Source: a virus (Duplodnaviria; Caudoviricetes). Taken from it: a stretch of 42,604 nt of DNA. The notes beneath the pieces were generated by a model, which worked only from the letters and a program-made list of their open reading frames with translations, had not been told where the DNA came from and made no database searches. Shown here piece after piece: positions 1 to 42,604 of the stretch (the stretch's first letter is position 1; every line of letters starts with the position of its first letter). The DNA is taken from IMG/VR virus record IMGVR_UViG_3300037851_000393, positions 1 to 42,604 of that record, one strand, 5' to 3'. Position numbers and translations under genes: made by a program.

Positions 1-1070
1 TGGATCTCGTTCTTGTACTGGGCGAAGGAGGCCTCGGTGAACGTCCGGATCTTCAGCGAGATCGCCTCGGCCGGGAGCCGCTGGTCCGAGAGGATCTCCA
101 GACGTCCCTGCGCCGCCTCGACACGGATCTGGTTCGGGTCTCCCTCCTTCACGGAGATCCCCGGGTCCGGGCCGCGGAGGAAGACGCGGTTCATCCCGAT
201 CCACAGCTCCCCGATCTTCGGCCGCGGCTGGTTGCCTGCCGGCATCTGGATCGCGAGCTGCCAGACCTGCGTGTAGGACGCCGTGTCCGTCGCCGCGCAG
301 CTCACCGGGCTGATCGGGAGCGCGATCGGGCCGACCGTGACCGTGGCGGAGTCCGGGATATTGTGCCCGATGAGCGCGACGAGGTCGGCCTCACCGATCA
401 TCGCGGGCGAGCCGTCCAGCTCGTTGCTGTAGGAAGACGCGTAGACGTAGGTCGTCGCGGAGTAGCTCGCGGCGACCGGGGAGATCACCACCCGGTACGT
501 GGATCGCACTTCGCGGTTCGCATCCGCCGTGATGATCTCGTCGATCTCCTCCCACGTGTCGTCGACGCTCTGCGACTCCAGCACCCCGCCGTCCACCCAC
601 GCCGAGCCGTTCCACCCGAGACCGGACCACGTGTCGATCACCTCGACTTGCACGCCCGTGGCCGTGGACGCCGCTGGGATGTAGATTGACATCCGGCACT
701 TCCAGTTCTCTCCGGGCATGACGGGGAATTCCTGGAACACCGGGCGATACAGACGCAAAGCGGTGCGCGAGGCGTAAGTGCCCCAGTCCGGCGGGAACGA
801 CCCGAGCCCCGGCGTGCCAGCGAGGGCGAGGAGGAAGTCTCGCCACCCAGTCGGCGCATCGGAGCGGTCCGAATAGTCCGCGAGCGCGTTGATGTCCACG
901 TCGGCGGCGTACGTCCCGTCGGAGCGCCACGTGAAGCCCGCCTCCTGGTCCGGGTAGCCGTTCGCGAGACGAGTCAGGCTGAGGAGCGCGTCGTCCGCGG
1001 CCGGCGACACGGCGACGGGGTTGTACGCCGACCGCTGCGCGAGGTTGCCGATGCTGTAGTCCCAGGACAT
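1..1070 (-). CDS. Virion tail protein, possibly distal-tail (Dit)-like; runs off the window edge
   Basis: Not in the ORF track because it has no stop in the window. ATG at 1070 opens MSWDYSIGNLAQRSAYNPV...DLVALIGHNIP...PKIGELWIG...SLKIRTFTEASFAQYKNEI in one frame to the edge. The Dit-like call is inference from motif resemblance. Confidence 0.6.
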   Translation of the reverse strand, partial: MSWDYSIGNLAQRSAYNPVAVSPAADDALLSLTRLANGYPDQEAGFTWRSDGTYAADVDINALADYSDRSDAPTGWRDFLLALAGTPGLGSFPPDWGTYASRTALRLYRPVFQEFPVMPGENWKCRMSIYIPAASTATGVQVEVIDTWSGLGWNGSAWVDGGVLESQSVDDTWEEIDEIITADANREVRSTYRVVISPVAASYSATTYVYASSYSNELDGSPAMIGEADLVALIGHNIPDSATVTVGPIALPISPVSCAATDTASYTQVWQLAIQMPAGNQPRPKIGELWIGMNRVFLRGPDPGISVKEGDPNQIRVEAAQGRLEILSDQRLPAEAISLKIRTFTEASFAQYKNEI

Positions 1071-1083
1071 CTAGGTTACTCCC

Positions 1084-1374
1084 TTACTTGGTCGGGGGAG
1101 CGTGGTAGTCCTTGCTCCCCCTCGCGTGGAACGTCTTGTAGTTGCCGTCCGTCGTGAGCCCGAACCCCGCCGGCTTCGAGTTCAACCGCGCCGGCACGTG
1201 GATCACGAGCTGCGCGACCAGCGCCGTGCTGCCCGTCACGTAGGGCTGCCCGTGCGCGTTCTGGCCGTGAATGTTCCACGCCGCGAGCGACCCGGCCCCG
1301 GGTTTGAAGTGGCCCTGGACGGGCGCGCGCACCGGCTGGCCCTTGTCACTGTCACTGAAGGTATAGTACGCCAT
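1084..1374 (-). CDS. Hypothetical protein, 96 aa, tail region
   Basis: ATG start 1 nt after the upstream stop; same strand and operon as tail genes. Confidence 0.6.
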   Translation of the reverse strand: MAYYTFSDSDKGQPVRAPVQGHFKPGAGSLAAWNIHGQNAHGQPYVTGSTALVAQLVIHVPARLNSKPAGFGLTTDGNYKTFHARGSKDYHAPPTK

Positions 1375-1375
1375 G

Positions 1376-2251
1376 TCAGTCGATTCTCATCAGGCACGCC
1401 ATGGTCACCGGCGTCGTGTAGCCCCAGTGGGTGCTGGCCGTCGTGTTTCCGAGGATCGACTTGTAGGTAAGGTTCTGGCCGTAGTGGCTGATCGTGTGGA
1501 TCGACCCGATCGGCGCGAACTGGTACGGGCACGCGATGATGTCCCGGAGCATAAAGTACCCGCTGTTCGTCAGCCCCTGCATGAACATCGGGAAGTACGG
1601 CACCGCGCCGCCCGCGCACGAGAGTCTCGGGAAGTACATCATCGAGTAGTTCGCGTCCTTGGTCCCAGCGCCGCCTGAGAACTCCGCGTACTGGTTCGAG
1701 CAGAGCTGCGCCGTCGTGTACCCGATCATGCCGTGCGCGAACCCGGTCCCGTTGTCCGCGCCGTTGGTGTCGCACGTCCGCTGGAAGAACCCTACGGAGT
1801 TGTTCGCGGGTGTACCGACCCCGCCCTGCCCCATGGTCCAGCGCTCGTCGTCGCCGGCCATGGTGAAGAACCCGACCTCGTTCACCGCCCCGCTGGCTCC
1901 CATCAGGTTGTACTCTGTGGCGAGCGACCCCGTGAGGGTTCCCGCGCCGTCGCTGCCCGTCCCGTACTGTACCTTGAAGCCGAGAGCGTTGATGCTGTAG
2001 CCAGAGCCGTACTGAATCTTCATATAGACCGCGGTGCCCCCGCCGGTCCCAGACTTCCGGATCTCGTAGCCCCGCATTGTGAACGCGAAGCTCGTTTCGC
2101 GCGTGACGGTGGTCCAGTCGATCTGTCCGGTATCCCCCTGCTTGGCCCAGCCGAGCGTCTCGAACGCGTCGGAGTGCCACTTGCCGTACTCGCGGAAGAG
2201 CGCGTCGGTGGAGATCTGGGTGGAGGCCACCCACTTGTTGTAGACGGCCAT
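1376..2251 (-). CDS. Putative virion/tail-fibre-associated protein, 291 aa; paralog of 2251..3186
   Basis: Shares GDTGQIDWxTV, GYEI, YMKIxYGSGY and GTGSDGxGxLTG with the neighbouring gene; TGATG coupling. Confidence 0.7.
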   Translation of the reverse strand: MAVYNKWVASTQISTDALFREYGKWHSDAFETLGWAKQGDTGQIDWTTVTRETSFAFTMRGYEIRKSGTGGGTAVYMKIQYGSGYSINALGFKVQYGTGSDGAGTLTGSLATEYNLMGASGAVNEVGFFTMAGDDERWTMGQGGVGTPANNSVGFFQRTCDTNGADNGTGFAHGMIGYTTAQLCSNQYAEFSGGAGTKDANYSMMYFPRLSCAGGAVPYFPMFMQGLTNSGYFMLRDIIACPYQFAPIGSIHTISHYGQNLTYKSILGNTTASTHWGYTTPVTMACLMRID

Positions 2252-3186
2252 CAGTCGTACCTCATCGCCAGTGATTGGACGGCCGGGGCTGTCACGCCCC
2301 AGACGGTGGAAGCTGTTACGTTGCCGTATACGGCTTTGAACGTGCGGCTCGCGCCGACGTGGGTGAACGTGTGGTCGGTTCGGTCCGCGGCGAGCGCGGT
2401 CGGCATCGCCACTACGTCGCGCAACGGCATCAGCGGCGAGTCGGACTCGTACCCGTGCCAGTAGATCGGCTTGACCGGGATGTGCGTCGCGTCGCCTACG
2501 TGCCGGAACAGGTACATCTGCGGCGGCGGGGAGTCGGTGACCCAGTGACTCGTCTTGCCCGCCGCGTCGAAGTGCATCACGAGCACCTTGCCGACGTTGT
2601 TGTAGCTGAAGTTCCAGAGGATCCAGCCTTGGTCAGTATCGTTCCCCGAGGTATCGTGCGTTCGGCATACGCCGAACGCGGTGTTGAACGTCTGGTTCGA
2701 GTCGTCGCAGCACGCGACGCCGAACCGGGCCGAGGAACCTGAGATGTAGTCGTCGCCCGCTGCAGCGGCATAGCCCGCGGCAGAGAAGATCGCGAGCCCG
2801 GGCGAAGGCATCAGCAAGCCGGGGTTGGACGGCTCCGAGAAGTTGCCGCCGGTCGGAGCGGAGCCCCCTGTAAGGTTTCCCGAACCGTCCGACCCCGTGC
2901 CAAAGTTGACGCGGAACCCCTTCGCCGCCGAGTTGTACCCGGAGCCGTACTCGATCTTCATGTAGAGTCGCGGCCCCGCGGTGTTGTCGGAGTAGAGGAT
3001 CTCGTAGCCCATGAACGTCGACGCGCCGCCTGGTGCCGACACGGTCGCCCAGTCGATCTGCCCCGTATCGCCGGTCTGCGTCCAGCCCGCGGACTGCAGC
3101 GAGGTAGAGATGAAGTCCCCGAACGTCCGGAAGCGCGCGTTATCGTTGATGCTGGCGTCTGAGTACGCCGCGGTGTACGTGGACAC
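2251..3186 (-). CDS. Putative virion/tail-fibre-associated protein, 311 aa; paralog of 1376..2251
   Basis: Same shared motifs; Gly/Ser/Thr-rich; stop/start overlaps on both sides. Confidence 0.7.
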   Translation of the reverse strand: MSTYTAAYSDASINDNARFRTFGDFISTSLQSAGWTQTGDTGQIDWATVSAPGGASTFMGYEILYSDNTAGPRLYMKIEYGSGYNSAAKGFRVNFGTGSDGSGNLTGGSAPTGGNFSEPSNPGLLMPSPGLAIFSAAGYAAAAGDDYISGSSARFGVACCDDSNQTFNTAFGVCRTHDTSGNDTDQGWILWNFSYNNVGKVLVMHFDAAGKTSHWVTDSPPPQMYLFRHVGDATHIPVKPIYWHGYESDSPLMPLRDVVAMPTALAADRTDHTFTHVGASRTFKAVYGNVTASTVWGVTAPAVQSLAMRYD

Positions 3187-3983
3187 TACGTCACTTCCTC
3201 GATGTCAAACTGGACCACGAGGTACGTGAGGGTGCCCGTGACGCTCGTGAGACGGACGGCGACGTCGTCACCGGCCACCAGCCCCACGCTCAGCCCGGCT
3301 GACGACTGCCAGGTAGTCGAGGGTGTCAGCTCCGACCCAATGATGTCCGACGAGGAGTTCTTCCGCCCGTTGACGGTACACGATCCCGTCCCGATCTGGA
3401 TTGAGCGCACCTTCTTGATAGTGAACGACCCCGACGCCACGAAGAACGGGAAGGTCGTCGTCCCGGACGGCGGGTTGTGGATGACGAATGCCATCTCCCG
3501 GTGGACCGTACCCCCGCCCGACGGGGACGCCGAGGGCGACGCGCTGAGCGAGGCCGAGGGTGACTGGCTCGCCGAGGGCGACTGGCTGGCGCTCGGGCTT
3601 GTAGTCGCGGACGGCGAAGCGCTGGGTGACAGCGACGCCGACGGGCTCTCGCTCGCCGACGGGGATTGAGATGCCGACGCGGAGAGGCTCGGGCTGGCGG
3701 ACGGCGACGTGCTGGCCGACGGCGAGCTTCCGCCCCCACCGGTCGGGGCGGCGGCGACCCACTCCCCGGCGCCGTCGTCCCACGTGAGGACGTCGCCGTC
3801 GTTCGGCGTCGGTGCGTTGACGTCGAGGAGGTCGTCGAGATAGCTCGCCGACCCGCCGCCACCCGCTGGGCGCTGGTTGGAGATTCGGCCCGCGCCGACG
3901 CTTCCGACCAGCATCTGGATGGCTTTCCAGTACGGCCCGAGCGGCGACGCGCGCTGCGTGGTGGCTAGACGGCGAACGCCCAC
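3186..3983 (-). CDS. Tail-fibre-like protein with Ser/Pro-rich tract
   Basis: LDDLLDV...PNDGDVLTWDDGAGEW fibre-type motif, about 70-aa (SPSASx)n tract, C-terminal beta-rich domain. Confidence 0.7.
   Translation of the reverse strand: MGVRRLATTQRASPLGPYWKAIQMLVGSVGAGRISNQRPAGGGGSASYLDDLLDVNAPTPNDGDVLTWDDGAGEWVAAAPTGGGGSSPSASTSPSASPSLSASASQSPSASESPSASLSPSASPSATTSPSASQSPSASQSPSASLSASPSASPSGGGTVHREMAFVIHNPPSGTTTFPFFVASGSFTIKKVRSIQIGTGSCTVNGRKNSSSDIIGSELTPSTTWQSSAGLSVGLVAGDDVAVRLTSVTGTLTYLVVQFDIEEVT
3520..3730 (-). repeat. Coding Ser/Pro/Ala tract, degenerate 18-nt unit (approximate bounds)
   Basis: (SPSASx)n in translation. Confidence 0.9.
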
Positions 3984-3984
3984 C

Positions 3985-4314
3985 TTACGACTCCTCGACT
4001 CCGAACACGCTGATCGCGAGCTGCTGCGCCGAGACGTAGGCGCAGAGCAGGTCCGTCGCCGCGAGAGTGATCCCGAGCTGGAAGAACACTGTGTCGTTCG
4101 CCGGGCAGGTCATGTCGTAGGCGAGATACTGCTTGTCGTTGATCGCCTCGCCCGCGACTCGGACGTAGAGCCGGAACGTCTGGGCGGAGCCCGAGCGGTT
4201 CGCTACGACGACAGATGAGATCACCGCCGTCGTCGAGGCCGGCACCGTGTAGATCGTGGTAGCGGTCGTGGCCGCGGGGTTGGCCTGCGCGAGCACCTTG
4301 TAGACTTGCGCCAT
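3985..4314 (-). CDS. Small virion structural protein, 109 aa
   Basis: MAQVYKVLAQANPAATTATTIYTVPASTTAVISSVVVANR resembles a widespread small phage tail-region protein; GGAGGA RBS upstream. Confidence 0.7.
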   Translation of the reverse strand: MAQVYKVLAQANPAATTATTIYTVPASTTAVISSVVVANRSGSAQTFRLYVRVAGEAINDKQYLAYDMTCPANDTVFFQLGITLAATDLLCAYVSAQQLAISVFGVEES

Positions 4315-4317
4315 CGC

Positions 4318-4842
4318 TTAACTTCCTCCCATGAACAGGAACGGGTGCATCAGGGTGCTGCGGTTGCCGTAGTCGAGCGGGCGCGGCTCCCAGACTTTGG
4401 TAGAATTCTTGAAGATCAGCACGTCTAGGTCGGCGGGGGTCTGCCGGTCCACGCCCGACAGTTCGCCGATATTGGGGATGATCGTCACGTTGACTTCGAC
4501 CACGTACGGCGCACTGCCGTCGTTAGAGTCGAACACGGTACCGACGAACACCTGCGGCAGCGGACCTGCTGGTCGCGTGTTGTGGACCGTAGCGTCCGCC
4601 TGCGCCCAGAGCAGGTCTCCGACCGACCACGTCCCCGTAGCCGGCGTCACGTCCCGCAGATAGCCGCGTCGCATGGCGGCCACCGGCTCTAGGTACTCGG
4701 AGTCTGTCATCGTGACACCGAGGATCTTGGGAGACGTCGTGTTCTCGGGGTTCTCGTAGCTGCTCGGGCTCCACGGCTCGACCGAGGGCTTGTTGTCGTC
4801 TACCCCGTTGATGACGACGACGGTGAACTTGTCAATTGCCAC
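4318..4842 (-). CDS. Tail-fibre-like protein, 174 aa; probable C-terminal half of a split gene
   Basis: ILGV...GYLRDV...WSVGDLLW...TRP...VGTV motif string; ends HPFLFMGGS; reads as a continuation of 5727..6479. Confidence 0.65.
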   Translation of the reverse strand: MAIDKFTVVVINGVDDNKPSVEPWSPSSYENPENTTSPKILGVTMTDSEYLEPVAAMRRGYLRDVTPATGTWSVGDLLWAQADATVHNTRPAGPLPQVFVGTVFDSNDGSAPYVVEVNVTIIPNIGELSGVDRQTPADLDVLIFKNSTKVWEPRPLDYGNRSTLMHPFLFMGGS

Positions 4843-4845
4843 GGA

Positions 4846-5730
4846 TCACCAGCTCTTGTTCCCGTTTCCAGCATCCGCGTGCGCCGTGTACGCCGCCCAC
4901 GCCGGGGCGTGGTACGGCCCGGGGTCCGGTGGGCGGTAGGCTTGCGCGAATGCCGAGTCGAAGTCCCACAGGCAGTGAACGCCGTCTGGGTAGGTGTGGT
5001 AACTCGGGTTCACGCTGATCGAGCCGCCCCAGTAGATGTACGTCCGAAACGCCGCCGCGTCGATTCCGCCCGCGCTGTCTCCGAACTGCGGCATCGTACC
5101 TACGTTGCCGAAGATGGCCTCCGCGCCGACGAAGTTGTACGGAAACGCCGGGTTATGCGGTCCCGCGAACACCGCGTAGGACGAGGTGAAATTGAAAGGC
5201 GACTGGGTCGCCGGGGAGCACGCGTGGTACCCGAATCCGATGTCGATGACTCCACCCTGGTCTGAGATGACCCAGTCGTTCAGCTGTGTCTTCTGCGTCG
5301 TGAAATCCGGTGAGTACGGTCCGTATTGCCCCTCCGCGCCGAGGATCACGATGTCGCAGTTCCCGATCGCTGCCGGAGCGGCGTTGACGCCCGTGTACGT
5401 GTCGATCGTGAACCCCGCTGCGGTCAGGGCGTCCCGGATCGTGGTACCCACCGTCACCGTGGCGCCGACAGTCTGGCCGTACCACGAGATGTCAGCGGTC
5501 GTGTCGGACACGAGGATGGTCCCGCTCGACTGGTTACCGCGCATCCACGTGCATACGTTCACCAGCAGGTCCTCGACGTAGGATACGTACGCGAGCCCGT
5601 TGTGCGACAGGTAATAGTCCGCCGTGAGGTACGGGATGCCCGTACCGAACCAGCGACCGCCGGCCACGGAGGGCGCGAGGCCGTTGCTCGCCACTGAGAC
5701 GTCCCAGCCGAGAGGTAGCTTCCCGCTCAT
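4846..5730 (-). CDS. Hypothetical protein, 294 aa, inserted in the fibre region
   Basis: ATG at 5730 overlaps the upstream TGA (ATGA); preferred over the track start at 5769. Confidence 0.7.
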   Translation of the reverse strand: MSGKLPLGWDVSVASNGLAPSVAGGRWFGTGIPYLTADYYLSHNGLAYVSYVEDLLVNVCTWMRGNQSSGTILVSDTTADISWYGQTVGATVTVGTTIRDALTAAGFTIDTYTGVNAAPAAIGNCDIVILGAEGQYGPYSPDFTTQKTQLNDWVISDQGGVIDIGFGYHACSPATQSPFNFTSSYAVFAGPHNPAFPYNFVGAEAIFGNVGTMPQFGDSAGGIDAAAFRTYIYWGGSISVNPSYHTYPDGVHCLWDFDSAFAQAYRPPDPGPYHAPAWAAYTAHADAGNGNKSW

Positions 5731-6479
5731 ACCGGGTTGTACCCGTTCACGGCCATCGCGACACCCCACCCGAGGGCTACTGCGACCAAACCAGCCCCAC
5801 TGGCGACGTGTGCCACGAGGATGTCTTCGAGCGTGTCCCAGGACGAGATGCCCTCGGCAGGCGTGTAGCTGCTCTCGGCCGTGACGTCGGTGTTGTACTC
5901 GATGCGCGACACCATCTCGATGCTCGACTTCGTGGGCTCGTCGTTGAACACCACCCGCTCGATCCCGTCGATTTTCGCCTCGCCGTCGTCGTTGTCCCCC
6001 GTCATGTGGATGACGCGCGGCTGGTCGATTACGCCCTCGCCCACGTCGCCGTTGAAGGAGATGTCCCGCACCCCAGTGATGTCGCTCTCACCGTTGTCAC
6101 CGACCATGTGGATGTCGCGCGCGCCCTGAATGTTCGCGAACCCGTTGGGGCCCGTCATGTTGATGTCGCCCTCGACTTCGAGGTTCCCGACGTTGTTGAC
6201 GGACCAGTGGTTCATGTCCAGGTTGCCGAGCATCGGCTGCTCGCCGGACCGCGCCAGCTTCTCGGAGTCCAGCTCCTCGATCGCCTCCTGCACGTCGTCT
6301 GCGGCCATGCGTCCAGAGCCGTCGGACTGCGTTTCGTCGAAGGTGATATTCGCCGCAGCGTGCCCGTGCGGCGGCACGACTCCGCTCGACGCTGGAGCGG
6401 CAGCGGTCAGCGCCGTCATCCTCAGGCGGATCGCGGTATATTGGGAGTCGATGTCTCCCGTTCGCTTAGTGCGCGCCAT
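5727..6479 (-). CDS. Tail-fibre-like protein, 250 aa
   Basis: AANITFD...DVQEAIEELDSEK...GEQPMLGNLDMN motif, then repeated IxGxRxIxMxGD-type units (beta-helix-like); GAGGAG RBS. Confidence 0.7.
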   Translation of the reverse strand: MARTKRTGDIDSQYTAIRLRMTALTAAAPASSGVVPPHGHAAANITFDETQSDGSGRMAADDVQEAIEELDSEKLARSGEQPMLGNLDMNHWSVNNVGNLEVEGDINMTGPNGFANIQGARDIHMVGDNGESDITGVRDISFNGDVGEGVIDQPRVIHMTGDNDDGEAKIDGIERVVFNDEPTKSSIEMVSRIEYNTDVTAESSYTPAEGISSWDTLEDILVAHVASGAGLVAVALGWGVAMAVNGYNPV

Positions 6480-6729
6480 TGCCGCTCCTCACATATTGGT
6501 TTCCATGAAACTTTTGCCCGAGGTGTGCTCGGCTAAGCGCCGCGCGCCATTCTGGGGAGAATCTTAGTCCCTTTCGCGCCACGCTAAGTTTTGCGCACCA
6601 CTCGGCGTTCCGTGGAGGACGCTTTCTGCCTTTTTCACGTGCGCTCATCGCTGCACAGACTTCTGGGGTCCTCTTCTTTCCTCGGTTCGCGGCTCCGATC
6701 GCGGCGCGATGTTCCAGTGGCATTACCAT
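6466..6729 (-). CDS. NUMOD3-repeat protein, probably a homing endonuclease remnant lacking the nuclease domain
   Basis: Four basic repeats of the type EHRAAIGAANRGKKRTPE / EWCAKLSVARKG / EWRAALSRAHLG; lower GC than flanks. Confidence 0.6.
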   Translation of the reverse strand: MVMPLEHRAAIGAANRGKKRTPEVCAAMSAREKGRKRPPRNAEWCAKLSVARKGLRFSPEWRAALSRAHLGQKFHGNQYVRSGNGAH

Positions 6730-6742
6730 CCATCCGTGTCAG

Positions 6743-7759
6743 CTAGCTCCTCACGAAGGTCTGCTGCGTGCCGTCGCTCATGTGGAGCACGACGTGAAGT
6801 ACGTCGATCGGGGGTGCGAGGGACGGTGACGCCGACTCCGATCCGCTCGCGCTCGACGACGCGCTTTCGCTCGACGAGCCACTCTCAGAACCCGATTCGC
6901 TGGACGACGGTGAGGCGCTGATGCTCGAACTGGACGAGGCACTCGCGCTCGAAGACGGCGAGGCTGAGCCCGACGAGGAAGACGAAGGTGAGCCGCTCGC
7001 GCTCGACGAGGCGGAGGACGACGCGGACGGCGTGGTGACCACGGCCGGCGTCACGGGGTCCTTCAGGTGCTTCAGGTCGTCGAGAAGCCGGGCGTAGTCG
7101 AACCCGGCGGGCGAGACGCCCTGTGCGTTTAGCGAGAGGTCGTTGAGCACCGCGTAGTTCTCGTCGGAGTACTTGAGGAAAAAGTCGTAGGACATCGACA
7201 TCTTCCGGCCCCACGAAATAGTGGTGATCCTGCGGGTCGCGTCGTCGTACCCGACAGCCACGACGTAGTGCCCGTTGCGCGGGTTCGGCGCACCGTACAG
7301 GACGGTCCAGGGCCCGAAGACCCCGCCGTCGGGCAGCGACAGCCCGAGGCCCGACGACCCGAACAAGTGGACCGCCAGCCGCAGCTCGTCGAGGTTGGGC
7401 GAGATCGAGACGAACGCTTCGACTTTGTCGCCCGCGATCCCGGTGTTGCGCCAGTAGTTCAGCATGTCGAGGAGGTACACGCCGGTGTCCGCGCCGCCCG
7501 TGATGGCGAAATACGCCGCCTTGACCTGGTCGGTCGTCGGAGTGACAGGACCTTTCCCGTAGGTTGACCACGACTGGATCTGGTGCGCGGCTCCTGCGGG
7601 CCCGCAGCACCCGAGGACGTCGTTGGCGTACATCGGCCAAGCCGGGACGTTCGAATAGCGGTCGACCTTCGGCGGCGGCGCCGTCAGGCGGACCGGCAGG
7701 TAACGGGCGAACCGGAGGGTACGGCTGTCGTGCTTGACGGGGAGCTTACCTAGTTTCAT
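6743..7759 (-). CDS. Papain-like cysteine peptidase with Ser-rich C-terminal tract
   Basis: NDVLGCCGPAGAAH (catalytic Cys region), GHYVVAVGYD (catalytic His) and ISWG; ATG at 7759 in a TGATG overlap. Confidence 0.7.
   Translation of the reverse strand: MKLGKLPVKHDSRTLRFARYLPVRLTAPPPKVDRYSNVPAWPMYANDVLGCCGPAGAAHQIQSWSTYGKGPVTPTTDQVKAAYFAITGGADTGVYLLDMLNYWRNTGIAGDKVEAFVSISPNLDELRLAVHLFGSSGLGLSLPDGGVFGPWTVLYGAPNPRNGHYVVAVGYDDATRRITTISWGRKMSMSYDFFLKYSDENYAVLNDLSLNAQGVSPAGFDYARLLDDLKHLKDPVTPAVVTTPSASSSASSSASGSPSSSSSGSASPSSSASASSSSSISASPSSSESGSESGSSSESASSSASGSESASPSLAPPIDVLHVVLHMSDGTQQTFVRS
6820..7035 (-). repeat. Coding Ser-rich tract (approximate bounds)
   Basis: PSASSSASSSASGSPSS... in the peptidase. 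Confidence 0.85.
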
Positions 7760-8157
7760 CACACCTTCCAAATCGCTTCGAGTTTGTCGAGGGGGTTTCG
7801 ACGGGTCTCCCACATGCGAATGTAGGCGTCCGCGTACCTCGTACCATCATACCCGATCCCCACCCACCCGAGGTCGTAGAGGAACGACCACTGGACCGCG
7901 GGGTCGAGCGCGCTCAGGTCCGGGAGCTGTCCGATGACGGAGTTGGTCTCGACGAGGGTGCCGTCCGCCTCATTAAATATAGCATATCCGACCTCGATTG
8001 AGTAGGGGCCGTAGGTGCTCCACCCCTCGGCCCCAAGCCAGCGAGCCCAGGCCCGAAGCACGTGCTCTCGGGTGAGGAGATCAGCAGTCATCGGGCAATC
8101 GATCCGGACCACCGTCTCGCCGTCGATCTGCCGCTCAAACCGGATGTAGTCAGCCAT
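7759..8157 (-). CDS. Hypothetical protein, 132 aa (MADYIRFERQ...)
   Basis: ATG at 8157 overlaps the upstream TAA (TAATG); the longer track ORF overlaps the upstream gene. Confidence 0.65.
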   Translation of the reverse strand: MADYIRFERQIDGETVVRIDCPMTADLLTREHVLRAWARWLGAEGWSTYGPYSIEVGYAIFNEADGTLVETNSVIGQLPDLSALDPAVQWSFLYDLGWVGIGYDGTRYADAYIRMWETRRNPLDKLEAIWKV

Positions 8158-10316
8158 TACGTGTTCCACCCCAGTCCGTTGCCCGAGTTCCAGAGATCGG
8201 TCCGTTCCGATGAATCGAGGCAGTAGTCCCACGTCGCGAACTGATCCAGATACGCCTTCGTTGGCGAACCTGCGCCCCAGTAACTGCCGGCCCGGTCCCA
8301 ACCGTACACGCATCCCACCGAGTTGTTCTTGATCGCGGCGGTGGTCCCCGCGGTCCCGCTCGTCGCCAACAGGGTATTGTCGCAGTAGATGCGCACGTAC
8401 TTGTCACTCGGGTCGTAGGTCATGATCGCAAGGTGCCACGCGTCGTCGAAGAAGCTGGTGCCGGTCGTGAACGCGGATACTACGTTGCCGGCGGTGTCAC
8501 GCACGAAGCCGTTTGGTCGACCAGCGGCAGAGCACCGGAAGGCCCAGCCGAGATCCGTTGCCGTATTCTCACTGCCGAACCCCACCTGCACGCCGGGATT
8601 TTCGTTCGTACGGCGGAACCACACCGCCCAGGTGGCACCGTTACCAGCGATTCCGCACTGCGCCGAGGCGTTGTACGTGTGTGAGAAATACTCGGAAGTT
8701 GCATTGAAGTCCGCGCAGTTCCCGATTTTACCCGTGGCACTCCCGACGGTGCCGTTCTCCGTCAAGTCCTGGGTCGTTGTGTCGTCCACCCGCGTGCCGC
8801 TTGCTTCTTCGAAAGACCAGTGAGTCATCGCGAGAGCGAGAAGCGGCGGGATCGACGGGCTCGGGCTCGCGCTCTCAGACGACGACGGCGACTGGCTGGC
8901 CGAGGAGCTGGCGCTGATCGACGCGCTCGGCGACTGGCTGGCCGACGGTGACTGCGACGCGGAGGGAGAAGACGAGAGGCTGCGGCTCGGGCTGGCCGAC
9001 GGGGACGCGCTTAGCGAGAAGGACGGCGACATGCTGGTCCCGAAGAACGCAGGCATCGCCTCGCCACCGTTCCAGAGCGCGGCGCGCTCGTCCGCGTTGA
9101 GTGCCTTGTTGAAGACGAGTGCGTGACTGAGCTGGCCGGTCATATAGCCTGCCGCGCTAGTCCCGAGGTAGAAGTTGGTCGCGTTCCCGGAGTCCGCCCC
9201 GGTCCGGGAACACCTCTCCGTATTGTCCACGTAGAGCTTGTGGCTAGTCCCGCCGTCGAAGGTGTAGATGGCCAGGTGCCACTCGCCAGTCGAGAAGAAC
9301 CCGCCAGAGGTATCGGACCCACCCGCCGCATACAGCCCCATCGTCTTGTTGGGGGTCGTGCCACTGTAGTTGACGCTGAATAGCCTCGACCCGTCGGACA
9401 GGGAGCTACCGCAGGAGAACAGCGACGGGTTGCCCGTGTCGGTCTCGGCTTGAAACCAGAGTGCAACGGACCGCGCCGCCCCGCTCGTGATAATGCTTGA
9501 CGCCGTGGCGTTCAGGTACTCGGAGCGCGAAGCCAGAAACCCGGCAGCTGTACCCGGGAGGTTCGCGGGCACGGTGTACGTCGTGCTCGTCACGGTGTTC
9601 GTGTCCGTCAGCGTGTTCGAGCCGTGAGAGTCTGCGCGGTTTCCGCTCGCCTCGTCCATGTTGTGATACGAGAGCAGCCGGTTGCCGTCCTTGAAGTCAG
9701 ACGACAGGTCGGCGTATGCCCGGCCCCGCCCGCGGTTGAAGAGATATTCCAACCCCGCGTCGGTCAGGCAGTAGTTCCACACCCCGGCCCTGCTGATGTT
9801 GCCGGTGAAGTAGGAGCCGATGAAGCCCGCGTAGCCATACGCGAGCTTGTCGTACGTGCCGAGCCACCTCGGGTGCGCCGCCAGCGCCGAGGTGACGACT
9901 GGAGTGCCGAGGTCTACGCTGATCGACCCCATCTTCGTATCCGGGTGGTAACGCAGTACGATGAAGTGCCAGAGCCCGTCGTTTAGCATTTCAGGCCACG
10001 CCGCAGTTGGTCCCTCTGTATTGCTGTTCATCGTGAGGACGAGCCACCCTACCTGGGAGTTTCCATCCCCCAGCGTGAACCCGGAGCCCCAGATCCAGTA
10101 CTCGCCGAGAACGTGGTACCACTCATTCGGCGTCGCGTCGGTCGGGATGCGCATCCAGAATGCCGAGGTCACGCCCCAGCCCCAGTCAAGCGAGTCGCCG
10201 TTGAAGGCGTCGTTCTGCAGCTTCTCAGAGTTCGCCTTGTTGAACGTGGCGACCACGGCATCCGGCCCGACGCCCGGGAACTTGACCGTGTTGTTGTTTG
10301 TGAGGTTCAGTGCCAT
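8157..10316 (-). CDS. LamG/concanavalin-A-like multi-domain tail protein with Ser/Pro tract, 719 aa
   Basis: Three repeats with WHFIVLRY / WHLAIYTFD / WHLAIMTYD cores and LFNRGRG / LWNGGE / LWNSGNG ends; DEASGNRAD and EEASGTRVD starts. Confidence 0.8.
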   Translation of the reverse strand: MALNLTNNNTVKFPGVGPDAVVATFNKANSEKLQNDAFNGDSLDWGWGVTSAFWMRIPTDATPNEWYHVLGEYWIWGSGFTLGDGNSQVGWLVLTMNSNTEGPTAAWPEMLNDGLWHFIVLRYHPDTKMGSISVDLGTPVVTSALAAHPRWLGTYDKLAYGYAGFIGSYFTGNISRAGVWNYCLTDAGLEYLFNRGRGRAYADLSSDFKDGNRLLSYHNMDEASGNRADSHGSNTLTDTNTVTSTTYTVPANLPGTAAGFLASRSEYLNATASSIITSGAARSVALWFQAETDTGNPSLFSCGSSLSDGSRLFSVNYSGTTPNKTMGLYAAGGSDTSGGFFSTGEWHLAIYTFDGGTSHKLYVDNTERCSRTGADSGNATNFYLGTSAAGYMTGQLSHALVFNKALNADERAALWNGGEAMPAFFGTSMSPSFSLSASPSASPSRSLSSSPSASQSPSASQSPSASISASSSASQSPSSSESASPSPSIPPLLALAMTHWSFEEASGTRVDDTTTQDLTENGTVGSATGKIGNCADFNATSEYFSHTYNASAQCGIAGNGATWAVWFRRTNENPGVQVGFGSENTATDLGWAFRCSAAGRPNGFVRDTAGNVVSAFTTGTSFFDDAWHLAIMTYDPSDKYVRIYCDNTLLATSGTAGTTAAIKNNSVGCVYGWDRAGSYWGAGSPTKAYLDQFATWDYCLDSSERTDLWNSGNGLGWNT
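8855..9035 (-). repeat. Coding Ser/Pro tract between LamG domains (approximate bounds)
   Basis: SPSASQSPSASQSPSAS... Confidence 0.9.
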
Positions 10317-10323
10317 GCAGTCC

Positions 10324-11205
10324 TCAGTAGTACAGTCCGAAGCCGGAGTCCCACAGGTCGGAGCGCTCCTGGACGGTCAGGACGCGACTCCAGTACCCTA
10401 CCTCATCGATCCGGTTCGTCGACCATGACGATCCCGAGAGTCCACCCAGGTACAATGTCGCCGCGGTAGCGTCGCGCGTCCCGGAGCTAAGCGCAGGTCC
10501 AGTGTTGCTCGCATTATTGATCCCGTCCCTCACGTAGAGATAGGGGGTCTTATTGTCCGCGTTGTAACTCGCGATTATTAGAGCCCAGTGCGGGCCTGAA
10601 GCGTAGCTGACCCAGTCGTTGTAGAATCCTGAAGCCGATTGGTACTCGGAGCCATTGCCAACTACGAAAGAACCATAATACCCGCCGTTAACGATATACG
10701 CCTGGGTCTGGTTGGGGTAAGCTGCCGCACAGAACAATAGCGCCCCGCTGTTCGCTGGGTTTCCCGGATACCCATCGAAGCCGTACACCCACAGGGAGAG
10801 GGTGTAGCTCGCGGCGAACACGAAGTTCGGGATTGTCAGTGTCCTCTGCTCCGTGGCGACGAAGTTCGCCGCGTTTCCGCGCCTACCCGCCGCGTACCCG
10901 GGGTCTCCCGGCCATTCGGCAAGGAAATCCTTCGAGGTAGCGTCGACGCTATCGTAGCGCGTTCCTCGCGTCTCGTTCATGGCCCAATATGACGTGACGT
11001 CTCCAAGCGTCGAGTGCCCGCCGAACGGCGCATAGGCCGGAGCGGAGGGGCTCGCGCTCGCGCTTGCAGACGGCGAAACGCTCGCGGACGGTGATTGGCT
11101 GGCCGAAGGGCTCACGCTGATGCTTGAGCTGGGGGCGTACATACTGTTCGCCCCCAGGTCCGCGTTGAGCGGCCAGTACACCTTGATGTTCTTGAGCATG
11201 GGCAT
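10324..11205 (-). CDS. LamG-like tail protein with short Ser/Pro tract, 293 aa
   Basis: SYWAMNETRGTRYDS, TLSLWV, IDEVGYWSRVLT...LWDSGFG. Confidence 0.75.
   Translation of the reverse strand: MPMLKNIKVYWPLNADLGANSMYAPSSSISVSPSASQSPSASVSPSASASASPSAPAYAPFGGHSTLGDVTSYWAMNETRGTRYDSVDATSKDFLAEWPGDPGYAAGRRGNAANFVATEQRTLTIPNFVFAASYTLSLWVYGFDGYPGNPANSGALLFCAAAYPNQTQAYIVNGGYYGSFVVGNGSEYQSASGFYNDWVSYASGPHWALIIASYNADNKTPYLYVRDGINNASNTGPALSSGTRDATAATLYLGGLSGSSWSTNRIDEVGYWSRVLTVQERSDLWDSGFGLYY
11045..11135 (-). repeat. Coding Ser/Pro tract (approximate bounds)
   Basis: SVSPSASQSPSASVSPSASASASPS. Confidence 0.85.
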
Positions 11206-11211
11206 GGGCGG

Positions 11212-13911
11212 TTACTCCGAGGGGCTCGGGCTGAAGCTGACCGACGGCGACGGCGAGACGCTGGCCGACGGGCTTACGGAGGCCGAGGGTGACTGGCTCG
11301 CCGAGGGCGACTGGCTGGCCGAAGGCGACTGGCTGGCCGACGAGCTGGACGATGGACTTACGGAAGCCGACGGCGAGACGCTGGCCGATACGCTGGACGA
11401 CGGTGACACGCTCGGTGACTCGCTAGACGACGGAGACTCTGACGCCGACGCTGACGCCGACGGGCTCACATCGGACCGCACGAACTGGATCGCGTCCCAC
11501 TCGTTCGGGTTGTTGCCCTGGACGTGGAGTAGTGGCTTCACCACGTTGAGCGGTAGGCAGTCGGCACGCCACATCGGCCGGATCTCCACGACCGCCGTCC
11601 CGCGCTCCGGATCCCAGAGTTCGCGGCCGTACACCTGCTCCATGGTGTGCTGATCCGGCTCGCGCACGATCGAGGCGTCGAGCGTGACGAGTGGCGTGCG
11701 CGCCCCGGCCACGGTGGCGTCCGACTTGAACACGTCCACGAGCGCCGTGTAGAACGTCGCCGGCCCGATGTTTGAGGTGAAGCGCCCGACGCCGATGTAG
11801 TAGTAGGGGTCGGAGAGCGCATCGTCGCTGTCCAGCTCGATGCAGTCCGCGATGTCCTCTCCGAACGCCTCCTCTGCGGAGATCGGGTTGTACGTGACGG
11901 TCCCCGTCCATACGCGGTTCGTGTTGTCCCAGTACTCGACGGACGACGCCGCAGACGGGCTCGCGGACGGTGAGGCTGACGGTGACTGGCTGGGCGACTC
12001 CGAGCCGCTCGGGCTCGTGCTCGCAGACGGGGATACGGATGAGCTGGAGGTCGCGCTCGGGCTGACGCTGGCGGACGGACTCTCGCTTCCGGACGGCGAC
12101 GTGCTGGCAGACTCCGAGACGCTCGCGCTGGCCGAGGGCGTCTGGCTGATGCTTGCGGACGGGCTCTCGCTCGCCGACGGAGTCACGCTCGGGCTAGCGG
12201 AAGGGCTGGCGCTGCCCGACGGGCTCACCGACGCTGAGGCGGTCGAGCTGGCGGACGCCGACGGCGACGTACTGGCCGACGGTGACGTGCTGGCCGACGG
12301 TGACGTGCTAGCCGAGGGGCTCGCCGAGGAGCTTGGGCTCAACGACGGGCTGTTGGTCGAGCTGGGGCTCGCGGACGGCGTCGGGCTCTCGCTTGCGGAA
12401 GGGCTGTAGCTCGCGGAAGGCGACTGACTCGATGACGGGCTCTGCGACGCGGATGTCGATCCCAGGGGCACGAGCCGCTTCAGGTACCACTCTAGGAAGT
12501 CGGTCACGGGATCCGTGATCGTGTGGTTCTTCACCACGACCCTGATGTGGAACCTCTCTCCGGCGTTATAGGAGTGCGTCCCGAGGCTCTTCTCCTTGCC
12601 GCCAGCACCACCGCCCGCGCCGAACACCATCTTGCAGCTCGTGAGGTAGCCTTGCTCCTCGACCATCGGCTGCTCGGATGACTGCGAGGCCGAGAAGTCC
12701 CCGGATGAGCCGGTGGTGACCCACCCTGACTGTGTCAGGTCGTAGTTTCGGGTAAGAACCGTATAGTCCCCGCCGTCCTGCGCCGCGAGGCCATGGTACG
12801 AGAGGTTCGGGTAATTCTCCAGAACTCGGTATACGTTGTTGTCACCGGGACGCGGAGACCACGCATCTTGCAGCCGGGAGTGCTCGAAGCTGCGACCCTT
12901 GTCGATCAGCGCAAGGCCCTGGAGTTCGGGGTTCCACGGCGCGTCGATCCGGTATGCCGCCCACCCGAGGCACGAGTACGGGCGCAAATCGAACACCTCG
13001 TCCGTTGCCTTGAACGACTCAGGCTCGTAGGTTCGGGTGAGGACTTGTCCCGCTCGGCGCTCTAACCGTCGCGCTCCCCACCCCTCGGGCGTGACGCTCG
13101 GGCCGCGAGGGTGCGACAAGTAGACCTTCTCCCCGATAGCTGCGGGGTTCTGGTCCACGAACGTCTTGGGCGTGATGACGTTCCGCGCGCGACGCATCAG
13201 GCGCAGCTCGTAGGACGTGGTGGCGCGGACATTTTCGACGTAGCCGCCGAGGTCCTCGACTTCCAGCGTAACGCTGAGGTACGGCACGCGCAGCTTGTGG
13301 AAAGCATGACCCGGGGTGAAGATCGCACCGGACGAGAGATTGACGCCGATGGCGAAGTGGTTGACGTCGTCCAGAGTGAACGGCCCGCCTTCCGGGTGAG
13401 CAGTCAGCTCGACGGTAGTGTGTTTGAGACTATACCCTCCGTTCGTGTTGATGTTGACGTAGTGCCCGTCGGACTGGTCCCACCCCGGGAACGTGTGGCT
13501 GATCCCGCCGAGGTTTATGTAGCTCCCGGTCCGGCCCCTGAACGCGATCGACATCGAGGGAGCGCCCGAGGTATACGGAGGGAAGATCCACGGCGCTTCC
13601 TCTGGGTTGGGGCCCTCACCCATGGTGGAGGAGCGGTCGAAACCAGAGGAGATCGTGACCTTGGTGAACCGTACGAGCGTCGGCCCCGGCTCGAACCCGA
13701 CGATATGCGAGGTGCCGCCGCCGTACCACCAGCCGCCCCAGAAATATGCGTAGTAGCCAACGCGACCGTAGGTGTCGGCGTAGTCCGCCGACCAGATATC
13801 GTGCAGCTCCGCGCTCGGCGCGTTCACCCACGGATATGGAGACGTCCCTGGGTCGCGCAGGCTGCTACTATAGACGGTATAGGTCGGGCGGAGCTGGAGA
13901 GTACGTTTCAT
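11212..13911 (-). CDS. Large minor tail / tail-tip protein with two Ser/Pro tracts, 899 aa
   Basis: Long ORF downstream of the tape measure; internal tract of about 170 aa and C-terminal tract of about 85 aa. Confidence 0.75.
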   Translation of the reverse strand: MKRTLQLRPTYTVYSSSLRDPGTSPYPWVNAPSAELHDIWSADYADTYGRVGYYAYFWGGWWYGGGTSHIVGFEPGPTLVRFTKVTISSGFDRSSTMGEGPNPEEAPWIFPPYTSGAPSMSIAFRGRTGSYINLGGISHTFPGWDQSDGHYVNINTNGGYSLKHTTVELTAHPEGGPFTLDDVNHFAIGVNLSSGAIFTPGHAFHKLRVPYLSVTLEVEDLGGYVENVRATTSYELRLMRRARNVITPKTFVDQNPAAIGEKVYLSHPRGPSVTPEGWGARRLERRAGQVLTRTYEPESFKATDEVFDLRPYSCLGWAAYRIDAPWNPELQGLALIDKGRSFEHSRLQDAWSPRPGDNNVYRVLENYPNLSYHGLAAQDGGDYTVLTRNYDLTQSGWVTTGSSGDFSASQSSEQPMVEEQGYLTSCKMVFGAGGGAGGKEKSLGTHSYNAGERFHIRVVVKNHTITDPVTDFLEWYLKRLVPLGSTSASQSPSSSQSPSASYSPSASESPTPSASPSSTNSPSLSPSSSASPSASTSPSASTSPSASTSPSASASSTASASVSPSGSASPSASPSVTPSASESPSASISQTPSASASVSESASTSPSGSESPSASVSPSATSSSSVSPSASTSPSGSESPSQSPSASPSASPSAASSVEYWDNTNRVWTGTVTYNPISAEEAFGEDIADCIELDSDDALSDPYYYIGVGRFTSNIGPATFYTALVDVFKSDATVAGARTPLVTLDASIVREPDQHTMEQVYGRELWDPERGTAVVEIRPMWRADCLPLNVVKPLLHVQGNNPNEWDAIQFVRSDVSPSASASASESPSSSESPSVSPSSSVSASVSPSASVSPSSSSSASQSPSASQSPSASQSPSASVSPSASVSPSPSVSFSPSPSE
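11215..11465 (-). repeat. Coding C-terminal Ser/Pro tract (approximate bounds)
   Basis: (SPSASQ/V)n up to the stop codon. Confidence 0.9.
11945..12460 (-). repeat. Longest coding Ser/Pro tract, about 170 aa (approximate bounds)
   Basis: SPSAST x3 and related units; 18-nt periodicity visible near 12260-12310. Confidence 0.9.
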
Positions 13912-14186
13912 CGTCTTGCCTTCAGCGGCGTTATCCCGACTTCAATTCGGCGGTCGTCACACCATCTTTCCGCTTCCTGTCGGGTGGACAACTTCACGTG
14001 GCACTGCTCAGGCCTCGCGTCATAGATCGCGCAGTGCGCCTCCGCCCCGACAAAGAACAGGTGAACGCATGCCGCTTGTCCCCCGACTTTCAGAGTCGGG
14101 TGGGGCGGTGTCAGCGCCTCTGCCGCGCGGCAGCACGCTCCGCACCGGTTGCAGTCAACCGTGTACCAGTACGGACCCTTACTCAA
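13908..14186 (-). CDS. YkgJ-family cysteine-cluster protein (CxxCxxCC)
   Basis: DCNRCGACC...CVHL...CAIYDARPEQC. The start is assumed at TTG 14186 (TTGA overlap); the track gives 14243. Confidence 0.7.
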   Translation of the reverse strand: MSKGPYWYTVDCNRCGACCRAAEALTPPHPTLKVGGQAACVHLFFVGAEAHCAIYDARPEQCHVKLSTRQEAERWCDDRRIEVGITPLKARR

Positions 14187-14902
14187 GACGTCACCCACGC
14201 AGAACCGTTCCAGACGTAGCCGGATGCGAGCGCGGCAGCGCACTCGTCCAGCGTCATAACGTCGGTAATGTCCGTCACGTCGGGCCAGATCGCCAGCTCG
14301 TCTCTCATCGAGCCGATGGGGTCATCTGATGGGTCGATGCTAAGGATGTTCGCGACCCCCAGCCCCGAGATCGACCCGCTCGTGAAGTCGAACGTGATCT
14401 CCACCCCGTCGATCCACAGGCGAGAATCCGGGTAGTCGTACACGATGAAGTAGTGCTTCATCGTGTCAGGGCTCGGAAATCCGCCGGGGTAATAGAGTCT
14501 CTGAACATGCGTGGACTTTGACGCGGCGTACGTAAAGACCTGAACGAAGTCGTTACTGAGATCGCTTTGGCGGAGAAAGCGCAGCGAGTGCCCGCCGAGC
14601 TGAAAGGCGTAGAAAGTCGTTCCTCCTGCTGGTTGGTTATAGTCCAGCCAGTCTTGATCTCCCGATGCGTTCGCCCAGACTGAGACGGCGAAAGGCGTGT
14701 TGGCTGGGACGAACGAGGAGTATGACTTCGACAAGCGATCCGTCTCAAGGCTGCTAGGCAGTTCAGCGGGGGTGCACCGAGGAGGCCGGACCATCCCCTG
14801 GCCGAATACTCCGGCGGGGTACTGGATGTCAACGTCGTAGACTTCTACGCCCAGGTCTGCGGCTGACCCAACTGTCCCGGTGTTGAGAAGTTCGTTAGCC
14901 AT
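14183..14902 (-). CDS. Minor tail protein, LamG-like, 239 aa (MANELLNTG...)
   Basis: ATG at 14902 in a TGATG overlap; FAVSVW, HYFIVYD, LWIDG, DELAIW. Confidence 0.65.
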   Translation of the reverse strand: MANELLNTGTVGSAADLGVEVYDVDIQYPAGVFGQGMVRPPRCTPAELPSSLETDRLSKSYSSFVPANTPFAVSVWANASGDQDWLDYNQPAGGTTFYAFQLGGHSLRFLRQSDLSNDFVQVFTYAASKSTHVQRLYYPGGFPSPDTMKHYFIVYDYPDSRLWIDGVEITFDFTSGSISGLGVANILSIDPSDDPIGSMRDELAIWPDVTDITDVMTLDECAAALASGYVWNGSAWVTS

Positions 14903-16362
14903 CAGGCACCAAAGGCGTAGTAGAACGCGGGCGGCGGGATCGGAGGGGCGGGCTCTGGAGGCAGCGCCGGGTCCGCGGGCGGCGCCGGGTTCAGCAGGCC
15001 CGTCGGATCGTCGAACCTGCACTGCGTCCAGTCGTTGTCGGTCACCAGCTCCAGCGGTTCGGGCAGTGCGGCCACGTCGTGCGCCTCGTAGGACGTGAGG
15101 AACTTCTGGTCGGCTGAGGACCACATGAACGGCATCTTGACGTGCGTATACACCTCGCGCCGGTCGCCAGGCTGGAACGGCACGACGCCGCTCGCGTTAT
15201 CGTGGTGCTTCTGCAAGTCGAGCCACTTCGCGTCGTCTGGGTCCACGTCATCGGGGTCGATCACCCCGATGGCGATCTGCCCGGTCTCCGTCCACCACAT
15301 CCGCACCCAGACGTAGGCGCGGAGGAAGGACTCGACGATCTCGGCCGCGGTACTCGGCTCCTGGTCGCCGCCCACGCGGTGCGCGGACTCGATCTTATGG
15401 AGCGCGAAGAACTCACTGACCGCGTCCCAGCTCGTCGGCTCGCAGATGCTCAGCGGCCCACGCCACCCGCGGAGCGGAGCGGGGCGGTACGTGTACTCTT
15501 CCAGGACGGCCCGCAGCTGGTCCGGCGCTCCGGTCAGCGGCGTCCCGGTCGTCAGCCCGTTCTCGTCCATCGCCTCGCAGTCGAACGAGATCACCACGCC
15601 CTTCTCGGGTTGGTAACCGTTGTAGATCTGGATGATCGTCAGGAAGCTCGACCCGTACACCCCGCGGAGCACGGTCCAGCCGCCCTCGCCCGCCGGCACG
15701 CCGTCGTAGTAGATCCGGGTGATCTCAATCATCCTGTCGACCGAGGCCAGCCACCAAAAACCTTGGTCCTGGTCGTAGCGGATATTGATCGCGGCGACCA
15801 TGCCGCGCGCCGTCACCTGCCACGAGTCGTGGACCCCGAAGACGAGAGGCATCGCGGTCCCGAAGATCGTCGCCTCGCTCGCGGAGCCCCACTCGGCGCG
15901 GTTGTACACGCCCGGCGGGACAGGGGAGCGGAGGAGCGTGTCGTCGGTCTTGAGGATCAGCTTCGTAAAGAGCCCTTCGCGCGCCCAGTCCGTGACGACC
16001 CCTGAGAACCCTGGCTCCCAGTCCGCGAGCGCAAGGCCCGGTGACGCCCAGTCGATCACCGCTTGGCTGCCGCGCGGGTCGTAGGTCTCCAGCATGTTGA
16101 TAAGAGAGCTGTCGGCGTCGGACACGGATACCGAAGTCTCAACGGACTTCAGCCCCTGGTCCGCGATGCCCGAGCCGTACTTGATGGCGCCCCAGCCGCC
16201 CATCTGCGTTACTGCCGTAACGCCGCCCGCCGCCGTCTCGCGCATCGTCGGGGAGTAGATCCCGAGCCCGAGGTCCAACGCGCGGGACACCCACTCTACC
16301 CGGAGGACCGGGAAGGCGGGCTCGCCGCGACGGCGGGCTTCGAGGAGGGCGGCGGACTGCAA
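14902..16362 (-). CDS. Tail-tip / baseplate hub-like protein, 486 aa
   Basis: Immediately after the tape measure; GTAMPLVFG, FSGVV and RMWWTETGQI motifs; Pro-rich C-terminus. Confidence 0.65.
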   Translation of the reverse strand: MQSAALLEARRRGEPAFPVLRVEWVSRALDLGLGIYSPTMRETAAGGVTAVTQMGGWGAIKYGSGIADQGLKSVETSVSVSDADSSLINMLETYDPRGSQAVIDWASPGLALADWEPGFSGVVTDWAREGLFTKLILKTDDTLLRSPVPPGVYNRAEWGSASEATIFGTAMPLVFGVHDSWQVTARGMVAAINIRYDQDQGFWWLASVDRMIEITRIYYDGVPAGEGGWTVLRGVYGSSFLTIIQIYNGYQPEKGVVISFDCEAMDENGLTTGTPLTGAPDQLRAVLEEYTYRPAPLRGWRGPLSICEPTSWDAVSEFFALHKIESAHRVGGDQEPSTAAEIVESFLRAYVWVRMWWTETGQIAIGVIDPDDVDPDDAKWLDLQKHHDNASGVVPFQPGDRREVYTHVKMPFMWSSADQKFLTSYEAHDVAALPEPLELVTDNDWTQCRFDDPTGLLNPAPPADPALPPEPAPPIPPPAFYYAFGA

Positions 16363-16365
16363 GAG

Positions 16366-19300
16366 TTAGGCCCTCCCGTCCGCGATCGCGTCGGCGAGGC
16401 TGCGCGACACTTCCTTCTCCACCGTCTCCAGCGTGAACTTGCGCATCTGCTCGACCGTTTCTGCGGTCTGCATCGGGTTCTCGCTGATCGCGAGGTTGAC
16501 GACCGTGTTTACCCCGCCCGCACTGCCTGACTGCTGCCTGAGTTTCTCGGCGATCTTGGCGAACCATCCCTCCATCTGCGGAGGCGTGACGACGGCCTCG
16601 GTCCCGTGGAGCGTCGCGAGCGTGCCGCTTCCGAAGTTCCGGAACCCGCCCGAGCCCTCGGCGAACCCGAGGTCCTCGCGTACCGGGTCGATCACGTCGT
16701 TGCCGGTACGGCGGTCACCGGCGTTACCGCCCCCGCCGCCGCCGTCTCCGGCGTGGACGTTGACAGGGATGTTGAAGCCCTGCGCGAGGACCGCAACCAG
16801 CTCCTCGATCGCCTTGACCGCGGACGCAATGCCTTCCTCCAGCGTCTGGGCGAAGGTGATCCCTGCGTCCTCTAGACTGGTATACGCCTCCCCGTTCTCG
16901 TCGAGCAGGTCGCCGTTCGCGATCATCTGATCGATCATCGGCTTCATCGCCTGCGGGATCGTAGACCCGGCGGCCACGGCGCGGTTGACGTAGTCGGACA
17001 TGTCCGCCGACATCTTCTCGGTGATGATCGAGACGTCGACGCCCGCGGCCTTGAGGAGCGAGAACGACTCGAACAGCTCCATGCCCATCTTGTCGAACCC
17101 GGCCTGGCGGAACTTCGGCCCGAGTTGGTCGATGGTGATGCCGTACTTATCCATCGCCGCGTTGAGCTTCTCGTTCGCCTTGTCCCAGTCCTGGAGGCTC
17201 TTCTTGACTTTCTCCGTCGCGGCGAGGTACTCCTCGGGGGTCTTCGCGTCCCAGATCTCCTGCAGCGACACGCCCGCGTCGGCGGCCTTAGCCTTCAATC
17301 CCTCCATGGACCCACCGGCCATCTCCAGCAGCTCGTCCATCGCCTCGAGCTGCTTATTGACGGCCTCCAGCTGCTTCTTCAGTTGCTCGGGGGTCTTGGC
17401 CTTCATGGCCTTTTCGACGTCGACTCCAGCCTGCTTCGCCTTTTCCTTCAGCTTATCGAGGCCGCCGTGCGACGCGATGAACTCCTCGTTGAGCTTCTTC
17501 ATCTCGGCGCGCATCTTCTTGGCCTTGCCGATGAAGCCCACGATCGCCCCACCAACGGCTCCGATGGCGGTGCCCCACGGGCCGAATGCCGAACCTAGCT
17601 TTGCCCCGGCAGCGGCTCCCTGAAGCGCGCCTCCGAGTTTCTGGACACTCGGGTTTGTGCTCTTATCGAGTATACTCCCGAGCATACCGACAGCGTTGGC
17701 TACGAGGTTCACCTTCATCTTGAACTTCTCCGCGTTAGCCTCGGCCTGAGTCATCTTGCCTGACGAGACGGCTTCGTTCAGCTTCTGGACTTGTTCTCCA
17801 TACTGCTGCCACCCCTGCATCGACGTCCCCAGCATTTGAGCTAGCTGTCCGGCCGTACCTCCGATTGCGTTTCCAAGAATCAGGAGTCCCTCAGTGATCG
17901 ACTGGATCTTCTGAGCAGTAGCAGCGGCTCTCTTTTCGGTTTCGTTCAGGGTCTTCTGTCCCGCTTCACCGAACAAAATAGCTTCTTCACGGGCGCGCTC
18001 CTCCGCAGCGCGGATTTCCTCATAGCGCAGGATGACTAATTCCTGAGCACGGGAGAGGACTTCGCCCTGTTCCGCCGCTTTCAGAAAACCTTCAGCCATG
18101 GACTTGATTTGGTCCTCGGGGATCATGCCGACCGCGCTGATCCCCGCGTCTTCAGGGAGGTTGCCGAACACGTCGGCACCCGCCACCCGATCGAGGGCTT
18201 CCTTGTCGGCGTAGAACTTCTTCAAGTCGATGCCGCCGGTCATCGCGCGGTCCGCCTCGCGCTTCGCCATCTGCTCGTCGAACTCAGCTTTGGCCGCAGC
18301 CGCGTCGCGGAGCCCCTGGGCCAGGGCGTGCATCTCGGGTGTCGCCTTCCCACCCGCGTCTTCCAGCTTCAGTACCTTCTGGGCCAAGTCGTCCATCTGC
18401 TCGACGCCGACGTTGGCGACGCCGCCGATTTCCTTGAGGGCCTCAGCCAGGTCGTCCATCTCCTTTTGGGCTTTCCCGCCCCCGACCGCCGCGAGACCAC
18501 TGGCGAGTTCCTTGATCTTCTTCGTGTGGGTCTCGGCGGCGGTGGCGGACTTCTTCATCGCCGCTTCGTGCTTCTTGCTGGCCTCCTCCGCGGCGTTAAG
18601 GGCTCGGACCTCCTCCTCGGTGACGACGCGGCCCAGCTTCTTGCTGAGGCTGGCGGCCTTGTCTTTGACCTTCGCTGCCTCCTCGTCGGCTTGCAGTTTC
18701 TTCAGCAGCGCGCCACTCTCCTGCTCGATCTGGGCGCGGTAGCGCGCGGAGGCCCCCGAACGCTCGTCCGCAGCCTTCTTCTCTGCGGCGGCCTTGTCCT
18801 GGATCACCTTAATGGCCGCCTGGCTCTTCTCCCCGAGGATCCGCTGCGCCTCGCCCCAGTCCTTGATCTCCTTGCCCGCGACCTTCGACGCTTCTGCCAG
18901 GTCCCGGGCCATCGCCGCCGTCTGCTCTGCGGACGGGGCAGTCTTGTACAGCCAGTCGCCCAGCCACTCGAAGCTCTGCCGCGCTTCGGCGATCGCCCAT
19001 CCGATGCCCTCGATCCCCTTCTTTACTAAGTCGATCGGGGCCATGACGACCTTGATGGCGATGCCGAACAAGCCCCACTTCTCTATGAGCTGATCCACGG
19101 GAGTCGAGGCGGCTTCCCATACGTCTGTTAGGAGAGACATGGCTCCTTCGAACAGGCCGACGGCCGCCGTCGCCTCTTCGAGATTGGCTCGGGTGACCTT
19201 AGCTTGGGCGTCGGCCTTCTCCTGCGCTGACAGCTTGTCCCAGATCGCCTTCTCCGCCGCGTTCTCGGAGTGGGAGTACTTGATGAGGTTTTCCGCGTGT

Positions 19301-20916
19301 AGGAGACCGGCGTCGGAGGCGCGACGGTGCGCCTCCGCGCCGTCCCCCATCGCGTCGGTGGCCGCCGCGACAGCGACGCCCACTGCCGCCGCTCCGGCGG
19401 CCACGGTGGCCCACCCCGCGACCCCGCCGCCTGCCAGACCGGCGAGGTTGGAAAGGTTCATGGTGCTGATGGTCTTGATCTGGGCGCCCGCGCTGACTGC
19501 GGCGGTGCCGAGTTGCTTGAGGCTGTCGACCGGGTGCAGGAAGGCCTTGCCCAGGGTGGCCATGGCCGACGCCCCGGAGGACGCGAAGTTCGCGATGTTT
19601 TGCGCACTCGACGTCGTGATGCTCACCAGCGCCTTCTTCTTGCTGATAAGCAGGTCGAGGCCCTTGGACCAGCTCCCCATACCGAGCGCGATAACCGACC
19701 CCGCCGCCGTCACGGCGGCACCCAGAGCCAACCAGACCTCGGGGAACTTCTGCACGTTCTTCCAGAAGAGGGTTTCCATCTGGATGGAAAGTTCCTTGAG
19801 AGGCTTCATGGCGTTTCCGAGTTTCACCATCGCCTCTTCTTGCTGGCGCGCCATGGAGAGCGCGGCACCGCCGGCGGTGCCCATTCGGGTCTCGTAAGAC
19901 CCGTGGATCTTCTCGCCCTCCTTCAGGACGGCGTTCATCGCAGCCTGCTGCTTCTCCTGCGCCGATAGCTCCTTGACGGTCTTCCCGATCGACAGGGCGT
20001 AATCTTGCTGGGCCTTCTGCATGTTGATGTTGATGCCCACGTTCCGGAGCGTCTCGGTCTGCATCGTCGTGATGCCGTGGATCAGGCGGCTCAAGGCTTC
20101 GGAGGAGTTGATGTTCCCGACGGTACCGGCGTCCTGAGCCAGGCGGGCCAACTTCGTGGCCTTGCCCAGGTCAAGGCCCGCTTGCACCATCTTGTTGATA
20201 GCCTCGCGGGACTTGATCGAGGTGATACCCTGCTTCGCGATGGCAGCAGCGAGCCCGTCGATCTGCTGGGCCGAGTACCCCTGGGTCTCGCCCAGCTTTC
20301 GAGACACATTCTCCAGCATCTCCAGGCGGACGGCGAGGTCCGTAGACTCCACGAGAAAATTCTTGAACTTCCCGGCAGCCTCGGTGACCTTGGCCGTGAC
20401 CTGTCCCGCGATTGCGATTCCGAAATTTGTCACGTCGTCCGTACCGCTGCGGAACGTCTTGTTTATCGCCAGCGCCTCGTCGTGCAGCCGGCTCATCTCC
20501 ATGCCGGACCGCTGCAGCGCGTCGCTCATGCCCTTGTCCATAGCCAGGGCCTGCTCGTGCATCCCGGCCATCGCCATACCGGAACGCTGGGTGTTCTCGT
20601 TGAACGCCTTGTTCATCTGGTTGGCGCTGACCTGGAGCCGGTCCATGCCCTCCGCGGCCTTCGCGAGAGCCTGGTTGTTGGAGAGCACCCGGAAGTACTC
20701 CTCGGTGGTGATCCCGAGCGCCTTGACGGCCTTCTCGGTAAGCTCGCCCGCCTTCGTCAGGTCCTCCAGCTCGTCGCGGTTCTTCTTCACCGCCTCGCGG
20801 GTGACACCGAGGGCGTCCTCTAGACCCCCCATCGCCTTCTCGATCGCGTCGATCGTAGGCGAGGCTTCGTCCAGAAGTTCGAACGCGGCTTGTAGTCGAG
20901 CTACCTCGATGCCCAA
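16366..20916 (-). CDS. Tape measure protein, 1516 aa
   Basis: Very long Ala/Lys/Glu-rich helical ORF with hydrophobic Gly/Ala segments (FGPWGTAIGAVGGAIVG), directly after the frameshifted chaperone; TTG start with GGAGG RBS. Confidence 0.93.
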   Translation of the reverse strand: MGIEVARLQAAFELLDEASPTIDAIEKAMGGLEDALGVTREAVKKNRDELEDLTKAGELTEKAVKALGITTEEYFRVLSNNQALAKAAEGMDRLQVSANQMNKAFNENTQRSGMAMAGMHEQALAMDKGMSDALQRSGMEMSRLHDEALAINKTFRSGTDDVTNFGIAIAGQVTAKVTEAAGKFKNFLVESTDLAVRLEMLENVSRKLGETQGYSAQQIDGLAAAIAKQGITSIKSREAINKMVQAGLDLGKATKLARLAQDAGTVGNINSSEALSRLIHGITTMQTETLRNVGININMQKAQQDYALSIGKTVKELSAQEKQQAAMNAVLKEGEKIHGSYETRMGTAGGAALSMARQQEEAMVKLGNAMKPLKELSIQMETLFWKNVQKFPEVWLALGAAVTAAGSVIALGMGSWSKGLDLLISKKKALVSITTSSAQNIANFASSGASAMATLGKAFLHPVDSLKQLGTAAVSAGAQIKTISTMNLSNLAGLAGGGVAGWATVAAGAAAVGVAVAAATDAMGDGAEAHRRASDAGLLHAENLIKYSHSENAAEKAIWDKLSAQEKADAQAKVTRANLEEATAAVGLFEGAMSLLTDVWEAASTPVDQLIEKWGLFGIAIKVVMAPIDLVKKGIEGIGWAIAEARQSFEWLGDWLYKTAPSAEQTAAMARDLAEASKVAGKEIKDWGEAQRILGEKSQAAIKVIQDKAAAEKKAADERSGASARYRAQIEQESGALLKKLQADEEAAKVKDKAASLSKKLGRVVTEEEVRALNAAEEASKKHEAAMKKSATAAETHTKKIKELASGLAAVGGGKAQKEMDDLAEALKEIGGVANVGVEQMDDLAQKVLKLEDAGGKATPEMHALAQGLRDAAAAKAEFDEQMAKREADRAMTGGIDLKKFYADKEALDRVAGADVFGNLPEDAGISAVGMIPEDQIKSMAEGFLKAAEQGEVLSRAQELVILRYEEIRAAEERAREEAILFGEAGQKTLNETEKRAAATAQKIQSITEGLLILGNAIGGTAGQLAQMLGTSMQGWQQYGEQVQKLNEAVSSGKMTQAEANAEKFKMKVNLVANAVGMLGSILDKSTNPSVQKLGGALQGAAAGAKLGSAFGPWGTAIGAVGGAIVGFIGKAKKMRAEMKKLNEEFIASHGGLDKLKEKAKQAGVDVEKAMKAKTPEQLKKQLEAVNKQLEAMDELLEMAGGSMEGLKAKAADAGVSLQEIWDAKTPEEYLAATEKVKKSLQDWDKANEKLNAAMDKYGITIDQLGPKFRQAGFDKMGMELFESFSLLKAAGVDVSIITEKMSADMSDYVNRAVAAGSTIPQAMKPMIDQMIANGDLLDENGEAYTSLEDAGITFAQTLEEGIASAVKAIEELVAVLAQGFNIPVNVHAGDGGGGGGNAGDRRTGNDVIDPVREDLGFAEGSGGFRNFGSGTLATLHGTEAVVTPPQMEGWFAKIAEKLRQQSGSAGGVNTVVNLAISENPMQTAETVEQMRKFTLETVEKEVSRSLADAIADGRA

Positions 20917-20933
20917 GGTCTAAGCCCTCCCCG

Positions 20934-21311
20934 TCACTTCGAGTAACTGCGGCACAGGCGGCAATCAGCGAAGCCGCCCTTCGGGTGCTGCCTGCGGTGG
21001 TTCAACCGGGCCCTCATCGCCTTGTCCGTGTTCGTCCGAACGGTGTCCATGAGGTCCGAGTTCTTCCAGTGCTTCAGCTTCTGCATGTCGCCCATAGCTG
21101 CATCGTACTCCGCCTTCGCCCGTCCGTAGCTCAGAACCTGAATCGCGAGGAGCGAGAGCTGTTCGGGATCGTTGTCGAGGTCGCGGGCCACGACCGAAGG
21201 TAGGACGCCGAATTCCTTGGCAACCTGAGCGACGATCCAGAGCCGGGCGACGTCCCAGTCTTCCGGCTCCTCGTCGTCGAGGTACTGATGCAGCGCCCTT
21301 AGTCTTTTCCC
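20934..21311 (-). CDS. -1 frame extension of the tail assembly chaperone (gpGT-like C-terminal part)
   Basis: The frame is open from the slippery site (GKRLRALHQYLDDEEPEDWDVARLWIVAQVAKEFGVLPSVV) into track ORF 20934..21191. Confidence 0.85.
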   Translation of the reverse strand, partial: GKRLRALHQYLDDEEPEDWDVARLWIVAQVAKEFGVLPSVVARDLDNDPEQLSLLAIQVLSYGRAKAEYDAAMGDMQKLKHWKNSDLMDTVRTNTDKAMRARLNHRRQHPKGGFADCRLCRSYSK

Positions 21312-21760
21312 TTGACGGCCTCTGCGTCGATTGGCAGGGACATGTCCATGATCGCCTCGAACAGCACCGTCACCGTCTCGGCGTCCAGACCTTCGATCGA
21401 CTCAGCGTTGACCGGCACGGGCTTGCCGTCGATCTTCGCCGTCCAGCTCACGACGCCGCCCTGGAGCACGACGTACTTGTCGTAGTCGTCGAAGGCCGCC
21501 TTGCGGGCCTTCGCCTTCTCCTCGGGGGTCAACTCGACAGGCTCTACGGGCTCGGCAACAGGAGCGGGCTCGATGCCGGCGGCTTCCTTACCCTCGCGGA
21601 ACGCCTTGATGAGTTCGGCGCCGAGTTCACGGATGCCCTGCACCTGATCGGTGCGCCGCGCGGCGCGCGCCTTGTCGAGCGACCGGCCCGACAGCTTCCG
21701 CACGACGACCGTCTCGTCACCGACCTGAACTTCCTTCTGGTACTGCTTCGCGAAGATCAC
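21299..21760 (-). CDS. Tail assembly chaperone (gpG-like), 153 aa
   Basis: Between tail tube and tape measure; ends AAG GGA AAA GAC TAA; GGAGGA RBS. Confidence 0.85.
   Translation of the reverse strand: MIFAKQYQKEVQVGDETVVVRKLSGRSLDKARAARRTDQVQGIRELGAELIKAFREGKEAAGIEPAPVAEPVEPVELTPEEKAKARKAAFDDYDKYVVLQGGVVSWTAKIDGKPVPVNAESIEGLDAETVTVLFEAIMDMSLPIDAEAVKGKD
21305..21311 (-). promoter_or_regulatory. Programmed -1 ribosomal frameshift heptamer G GGA AAA
   Basis: X XXY YYZ in the correct phase, one codon before the chaperone stop, with an open -1 frame. Confidence 0.85.
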
Positions 21761-21838
21761 TGTGCTATCCTCCTTGGCAACTCGGGTGGGACCCGCGAAT
21801 TCGGGACCGTGGCCGGGCTACCGGGTTTCGTTCTCGCC

Positions 21839-22027
21839 TCAGGAACCCTGAGGCGTGTCCAACTTGCGACGGAGTCCAACGGCGAGCCGCATCTCGTCTT
21901 GCGCCCGCTTGGCCTCCGGACTGCCCTCCTCCGCCTCGCCGAGCGCCGCGTACAGGTAGCGCTCCACGATTCGGATGGCACGTCTGGCTTCCGCCAGACG
22001 TGCCGTGTTGCTTACCACCTCGGTCAC
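21839..22027 (-). CDS. Small hypothetical protein, 62 aa
   Basis: GTG at 22027 with AAGGA upstream; helical sequence filling the gap between tail tube and chaperone. Confidence 0.5.
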   Translation of the reverse strand: MTEVVSNTARLAEARRAIRIVERYLYAALGEAEEGSPEAKRAQDEMRLAVGLRRKLDTPQGS

Positions 22028-22037
22028 GAGGTGATCC

Positions 22038-23576
22038 TTACGCCACGTCCAGAATGACGCCCGCGGCGCCGAGTTCGTGGTGCGCAAAGATGACCGCGTT
22101 CTCCTGGCTGCCCAGCGACGGCGATGGCGAGACGCTGCTCGACGCGCTGAGCGAGGGGCTGCGGCTTGGGCTCGCCGACGGGCTGGCCGACGCCGACGGA
22201 GAAGCCGATGCCGACGGGCTGCCGGACGCCGAGGCCGACGGGGACTGAGACGCCGAGGACGACGCGGACGTTGAGGCCGACGGCGACTGCGTCGCGGAAG
22301 GCGACGCCGAGGACGACGCGGACGGAGATGCCGAGAGCGACGGGGACGCCGACAGGCTGGCTGACGGGGACGCCGACGCCGACGGACTCACCGAGGCTCC
22401 GTCCCACGTCCACGAGATCGTCCGGTAGCGCCGCGCGTCGGCGGTAGTGACCCGCTCCGCGGTCCCCGGCTCAGTGAACTGGGAGGACGTGCCGACCGTG
22501 ACCCAGGTCGTCTTGTCGTGGGACGTGCGCACGTTGACCGTGAGACCGGAGTGATCCCCGAGCCACAGCTCCGGGACGTGGATGTCGGCGAACGAGTCGT
22601 TGAGCCCGACCCGCGCCAGCCGTCCACCGGTTCCGCCCGTCGTAATGTTGACGCCGGTCAGCGTGAACGTCGTCGCCGATGGCACCGTCGCGACCTCGGC
22701 CGAGCCGAAGAGCCCAGAGTTGATGTCTGGCACCGCGCCGACGTGGCCGGCGATGAACACGCGGTCACCGACCTGCAGCTCGTGGGCCTGAGAGGTCGTG
22801 ATGACGTCGCTCGCGTTCGACGAGGTGATCCCAATCGAGCGCATGCGTGCGACCGTTCCCCCGGTACCCGCGACCGAGACGTTCACGACCGTGAACGTGT
22901 AGGCCGACGGGACGCTCACGACGAGGTGCCCGGCGGAGCCGTCGAGGCTGTTAAGGCTCGGGGTCGACCCGGTGTGCCCCGCGATGAACGCGAAGTCGCC
23001 TACCTTGAGGCCGTGCTGCGTCCGGGTGGTGATGACGCCGGGGTTGCCGACGGCCGACGAGATGATGTCGACGGCCGGGTCCGGGAACATCGAGTCGGCC
23101 GGGGTCGCCTCGCCGTCGCCGTTCGCTGTGACCTCGTCGAGGCCGTGGAGTACGTGGCCGAAGATTCGCTTGCTGTTGATGACGTGCTCAGCCATGCCGA
23201 CGGTCAGACCGTCGCGCTTCGCGCCGCGGTTGAACTTGGACACGTAGGTGCCGTTCAGCATGATCGAGCCCTGGCCCACGTCGTCGCCGCCGAGGCAGAC
23301 CGCGACGAGCTGCGGAGGGGTGTTCGGGTTCTGCGGCGGGGTGACTGGCTCCATGTACGCCTGGAGCATGCCGACCGCGCGGTCATCGTACAGGCCCTCG
23401 CCGGTGTTGAACATCAACTTGGCGATACCGATCGGGGTGTTCTCCTCGAAGTTGTCACCGAAGGTGTGCGTCTCCTCGATGATGTTCTCCTCCTCGATAC
23501 TCATCTGGTAGCTATCGCCCGATACGTCCACGCCTCCGACGAGGAAGCGGATTTTGGAGGGTGTTGAGAGAGCCAT
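22038..23576 (-). CDS. Major-tail/tail-tube-like protein with two FCCH-like accessory domains and a Ser/Pro tract, 512 aa
   Basis: Canonical position between terminator and chaperone; IEETHTFGDNFEENTPIGI motif; two ITT..HxLxVGD..FIAGH repeats; AAGGAG RBS. Confidence 0.75.
   Translation of the reverse strand: MALSTPSKIRFLVGGVDVSGDSYQMSIEEENIIEETHTFGDNFEENTPIGIAKLMFNTGEGLYDDRAVGMLQAYMEPVTPPQNPNTPPQLVAVCLGGDDVGQGSIMLNGTYVSKFNRGAKRDGLTVGMAEHVINSKRIFGHVLHGLDEVTANGDGEATPADSMFPDPAVDIISSAVGNPGVITTRTQHGLKVGDFAFIAGHTGSTPSLNSLDGSAGHLVVSVPSAYTFTVVNVSVAGTGGTVARMRSIGITSSNASDVITTSQAHELQVGDRVFIAGHVGAVPDINSGLFGSAEVATVPSATTFTLTGVNITTGGTGGRLARVGLNDSFADIHVPELWLGDHSGLTVNVRTSHDKTTWVTVGTSSQFTEPGTAERVTTADARRYRTISWTWDGASVSPSASASPSASLSASPSLSASPSASSSASPSATQSPSASTSASSSASQSPSASASGSPSASASPSASASPSASPSRSPSLSASSSVSPSPSLGSQENAVIFAHHELGAAGVILDVA
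22115..22395 (-). repeat. Coding Ser/Pro tract in the tail-tube-like protein (approximate bounds)
   Basis: SVSPSASASPSASLSASPS... Confidence 0.9.
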
Positions 23577-23579
23577 GTG

Positions 23580-23793
23580 TTACATTTCTCCTTGCAAGGC
23601 GGAGTTCTTTCTGCGCGCCCAAGCCGCCTTCAGCGACGCACTGCGACGTTCCTTTACGTCAGGTCTGTTCAGCCCGGCACTGATCGCCGCGCCGTATTCT
23701 GGTCCCATCTGCTGCCCCTTGTTCCGAGGAACATCCTACGTAGCGAACCCCATTTGCCCGAGGGTCGACCAAGTAGTAAATGTAGAACCTCAT
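23580..23793 (-). pseudogene. Degraded GIY-YIG-type homing endonuclease with internal deletion and frameshift
   Basis: MRFYIYYLVDPRANGVRYVG start joined out of frame to a NUMOD3-like tail VPRNKGQQMGPEYGAAISAGLNRPDVKERRSASLKAAWARRK; stop at 23580-23582. Confidence 0.7.
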
Positions 23794-23990
23794 CCTTCCT
23801 CTTCTTCCGGCAGTGACCCTTTTCCGTGGGACCACTCCCAACCGCAGTGGCAGATGATCCGCCATGTGCGTCCGAAGCCGCGTGCTACTAGTCTCTCAGC
23901 CACGCTCCCGCAACCGGGGCAGGGCTCCTTGTGCTTCGGCGGGTTCGGCTCCGCCTCCGTGTACGGCTTCCCGTCAGCGGCTAGGATCAC
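23790..23990 (-). CDS. Small zinc-ribbon protein, 66 aa
   Basis: GTG at 23990 overlaps the terminator gene stop; CPGCG...ICHCGW. Confidence 0.55.
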   Translation of the reverse strand: MILAADGKPYTEAEPNPPKHKEPCPGCGSVAERLVARGFGRTWRIICHCGWEWSHGKGSLPEEEEG

Positions 23991-24391
23991 GGCGCCACCT
24001 CGGTGTCGCAGATGAAGTTGACCGCCCAGACGCATCGCTGGTTCCCATCGCGCTCCAGCAGGAACGGCGTCTGGTTCGCCGTGATGAGGTTGAAGTTCGT
24101 CGAGCCGATCACCTCGTCCTGCACCTTGACTAGGTCCTCGAAGATCGTCTGGATCATCGCGTGCGGCCCGTCGTAGTCCGTCGCCTCGCCGCGGACCTTG
24201 ACCTGCAAGCCGGGGTTCACGTACTGCAGCCCGGGCCGCCCGAACCCGAGGTTCGGCGGGTTGCCGGCGTACTCGAAGAGGCAGATCACCTTGTCCGGCG
24301 TCGCAGGCATCTCGCCTCGGCGCACGGTCCACCCGTTGAGGGAGAGGGTCAGGATCCGCGTCTTGACGTCCGCCAGCAGGGTCGTGGGCAT
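23987..24391 (-). CDS. Tail terminator ('minor capsid protein' family)
   Basis: GEMPATPDKVICLFEYAG...PGLQVKVRG...QTPFLLERDGNQR...VNF pattern and synteny. Confidence 0.8.
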   Translation of the reverse strand: MPTTLLADVKTRILTLSLNGWTVRRGEMPATPDKVICLFEYAGNPPNLGFGRPGLQYVNPGLQVKVRGEATDYDGPHAMIQTIFEDLVKVQDEVIGSTNFNLITANQTPFLLERDGNQRCVWAVNFICDTEVAP

Positions 24392-24795
24392 CAGCGCACC
24401 CGGTCCGCAACGCGCTGCGCGAAGCCCGGCGCCGCCTTCCGCATCGCGTTCTCCAAGAACTTCGGCCCGCCGGACGTGAACTGGACCGGGTCGCCGTCCG
24501 CCTCAGTCTTGACCCACGAGTACGGCGAGTGCTCCGACAGGTGCTCGTGGACGGCGAGAGCGTACGGTTCGGCGGCGCCCCCGACCTCGATCCGGACCTC
24601 GATCTTGTCGCCGTCGCGGTCGAACACCACCTCGTGGGACGCCTTCAACGTCCCGTACCTCACAGGCGTGTTCGACATCGATTCTTCCTTGACGAGTTCC
24701 ATCTCCTCGACGGCCGCGCGACCGAGCTTGCCCATGATGGCCTCACGGTGCTTCTCCAACGCGGCGCGCAGTCCGGCGAGACCCTTGGTAGTCAT
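24391..24795 (-). CDS. HK97 gp10-like neck / tail-completion protein
   Basis: TPVRYGTLKAS, YALAVHE, KFLENAM. Confidence 0.85.
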   Translation of the reverse strand: MTTKGLAGLRAALEKHREAIMGKLGRAAVEEMELVKEESMSNTPVRYGTLKASHEVVFDRDGDKIEVRIEVGGAAEPYALAVHEHLSEHSPYSWVKTEADGDPVQFTSGGPKFLENAMRKAAPGFAQRVADRVR

Positions 24796-25160
24796 CAGCC
24801 GATCGCCACTTCCTTAATGTACTCGGCGTTTGTCACCGGGTCCACGATGCTGCCCGCCCGCTGGAGCGGGGAGCCCGAGGTCCCGTCGGGCAGGACGAAC
24901 TTGTCCAGGACGCTGATGACGGTCGGGCGCGGGAAGGTGAGCTGCGTGCTCGACGTCACGTCGCGGCCCTCCTTATCCCTCGCCTGCACCCTGTTGTGCT
25001 CGATCACGCACCGGACGGAGCGCGGCGTGCCCCAGGTGATCTTCCCCGAGTCGTCCACCGTGGCGTCCGAGTAGCGATAGTGCTGTACCGTCGCCTGGAG
25101 GCTCATCGTGACGCTATCCGCGATCGCGACGCCCGAGACGATGATTTCACGGAGGCCCAT
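24795..25160 (-). CDS. Head closure (stopper) protein
   Basis: Size, synteny and D..G...WG...RD.EG.DV.S...DKFVLPDG pattern. Confidence 0.7.
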   Translation of the reverse strand: MGLREIIVSGVAIADSVTMSLQATVQHYRYSDATVDDSGKITWGTPRSVRCVIEHNRVQARDKEGRDVTSSTQLTFPRPTVISVLDKFVLPDGTSGSPLQRAGSIVDPVTNAEYIKEVAIG

Positions 25161-25726
25161 TACTTCTTCCCCTGCAGCGTGCCGTCTGAATTTAGCCCGG
25201 TGTGAGATTCGAGGGCATGTCTCGCGGCGATTCGCGCGTCCTGGATGAACTTACGCTCGGCTTTTCCGACCGGATCTGGTCCCGCGAACGCCCCGCCACT
25301 TGTCTTGGGCTTCGACGCACGCGTTACGGCGCTCTTGAACCCCGCGGCAGACTTCTTGACCTGATCGGCCAACGCGTCCGCGACGTCTCGCACGCGCGGC
25401 TTCGATCCTACACCGTGGGGCAGTCTCCGGTAGCCCGCTCCCGCCCGCGCCTCGACTTCAGCTCTCAACTCGTTGACGCGCGCCTGCATCGCCTTTTCAT
25501 CCTCGACCGCCTGCTTCTGGCCACGGGCCGCGAGAACCTCTCGGTTCTGCGCGTAGCCCACGGCTCCTAACCCCGCGTTCATCGCCGAAGTATCGAGCAG
25601 TTTTCCGAGCGAGAGCCGTTGGGCCTCAACGACGTCCTGAGCCTTGGTCAGCTCTGCTCCTGTCATCTTCCCAGGATTGGCCGTCCACTGGTTCCCCCTA
25701 AACTGATGTCCTGGCTTGTCGCCCAT
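25160..25726 (-). CDS. Hypothetical protein with MGDKPGHQFRGNQW leader, 188 aa
   Basis: Leader shared with three other genes; basic helical body; stop/start overlaps on both sides. Confidence 0.75.
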   Translation of the reverse strand: MGDKPGHQFRGNQWTANPGKMTGAELTKAQDVVEAQRLSLGKLLDTSAMNAGLGAVGYAQNREVLAARGQKQAVEDEKAMQARVNELRAEVEARAGAGYRRLPHGVGSKPRVRDVADALADQVKKSAAGFKSAVTRASKPKTSGGAFAGPDPVGKAERKFIQDARIAARHALESHTGLNSDGTLQGKK

Positions 25727-25914
25727 CAGCCCACTCTCTCGAAGACGCCCGCGATCTGCCGCAGGCGCTCACCCACCAGCCCCGCCTCGCGGGACGCGAA
25801 GTCCCTGACGATGGCGGCGAACTCAGCGCGCATGGCCGCCACGATCTCCTCGTGGCCGCGGACGTCGATCGTCACGGTCGCCGCGAGCGTCGGGTCCACG
25901 ATCACCTCAACCAC
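25726..25914 (-). CDS. Small hypothetical protein, about 62 aa
   Basis: Fills the gap between coupled genes; TGATG overlap at 25726; start uncertain. Confidence 0.5.
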   Translation of the reverse strand: MVEVIVDPTLAATVTIDVRGHEEIVAAMRAEFAAIVRDFASREAGLVGERLRQIAGVFERVG

Positions 25915-26458
25915 GGAGCACTTGCCACGTAAGCGCGTTGCCCCGAATCTTGCCCCACCACGGCGGCAGGAGCATCTTCACCGCGTCCGGGATGACCGTT
26001 TGGTACGCCGACTTCACGCTGTCGCTGAACGACAAGCTGATCGGCCCGACTCCCAGACTCGTGATGCCCTGGGTCTCGACGTCGTTGTTCGCCGTCCGGT
26101 TCGAGACGATCAGCTGCTTCGCGAACTCGGCGGTCGCGTACTTGAGCTGCCGAGGGATAATGTCCTCGTCCACGTTCCCGAGCCCGTCCGCGTCGATCAC
26201 CCCGTTGCGCGGCCACGCGAGCCGTTGTCCGGCGCCTACCCCGCCCTCGTCGATCAGCCGGGTCTGGTTCCCCGCCCAGTCGTACTTCGAGTCCAGGAGC
26301 AAGGTGGCGTAGATCAGCGCCTTCTCCTTCGTCGTCTGGTCCGCGCCCGTCCAGTCGTCTGAGTAGAGGACGGTGTCGAAGTAGGCGTCCGCCTCCGCCA
26401 CGGTGGCGTAGGAGTTGTTCGTGTTTCCGCCGGGCGGGTCGACGATGACGGTAGGCAT
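25907..26458 (-). CDS. Head-tail adaptor (often annotated DnaT-like)
   Basis: NSYATVAEADAYF...KEKALIYAT.LLD...QRLAWPR...IP.QLKYATAE pattern. Confidence 0.85.
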   Translation of the reverse strand: MPTVIVDPPGGNTNNSYATVAEADAYFDTVLYSDDWTGADQTTKEKALIYATLLLDSKYDWAGNQTRLIDEGGVGAGQRLAWPRNGVIDADGLGNVDEDIIPRQLKYATAEFAKQLIVSNRTANNDVETQGITSLGVGPISLSFSDSVKSAYQTVIPDAVKMLLPPWWGKIRGNALTWQVLRG

Positions 26459-27198
26459 CAGCGCACCGAGGCTACGACGTCGAGCGTCGAGTCCCTGTAG
26501 TCCCCGACCACGACGTACTTCAGGCGGATCTTGTTCCCGAGTAGCCCGTTGAGGATCGTGTTCGCCGTCATCGTCCCGTCAGTCGGGGTAGTGTTCGGCG
26601 CGAGGGCCGCGTCGAGGTTCACGGCCTGCACGAGCCGGGCCGTGAGGACCGAGAACGAGAACTGCATGATATCACACCACGTCGCCTCGTTGTCGAGGGT
26701 CGTCTGGACGTAGAGGTCGAGGGACTGGACCCCGGGGCTCGGCGACGGGCTCGCTGATCCCGAGGGCGAGGCGCTCGCCGAACTGCTCGCCGAGGCGCTG
26801 GCAGACGGCGACGTCGAGGCGCTGGACGAGGCGCTGGCGCTCGCGGACGGCGAGGCAGACGCCGACGCCGAGGCGCTGAGGCTCGAAGACGGGGACGCGC
26901 TGGCCGAGGGCGAGGCGCTGGACGACGCGCTCCCCGAGAAGCTCGGCGACGCCGACGGACTTGCTGAGGCGCTCGCGCTCGAAGACGGAGAGGTGCTCGC
27001 CGACGCGGACGCCGACGGGCTGGTCGAGGCAGAGGTGGACGCCGAGGGACTGGTCGCCGACCCGTAGGTGAAGCTGGCCTGGACGAGCAAGTAGCTCGCG
27101 GCCTCAGGCAACCGGCCGAGGCTGGTGGCGTCGGTGACGTAGGTCCCGTCCGTGTCGGGAACGGCTCCCGAGAAGAGGGTGTGGATGAAGCTGCTCAT
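26458..27198 (-). CDS. Putative virion beta-sandwich protein; paralog of 27195..27614 carrying an about 105-aa Ser/Pro insert
   Basis: Shared GTYVT, GRLP, YVQTxLDxEATWCD, TPTDG..TANTIL.GL.G and KYVVVG. Confidence 0.75.
   Translation of the reverse strand: MSSFIHTLFSGAVPDTDGTYVTDATSLGRLPEAASYLLVQASFTYGSATSPSASTSASTSPSASASASTSPSSSASASASPSASPSFSGSASSSASPSASASPSSSLSASASASASPSASASASSSASTSPSASASASSSASASPSGSASPSPSPGVQSLDLYVQTTLDNEATWCDIMQFSFSVLTARLVQAVNLDAALAPNTTPTDGTMTANTILNGLLGNKIRLKYVVVGDYRDSTLDVVASVR
26735..27060 (-). repeat. Coding Ser/Pro/Ala tract inserted in a paralog (approximate bounds)
   Basis: TSPSASTSASTSPSASASAS...PSPSP. Confidence 0.9.
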
Positions 27199-27614
27199 CG
27201 GAGCACCAGGTCGACCCGGAGCGTGCCGACGTAGGTCCCGACCACGACGTACTTGACTCGGAACTTGGTCCCGATCAGCCCGCTGAGGATCGTGTTCGCC
27301 GTGATGGCACCGTCGGTCGGCGTGACGTTCGCCGCGAGGGCCGTCGAGGCCTTGACCGCGCTCACCTTGCGCGCCGAGGTAGTGGCGAACGAGAAGTTCG
27401 CGACGTCACACCAGGTCGCCTCGTCGTCGAGGCTCGTCTGGACGTACACATCGACGGTCGTTCCTCCCGACGAGCGCACGAAGTTCGCCTGAGCGGCGAC
27501 GTACTTCGCCCCCGCAGGAAGCCGTCCGGCGTAATAGCCGGGAGTGACGTAGGTCCCGGCTGCCGGGATCGCGCCGCTGACGAGGGTCACCTGGTTTGGA
27601 TTCACGTTGCTCAT
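27195..27614 (-). CDS. Putative virion beta-sandwich protein, 139 aa
   Basis: In the head module; GGAGGAG RBS; paralog of the next gene without the insert. Confidence 0.75.
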   Translation of the reverse strand: MSNVNPNQVTLVSGAIPAAGTYVTPGYYAGRLPAGAKYVAAQANFVRSSGGTTVDVYVQTSLDDEATWCDVANFSFATTSARKVSAVKASTALAANVTPTDGAITANTILSGLIGTKFRVKYVVVGTYVGTLRVDLVLR

Positions 27615-27763
27615 CTGCTGATCTCCTCCGACCTTGCGAACGCGAGGGTCACCCTCGCGCGAGATTCACGGCGTTCCGACCAGATGCTGCGTTCCGCCAG
27701 CCCGCGGGAGCGGGGGCGCGCGTCGAGACCTCGCCGGTCTGTTTCGCGTACGACGTGCCCCAT
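27611..27763 (-). CDS. Small basic hypothetical protein, 50 aa
   Basis: ATG at 27763 with AAGGAG RBS; the stop overlaps the next start (ATGA). Confidence 0.45.
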   Translation of the reverse strand: MGHVVRETDRRGLDARPRSRGLAERSIWSERRESRARVTLAFARSEEISR

Positions 27764-27816
27764 GTCAGTCTCCTTGAGCCAGCGTTGCGCTGGGAGAAGT
27801 GAGAGAGTGGTCACTA

Positions 27817-27843
27817 GGCGGGAGCGGGTCCGCCGCCCCCGCC
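27817..27843 (-). terminator. GC-rich hairpin downstream of 27859..28281
   Basis: Minus strand GGCGGGGGCGG-CGGAC-CCGCTCCCGCC gives an 11-bp stem with one G-U; no strong U tract. Confidence 0.45.
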
Positions 27844-27858
27844 CGGTGAGGACAGGCT

Positions 27859-28281
27859 TTAGACCTCGATCGGCGCCGTCGCTGCGTTTGCCAGCTCGGC
27901 GGTGAATCGGGTCAGAGCGCTGCGGTCTGCGGTGCGGTTGTACTTGACGAGGATCGTCTCGAGCGTCGTGCTCTTGCCGTTCCCCCAGACGACCGTGAAC
28001 GTCCGGGTCGGGCTGTTGGGGTTGGTCGGCAGTGCGGCGCCGAACAGCTCGTGCGGGCCGCCAGCGACGTCGTCGTACAGGCCCTCGAGCGTGATGTTCG
28101 TGACGCGGCCGATGCCGATCGGCGTGTTCTCCTCGAAGCTGTCACCGAAGGTGTGCGTCTCCTCGATGAGGTTCTCGATCTCGATGCCGTTGAAGCTCTG
28201 GACGAACTGCGAGATGTCGACGGGGGTGCCGCCTGCGTCGTCGTACCAGATCTCGATTTCGGACGGGGTGGACTTGGCCAT
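27859..28281 (-). CDS. Minimal tail-tube-like protein, 140 aa; paralog of the N-terminus of 22038..23576
   Basis: IEETHTFGDSFEENTPIGIG...LEGLYDD; GGAGG RBS. Confidence 0.7.
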   Translation of the reverse strand: MAKSTPSEIEIWYDDAGGTPVDISQFVQSFNGIEIENLIEETHTFGDSFEENTPIGIGRVTNITLEGLYDDVAGGPHELFGAALPTNPNSPTRTFTVVWGNGKSTTLETILVKYNRTADRSALTRFTAELANAATAPIEV

Positions 28282-28302
28282 GTGTTAGCCTCCAGTTCCC
28301 GT

Positions 28303-28611
28303 TCAGTAACCGATGACGGCGTAGCTGACGGTCTCGGTTCCGGTTGACGCGACGAGCGTGGTGTCGCCGGCCCCGGTGACCTTCCACGCGTAGATGCTCA
28401 GGACGGCGTCGGAAGCGGCGTAGGTCAAGACGGACGTCCCGACGCCCGGGGCCGAGGACCCGGCGAGCGAGAGCGACGCCGCGACGATCGTGTGGAGCTT
28501 GCCGGAGAGGTCGACCGAGGTCGGGTTCGACCCGTCAAGCGCGACGGTACCCGTCACGATGCGGAGCTTGCCGGAGGCCTTGGTCTCCGGAGAGATAATC
28601 ACTTGTGCCAT
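28303..28611 (-). CDS. Putative head decoration protein, 102 aa
   Basis: Directly after the major capsid; Thr/Ser/Gly/Val-rich beta protein; AAGGAG upstream. Confidence 0.6.
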   Translation of the reverse strand: MAQVIISPETKASGKLRIVTGTVALDGSNPTSVDLSGKLHTIVAASLSLAGSSAPGVGTSVLTYAASDAVLSIYAWKVTGAGDTTLVASTGTETVSYAVIGY

Positions 28612-28660
28612 GTGGGTGTACTACTCCTTCCCTTCAGGGGTAGGTACGAGCGGTGGTGGT

Positions 28661-28696
28661 GCGTGACGGGCGACCCCGGAGGATCACCCGTCACGC
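28661..28696 (-). terminator. Strong hairpin after the major capsid gene (terminator or mRNA stabiliser)
   Basis: GCGTGACGGG/CCCGTCACGC perfect 10-bp arms, extendable to 16 bp with G-U pairs on the minus strand; no U tract. Confidence 0.6.
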
Positions 28697-28710
28697 GCTA
28701 GGTACGACGG

Positions 28711-29829
28711 TTAGCCGGCGATGCGGCAGGCCAGCTCAGGACGGATGCACTTCACGCCGTACAGGATGTCGTACGCGAAGCGGGTCCGCTTGTACTGGCG
28801 GCTGACCTCCAGGCGGAGCGTCAGGCCCGAGACCGGGTCGACGGCCGACTGGAACACGCCGAGGCCCATCGGGTCCGCGCCGGCGAACGGCCGGGAAGCG
28901 AACGCGAAGGCGTCGCGGTGGAACGCGAGGTTGACCTGGTGCGAGGCCTTCCGGGTGATCGCGGCCGTCGACGGCGACGTCTGGAGGACCGGGAAGACGG
29001 TGATCGACGTGGTCGGCGCGGTGCCGGTCACGGTCTGGACGGCGTAGGTCTGCGTGTCGCCTGCGAACAGGAGCACGTCGCCCACGACGAAGGCGCCGGT
29101 GCCCGCGTTGATCGTCACGGTGTTGCTGCCCGCCGTGCCGCTCGCGGTACCTGCGGACCAGTTGCCCACGGTGTGCGTCGGCATGTTCTGGTCCATGAAC
29201 CAGGTGCTGCCGAGCTTGAAGCCGATCTGGCCGTTGAGGATGCCGTCACGGTCGCCGCGGAAGGCCGCGTCCTGGAAGGCGCGGAGGCCGAGCGCGTTGG
29301 CTTCAGCGTCCGGGTCGATCGCCACGAAGCGAGGGTCCGTCGGGGCGAGCTGGTTGTTGAGGGTCTTGCGCGCGTCGAGGAACTCGGAGAGGTCGGCGCT
29401 GAACGGCGTGACGCCTGCGACGCCGGCGTAGCCGTAGACGGCCGTGTACAGGCCGAGGATCGCGTTGTCCACGTTGTTGGCGAGGGCCTTGACGGCCTCG
29501 GTCGCCTGCATCGGGATCGTGCCGGACTGGACCTCCAGCATCTCCTTGTCGTTGAGGAAGAACGGAGCCTCGTACCACTCGGAGAGCGGGATGTTGACGG
29601 ACGTCGGTGAGACGCCGGCGTCGTCCGGGGCGACGTAGGACGGCGCTACCTCGACGGCCGTGATGGCCGACGGGATGGGGACGTCGATCGAGGAGCCCTT
29701 CTCGCCCGCCGTCGCCTCGTAGGCGCGGTTGACGTAACGGGGCATGACGGCCATCTGGCGGAGCGCCAGGAGGCCCTGCGCGAGCAGCTGGGGTACAACT
29801 GCGGTGAGGGTGTTCGTGTTCGGAGCCAT
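28711..29829 (-). CDS. Major capsid protein, P22 coat (gp5)-like with insertion domain
   Basis: 372 aa after the scaffold; VNRAYE...KGSSIDVPIP, ARKTLN..AP...R, NLAFHRDAFAFASRP, DILYGVKCIRPELACRIAG. Confidence 0.92.
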   Translation of the reverse strand: MAPNTNTLTAVVPQLLAQGLLALRQMAVMPRYVNRAYEATAGEKGSSIDVPIPSAITAVEVAPSYVAPDDAGVSPTSVNIPLSEWYEAPFFLNDKEMLEVQSGTIPMQATEAVKALANNVDNAILGLYTAVYGYAGVAGVTPFSADLSEFLDARKTLNNQLAPTDPRFVAIDPDAEANALGLRAFQDAAFRGDRDGILNGQIGFKLGSTWFMDQNMPTHTVGNWSAGTASGTAGSNTVTINAGTGAFVVGDVLLFAGDTQTYAVQTVTGTAPTTSITVFPVLQTSPSTAAITRKASHQVNLAFHRDAFAFASRPFAGADPMGLGVFQSAVDPVSGLTLRLEVSRQYKRTRFAYDILYGVKCIRPELACRIAG

Positions 29830-29991
29830 ATATTTGGTTGGCCTCTCTGTGAGAGTGGTGAAACAACGTCAGGGAGTTTGGCCCACCGGGCTCGGCACGA
29901 GGCGGCACCGCCACCGTCGGTCCGAAGCGACTGTCGTCGCTCGCGGTTCTTTGTGTCGTCCCGCGGCCAACACTGGCCGCGGGTCACGTCC

Positions 29992-30792
29992 TTACTGCTG
30001 TACGGCTACCTCGCCCTTGGCGATCGCGTCGAGGTTCGCGCCGAAGTCCAGCGGGTCGTTGCTGACGTACCGTTTGCGCGGTGCGCCGCCGCCACCAGCG
30101 GCCCCGCCGCCCTTGCTGGGGCGGAAGAGATGCGGCGCGTCCGTCGCGAGGTCCTGGGCCCACTCTTCCGCGGAGAGGGTCTCGCCCGCCCGGCGGCGGG
30201 AGAACACGGGCTCGCCGTTCTTCAGGGCGACCACCTGGCCGTCCTTGAGGACGAACACGTTCAGTCCACGGTTGAGGAAGTCCGGCAGCGCCCTCTCATC
30301 GACACCGGCCTTGGAGGCCGCGTCTCGGAGCGCGTTCTCGAGCGTGGTGCGGGCCAGCTGCGCCTGCGCCTGTGCCTCGCGCTTGCTGATCGCATCGAGC
30401 TTGTCTTGGAGCGGCTTCACGGCCTCCGCCACCTGGGCCCTCGTCCGCTCGAGGAAGATCTTGTTCACGTCCTCGGGGGACCGGATGCCCTGGCCCTCGA
30501 GTTCGGCGGTGCGCGCCTTGAGCCGCTGGTACTCCGCGGGATCGACCGTCTTGAGGGTCCGGAGCTTCTCCTTCGCCTCCTCCATCGACTGCGCGCCGAG
30601 TTCCTTGAGCAACGTGATGTTGTTCTCACGGAATCCGGCGACCTTCTGCTCCGCGGCGACAGCCGCGGCCTTGAGCTCTGCGATCGTCGGGAGCTCCCCG
30701 TCGACCTTCAGAACGAACGACCCGCCCTTCTCCTCGTACTCCCCGCGCAGCGCCTCGGGGATCTCGTCCTGCGACTGGTAGACTGCTTTCAT
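29992..30792 (-). CDS. Capsid scaffolding protein, 266 aa
   Basis: DEIPEALRGEYEEKGGSFVLKVDG start, coiled coil, APHLFRPSKGGGAAGG end; ATG at 30792 with GGAGGA RBS. Confidence 0.85.
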   Translation of the reverse strand: MKAVYQSQDEIPEALRGEYEEKGGSFVLKVDGELPTIAELKAAAVAAEQKVAGFRENNITLLKELGAQSMEEAKEKLRTLKTVDPAEYQRLKARTAELEGQGIRSPEDVNKIFLERTRAQVAEAVKPLQDKLDAISKREAQAQAQLARTTLENALRDAASKAGVDERALPDFLNRGLNVFVLKDGQVVALKNGEPVFSRRRAGETLSAEEWAQDLATDAPHLFRPSKGGGAAGGGGAPRKRYVSNDPLDFGANLDAIAKGEVAVQQ

Positions 30793-30860
30793 GTTCCTCC
30801 GCGGCACCGCCGCTGTGGGTTTTCGCCCGCCCAACCTGAGCGAGCGTCTACTAGAAGATA

Positions 30861-30889
30861 ATTATACCATGAGCGTGGTGATTCGTGAA
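30861..30889 (-). promoter_or_regulatory. Sigma70-type promoter for the scaffold-capsid operon
   Basis: Minus strand TTCACG-17 nt-TATAAT with extended TGn (ATGGTATAAT), in an AT-rich intergenic gap. Confidence 0.7.
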
Positions 30890-30904
30890 ACTCTGTAAAG
30901 ATCG

Positions 30905-31603
30905 TCAGCGCCCGCTGCGCCGGCGCTCGAGGAGTTCTTGCGCGTACACTTGGCGCGCCTCGCCTTGCAGGTTCCAGTCCCCGGGCGTGGGCGCGACCGG
31001 AGGCAACTCCCGCTCGGTCCCGCGCTCGAAGAAAGTCACCGAGCACCTGCAGCGCGGGTGCGCCGGCGGGGCCAGCACCCCGACGCTGAACACCTGGTGG
31101 AGCTGGACGGTCTCACCGTGGAGCGGGCGGCACACGTGGCACGTCGCCTCGTCCGGCGTGACGGTCCACCGCTTCATCGGCTCGCGGAACAGCCCCGCCT
31201 CCTGTCGCTGGCGGGCGCTCTCGAGCGCGCCCGCGTTCAGCGCGCCCATGATCTCGGTCCGCGCGATCGTCTCGGCCCGGACCCCGAGGAGCTTTCCGGC
31301 GTACTTGTCGGCGTACCTCTGCGCGGCGGCTGGCGTCTCGCCGCGCTCGACGAGTCCCTCGTAGTAGTTCACCACGGCGGCGGTGCTCTGCGACGTAAGG
31401 CCCACTACTGAGCGGAGCAGGCGGGACGTCTCAGAGGGAGTGATGTTGTCCCGGATGGCCCGGACGATCAGGGTGTTAATGGCCTGCCTCGTCTCGTCCG
31501 ACACGCGCGTCACGTAGCGTGCAGCTTGTCTCGCGGCCACCGCCTGAGCATGCTGATTTCGGCCGTCGAACTTGAACTGAGTTTTCGGCAGAGGAATCGC
31601 CAC
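30905..31603 (-). CDS. MuF / SPP1 gp7-like minor head protein (C-terminal part)
   Basis: RAETIARTE, KRW...DEATCHVCRPLHG, PPAHPRCRC; start assumed at GTG 31603 (track gives 31654). Confidence 0.9.
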   Translation of the reverse strand: MAIPLPKTQFKFDGRNQHAQAVAARQAARYVTRVSDETRQAINTLIVRAIRDNITPSETSRLLRSVVGLTSQSTAAVVNYYEGLVERGETPAAAQRYADKYAGKLLGVRAETIARTEIMGALNAGALESARQRQEAGLFREPMKRWTVTPDEATCHVCRPLHGETVQLHQVFSVGVLAPPAHPRCRCSVTFFERGTERELPPVAPTPGDWNLQGEARQVYAQELLERRRSGR

Positions 31604-31607
31604 AGCC

Positions 31608-31847
31608 TCAGCACTCCATCCTTCGATGTACCACGACCCGGCGGCCCGTCCCAAGCACCTCGACGATCTGCGGGCGGCACCAGCAAGGTCGGCCGTCGGT
31701 GAGGTGCTCCGCTGTCACGAGGTCCGACCAGCAGTTGCAGCCGGACGGCGTCATCGCAGGGCAGCCCGGCCGGTGATCCGGGAACCCGTGGTCGTCCTCG
31801 CCGCCGTACGACGGGTAGACGTGGATCCGGTCGAGACTCCCACTCAT
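31608..31847 (-). CDS. Small Cys/His-rich hypothetical protein
   Basis: H..GC...GCNC, EH....CWCRP, VVVH; ATGA coupling. Confidence 0.6.
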   Translation of the reverse strand: MSGSLDRIHVYPSYGGEDDHGFPDHRPGCPAMTPSGCNCWSDLVTAEHLTDGRPCWCRPQIVEVLGTGRRVVVHRRMEC

Positions 31848-32377
31848 TTAACCCAGAACCTCACGGGCTGTCGCGCGACGGTCTTGCCCCCGCCTTCCAG
31901 CCGGGCCCAGACCTCCCAGGCCTCGCCTTGAGGATGGGCCGGGGCGCAGAGAGAGATGGACCAACGGCGTGGGTACCCGACGACGTTGCACTCGCAGCCG
32001 GACTGCTCCTCGTTGTCGAGGATCTTCCCGTCCCTGTTACGGTGCCATCCAGGCTGGCACTTCTCGGGCAGCTTCGGGTAGCAGTCGTACCGCTCTGCGA
32101 ACGGCGGGCAGTCGGACTCCTCTATCGCCTTGGTCTCGTCCGGCTTCTCCCACGTGACGCGCGGGCAGTACCACCTCTCGTCCTCCGGGCCTCTAATCTC
32201 GGCAGTCAGCAGAACCGCCGAGCACCCATGCGCGATGTCGACCACTTGTATCGGCGGGAACACGCGTACCGTCAGCTCTGGCTTGTGGTATTCTTTCACC
32301 TGCTCCACCTGCGGCCCGCTGACAGTCAGCAGGAGAGGGATAGCCACCGCGTGGACGATCACCGCGCGGAAGCTCAC
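31844..32377 (-). CDS. Putative exported Cys-containing beta-sandwich protein, 177 aa
   Basis: Hydrophobic N-terminus; VLLTAEIRG...YCPRVTWE...EESDCPPF; GTGA coupling. Confidence 0.6.
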   Translation of the reverse strand: MSFRAVIVHAVAIPLLLTVSGPQVEQVKEYHKPELTVRVFPPIQVVDIAHGCSAVLLTAEIRGPEDERWYCPRVTWEKPDETKAIEESDCPPFAERYDCYPKLPEKCQPGWHRNRDGKILDNEEQSGCECNVVGYPRRWSISLCAPAHPQGEAWEVWARLEGGGKTVARQPVRFWVK

Positions 32378-32616
32378 GCGATCTTCCCGCCGGTCACGAC
32401 GGCCTCGCGCACGATCTCAGCGGACGGCTCGTAGGCGTCCGCAACGTCGATGCCGCCGAGGAGCGCCCGGACTTCCCGCAGATCCTTCCGCCATATGGCC
32501 TCCTCGATCTCCCGGAACGGGATCCGTTCGCGAACCCGGTCAGCCGCCACCTTGATGGCTCTCGCCATCCGCGGCTCGATCTTGTTCGACGTAGCGTGGA
32601 TCTTCCGGTACTTCAT
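32374..32616 (-). CDS. Helical protein resembling the N-terminal part of MuF-like head proteins, 80 aa
   Basis: IEPRMARAIK.AAD.VR..I....IE.AI...DL...GG pattern; ATG at 32616 in an ATGA overlap. Confidence 0.6.
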   Translation of the reverse strand: MKYRKIHATSNKIEPRMARAIKVAADRVRERIPFREIEEAIWRKDLREVRALLGGIDVADAYEPSAEIVREAVVTGGKIA

Positions 32617-32858
32617 GCTGACGCGCACCGCGGGCAGAGGCCGGCGGACAGGGTCGACACGTAGCTGTCGAGCAGCCCGGAGTCGTCGACGGCCCTGTCA
32701 GTCACGTACCTGTACGTCAGGCACGTCTGAGGCCCGAGGCCGCACTGCGAACAGTGCATACAACCCGTGTTGCAGACGCCGGAGCCCTCGGGATGGAGCG
32801 GGGGCGTAAAGACGTTGTCGTACGGCGTCAGGTCAGGAACCCACGGGTTCTCGAACAT
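32613..32858 (-). CDS. Small Cys-rich hypothetical protein
   Basis: CNTGCMHCSQCG and LCPRC; coupled to the downstream gene. Confidence 0.55.
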   Translation of the reverse strand: MFENPWVPDLTPYDNVFTPPLHPEGSGVCNTGCMHCSQCGLGPQTCLTYRYVTDRAVDDSGLLDSYVSTLSAGLCPRCASA

Positions 32859-33261
32859 TCACCACCTCCACCCGGATCCCCGCCTTCCGCGCCCTGCGCA
32901 CCGCGTCCCAGGTTCCGACCGATCGGGCGGTCGGGAACGCGATCACCAAGTCGGGCCGGGAGTCGACCATCTCCTGATTCCGACGCTTCCCGGCGTCCGG
33001 GCAGTAAGAGCTGCCGCTCATGTTTCCGTTGAGCCGACGGTGTCCCGAAGGGCACTCTCGCTCGCACGGGGCCGTCCAAGCGGCGGGATGCGGCTCCTCG
33101 GACCAACCGAGGTCGATCGTGAGGCTCGCGGCGATCAGGTCCGCGCCTCTGGCGCCGCCGTGTACGAGCGTATGTGCCCCTGGCGGGACTATCGTCAGCA
33201 GCCAGCGTTTCAGCAGCGCACGGTCCGTCCAGTCGCGCGAGCCCGTCACCATGACCCTCAC
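32833..33261 (-). CDS. SLOG-superfamily protein (YspA/DUF2493-like)
   Basis: VTGSRDW, LVHGGARGAD, AG.RRNQEM, DLVIAFP, S.GT.D.VRRARKAGI. Confidence 0.88.
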   Translation of the reverse strand: MRVMVTGSRDWTDRALLKRWLLTIVPPGAHTLVHGGARGADLIAASLTIDLGWSEEPHPAAWTAPCERECPSGHRRLNGNMSGSSYCPDAGKRRNQEMVDSRPDLVIAFPTARSVGTWDAVRRARKAGIRVEVVNVREPVGS

Positions 33262-33779
33262 CTCCGCCGCGCCTTGACCTGCTCGCGGTCCCGCGCCGCC
33301 TCGGAGCGGCCCCGCGTCGCGTCGCGCGCCGGGTTCTTCTCGTAGTCACTGCGCCCCAGCCTGTACCACTTGCCGTTTTTGCCGAGCACCTCAACCAGCT
33401 CCGCGCGGATCCTGGAGTTGGTGAACCGGTCGCCCGTGCTCTCACGCCGCATTCCCGCCTCGGGCACGCGCACGAGCACCGGGCGGCCCTCCGCCGGCGC
33501 GAACGACGCCGCGTGCGCGGGCTCGTCGATGAAGTAGCTGCGCTTTTTGGTCGAACCGTCCGGCCACGTCTCCTGGTCCGTACCGTGGCTCGGGCCGTGC
33601 GGCACGAGCCCCCGGTCAGCGATACCTTCGAGGTTCTCTTCGCTCGTGGCGTGGTAGACGAAGCCGGCCTCACGCGGCGGGGCGGCGTCGCGTACCGGGT
33701 CGTGGAAGCCGCCGCCCGAAGCGCGCGCGGCGCTCACGTATTGATTGCCCCGGAACGGGTGTCCCGGACGGTCTCCCAT
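33258..33779 (-). CDS. Leader-bearing ADP-ribosyltransferase-fold protein (KptA/Tpt1- or DarT-like start)
   Basis: MGDRPGHPFRGNQY leader; VYHATSEENLEGIADRGLVP...SYF...VLVRV...IRAELVEV; GGAGG RBS. Confidence 0.65.
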   Translation of the reverse strand: MGDRPGHPFRGNQYVSAARASGGGFHDPVRDAAPPREAGFVYHATSEENLEGIADRGLVPHGPSHGTDQETWPDGSTKKRSYFIDEPAHAASFAPAEGRPVLVRVPEAGMRRESTGDRFTNSRIRAELVEVLGKNGKWYRLGRSDYEKNPARDATRGRSEAARDREQVKARRR

Positions 33780-33791
33780 CTTAGCCCTCCA

Positions 33792-34133
33792 TCAGGATGG
33801 TCGGCGGCCCGCGCCGTCGTGGATCACCTCCGGGTCGCCTTCGTCCCGGATCGCGGCGTATTGCTCCGGCGTCCGGCGGCGGCGCAACGCGTCGAGGCAC
33901 TCCTGGCCGCCCACCGCCATAACCGCGCAGACGAGCGGCTTCTCCTCGTGGCACCTGCAGAGTCCCGCGTCGGTCAACTGGGGGCAGCGGGACGGGACCG
34001 CGTATAGGCGCGGGCCGGCCGGCACGCCTCGCGCCGCCAGCCACTCGGCCATCGCGCCTGGGAACTCGTTGCTCGCGTTAATCTCGATGGTGATCTCCTC
34101 GCAGCAGGCTCCCGCGCAGCGGATGCAATTCAC
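33792..34133 (-). CDS. YkgJ-like cysteine-cluster protein
   Basis: CIRCAGACC...RCPQL...GLC.CHEEKPLVC; GTG at 34133 in a GTGA overlap. Confidence 0.7.
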   Translation of the reverse strand: MNCIRCAGACCEEITIEINASNEFPGAMAEWLAARGVPAGPRLYAVPSRCPQLTDAGLCRCHEEKPLVCAVMAVGGQECLDALRRRRTPEQYAAIRDEGDPEVIHDGAGRRPS

Positions 34134-34318
34134 TTCCCGCGCCCCTTCCACTTCTCAATCACTTCCAGCACGACCTTCCGGTCCGGCCGCTCGTTCGTCT
34201 CGCGCCGGTACTGGTCGGAGACGTCGCCCTCGGCCAGCTCGTTGCCCCCGAACAGGAACGATTTCACAATCAGCTCGACCCGCTGCCGCTCGGTCAGACC
34301 CGAGATCTCGCGGCTCAC
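34130..34318 (-). CDS. Small hypothetical protein
   Basis: GTGA overlaps at both ends. Confidence 0.55.
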   Translation of the reverse strand: MSREISGLTERQRVELIVKSFLFGGNELAEGDVSDQYRRETNERPDRKVVLEVIEKWKGRGK

Positions 34319-34482
34319 GCCTCGCATCCCGGATCTATAGGTTCCAGCCGGTCTTCTGGCTCCCGGGTGTCATCCAGGACAACCGCGAGCTTCATCGCCA
34401 CCAGCGGGGCGACCTCGTCGCGCGCGACGCCGTAGCGCTCCATCGCCTTGTCGAGCAGGACGAGAGCCGCGCGCTCGCTCAC
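34315..34482 (-). CDS. Small hypothetical protein
   Basis: GTG at 34482; GTGA overlaps at both ends. Confidence 0.5.
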   Translation of the reverse strand: MSERAALVLLDKAMERYGVARDEVAPLVAMKLAVVLDDTREPEDRLEPIDPGCEA

Positions 34483-34814
34483 GGCACCCGCTCCCACCGG
34501 TGCTCTTCGCGATACTCGTCCGCGCTCGTTGAGATGAACTCCCTGCACTCCGCGATGGGGTGCGGGTACGTCACGTAGCACCGCGCCCCGAGGTCCGCCG
34601 CGCACCCGTGCATGACGGTGCCCGGGTCGCTCATCGACATCATGACCGTCTCCTCGCCCGGGTACGGCGGCTCGTGGCGGCAGTCTCGCTGCCGCGGCCG
34701 TCGGGGTTTAGATGGCTTCGGCTCGGCGAGGATCATCGTGGCCTGCCGATCCGCGGCCGTCAGACCGACGATCGGCTTGGACGCCCAGTAGTCGCCGTGC
34801 GAAACAGGGCTCAC
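34479..34814 (-). CDS. Hypothetical protein with Cys/His cluster
   Basis: GTG at 34814 overlaps the upstream stop; DCRH, HGC, RCY, HP..EC. Confidence 0.5.
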   Translation of the reverse strand: MSPVSHGDYWASKPIVGLTAADRQATMILAEPKPSKPRRPRQRDCRHEPPYPGEETVMMSMSDPGTVMHGCAADLGARCYVTYPHPIAECREFISTSADEYREEHRWERVP

Positions 34815-35044
34815 AAAAACCAATTCCTGCCGGGTACGGGGATCATCACGGTCTGCCGTGAGTCGTAAACCCGATTGATCGTGCGTGCCCACGCGAGGTG
34901 TTGTCGAAGCTGCGCGAGATACTCGGTCAGAAGCCACGAGGGCATCAATAAGTTCGAAGGAGTGTGCGGACAGGAACCCAGAGTTCGGGTACTGTGAACT
35001 CCAACTTCACACGCGGCGCGAATCAGCATCTCGGGTAGTCTCAT
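34811..35044 (-). CDS. Small hypothetical protein, 77 aa
   Basis: TGATG and GTGA coupling with neighbours. Confidence 0.45.
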   Translation of the reverse strand: MRLPEMLIRAACEVGVHSTRTLGSCPHTPSNLLMPSWLLTEYLAQLRQHLAWARTINRVYDSRQTVMIPVPGRNWFL

Positions 35045-35322
35045 CAGTTATGGTGTCTCGGTGCCGGAATCTTCGCTTCGAACTCCGCGTAGCTCATCTC
35101 GGAGCCTCCACCTCCGATCGGTCCGACGATGAACCGACCTCTGGAAGCCTGGATGGTGTTGATCCCTCGCTTCCGTCTGCGCCCTTGGTAGGGCTTGTAC
35201 TGGATGACGTGGCACCCCGTACCGCCGCAGTCGAGGCAGATGACGGCTCGACCTGGGCCTTCACACATGCCGCTGTATAGACCGGACCCGTCGCACGACC
35301 CGCATTCTGTGTCGATCTTCAT
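35044..35322 (-). CDS. DnaJ-type zinc-finger small protein, 92 aa
   Basis: CGSCDGSG and CLDCGGTG (two CxxCxGxG); ATG at 35322 overlaps the thyX stop. Confidence 0.7.
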   Translation of the reverse strand: MKIDTECGSCDGSGLYSGMCEGPGRAVICLDCGGTGCHVIQYKPYQGRRRKRGINTIQASRGRFIVGPIGGGGSEMSYAEFEAKIPAPRHHN

Positions 35323-36098
35323 GCTCGCCCCTCGTCGAACAGCGCCAGCGTACGCGGGAACTTCTCTGACAGGACGGAGTGCACCGCGTTCGCGTACTGC
35401 CGGATCTCCCACTGCGCGTTCTCGGCCATGCGGAGCTTCAGGAACCCGAGCCAGTTGCGTAGGTTCGCGGACGCCCGCATCCGGGAGTAGCGCCCGACCG
35501 TCACGGCGAGGCGGGCAATCTCCTTAGGCACGCCGGCCCGAAGCCCGCTCTGGTAGACGTGCTCGGCGCGGGCGTAGAGGTCGCTCAGGTCCTGCGACCA
35601 CGCTCCGAACGTCACGCGGCGCTGCTCCTCCAGCGGCGGTTCCCCGAACGCGCCGCCCACGGACTGCGCCTGCTTGTTCGCGCCGCCCGAGATCAGCATC
35701 CGCTCGACGGTCGGGAGGTAGTTCACGTCGGGCATCGGGGTATAACGAGCGGACAGCTCGTTGTAGCTCTGCGTCCGATGCCGGTGCCACTCCCGGAATA
35801 CGAAGATCGGAGCCTGGACCTCGACTGTCGCCCCGCCCATCTCGAACGGCGTGTAGTGGTCGTGCTCCCAGAGGTAGCGAAGCAGCTTCTCGTCGCCCGG
35901 AACGGAGCACGTCCCTCCACACTTCGAACACGCACAGTCCTCGGGAGCTGGGTCCGCATCAACGACGCAGGTCGGGCAGGCCTTCGGACCCCAGCCCTGG
36001 AAGCCCTTGTTCGTGCTCATCCGCGCGGCCTCGATGATCCGCTCGTCGGAGCCCCACGTCTCGATCAGCTCGACGCTGCCGTGGTCGAGGAGTTTCAC
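35319..36098 (-). CDS. thyX: FAD-dependent thymidylate synthase ThyX
   Basis: H.TPFE, APIFVFREWHRHRTQSYNELSARY, GVPKEIAR, NLRNWLGFLKLR...AQWEIRQYA. Confidence 0.96.
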   Translation of the reverse strand: MKLLDHGSVELIETWGSDERIIEAARMSTNKGFQGWGPKACPTCVVDADPAPEDCACSKCGGTCSVPGDEKLLRYLWEHDHYTPFEMGGATVEVQAPIFVFREWHRHRTQSYNELSARYTPMPDVNYLPTVERMLISGGANKQAQSVGGAFGEPPLEEQRRVTFGAWSQDLSDLYARAEHVYQSGLRAGVPKEIARLAVTVGRYSRMRASANLRNWLGFLKLRMAENAQWEIRQYANAVHSVLSEKFPRTLALFDEGRA

Positions 36099-36349
36099 AC
36101 CTCTCCTCCGGCCATTCGGACGGCCTGACGGAAACGCTCCTTCGCCTCGTGAACCGGGCGATACTCCATACCGAGCGTCGGGCGCATGCTGCGCGCCTGG
36201 TCGCTCGTGAGTTCGCCCAGGAGTTCCCGGTACTCGCCGCGCATGCGGTCGATCACCACCCCCGGCTTCCGGCGGTCGTTCGAGGAGACGAACGCGCAGT
36301 GTATCGCGTAGTCGAGGGCGTCGACGGGCATGCGGAGCTTGGACTTCAC
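36095..36349 (-). CDS. Hypothetical protein, 84 aa
   Basis: GTG at 36349; GTGA overlaps at both ends. Confidence 0.55.
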   Translation of the reverse strand: MKSKLRMPVDALDYAIHCAFVSSNDRRKPGVVIDRMRGEYRELLGELTSDQARSMRPTLGMEYRPVHEAKERFRQAVRMAGGEV

Positions 36350-36918
36350 AGCGCTGCGCCGTCCGCCGCAGCCTGCGCGGCGGTGACCTCGCGCAGCTTC
36401 TCCCACTGGTTTAACGCGTGATTGAGGGCGTCGACCCAGTCGACACCCTCTACCATCGGCGGGGCGCTTGGCGGGGGAGGGTTCTGGCGGAGCCACTCCT
36501 TCTTCTGGTCGGAGGCGAGCTTCGCTCCGAGCGCGATGTTCATCGCGGCGTACTCCGCATCCGGCTCGTCCTGGACCGCGTCGAGGAGTCGCTCGCGGGT
36601 CGTGGCGTACCACGGGTTCACCCGACACAGCTTCTCGAACTGCGCCCACGCCTGTCGCAGCCCGCGCTCCCGCTGACGGCGGCCAACATGCGGTCGCCAG
36701 CTTACGCCCTCAGGCAGCGGGGTCGTGCCCCCGTTCGATCCGCGTCCGCTCTTTGGGGTGACCCCGCTCGCGATCTGGGCAGCCCGCTCGCGGGCTCGAC
36801 GCTCGTTCGCAGCCTGCTCCAGCTCGGATCGCGTAAGCGGGACCTGTTCGGCCTTGCCTCCGAGCACCGTCCGCAACGCCCTCCGGATCATCGACTCGTC
36901 AGGCCGGGTCTCTTCCAT
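36346..36918 (-). CDS. Hypothetical protein, 190 aa
   Basis: ATG at 36918 with GGAGG RBS; helical content. Confidence 0.65.
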   Translation of the reverse strand: MEETRPDESMIRRALRTVLGGKAEQVPLTRSELEQAANERRARERAAQIASGVTPKSGRGSNGGTTPLPEGVSWRPHVGRRQRERGLRQAWAQFEKLCRVNPWYATTRERLLDAVQDEPDAEYAAMNIALGAKLASDQKKEWLRQNPPPPSAPPMVEGVDWVDALNHALNQWEKLREVTAAQAAADGAAL

Positions 36919-37024
36919 ATATCGTCCCTCCTGGGACATGGGGCTCGTCGGGCGGGGCCCGGGGCCGAGGACCGGCGGCGCCGCCACTAGGGAAGCGCGA
37001 TCTCCCCGCCCGACCAGCTGATGA

Positions 37025-38977
37025 CTATCTTACAGCAGCCGGGGCCTGAAGTACACCCTTGAGCAACTCGGGGAACCGACCCTTCGTCAACCCCCACCCC
37101 GGAACACAGTCCGCTTCGGTCCAGCCCCGCGTGAACCGCTGGTTGCGGAACTGCTCGCGGCTCCAGCGGCTCGGCGTCAGGTTGTCGCCGTGCCGGATGT
37201 CGATGTTCGGCTGCGCGCTCATCCACGCCTCGGAGGTCAAGTCATCGACGCGCTCGGGTCGTCGGTGCGTCCCAGGCTCGAAGCCCATCTTTCGGTTGAA
37301 GCCGTTCTTCTCGATCAGCTCAACCCGCTTTCGGAAGTGCGTGAGCAGCGTGTTGCGCCGCGCACAGAGGCCGCTGAGCTGGCGCACGTAGTAGAACAGC
37401 GCGCGTCCTGATTCGGCGTCCACCTTCCATACGTTCTCGTTGTACCAGTAGCCCGTCGTGATTCCGAACTCATCCGTTCGCGGCGGGGTGAAGTCGAAGT
37501 GGCTGGGGTGGTAGAGGACGTCGTGCTCGCAGAAGTAGATCACCTCGGCCGTACTCGCTTCAAGCCCCACGAGGATCTGCTTTGCCATTGTGAGGTAGCC
37601 GCGCTCGAGCGGGAGAACGACGTTTCGCATGTTGCGGGCGGCGTCGCAGAAAAACGCGGTCGGCTCAAGCGTCACCGCGACGATCGGGAGCTCCCCGCTC
37701 GCTCGGCGGAGCTGATCGCGACACGCCGTCAGCACCTCGCCTGGGGCGTGCGCGTCGCTGTAGTAGATGACGCCTTTGGTTGGGCTCGTACCCAGATTGG
37801 GTACGATCATACCCGGATTGGGTACGACCACCTTGGGAATGAAGAGATCCGGTATCACCTTCGCGACCTCAGTCGGGATAACCACCCGTGCCTCAAGCGC
37901 CTGCTCGTCGCTCGGCACCGGCCCCTCGGGCGCGGCGGTCGGCTCCGGGTCCGGCTCCGGCGCGATACGCTTGCCCGTGATCCGGTTTATTTCGTCCCGG
38001 TTCGGCTTGATCTTATGGAGCAGCTCGAACGCCGCGCCCTTCGCCCGCACCTTCTCGAACGCCGCGCCCGACCACCCGGGCACGGGCCAGAAATGCTCGA
38101 CGAGCCACGAGAGCGGGCGGACCTGGCCGCGCCACTTGTTCTCGAACCAGAGGGACTGGCTGTGCTTCCGCGCCTTGTCGACGTCGCGCCCGCGCAGCTC
38201 GTACGGGAACCCGAAGTCACCGCCCTGCGTCCGGAACATGTGCGCGAACCACGTGCGCTTGTTCGTCACCATCCGCCCGCCGGAGAGCCACGACTTGCAG
38301 CCCAGCTCGGTACCCATCTGGCCCCACGAGCCGTGGCCCTCGTCCATCCCGTCCAGCTGCCAGTACCGCTCGCGTTCGAGGAACCAGCAAGCCCCGAGGC
38401 AGCTCATGGTGTCCGCGATCTCGCCGCGGCCCTCAGGCCGCTTCTGCCACTCCGGGAAGTACTGGAAGTGGAGCGTCTCGTCGAAGCGCCACGCGGTCGT
38501 AAGGCGCTTCTCGCGCCGCTTCCAGACCATCTCGCGCTTCGGGCTCGGGGCCCCGCACTTGTCGCACTTCACCGGGGTCGGACCCTGGTAAGTGCGATTC
38601 GCGCAGGAGCCGCACACCCAGTCGAACGCGTGGAGGTTGTACTGCTGGGGAATCTGCGTGACGTTGCGACCCAGCTCGCCGGCCGCGCGGATCAGCTCAA
38701 CGTCGAACCCCTCGGCCACCATGCAGTGGGCGTCGAGCTTCATCACGTACCGCGCGTCGGAGAGCCGCGCCGCGAGGTTCGTAGCGGCCCGCTGCCCGAT
38801 CGAGTCTGGCAGGATCACGACGGTCAAGCGGTCGTGCTGGGTGAGTGGCTCGACCGCCGGGGCGCCGTCGAGGACGACGATCACCTCGGTCTCGGCTCGG
38901 GCGTTCGCGAGGACGTCCTCGACGGTACGCCTGAGGAACATCTCGTTGCGGGCGGGAATGAGGACGGAGAGGTCCAT
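37025..38977 (-). CDS. Two-domain glycosyltransferase: N-terminal GT-A resembling polypeptide GalNAc-transferases (GT2/GT27-like) plus a second GT-A domain
   Basis: SVLIPARNE, EVIVVLDG, KLDAHC (DxH), DEGHGSWGQMGTELGCKSWLSGG, AHMFR...FPY; second domain IYFCEHDVLY. ATG at 38977 in a TGATG overlap. Confidence 0.88.
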   Translation of the reverse strand: MDLSVLIPARNEMFLRRTVEDVLANARAETEVIVVLDGAPAVEPLTQHDRLTVVILPDSIGQRAATNLAARLSDARYVMKLDAHCMVAEGFDVELIRAAGELGRNVTQIPQQYNLHAFDWVCGSCANRTYQGPTPVKCDKCGAPSPKREMVWKRREKRLTTAWRFDETLHFQYFPEWQKRPEGRGEIADTMSCLGACWFLERERYWQLDGMDEGHGSWGQMGTELGCKSWLSGGRMVTNKRTWFAHMFRTQGGDFGFPYELRGRDVDKARKHSQSLWFENKWRGQVRPLSWLVEHFWPVPGWSGAAFEKVRAKGAAFELLHKIKPNRDEINRITGKRIAPEPDPEPTAAPEGPVPSDEQALEARVVIPTEVAKVIPDLFIPKVVVPNPGMIVPNLGTSPTKGVIYYSDAHAPGEVLTACRDQLRRASGELPIVAVTLEPTAFFCDAARNMRNVVLPLERGYLTMAKQILVGLEASTAEVIYFCEHDVLYHPSHFDFTPPRTDEFGITTGYWYNENVWKVDAESGRALFYYVRQLSGLCARRNTLLTHFRKRVELIEKNGFNRKMGFEPGTHRRPERVDDLTSEAWMSAQPNIDIRHGDNLTPSRWSREQFRNQRFTRGWTEADCVPGWGLTKGRFPELLKGVLQAPAAVR

Positions 38978-39657
38978 CACTTCCCGACCCTCTTGGGCGG
39001 GTTTTTCTCGTAGTCGGTCGGCTCCTTCTCTACTTCGTCCGCGTTGAAGTGGTACGTCTTCCCACCAACGCGCACGCTCGGGTTTCCCCACGCGTCGAAC
39101 GATGTCACCTTCCCGATCTTCCCAACTTGTGCCCTGGCATCCGCGCGGAAGGTCGGACCAGCGTATTTCGCGACGGCGACGTCTTTGATGCGGACGACCG
39201 TTCCCTTATCCAGCCCGCCGGGCTCGGCGTGCCCTTCTCGGAACTGGGACTTGTCGAATACGACCACTTGCTTCAAGTCTTCTTGATTCCGACCGAAGAA
39301 CGCCTGTCCCTTCCTGATGACGATCCCGTCGTGTCCGTCCTTCTTGATCTGTTCCAGGTCCAAGTCTCGCAGGCTCTCGGTATTCGCGGCCTCGATAACG
39401 TATGGGTTCTTCATGCGGACCGAGACGGGCCGTACCTCTCCGAAGTGTCCGGCGAGCGTCTTAGTAGGGGCAACGTAGATCCCCTCGCCCAGCAAAAACT
39501 CCCTCCCAAACTTCGCCTGCTGCTCCACGGATAAGCCGCCGTATACCCCCTCGCCGCGGAACCCGTTTAAAACGATAGGTTGACCCGTCTTCACCTGGTC
39601 CCAGCGCCCCGCGGTCCACTGGTTCCCTCTGAACGGGTGCCCCGGTTTATCGCCCAT
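38977..39657 (-). CDS. Leader-bearing ART-like protein (polyvalent-protein ART type) with SH3/KOW-like C-terminus
   Basis: MGDKPGHPFRGNQW leader; FRGEG...GEGIYVA...A..FG.V..V.VRMKNP...GHDGIVI...QVVVFDKSQ. Confidence 0.72.
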   Translation of the reverse strand: MGDKPGHPFRGNQWTAGRWDQVKTGQPIVLNGFRGEGVYGGLSVEQQAKFGREFLLGEGIYVAPTKTLAGHFGEVRPVSVRMKNPYVIEAANTESLRDLDLEQIKKDGHDGIVIRKGQAFFGRNQEDLKQVVVFDKSQFREGHAEPGGLDKGTVVRIKDVAVAKYAGPTFRADARAQVGKIGKVTSFDAWGNPSVRVGGKTYHFNADEVEKEPTDYEKNPPKRVGK

Positions 39658-39659
39658 TT

Positions 39660-40292
39660 CTATTTCTCCCCGCGCAGATACCAGCCGCCGACCCGCTTCG
39701 CCTTCTTGGGATCGAGTAGGACGGTTACGTTCTGCTCTCTGTCGCTGCTGAACGACGGGTGGGTGTAGGTGGCGTACAGTGCGCCGGCGGCCCGGGCGCG
39801 CGCGAACCCGGTAGCGAGCGCCGCCTCTAGGTCGTCGCCCTCCATGATGGCCTCGTTCACCTCGTCGTTGATGTCCACGGCCTTGCCGCGCGGGAGACTC
39901 ACGGTCGCGACGTGCGCGTCCGACTCCGGGCCGTGGCCGGTGAGCGCCTTGCCCTCGGCGTACCCGACTGCCTCATCGTAGTGGTCCACCAGATACAACT
40001 CGCCGCCCTTGAAGTCACCGGTGTCCCGCGAACCGTGGTAGAGCCGCCCGCCAGCCTCGGGTTTGAACGTCGCGCGGCCGCCCGCCGGGTCGCGCCCGTC
40101 GCCGTCCCCGGCTCGAGACCTGCCGGGCGCGACATAACTCTCCTCGTGCGAACCGGCCAGGGCCGCGCGGCCCGAACGGGAACCTTCTGACCAGTCGCCC
40201 TTCTTCACCACGGCTGCTGCTGCGGCCCTGCCTCCGGTCCTGGCGCTGGTCCACTGGTTGCCCCGGAACTCGTGCCCCTGCTTGTCACCCAT
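39660..40292 (-). CDS. Leader-bearing ART-like protein
   Basis: MGDKQGHEFRGNQW leader; LYHGS...LYL...EAVGYA...V..V.L...VTVLLDP. Confidence 0.68.
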   Translation of the reverse strand: MGDKQGHEFRGNQWTSARTGGRAAAAAVVKKGDWSEGSRSGRAALAGSHEESYVAPGRSRAGDGDGRDPAGGRATFKPEAGGRLYHGSRDTGDFKGGELYLVDHYDEAVGYAEGKALTGHGPESDAHVATVSLPRGKAVDINDEVNEAIMEGDDLEAALATGFARARAAGALYATYTHPSFSSDREQNVTVLLDPKKAKRVGGWYLRGEK

Positions 40293-40295
40293 GTT

Positions 40296-41222
40296 CTATT
40301 CTACCCCACCCGTAGCCCAAAAGTCTCTGCTGATCCGGCTCCAATTGAAGCGCGCCGCCGCAGCCTTCCGCTCGGCCTCCGTCACGTACCGCCCGCCCGT
40401 CTGGAACAGCGCCACGAGATCGAGCGTCACGGACTTCGGGTCGCGCTCCGCGACGTACTCGGCCCAGTCGCCGAACCACTGACGGTAGTGCGGCTGGTCG
40501 TACATCACGGGCCTCGCGCCGCAGAGCAGGCCCTCAGCCGCCGGCAGTTCGAATCCCTCGTGGCGGCGCAAGCCACTCACGAACCGGCACCGGCGATACA
40601 TCGCCGCCAGCTCCTCGTCGGAGATCCCCGTCTTGAAGATCGTCTCGGACTTCATCGAGTACTGAGGCCCGAGCTGAAACACCTTGGCCTTGAGCGCGGC
40701 AGCGGCGTCGTCGCACTCCCCGACGCCCTCCTGGCTCCGCCGGAAGCCAGACGTGCACACCAGGACGTCCCTCGCGACCGCGGGCTCCGGCGTGAACACC
40801 GAGGCGTCGACTCCGAGCGGCGCGTGGTAGAAGTTGAAGTCGACCGGATCACCTCCGTCCGCGGCGATCCAGTCCGCGATCGGGTAGTAGCTCCAGACGA
40901 CCGTGGCGTCTCGCCACAGCTCGCGCCACTGGTTCGTGCTCGGCTGCCTCGTCGTACGAAGCGCGATCTGGACCACCGCGAACTTCTGGCCGCGCTTGCG
41001 GCACCGATCGGCCTGGTAGTAAAAATGGTCGTGCAGCCCGTTCACGAGCATCACCAGCACGTCGCCGTCGGCTTCGCCCTCGATAGGTCGCGAGCGGTGC
41101 ACGTCCTTGCGGATGGTCTCCGGGCGGGCGACCTCATGGCCCAGGAGCGACGCATCCGCGGCCAACGCGTCCGAGATGCGCTGGATGGCGCGCGAGTGGT
41201 GGGTGGGAACGATGAGCTTCAT
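40296..41222 (-). CDS. GT-B fold (GT4 / group 1-like) glycosyltransferase
   Basis: PLGVDASVF.P, ISDEELAAMYRRC, EGFELPAAEGLLCGA (Ex7E), A..FNW. Confidence 0.9.
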   Translation of the reverse strand: MKLIVPTHHSRAIQRISDALAADASLLGHEVARPETIRKDVHRSRPIEGEADGDVLVMLVNGLHDHFYYQADRCRKRGQKFAVVQIALRTTRQPSTNQWRELWRDATVVWSYYPIADWIAADGGDPVDFNFYHAPLGVDASVFTPEPAVARDVLVCTSGFRRSQEGVGECDDAAAALKAKVFQLGPQYSMKSETIFKTGISDEELAAMYRRCRFVSGLRRHEGFELPAAEGLLCGARPVMYDQPHYRQWFGDWAEYVAERDPKSVTLDLVALFQTGGRYVTEAERKAAAARFNWSRISRDFWATGGVE

Positions 41223-41257
41223 CGGGTCTCCGGGGTACTCATAGCATCTCCATCGTT

Positions 41258-42061
41258 TTAGGCCCCTCCGATGAAGTTACGAACCTTCTTCATCGCCTTT
41301 TTCAGGTTGTCCTGATAGGTGCGCAGGTGCTGATACTCGCTCGCGACGTGGAAGTCAATACCGCGGCGGCGGGCCTCTTGATCGCGCCAGCTCGACGTAA
41401 GCGCGCGCTCACGCTCCTCGGGGATGGTAGTCGGGCGCGCCCCCGCGAAGCTAGGGTGCCATACCTCGGCCTCCCCCATGCGCCACCCCTTCTCGCTCTC
41501 GACGATGGGCGGACGCGGGAGCGCATCGATCTCCTTCAGCACCTTCTCGGCCTTTTGGATTCGACCTTCGGATTCCTTGATCTTGGTCTCCCAGCCGCGC
41601 GCGGTCTTCACCGCTGAAGTCATGCCCTTGAACGTGGTCTTGTCCGTGATGCCTCCGAGGATTTTCTCCGCACTACGAACCCCCTCCAGCGTCACGCTTC
41701 CATCCGGGTGCTTCACGTAGTAGTGGTGAACGATCTCACGGCCGGTGCCCGTCGAAAAGCCAGACTGGTCCCAGTCGCTCACGCGCTTGGCGACCACACC
41801 CTCGTCGGTTCCGGTGTCCACGTCCGCGATCATAGACTTCCACTCGTAGCCGACGATGGCCGTGCCAGGCACGGAGCCCTTGATGGCGTGATTCAGTCTC
41901 GACTTGGCGGGCACCGAATCATCGACATATAGTGCTGATTCTTCGCGTACGCGCCAGTCGCCAGACTGCGCCACTCCCCGCCCAGCGCCTGAGCCGCTTC
42001 GGCTAGACGTCCACTGGCCTCCGGTCGGGTTTCCCGCAGGGACGCGAGGCTGGGTGCTCAC
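41258..42061 (-). CDS. Hypothetical protein with QPRVPAGNPTGGQWT leader, 267 aa
   Basis: GTG at 42061 overlaps the methyltransferase stop (GTGA), placing the motif at the N-terminus; the longer track ORF overlaps the upstream gene. Confidence 0.7.
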   Translation of the reverse strand: MSTQPRVPAGNPTGGQWTSSRSGSGAGRGVAQSGDWRVREESALYVDDSVPAKSRLNHAIKGSVPGTAIVGYEWKSMIADVDTGTDEGVVAKRVSDWDQSGFSTGTGREIVHHYYVKHPDGSVTLEGVRSAEKILGGITDKTTFKGMTSAVKTARGWETKIKESEGRIQKAEKVLKEIDALPRPPIVESEKGWRMGEAEVWHPSFAGARPTTIPEERERALTSSWRDQEARRRGIDFHVASEYQHLRTYQDNLKKAMKKVRNFIGGA

Positions 42062-42604
42062 CTGCTCGCTCGCAGCGGGAAAGCGTTCGCGCGGCGGGCG
42101 ATCAGCGTGCCGCGACCCGAGTAGCGCATGTCGTCGAAGTGCCATACGTGCCACCCAGTATAGTCGAAGTCCTGCATTCCGTGCATCGCGTAGTTGTCTA
42201 CGACCAACCAACCGTTGGTCGTAAGCTTCGGTACCGCGACCTTGGCCAGCTCCAGGCGGTTGACGATCCGCCCGCGCCGCAGCGTTGGGTCGGCATGGTC
42301 CACGAGGAGCAGGTCGAAGCTCGCGTCAGGCATCGCGGCCACGCGCTGGAGCGCGTCGGCGTGTGGCGTCGCGATCAGCTCGACCTTGCCGCGGACCCCG
42401 TGCCGTTCGAGTGCCGCAGCGGTGGCCGGCGCCCAAGCCGGGTCGGTCTCGACGGACGTAACGTGCGGCACGCGCTTCGCCCAGAAGATAGTGCTGCCTC
42501 CGGACCCGAGTTCCAGGACGCGGTTTGGGTATCGCGCGTCTCGCATCTCGGATGTCTCTTTTCGGAGCACGCCGGGCTGGAGGATGTACTGCTCCAGAGC
42601 GATC
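42058..42604 (-). CDS. Class I SAM-dependent methyltransferase, 5' end outside the window
   Basis: VLELGSGGST, VTSVETD, FDLLLVD, LTTNGWLVVDN; the frame is open to the window edge. Confidence 0.9.
   Translation of the reverse strand, partial: IALEQYILQPGVLRKETSEMRDARYPNRVLELGSGGSTIFWAKRVPHVTSVETDPAWAPATAAALERHGVRGKVELIATPHADALQRVAAMPDASFDLLLVDHADPTLRRGRIVNRLELAKVAVPKLTTNGWLVVDNYAMHGMQDFDYTGWHVWHFDDMRYSGRGTLIARRANAFPLRASR

Follow-up and report, generated by a model that had tools for sequence, protein, structure and literature searches.

The virus record analysed here in full (the window; 42.6 kb, 66% GC) encodes a two-domain glycosyltransferase of 650 aa, P0001 (37025..38977, minus strand; ATG at 38977, stop at 37025), whose N-domain is most similar in profile and structure comparisons to the ppGalNAc-Ts of family GT27. 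Eight tracts of the (Ser-x)n Ser-Pro-Ser type, distributed over seven ORFs on the minus strand, are encoded in the structural module of the same window; a preliminary description of this DNA had missed them. From the gene content it is very probable that the glycosyltransferase cassette to which P0001 belongs glycosylates these tracts, and sequence and model together point to the N-domain as the probable initiator of this O-glycosylation. The best reading of its anatomy and context is that the N-domain would work like a GT27 initiator without being a GT27 member by definition, given that three GT27 features are absent from P0001, namely the CBM13 lectin, the membrane anchor and the GalNAc-specificity residues.

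The ATG of P0001 overlaps the stop codon of the upstream ORF (TGATG). Domain and PHROG searches identified capsid, scaffold, MuF, connector, terminator and tape-measure genes in the window, and neither a terminase nor a portal was found among the 40 ORFs scanned. For this reason, and because just 3.6 kb of sequence remain between P0001 and the upstream end, the contig is probably partial. The family is large, with 3785 relatives of P0001 at E ≤ 0.001 among the 7999 candidates scored and 637 representatives that match its first 339 residues at E ≤ 1e-10. Pfam recognised only a GT2-type N-terminus in P0001, NCBIfam gave just sub-threshold GT2 matches, PHROGs assigned no family, and the matches in the ESM Atlas were viral clusters labelled GT2 and nothing else. 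No match to the enzyme was found among 50,697 records of cultured phages, and no further paralog of P0001 in the window.

Fold and active site of the N-domain

The N-domain (clade A) comprises residues 1-305 (38063..38977, minus strand). In a single-sequence search against the PDB, ppGalNAc-Ts were the top 6 of 10 matches (best E 1.8e-4), and with a 95-sequence profile they were the top 15 of 36 (E 5e-12 to 3.5e-6), the first bacterial GT2 ranking after all 15 at E 6.1e-6. These rankings indicate that the GT27 order of motifs, on which the preliminary description was built, is not due to chance. The Foldseek comparison suggested there was carried out with the AlphaFold model of P0001 (mean pLDDT 87.3), and all of the 29 matches listed were ppGalNAc-Ts. 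Among 48,161 representative chains, the N-domain aligned to mouse GalNAc-T1 with Z 26.9 (rmsd 2.5 Å, 265 residues aligned) and to Toxoplasma GalNAc-T3 with Z 24.3, while the best match outside GT27 reached Z 18.9. The ppGalNAc-Ts are ahead by 8 Z units, and the outcome that had been named as contrary to a GT27 likeness, ordinary GT2 enzymes as the best structural matches, was not observed. The earlier GT27-like interpretation of the N-domain is supported, at an identity to GT27 enzymes of just 16-22%. Defined by score, clade A is not strictly monophyletic, as its ancestor node also includes 17 lower-scoring sequences in a tree of the phage clades only.

All the motifs quoted previously are present in P0001, on the minus strand of 37025-38977: SVLIP... 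(residues 4-23; 38909-38968), EVIVVLDG (residues 31-38), KLDAHC (residues 80-85; 38723-38740), the block TMSC...WLSGG (residues 190-234; 38276-38410), AHMFR (residues 245-249) and FPY (residues 257-259). Two details required correction. The interval 37990-38977 that had been assigned to the glycosyltransferase does contain the motifs, but it spans residues 1-329 and covers only the N-domain; FPY is present, but HMMER pairs F257-P258 with F369-P370 of GalNAc-T2 and not with P366-Y367.

Equivalent residues were numbered from the HMMER row of GalNAc-T2 (6nqt) and counted over 96 sequences of clade A and 91 of clade B, the single-domain paralog discussed below. The Mn triad of the ppGalNAc-Ts, for which the roles of D224, H226 and H359 are described in PMC4432651 and PMC7185993, has its equivalents in the DxH motif D82-A83-H84 (38726..38734, minus strand; D224/H226), with D82 and H84 each conserved in 95/96 clade A sequences, and in H246, conserved in 96/96; the DxH motif and distal histidine proposed earlier are indeed retained. 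According to PMC7185993, DxH is confined among GT-A families to GT27 and GT60. On the peptide side, PMC4432651 describes F280, W282 and F361 of GalNAc-T2 as the residues that recognise Pro-x-Pro, the F361A or W282A exchange almost abolishing activity. Their clade A equivalents are F171 (90/96), Y173 (95/96) and F248 (95/96). The segment F171-Q-Y173 (38459..38467, minus strand; T2 F280/W282) is the predicted first half of the Pro-x-Pro pocket, and H246-M-F248-R249 (38231..38242, minus strand; T2 H359, F361, R362) would contribute the third metal ligand, the pocket Phe and the start of the flexible loop. Y173 pairs with the Trp of W282 in the T1 row and in the single-sequence PGANT9 row, whereas the T2 row puts it on Y284, two positions off. 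The equivalents of W331, G332 and R362 (W218, G219 and R249) are each found in 95/96 clade A sequences, and those of E337 and G308 are also retained in the alignment of P0001 to GalNAc-T2.

The specificity residues of GalNAc-T2 named in PMC13071866 are Gly332, Arg208, Glu334 and Gly308, of which P0001 keeps two and has two changed. The Glu334 equivalent is lost in W218-G-Q-M-G-T-E224 (38306..38326, minus strand; T2 W331-G-G-E334-N-L-E337), and the change from WGGE to WGQM noted previously extends to the whole of clade A, where this position (residue 221) is Q, M, F or V and is acidic in 0/96 sequences. Arg208 pairs with T66 of P0001 (HMMER row, counted by hand). As no clade A sequence has an acidic residue at the Glu334 position and Arg208 is replaced, the donor site differs from that of GT27, and the N-domain looks GT27-like on its peptide side and not on its sugar side. 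These two changes tip the balance slightly towards a donor other than UDP-GalNAc. Related cassettes encode methyltransferases, and also RGP mutase, RmlD-like, DegT and UDP-sugar dehydrogenase proteins, the last four of which point to sugars other than GalNAc. The enzyme could still be a true UDP-GalNAc:polypeptide transferase, that is, a lectin-free GT27 in function in which K80, R63, N67 and Q220 replace Glu334 and Arg208, a special case of the same explanation with the donor unchanged. The invariance of K80, R63 and N67 in 95 sequences and the retention of W331, G332 and G308 equivalents speak for it, but two altered specificity residues out of four and the sugar genes of the related cassettes make it rather doubtful.

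C-domain, paralogs and the glycosyltransferase cassette

Inside the N-domain lies a four-Cys insert, CxxC-x12-CxxC (residues 122-141; 38555..38614, minus strand), which was not mentioned previously and is absent from the single-domain paralog. It is likely a zinc ribbon, in line with weak zinc-ribbon Pfam matches. The N-domain is followed by a helix and a Pro/Val-rich low-confidence linker (residues 306-397; 37787..38062, minus strand), with pLDDT below 50 over most of residues 326-395, and then by the C-domain (residues 398-645; 37043..37786, minus strand). When folded alone, the C-domain is modelled with pLDDT 95.7 as an alpha/beta, GT-A-like domain of the GT-A/nucleotidyltransferase type, in which an E-H-D motif (residues 484-486) stands where DxD would be. 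No close solved relative was found for it, as Z decreases from 13.1 to 10.2 over the 50 matches listed, with glycosyltransferases and nucleotidyltransferases mixed. Given that no solved relative stands out, the designation as a second GT rests on the fold, the E-H-D motif and the context. There is no Pfam match to a ricin lectin (CBM13) in P0001 and the C-domain model is not a ricin fold, which agrees with the earlier statement that a second GT domain takes the place of the lectin.

Related loci usually carry the single-domain paralog of about 290 aa, clade B, a companion that the preliminary description had also missed. In loci picked by clade A, clade B has 1-3 flank copies in 65/80 (range 0-3), whereas clade A is single-copy in 79/80. 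Clade B matches the ppGalNAc-Ts equally well (E 6e-12) and keeps Glu334 in 88/91 sequences, while the F171 position is G in 81/91, the F248 position is H in 73/91 and Trp331 is mostly F. From these patterns we infer a division of labour in which clade A would read the peptide and clade B the sugar. There is no clade B gene in the window. In L290, the closest cellular-bin locus (73%), clade B is located 6 kb upstream of the enzyme, beyond the homolog of the window's GT-B gene, and for this reason a clade B gene has possibly been cut off from this contig. The window's GT-B-type glycosyltransferase, in the same cassette (40296..41222, minus strand; phrog_2170, E 1e-7), has its homolog directly upstream of the enzyme in both of the closest loci, L001 and L290, and in only 4/80 enzyme loci overall at E 1e-6. 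A methyltransferase (Methyltransf_24, E 3.6e-8; 42058..42604, minus strand) is found at the contig end.

These genes bear on which enzyme acts first. The cassette may glycosylate the tracts with clade B, the C-domain or the GT-B enzyme adding the first sugar and the N-domain extending it. That clade B keeps Glu334, is as close to the ppGalNAc-Ts as clade A and in many loci is the next gene behind a tract gene is consistent with this order, as is the precedent of the Gram-positive serine-repeat adhesins, which are initiated by GT-B enzymes. Nonetheless, Trp331 and the peptide pocket are missing from clade B, the copy number of which is variable, whereas clade A keeps both and is single-copy, and the low frequency of the GT-B homolog argues against a general role in initiation. 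We consider this order of action unlikely and retain the N-domain as the probable initiator.

Six minus-strand ORFs of the window (6466-6729, 25160-25726, 33258-33779, 38977-39657, 39660-40292 and 41258-42211) share a GH-x-F-x-GNQ[WY]-like motif. They are otherwise dissimilar, the motif is at the very N-terminus in four of the six, and one has a weak ART-PolyVal match (E 7e-4). As a guess, the motif may tag ejected cargo proteins for targeting to the capsid.

Ser-Pro-Ser tracts and their association with the enzyme

The tracts of the window total 717 residues, of which 51% are Ser, 17% Ala and 14% Pro; the virion location of most tract proteins was assigned by gene position. All are on the minus strand. 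These candidate acceptors include a tract of 122 aa inside ORF 26458-27198 in the head/neck region (26719..27084) and, close to the C-terminal end of ORF 22038-23576, one of 99 aa (22107..22403). ORF 11212-13911, in the tail region, contains a tract of 176 aa (11935..12462) and a C-terminal one of 84 aa (11218..11469). The others are in ORF 10324-11205 (35 aa; 11035..11139), between the LamG domains of ORF 8157-10316 (63 aa; 8841..9029), near the C-terminus of ORF 6743-7813 (a Ser-rich tract; 6869..7060) and in ORF 3186-3983, which has a weak tail-fibre match (74 aa; 3513..3734). ORF 22038-23576 is a probable tail tube protein: it sits between the tail terminator and the tape measure, 44% identity over 136 aa links its N-terminus to 27859-28281, and its look-alikes include a Phage_tail_2-bearing cluster (20% of members), which is a lead only. 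Of these two tube-like paralogs, 27859-28281 and 22038-23576, the long one alone has extra domains and the Ser tract. The adjacent ORFs 26458-27198 and 27195-27614 are also look-alikes, the first appearing to be the second plus an inserted Ser tract of 120 aa, which makes them a natural pair with and without a tract.

The serine codons of the tracts are mixed (TCG 135, AGC 119, TCC 52, others 58), suggesting selection on the peptide and not DNA slippage. The presence of Pro at +1/+3 is not separate evidence for recognition by the pocket, since the (Ser-x)n pattern yields such prolines automatically. ppGalNAc-Ts carry an N-terminal type II membrane anchor. In P0001 the 19-residue hydropathy maximum within the first 40 residues is 0.79 and the domain begins at residue 2, and no hydrophobic leader was found in P0001 or in any of the seven tract proteins, which fits a modification in the cytoplasm before assembly.

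The co-occurrence of enzyme and tracts was examined in the best 80 of 188 viral relatives, taken with 10-kb flanks, and in 80 control loci chosen by the ThyX gene that neighbours P0001 in the window. A tract was detected by the filter within 10 kb in 63/80 enzyme loci and in 4/80 ThyX loci. For tracts of at least 45 aa the numbers are 61/80 and 1/80, the enzyme being present in the single positive control as well. Among enzyme loci with full flanks, 24/25 have a tract, and all 230 tracts are on the strand of the enzyme. The enzyme loci span 30-69% GC and are related by kinship, so that they are not independent, and for this reason no weight is given to the Fisher P value of the comparison. In the closest phage relative (L001:8534-13393; record G213) there is a very long Ser-repeat region, with 84 pattern matches over about 16 kb. 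Whole records were available for 50 of the 80 ThyX controls, the longer contigs being chosen, and G111 alone has the enzyme and G111 alone has tracts, with 90 pattern matches against 0-12, scattered, in the other 49. The degenerate pattern gives at least one chance match in 29/50 controls, and up to 12; for this reason, matches were taken as tracts only where they were numerous and on one strand.

A search starting from the tracts returned at least 132 stretches, and 89 unique records were examined; left out were 18 loci on contigs below 28 kb, the flanks of which already showed the enzyme, and three further loci. Among the matches listed, the enzyme is present in 17 of the 23 unique records that are at least 90% complete, each time in at least two copies, and the six near-complete records without it are three giant-virus bins and G002, G038 and G039. 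These last three (L239, L281, L282) are near-complete and phage-size and have a Ser-Pro-Ser tract but no GT27-like gene; a different enzyme, or one supplied by a host, may act in them. Among relatives of the capsid, 40 of 45 were examined and one has the enzyme, together with 84 tract matches, while all seven records above 45 kb have neither enzyme nor tracts and a 20-kb fragment, G220, has tracts and not the enzyme. Conversely, 17/80 enzyme loci lack a flank tract, none of which is 90% complete, and G150 (112.6 kb, 76% complete) and G149 (59 kb) have the enzyme and zero pattern matches, in a search of the whole record for 50/80 loci. Because the genes of the cassette occur as a unit, the association with tracts cannot be assigned to the N-domain specifically.

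Relatives of the enzyme also occur in GTDB genomes, where 136 were confirmed and 71 loci kept; by a hand count of titles, 42 of these name CPR groups and 13 Gammaproteobacteria or Pseudomonadales. Only 26/71 cellular loci have a flank tract, and several loci end inside one. Of seven annotated cellular-bin loci some are phage (L291, L356) and some chromosomal-looking (L297, L298, L300). In L291 the gene lies between the tape measure and a tract-bearing tail gene, that is, inside the structural module. In the chromosomal-looking L298 (11742-15121) and L300 (12529-18879), several unknown genes in a row, paralogous to one another, separate the cassette from a giant Ser-repeat gene, and a pair of SH3/IS200-like genes lies upstream. 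In Woesebacteria, one clade A gene (L293:9995-13537; 1181 aa) has an intein/Hint insertion and extra C-domain sequence.

Targets other than the tracts have to be considered, since Pfam and NCBIfam find GT2-type families only, a thymidylate synthase is encoded 1 kb downstream of P0001 and the cassette is also present in chromosomal-looking CPR loci. The enzyme would then act on the bases of phage DNA or, masking receptors, on polysaccharide of the host surface, and the tracts would be unglycosylated flexible linkers that share the history of the cassette. Given that the structure favours GT27 over polysaccharide GT2s, that the gene lies inside the structural module in other phages, as in L291, and that tract concordance is found in both control sets, this is very unlikely. 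A link of the enzyme to ThyX and DNA modification was rejected, as a homolog of the window's ThyX is in the flank of 0/80 enzyme loci. ThyX is encoded in an interval (32833-36098) that separates the glycosyltransferase cassette from the head genes and also codes for a YAcAr SLOG protein and a CxxCxxCC protein.

In the explanation that we favour, the N-domain would start the glycans by placing a sugar on serines within the Ser-Pro-Ser repeats. Its substrates would be proteins of the phage's own head and tail regions, modified in the cytoplasm of the host ahead of assembly. The transfer would be Mn-dependent and retaining, as in GT27, with Pro at +1/+3 recognised by F171, Y173 and F248. The fused C-domain, the clade B paralog and the GT-B enzyme may extend the glycan, and methyltransferases may cap it. 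The virion would thereby gain a mucin-like brush, stiffening the linkers and shielding them from proteases or altering adsorption.

Implications and comparison with known systems

To our knowledge, mucin-type initiation by GT27 is regarded as eukaryotic. We tentatively propose that a prokaryotic lineage, sister to GT27, exists in uncultured phages and CPR bacteria. Its enzymes would be soluble polypeptide O-glycosyltransferases without a lectin, and duplication may have given rise to an initiator that reads the peptide (proline pocket) and to extenders that read the sugar (Glu334); together these would build mucin-like brushes on dedicated Ser-Pro-Ser tracts grafted into many virion proteins. 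If true, serine-repeat glycoproteins could be made by a third route, and the lineage would be a candidate for the source from which mucin-type initiation in eukaryotes arose. A large phage/CPR family with the GT27 fold, the peptide pocket and mucin-like substrates of its own would make this origin testable by phylogeny and assay, and the A/B split gives a sharp and cheap prediction of the first-acting enzyme. Virion glycosylation would also be far wider than the mycobacteriophage cases, through unrelated enzymes, and a soluble enzyme reading Ser-Pro repeats in the bacterial cytoplasm would serve glycoengineering. In the open full-text literature, no description was found of a GT27-like phage/CPR enzyme with Ser-Pro-Ser virion tracts.

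With the GT27 ppGalNAc-Ts (GalNAc-T1, 8v9q/1xhb; T2; T10; Toxoplasma T3, 8uhv) the N-domain shares the GT-A fold (Z 24-27), DxH and the C-terminal His, and the equivalents of W331/G332, E337, R362 and F280/W282/F361; Ser/Pro-rich acceptors are likely common to both. GT27 enzymes have the CBM13 lectin and the membrane anchor, whereas P0001 has neither of these and differs also by the four-Cys insert, a fused GT-A-like domain, changed Glu334 and Arg208 equivalents, a phage/CPR range and the low identity given above. The GT60 polypeptide alpha-GlcNAc transferases of protists and prokaryotes share DxH and polypeptide Ser/Thr O-glycosylation with GT27, as described in PMC7185993. In a profile comparison, the GT60-type Pfam profile PF11397 matched 2/35 members of the enzyme family (best E 0.0024) and not P0001.

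In mycobacteriophages (Che8 gp108-110, Corndog, Myrna), phage glycosyltransferases O-glycosylate capsid and tail tube proteins (Freeman et al. 2023, as cited in PMC11256854, PMC12363180 and PMC13445384). The glycosyltransferases are phage-encoded in both cases; a difference, as far as these accounts go, is that the present phage has long dedicated tracts in many proteins. Che8 gp110 was rejected as a relative, as Che8 gp108-110 score at most 13 bits against the clade A, clade B and C-domain profiles, the level of generic GT2. Accessory Sec genes (SecA2/SecY2) were not found among the 40 ORFs scanned of this probably partial contig. The serine-rich repeat glycoproteins (Fap1, GspB; GtfA/B, accessory Sec), as far as the sources describe them, likewise combine alternating (Ser-x)n repeats with a multi-enzyme cytoplasmic glycosylation cluster. 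By comparison with the Fap1/GspB systems, the phage repeats are Pro-rich and belong to structural-module proteins without leaders, and the candidate initiator is GT-A/GT27-like.
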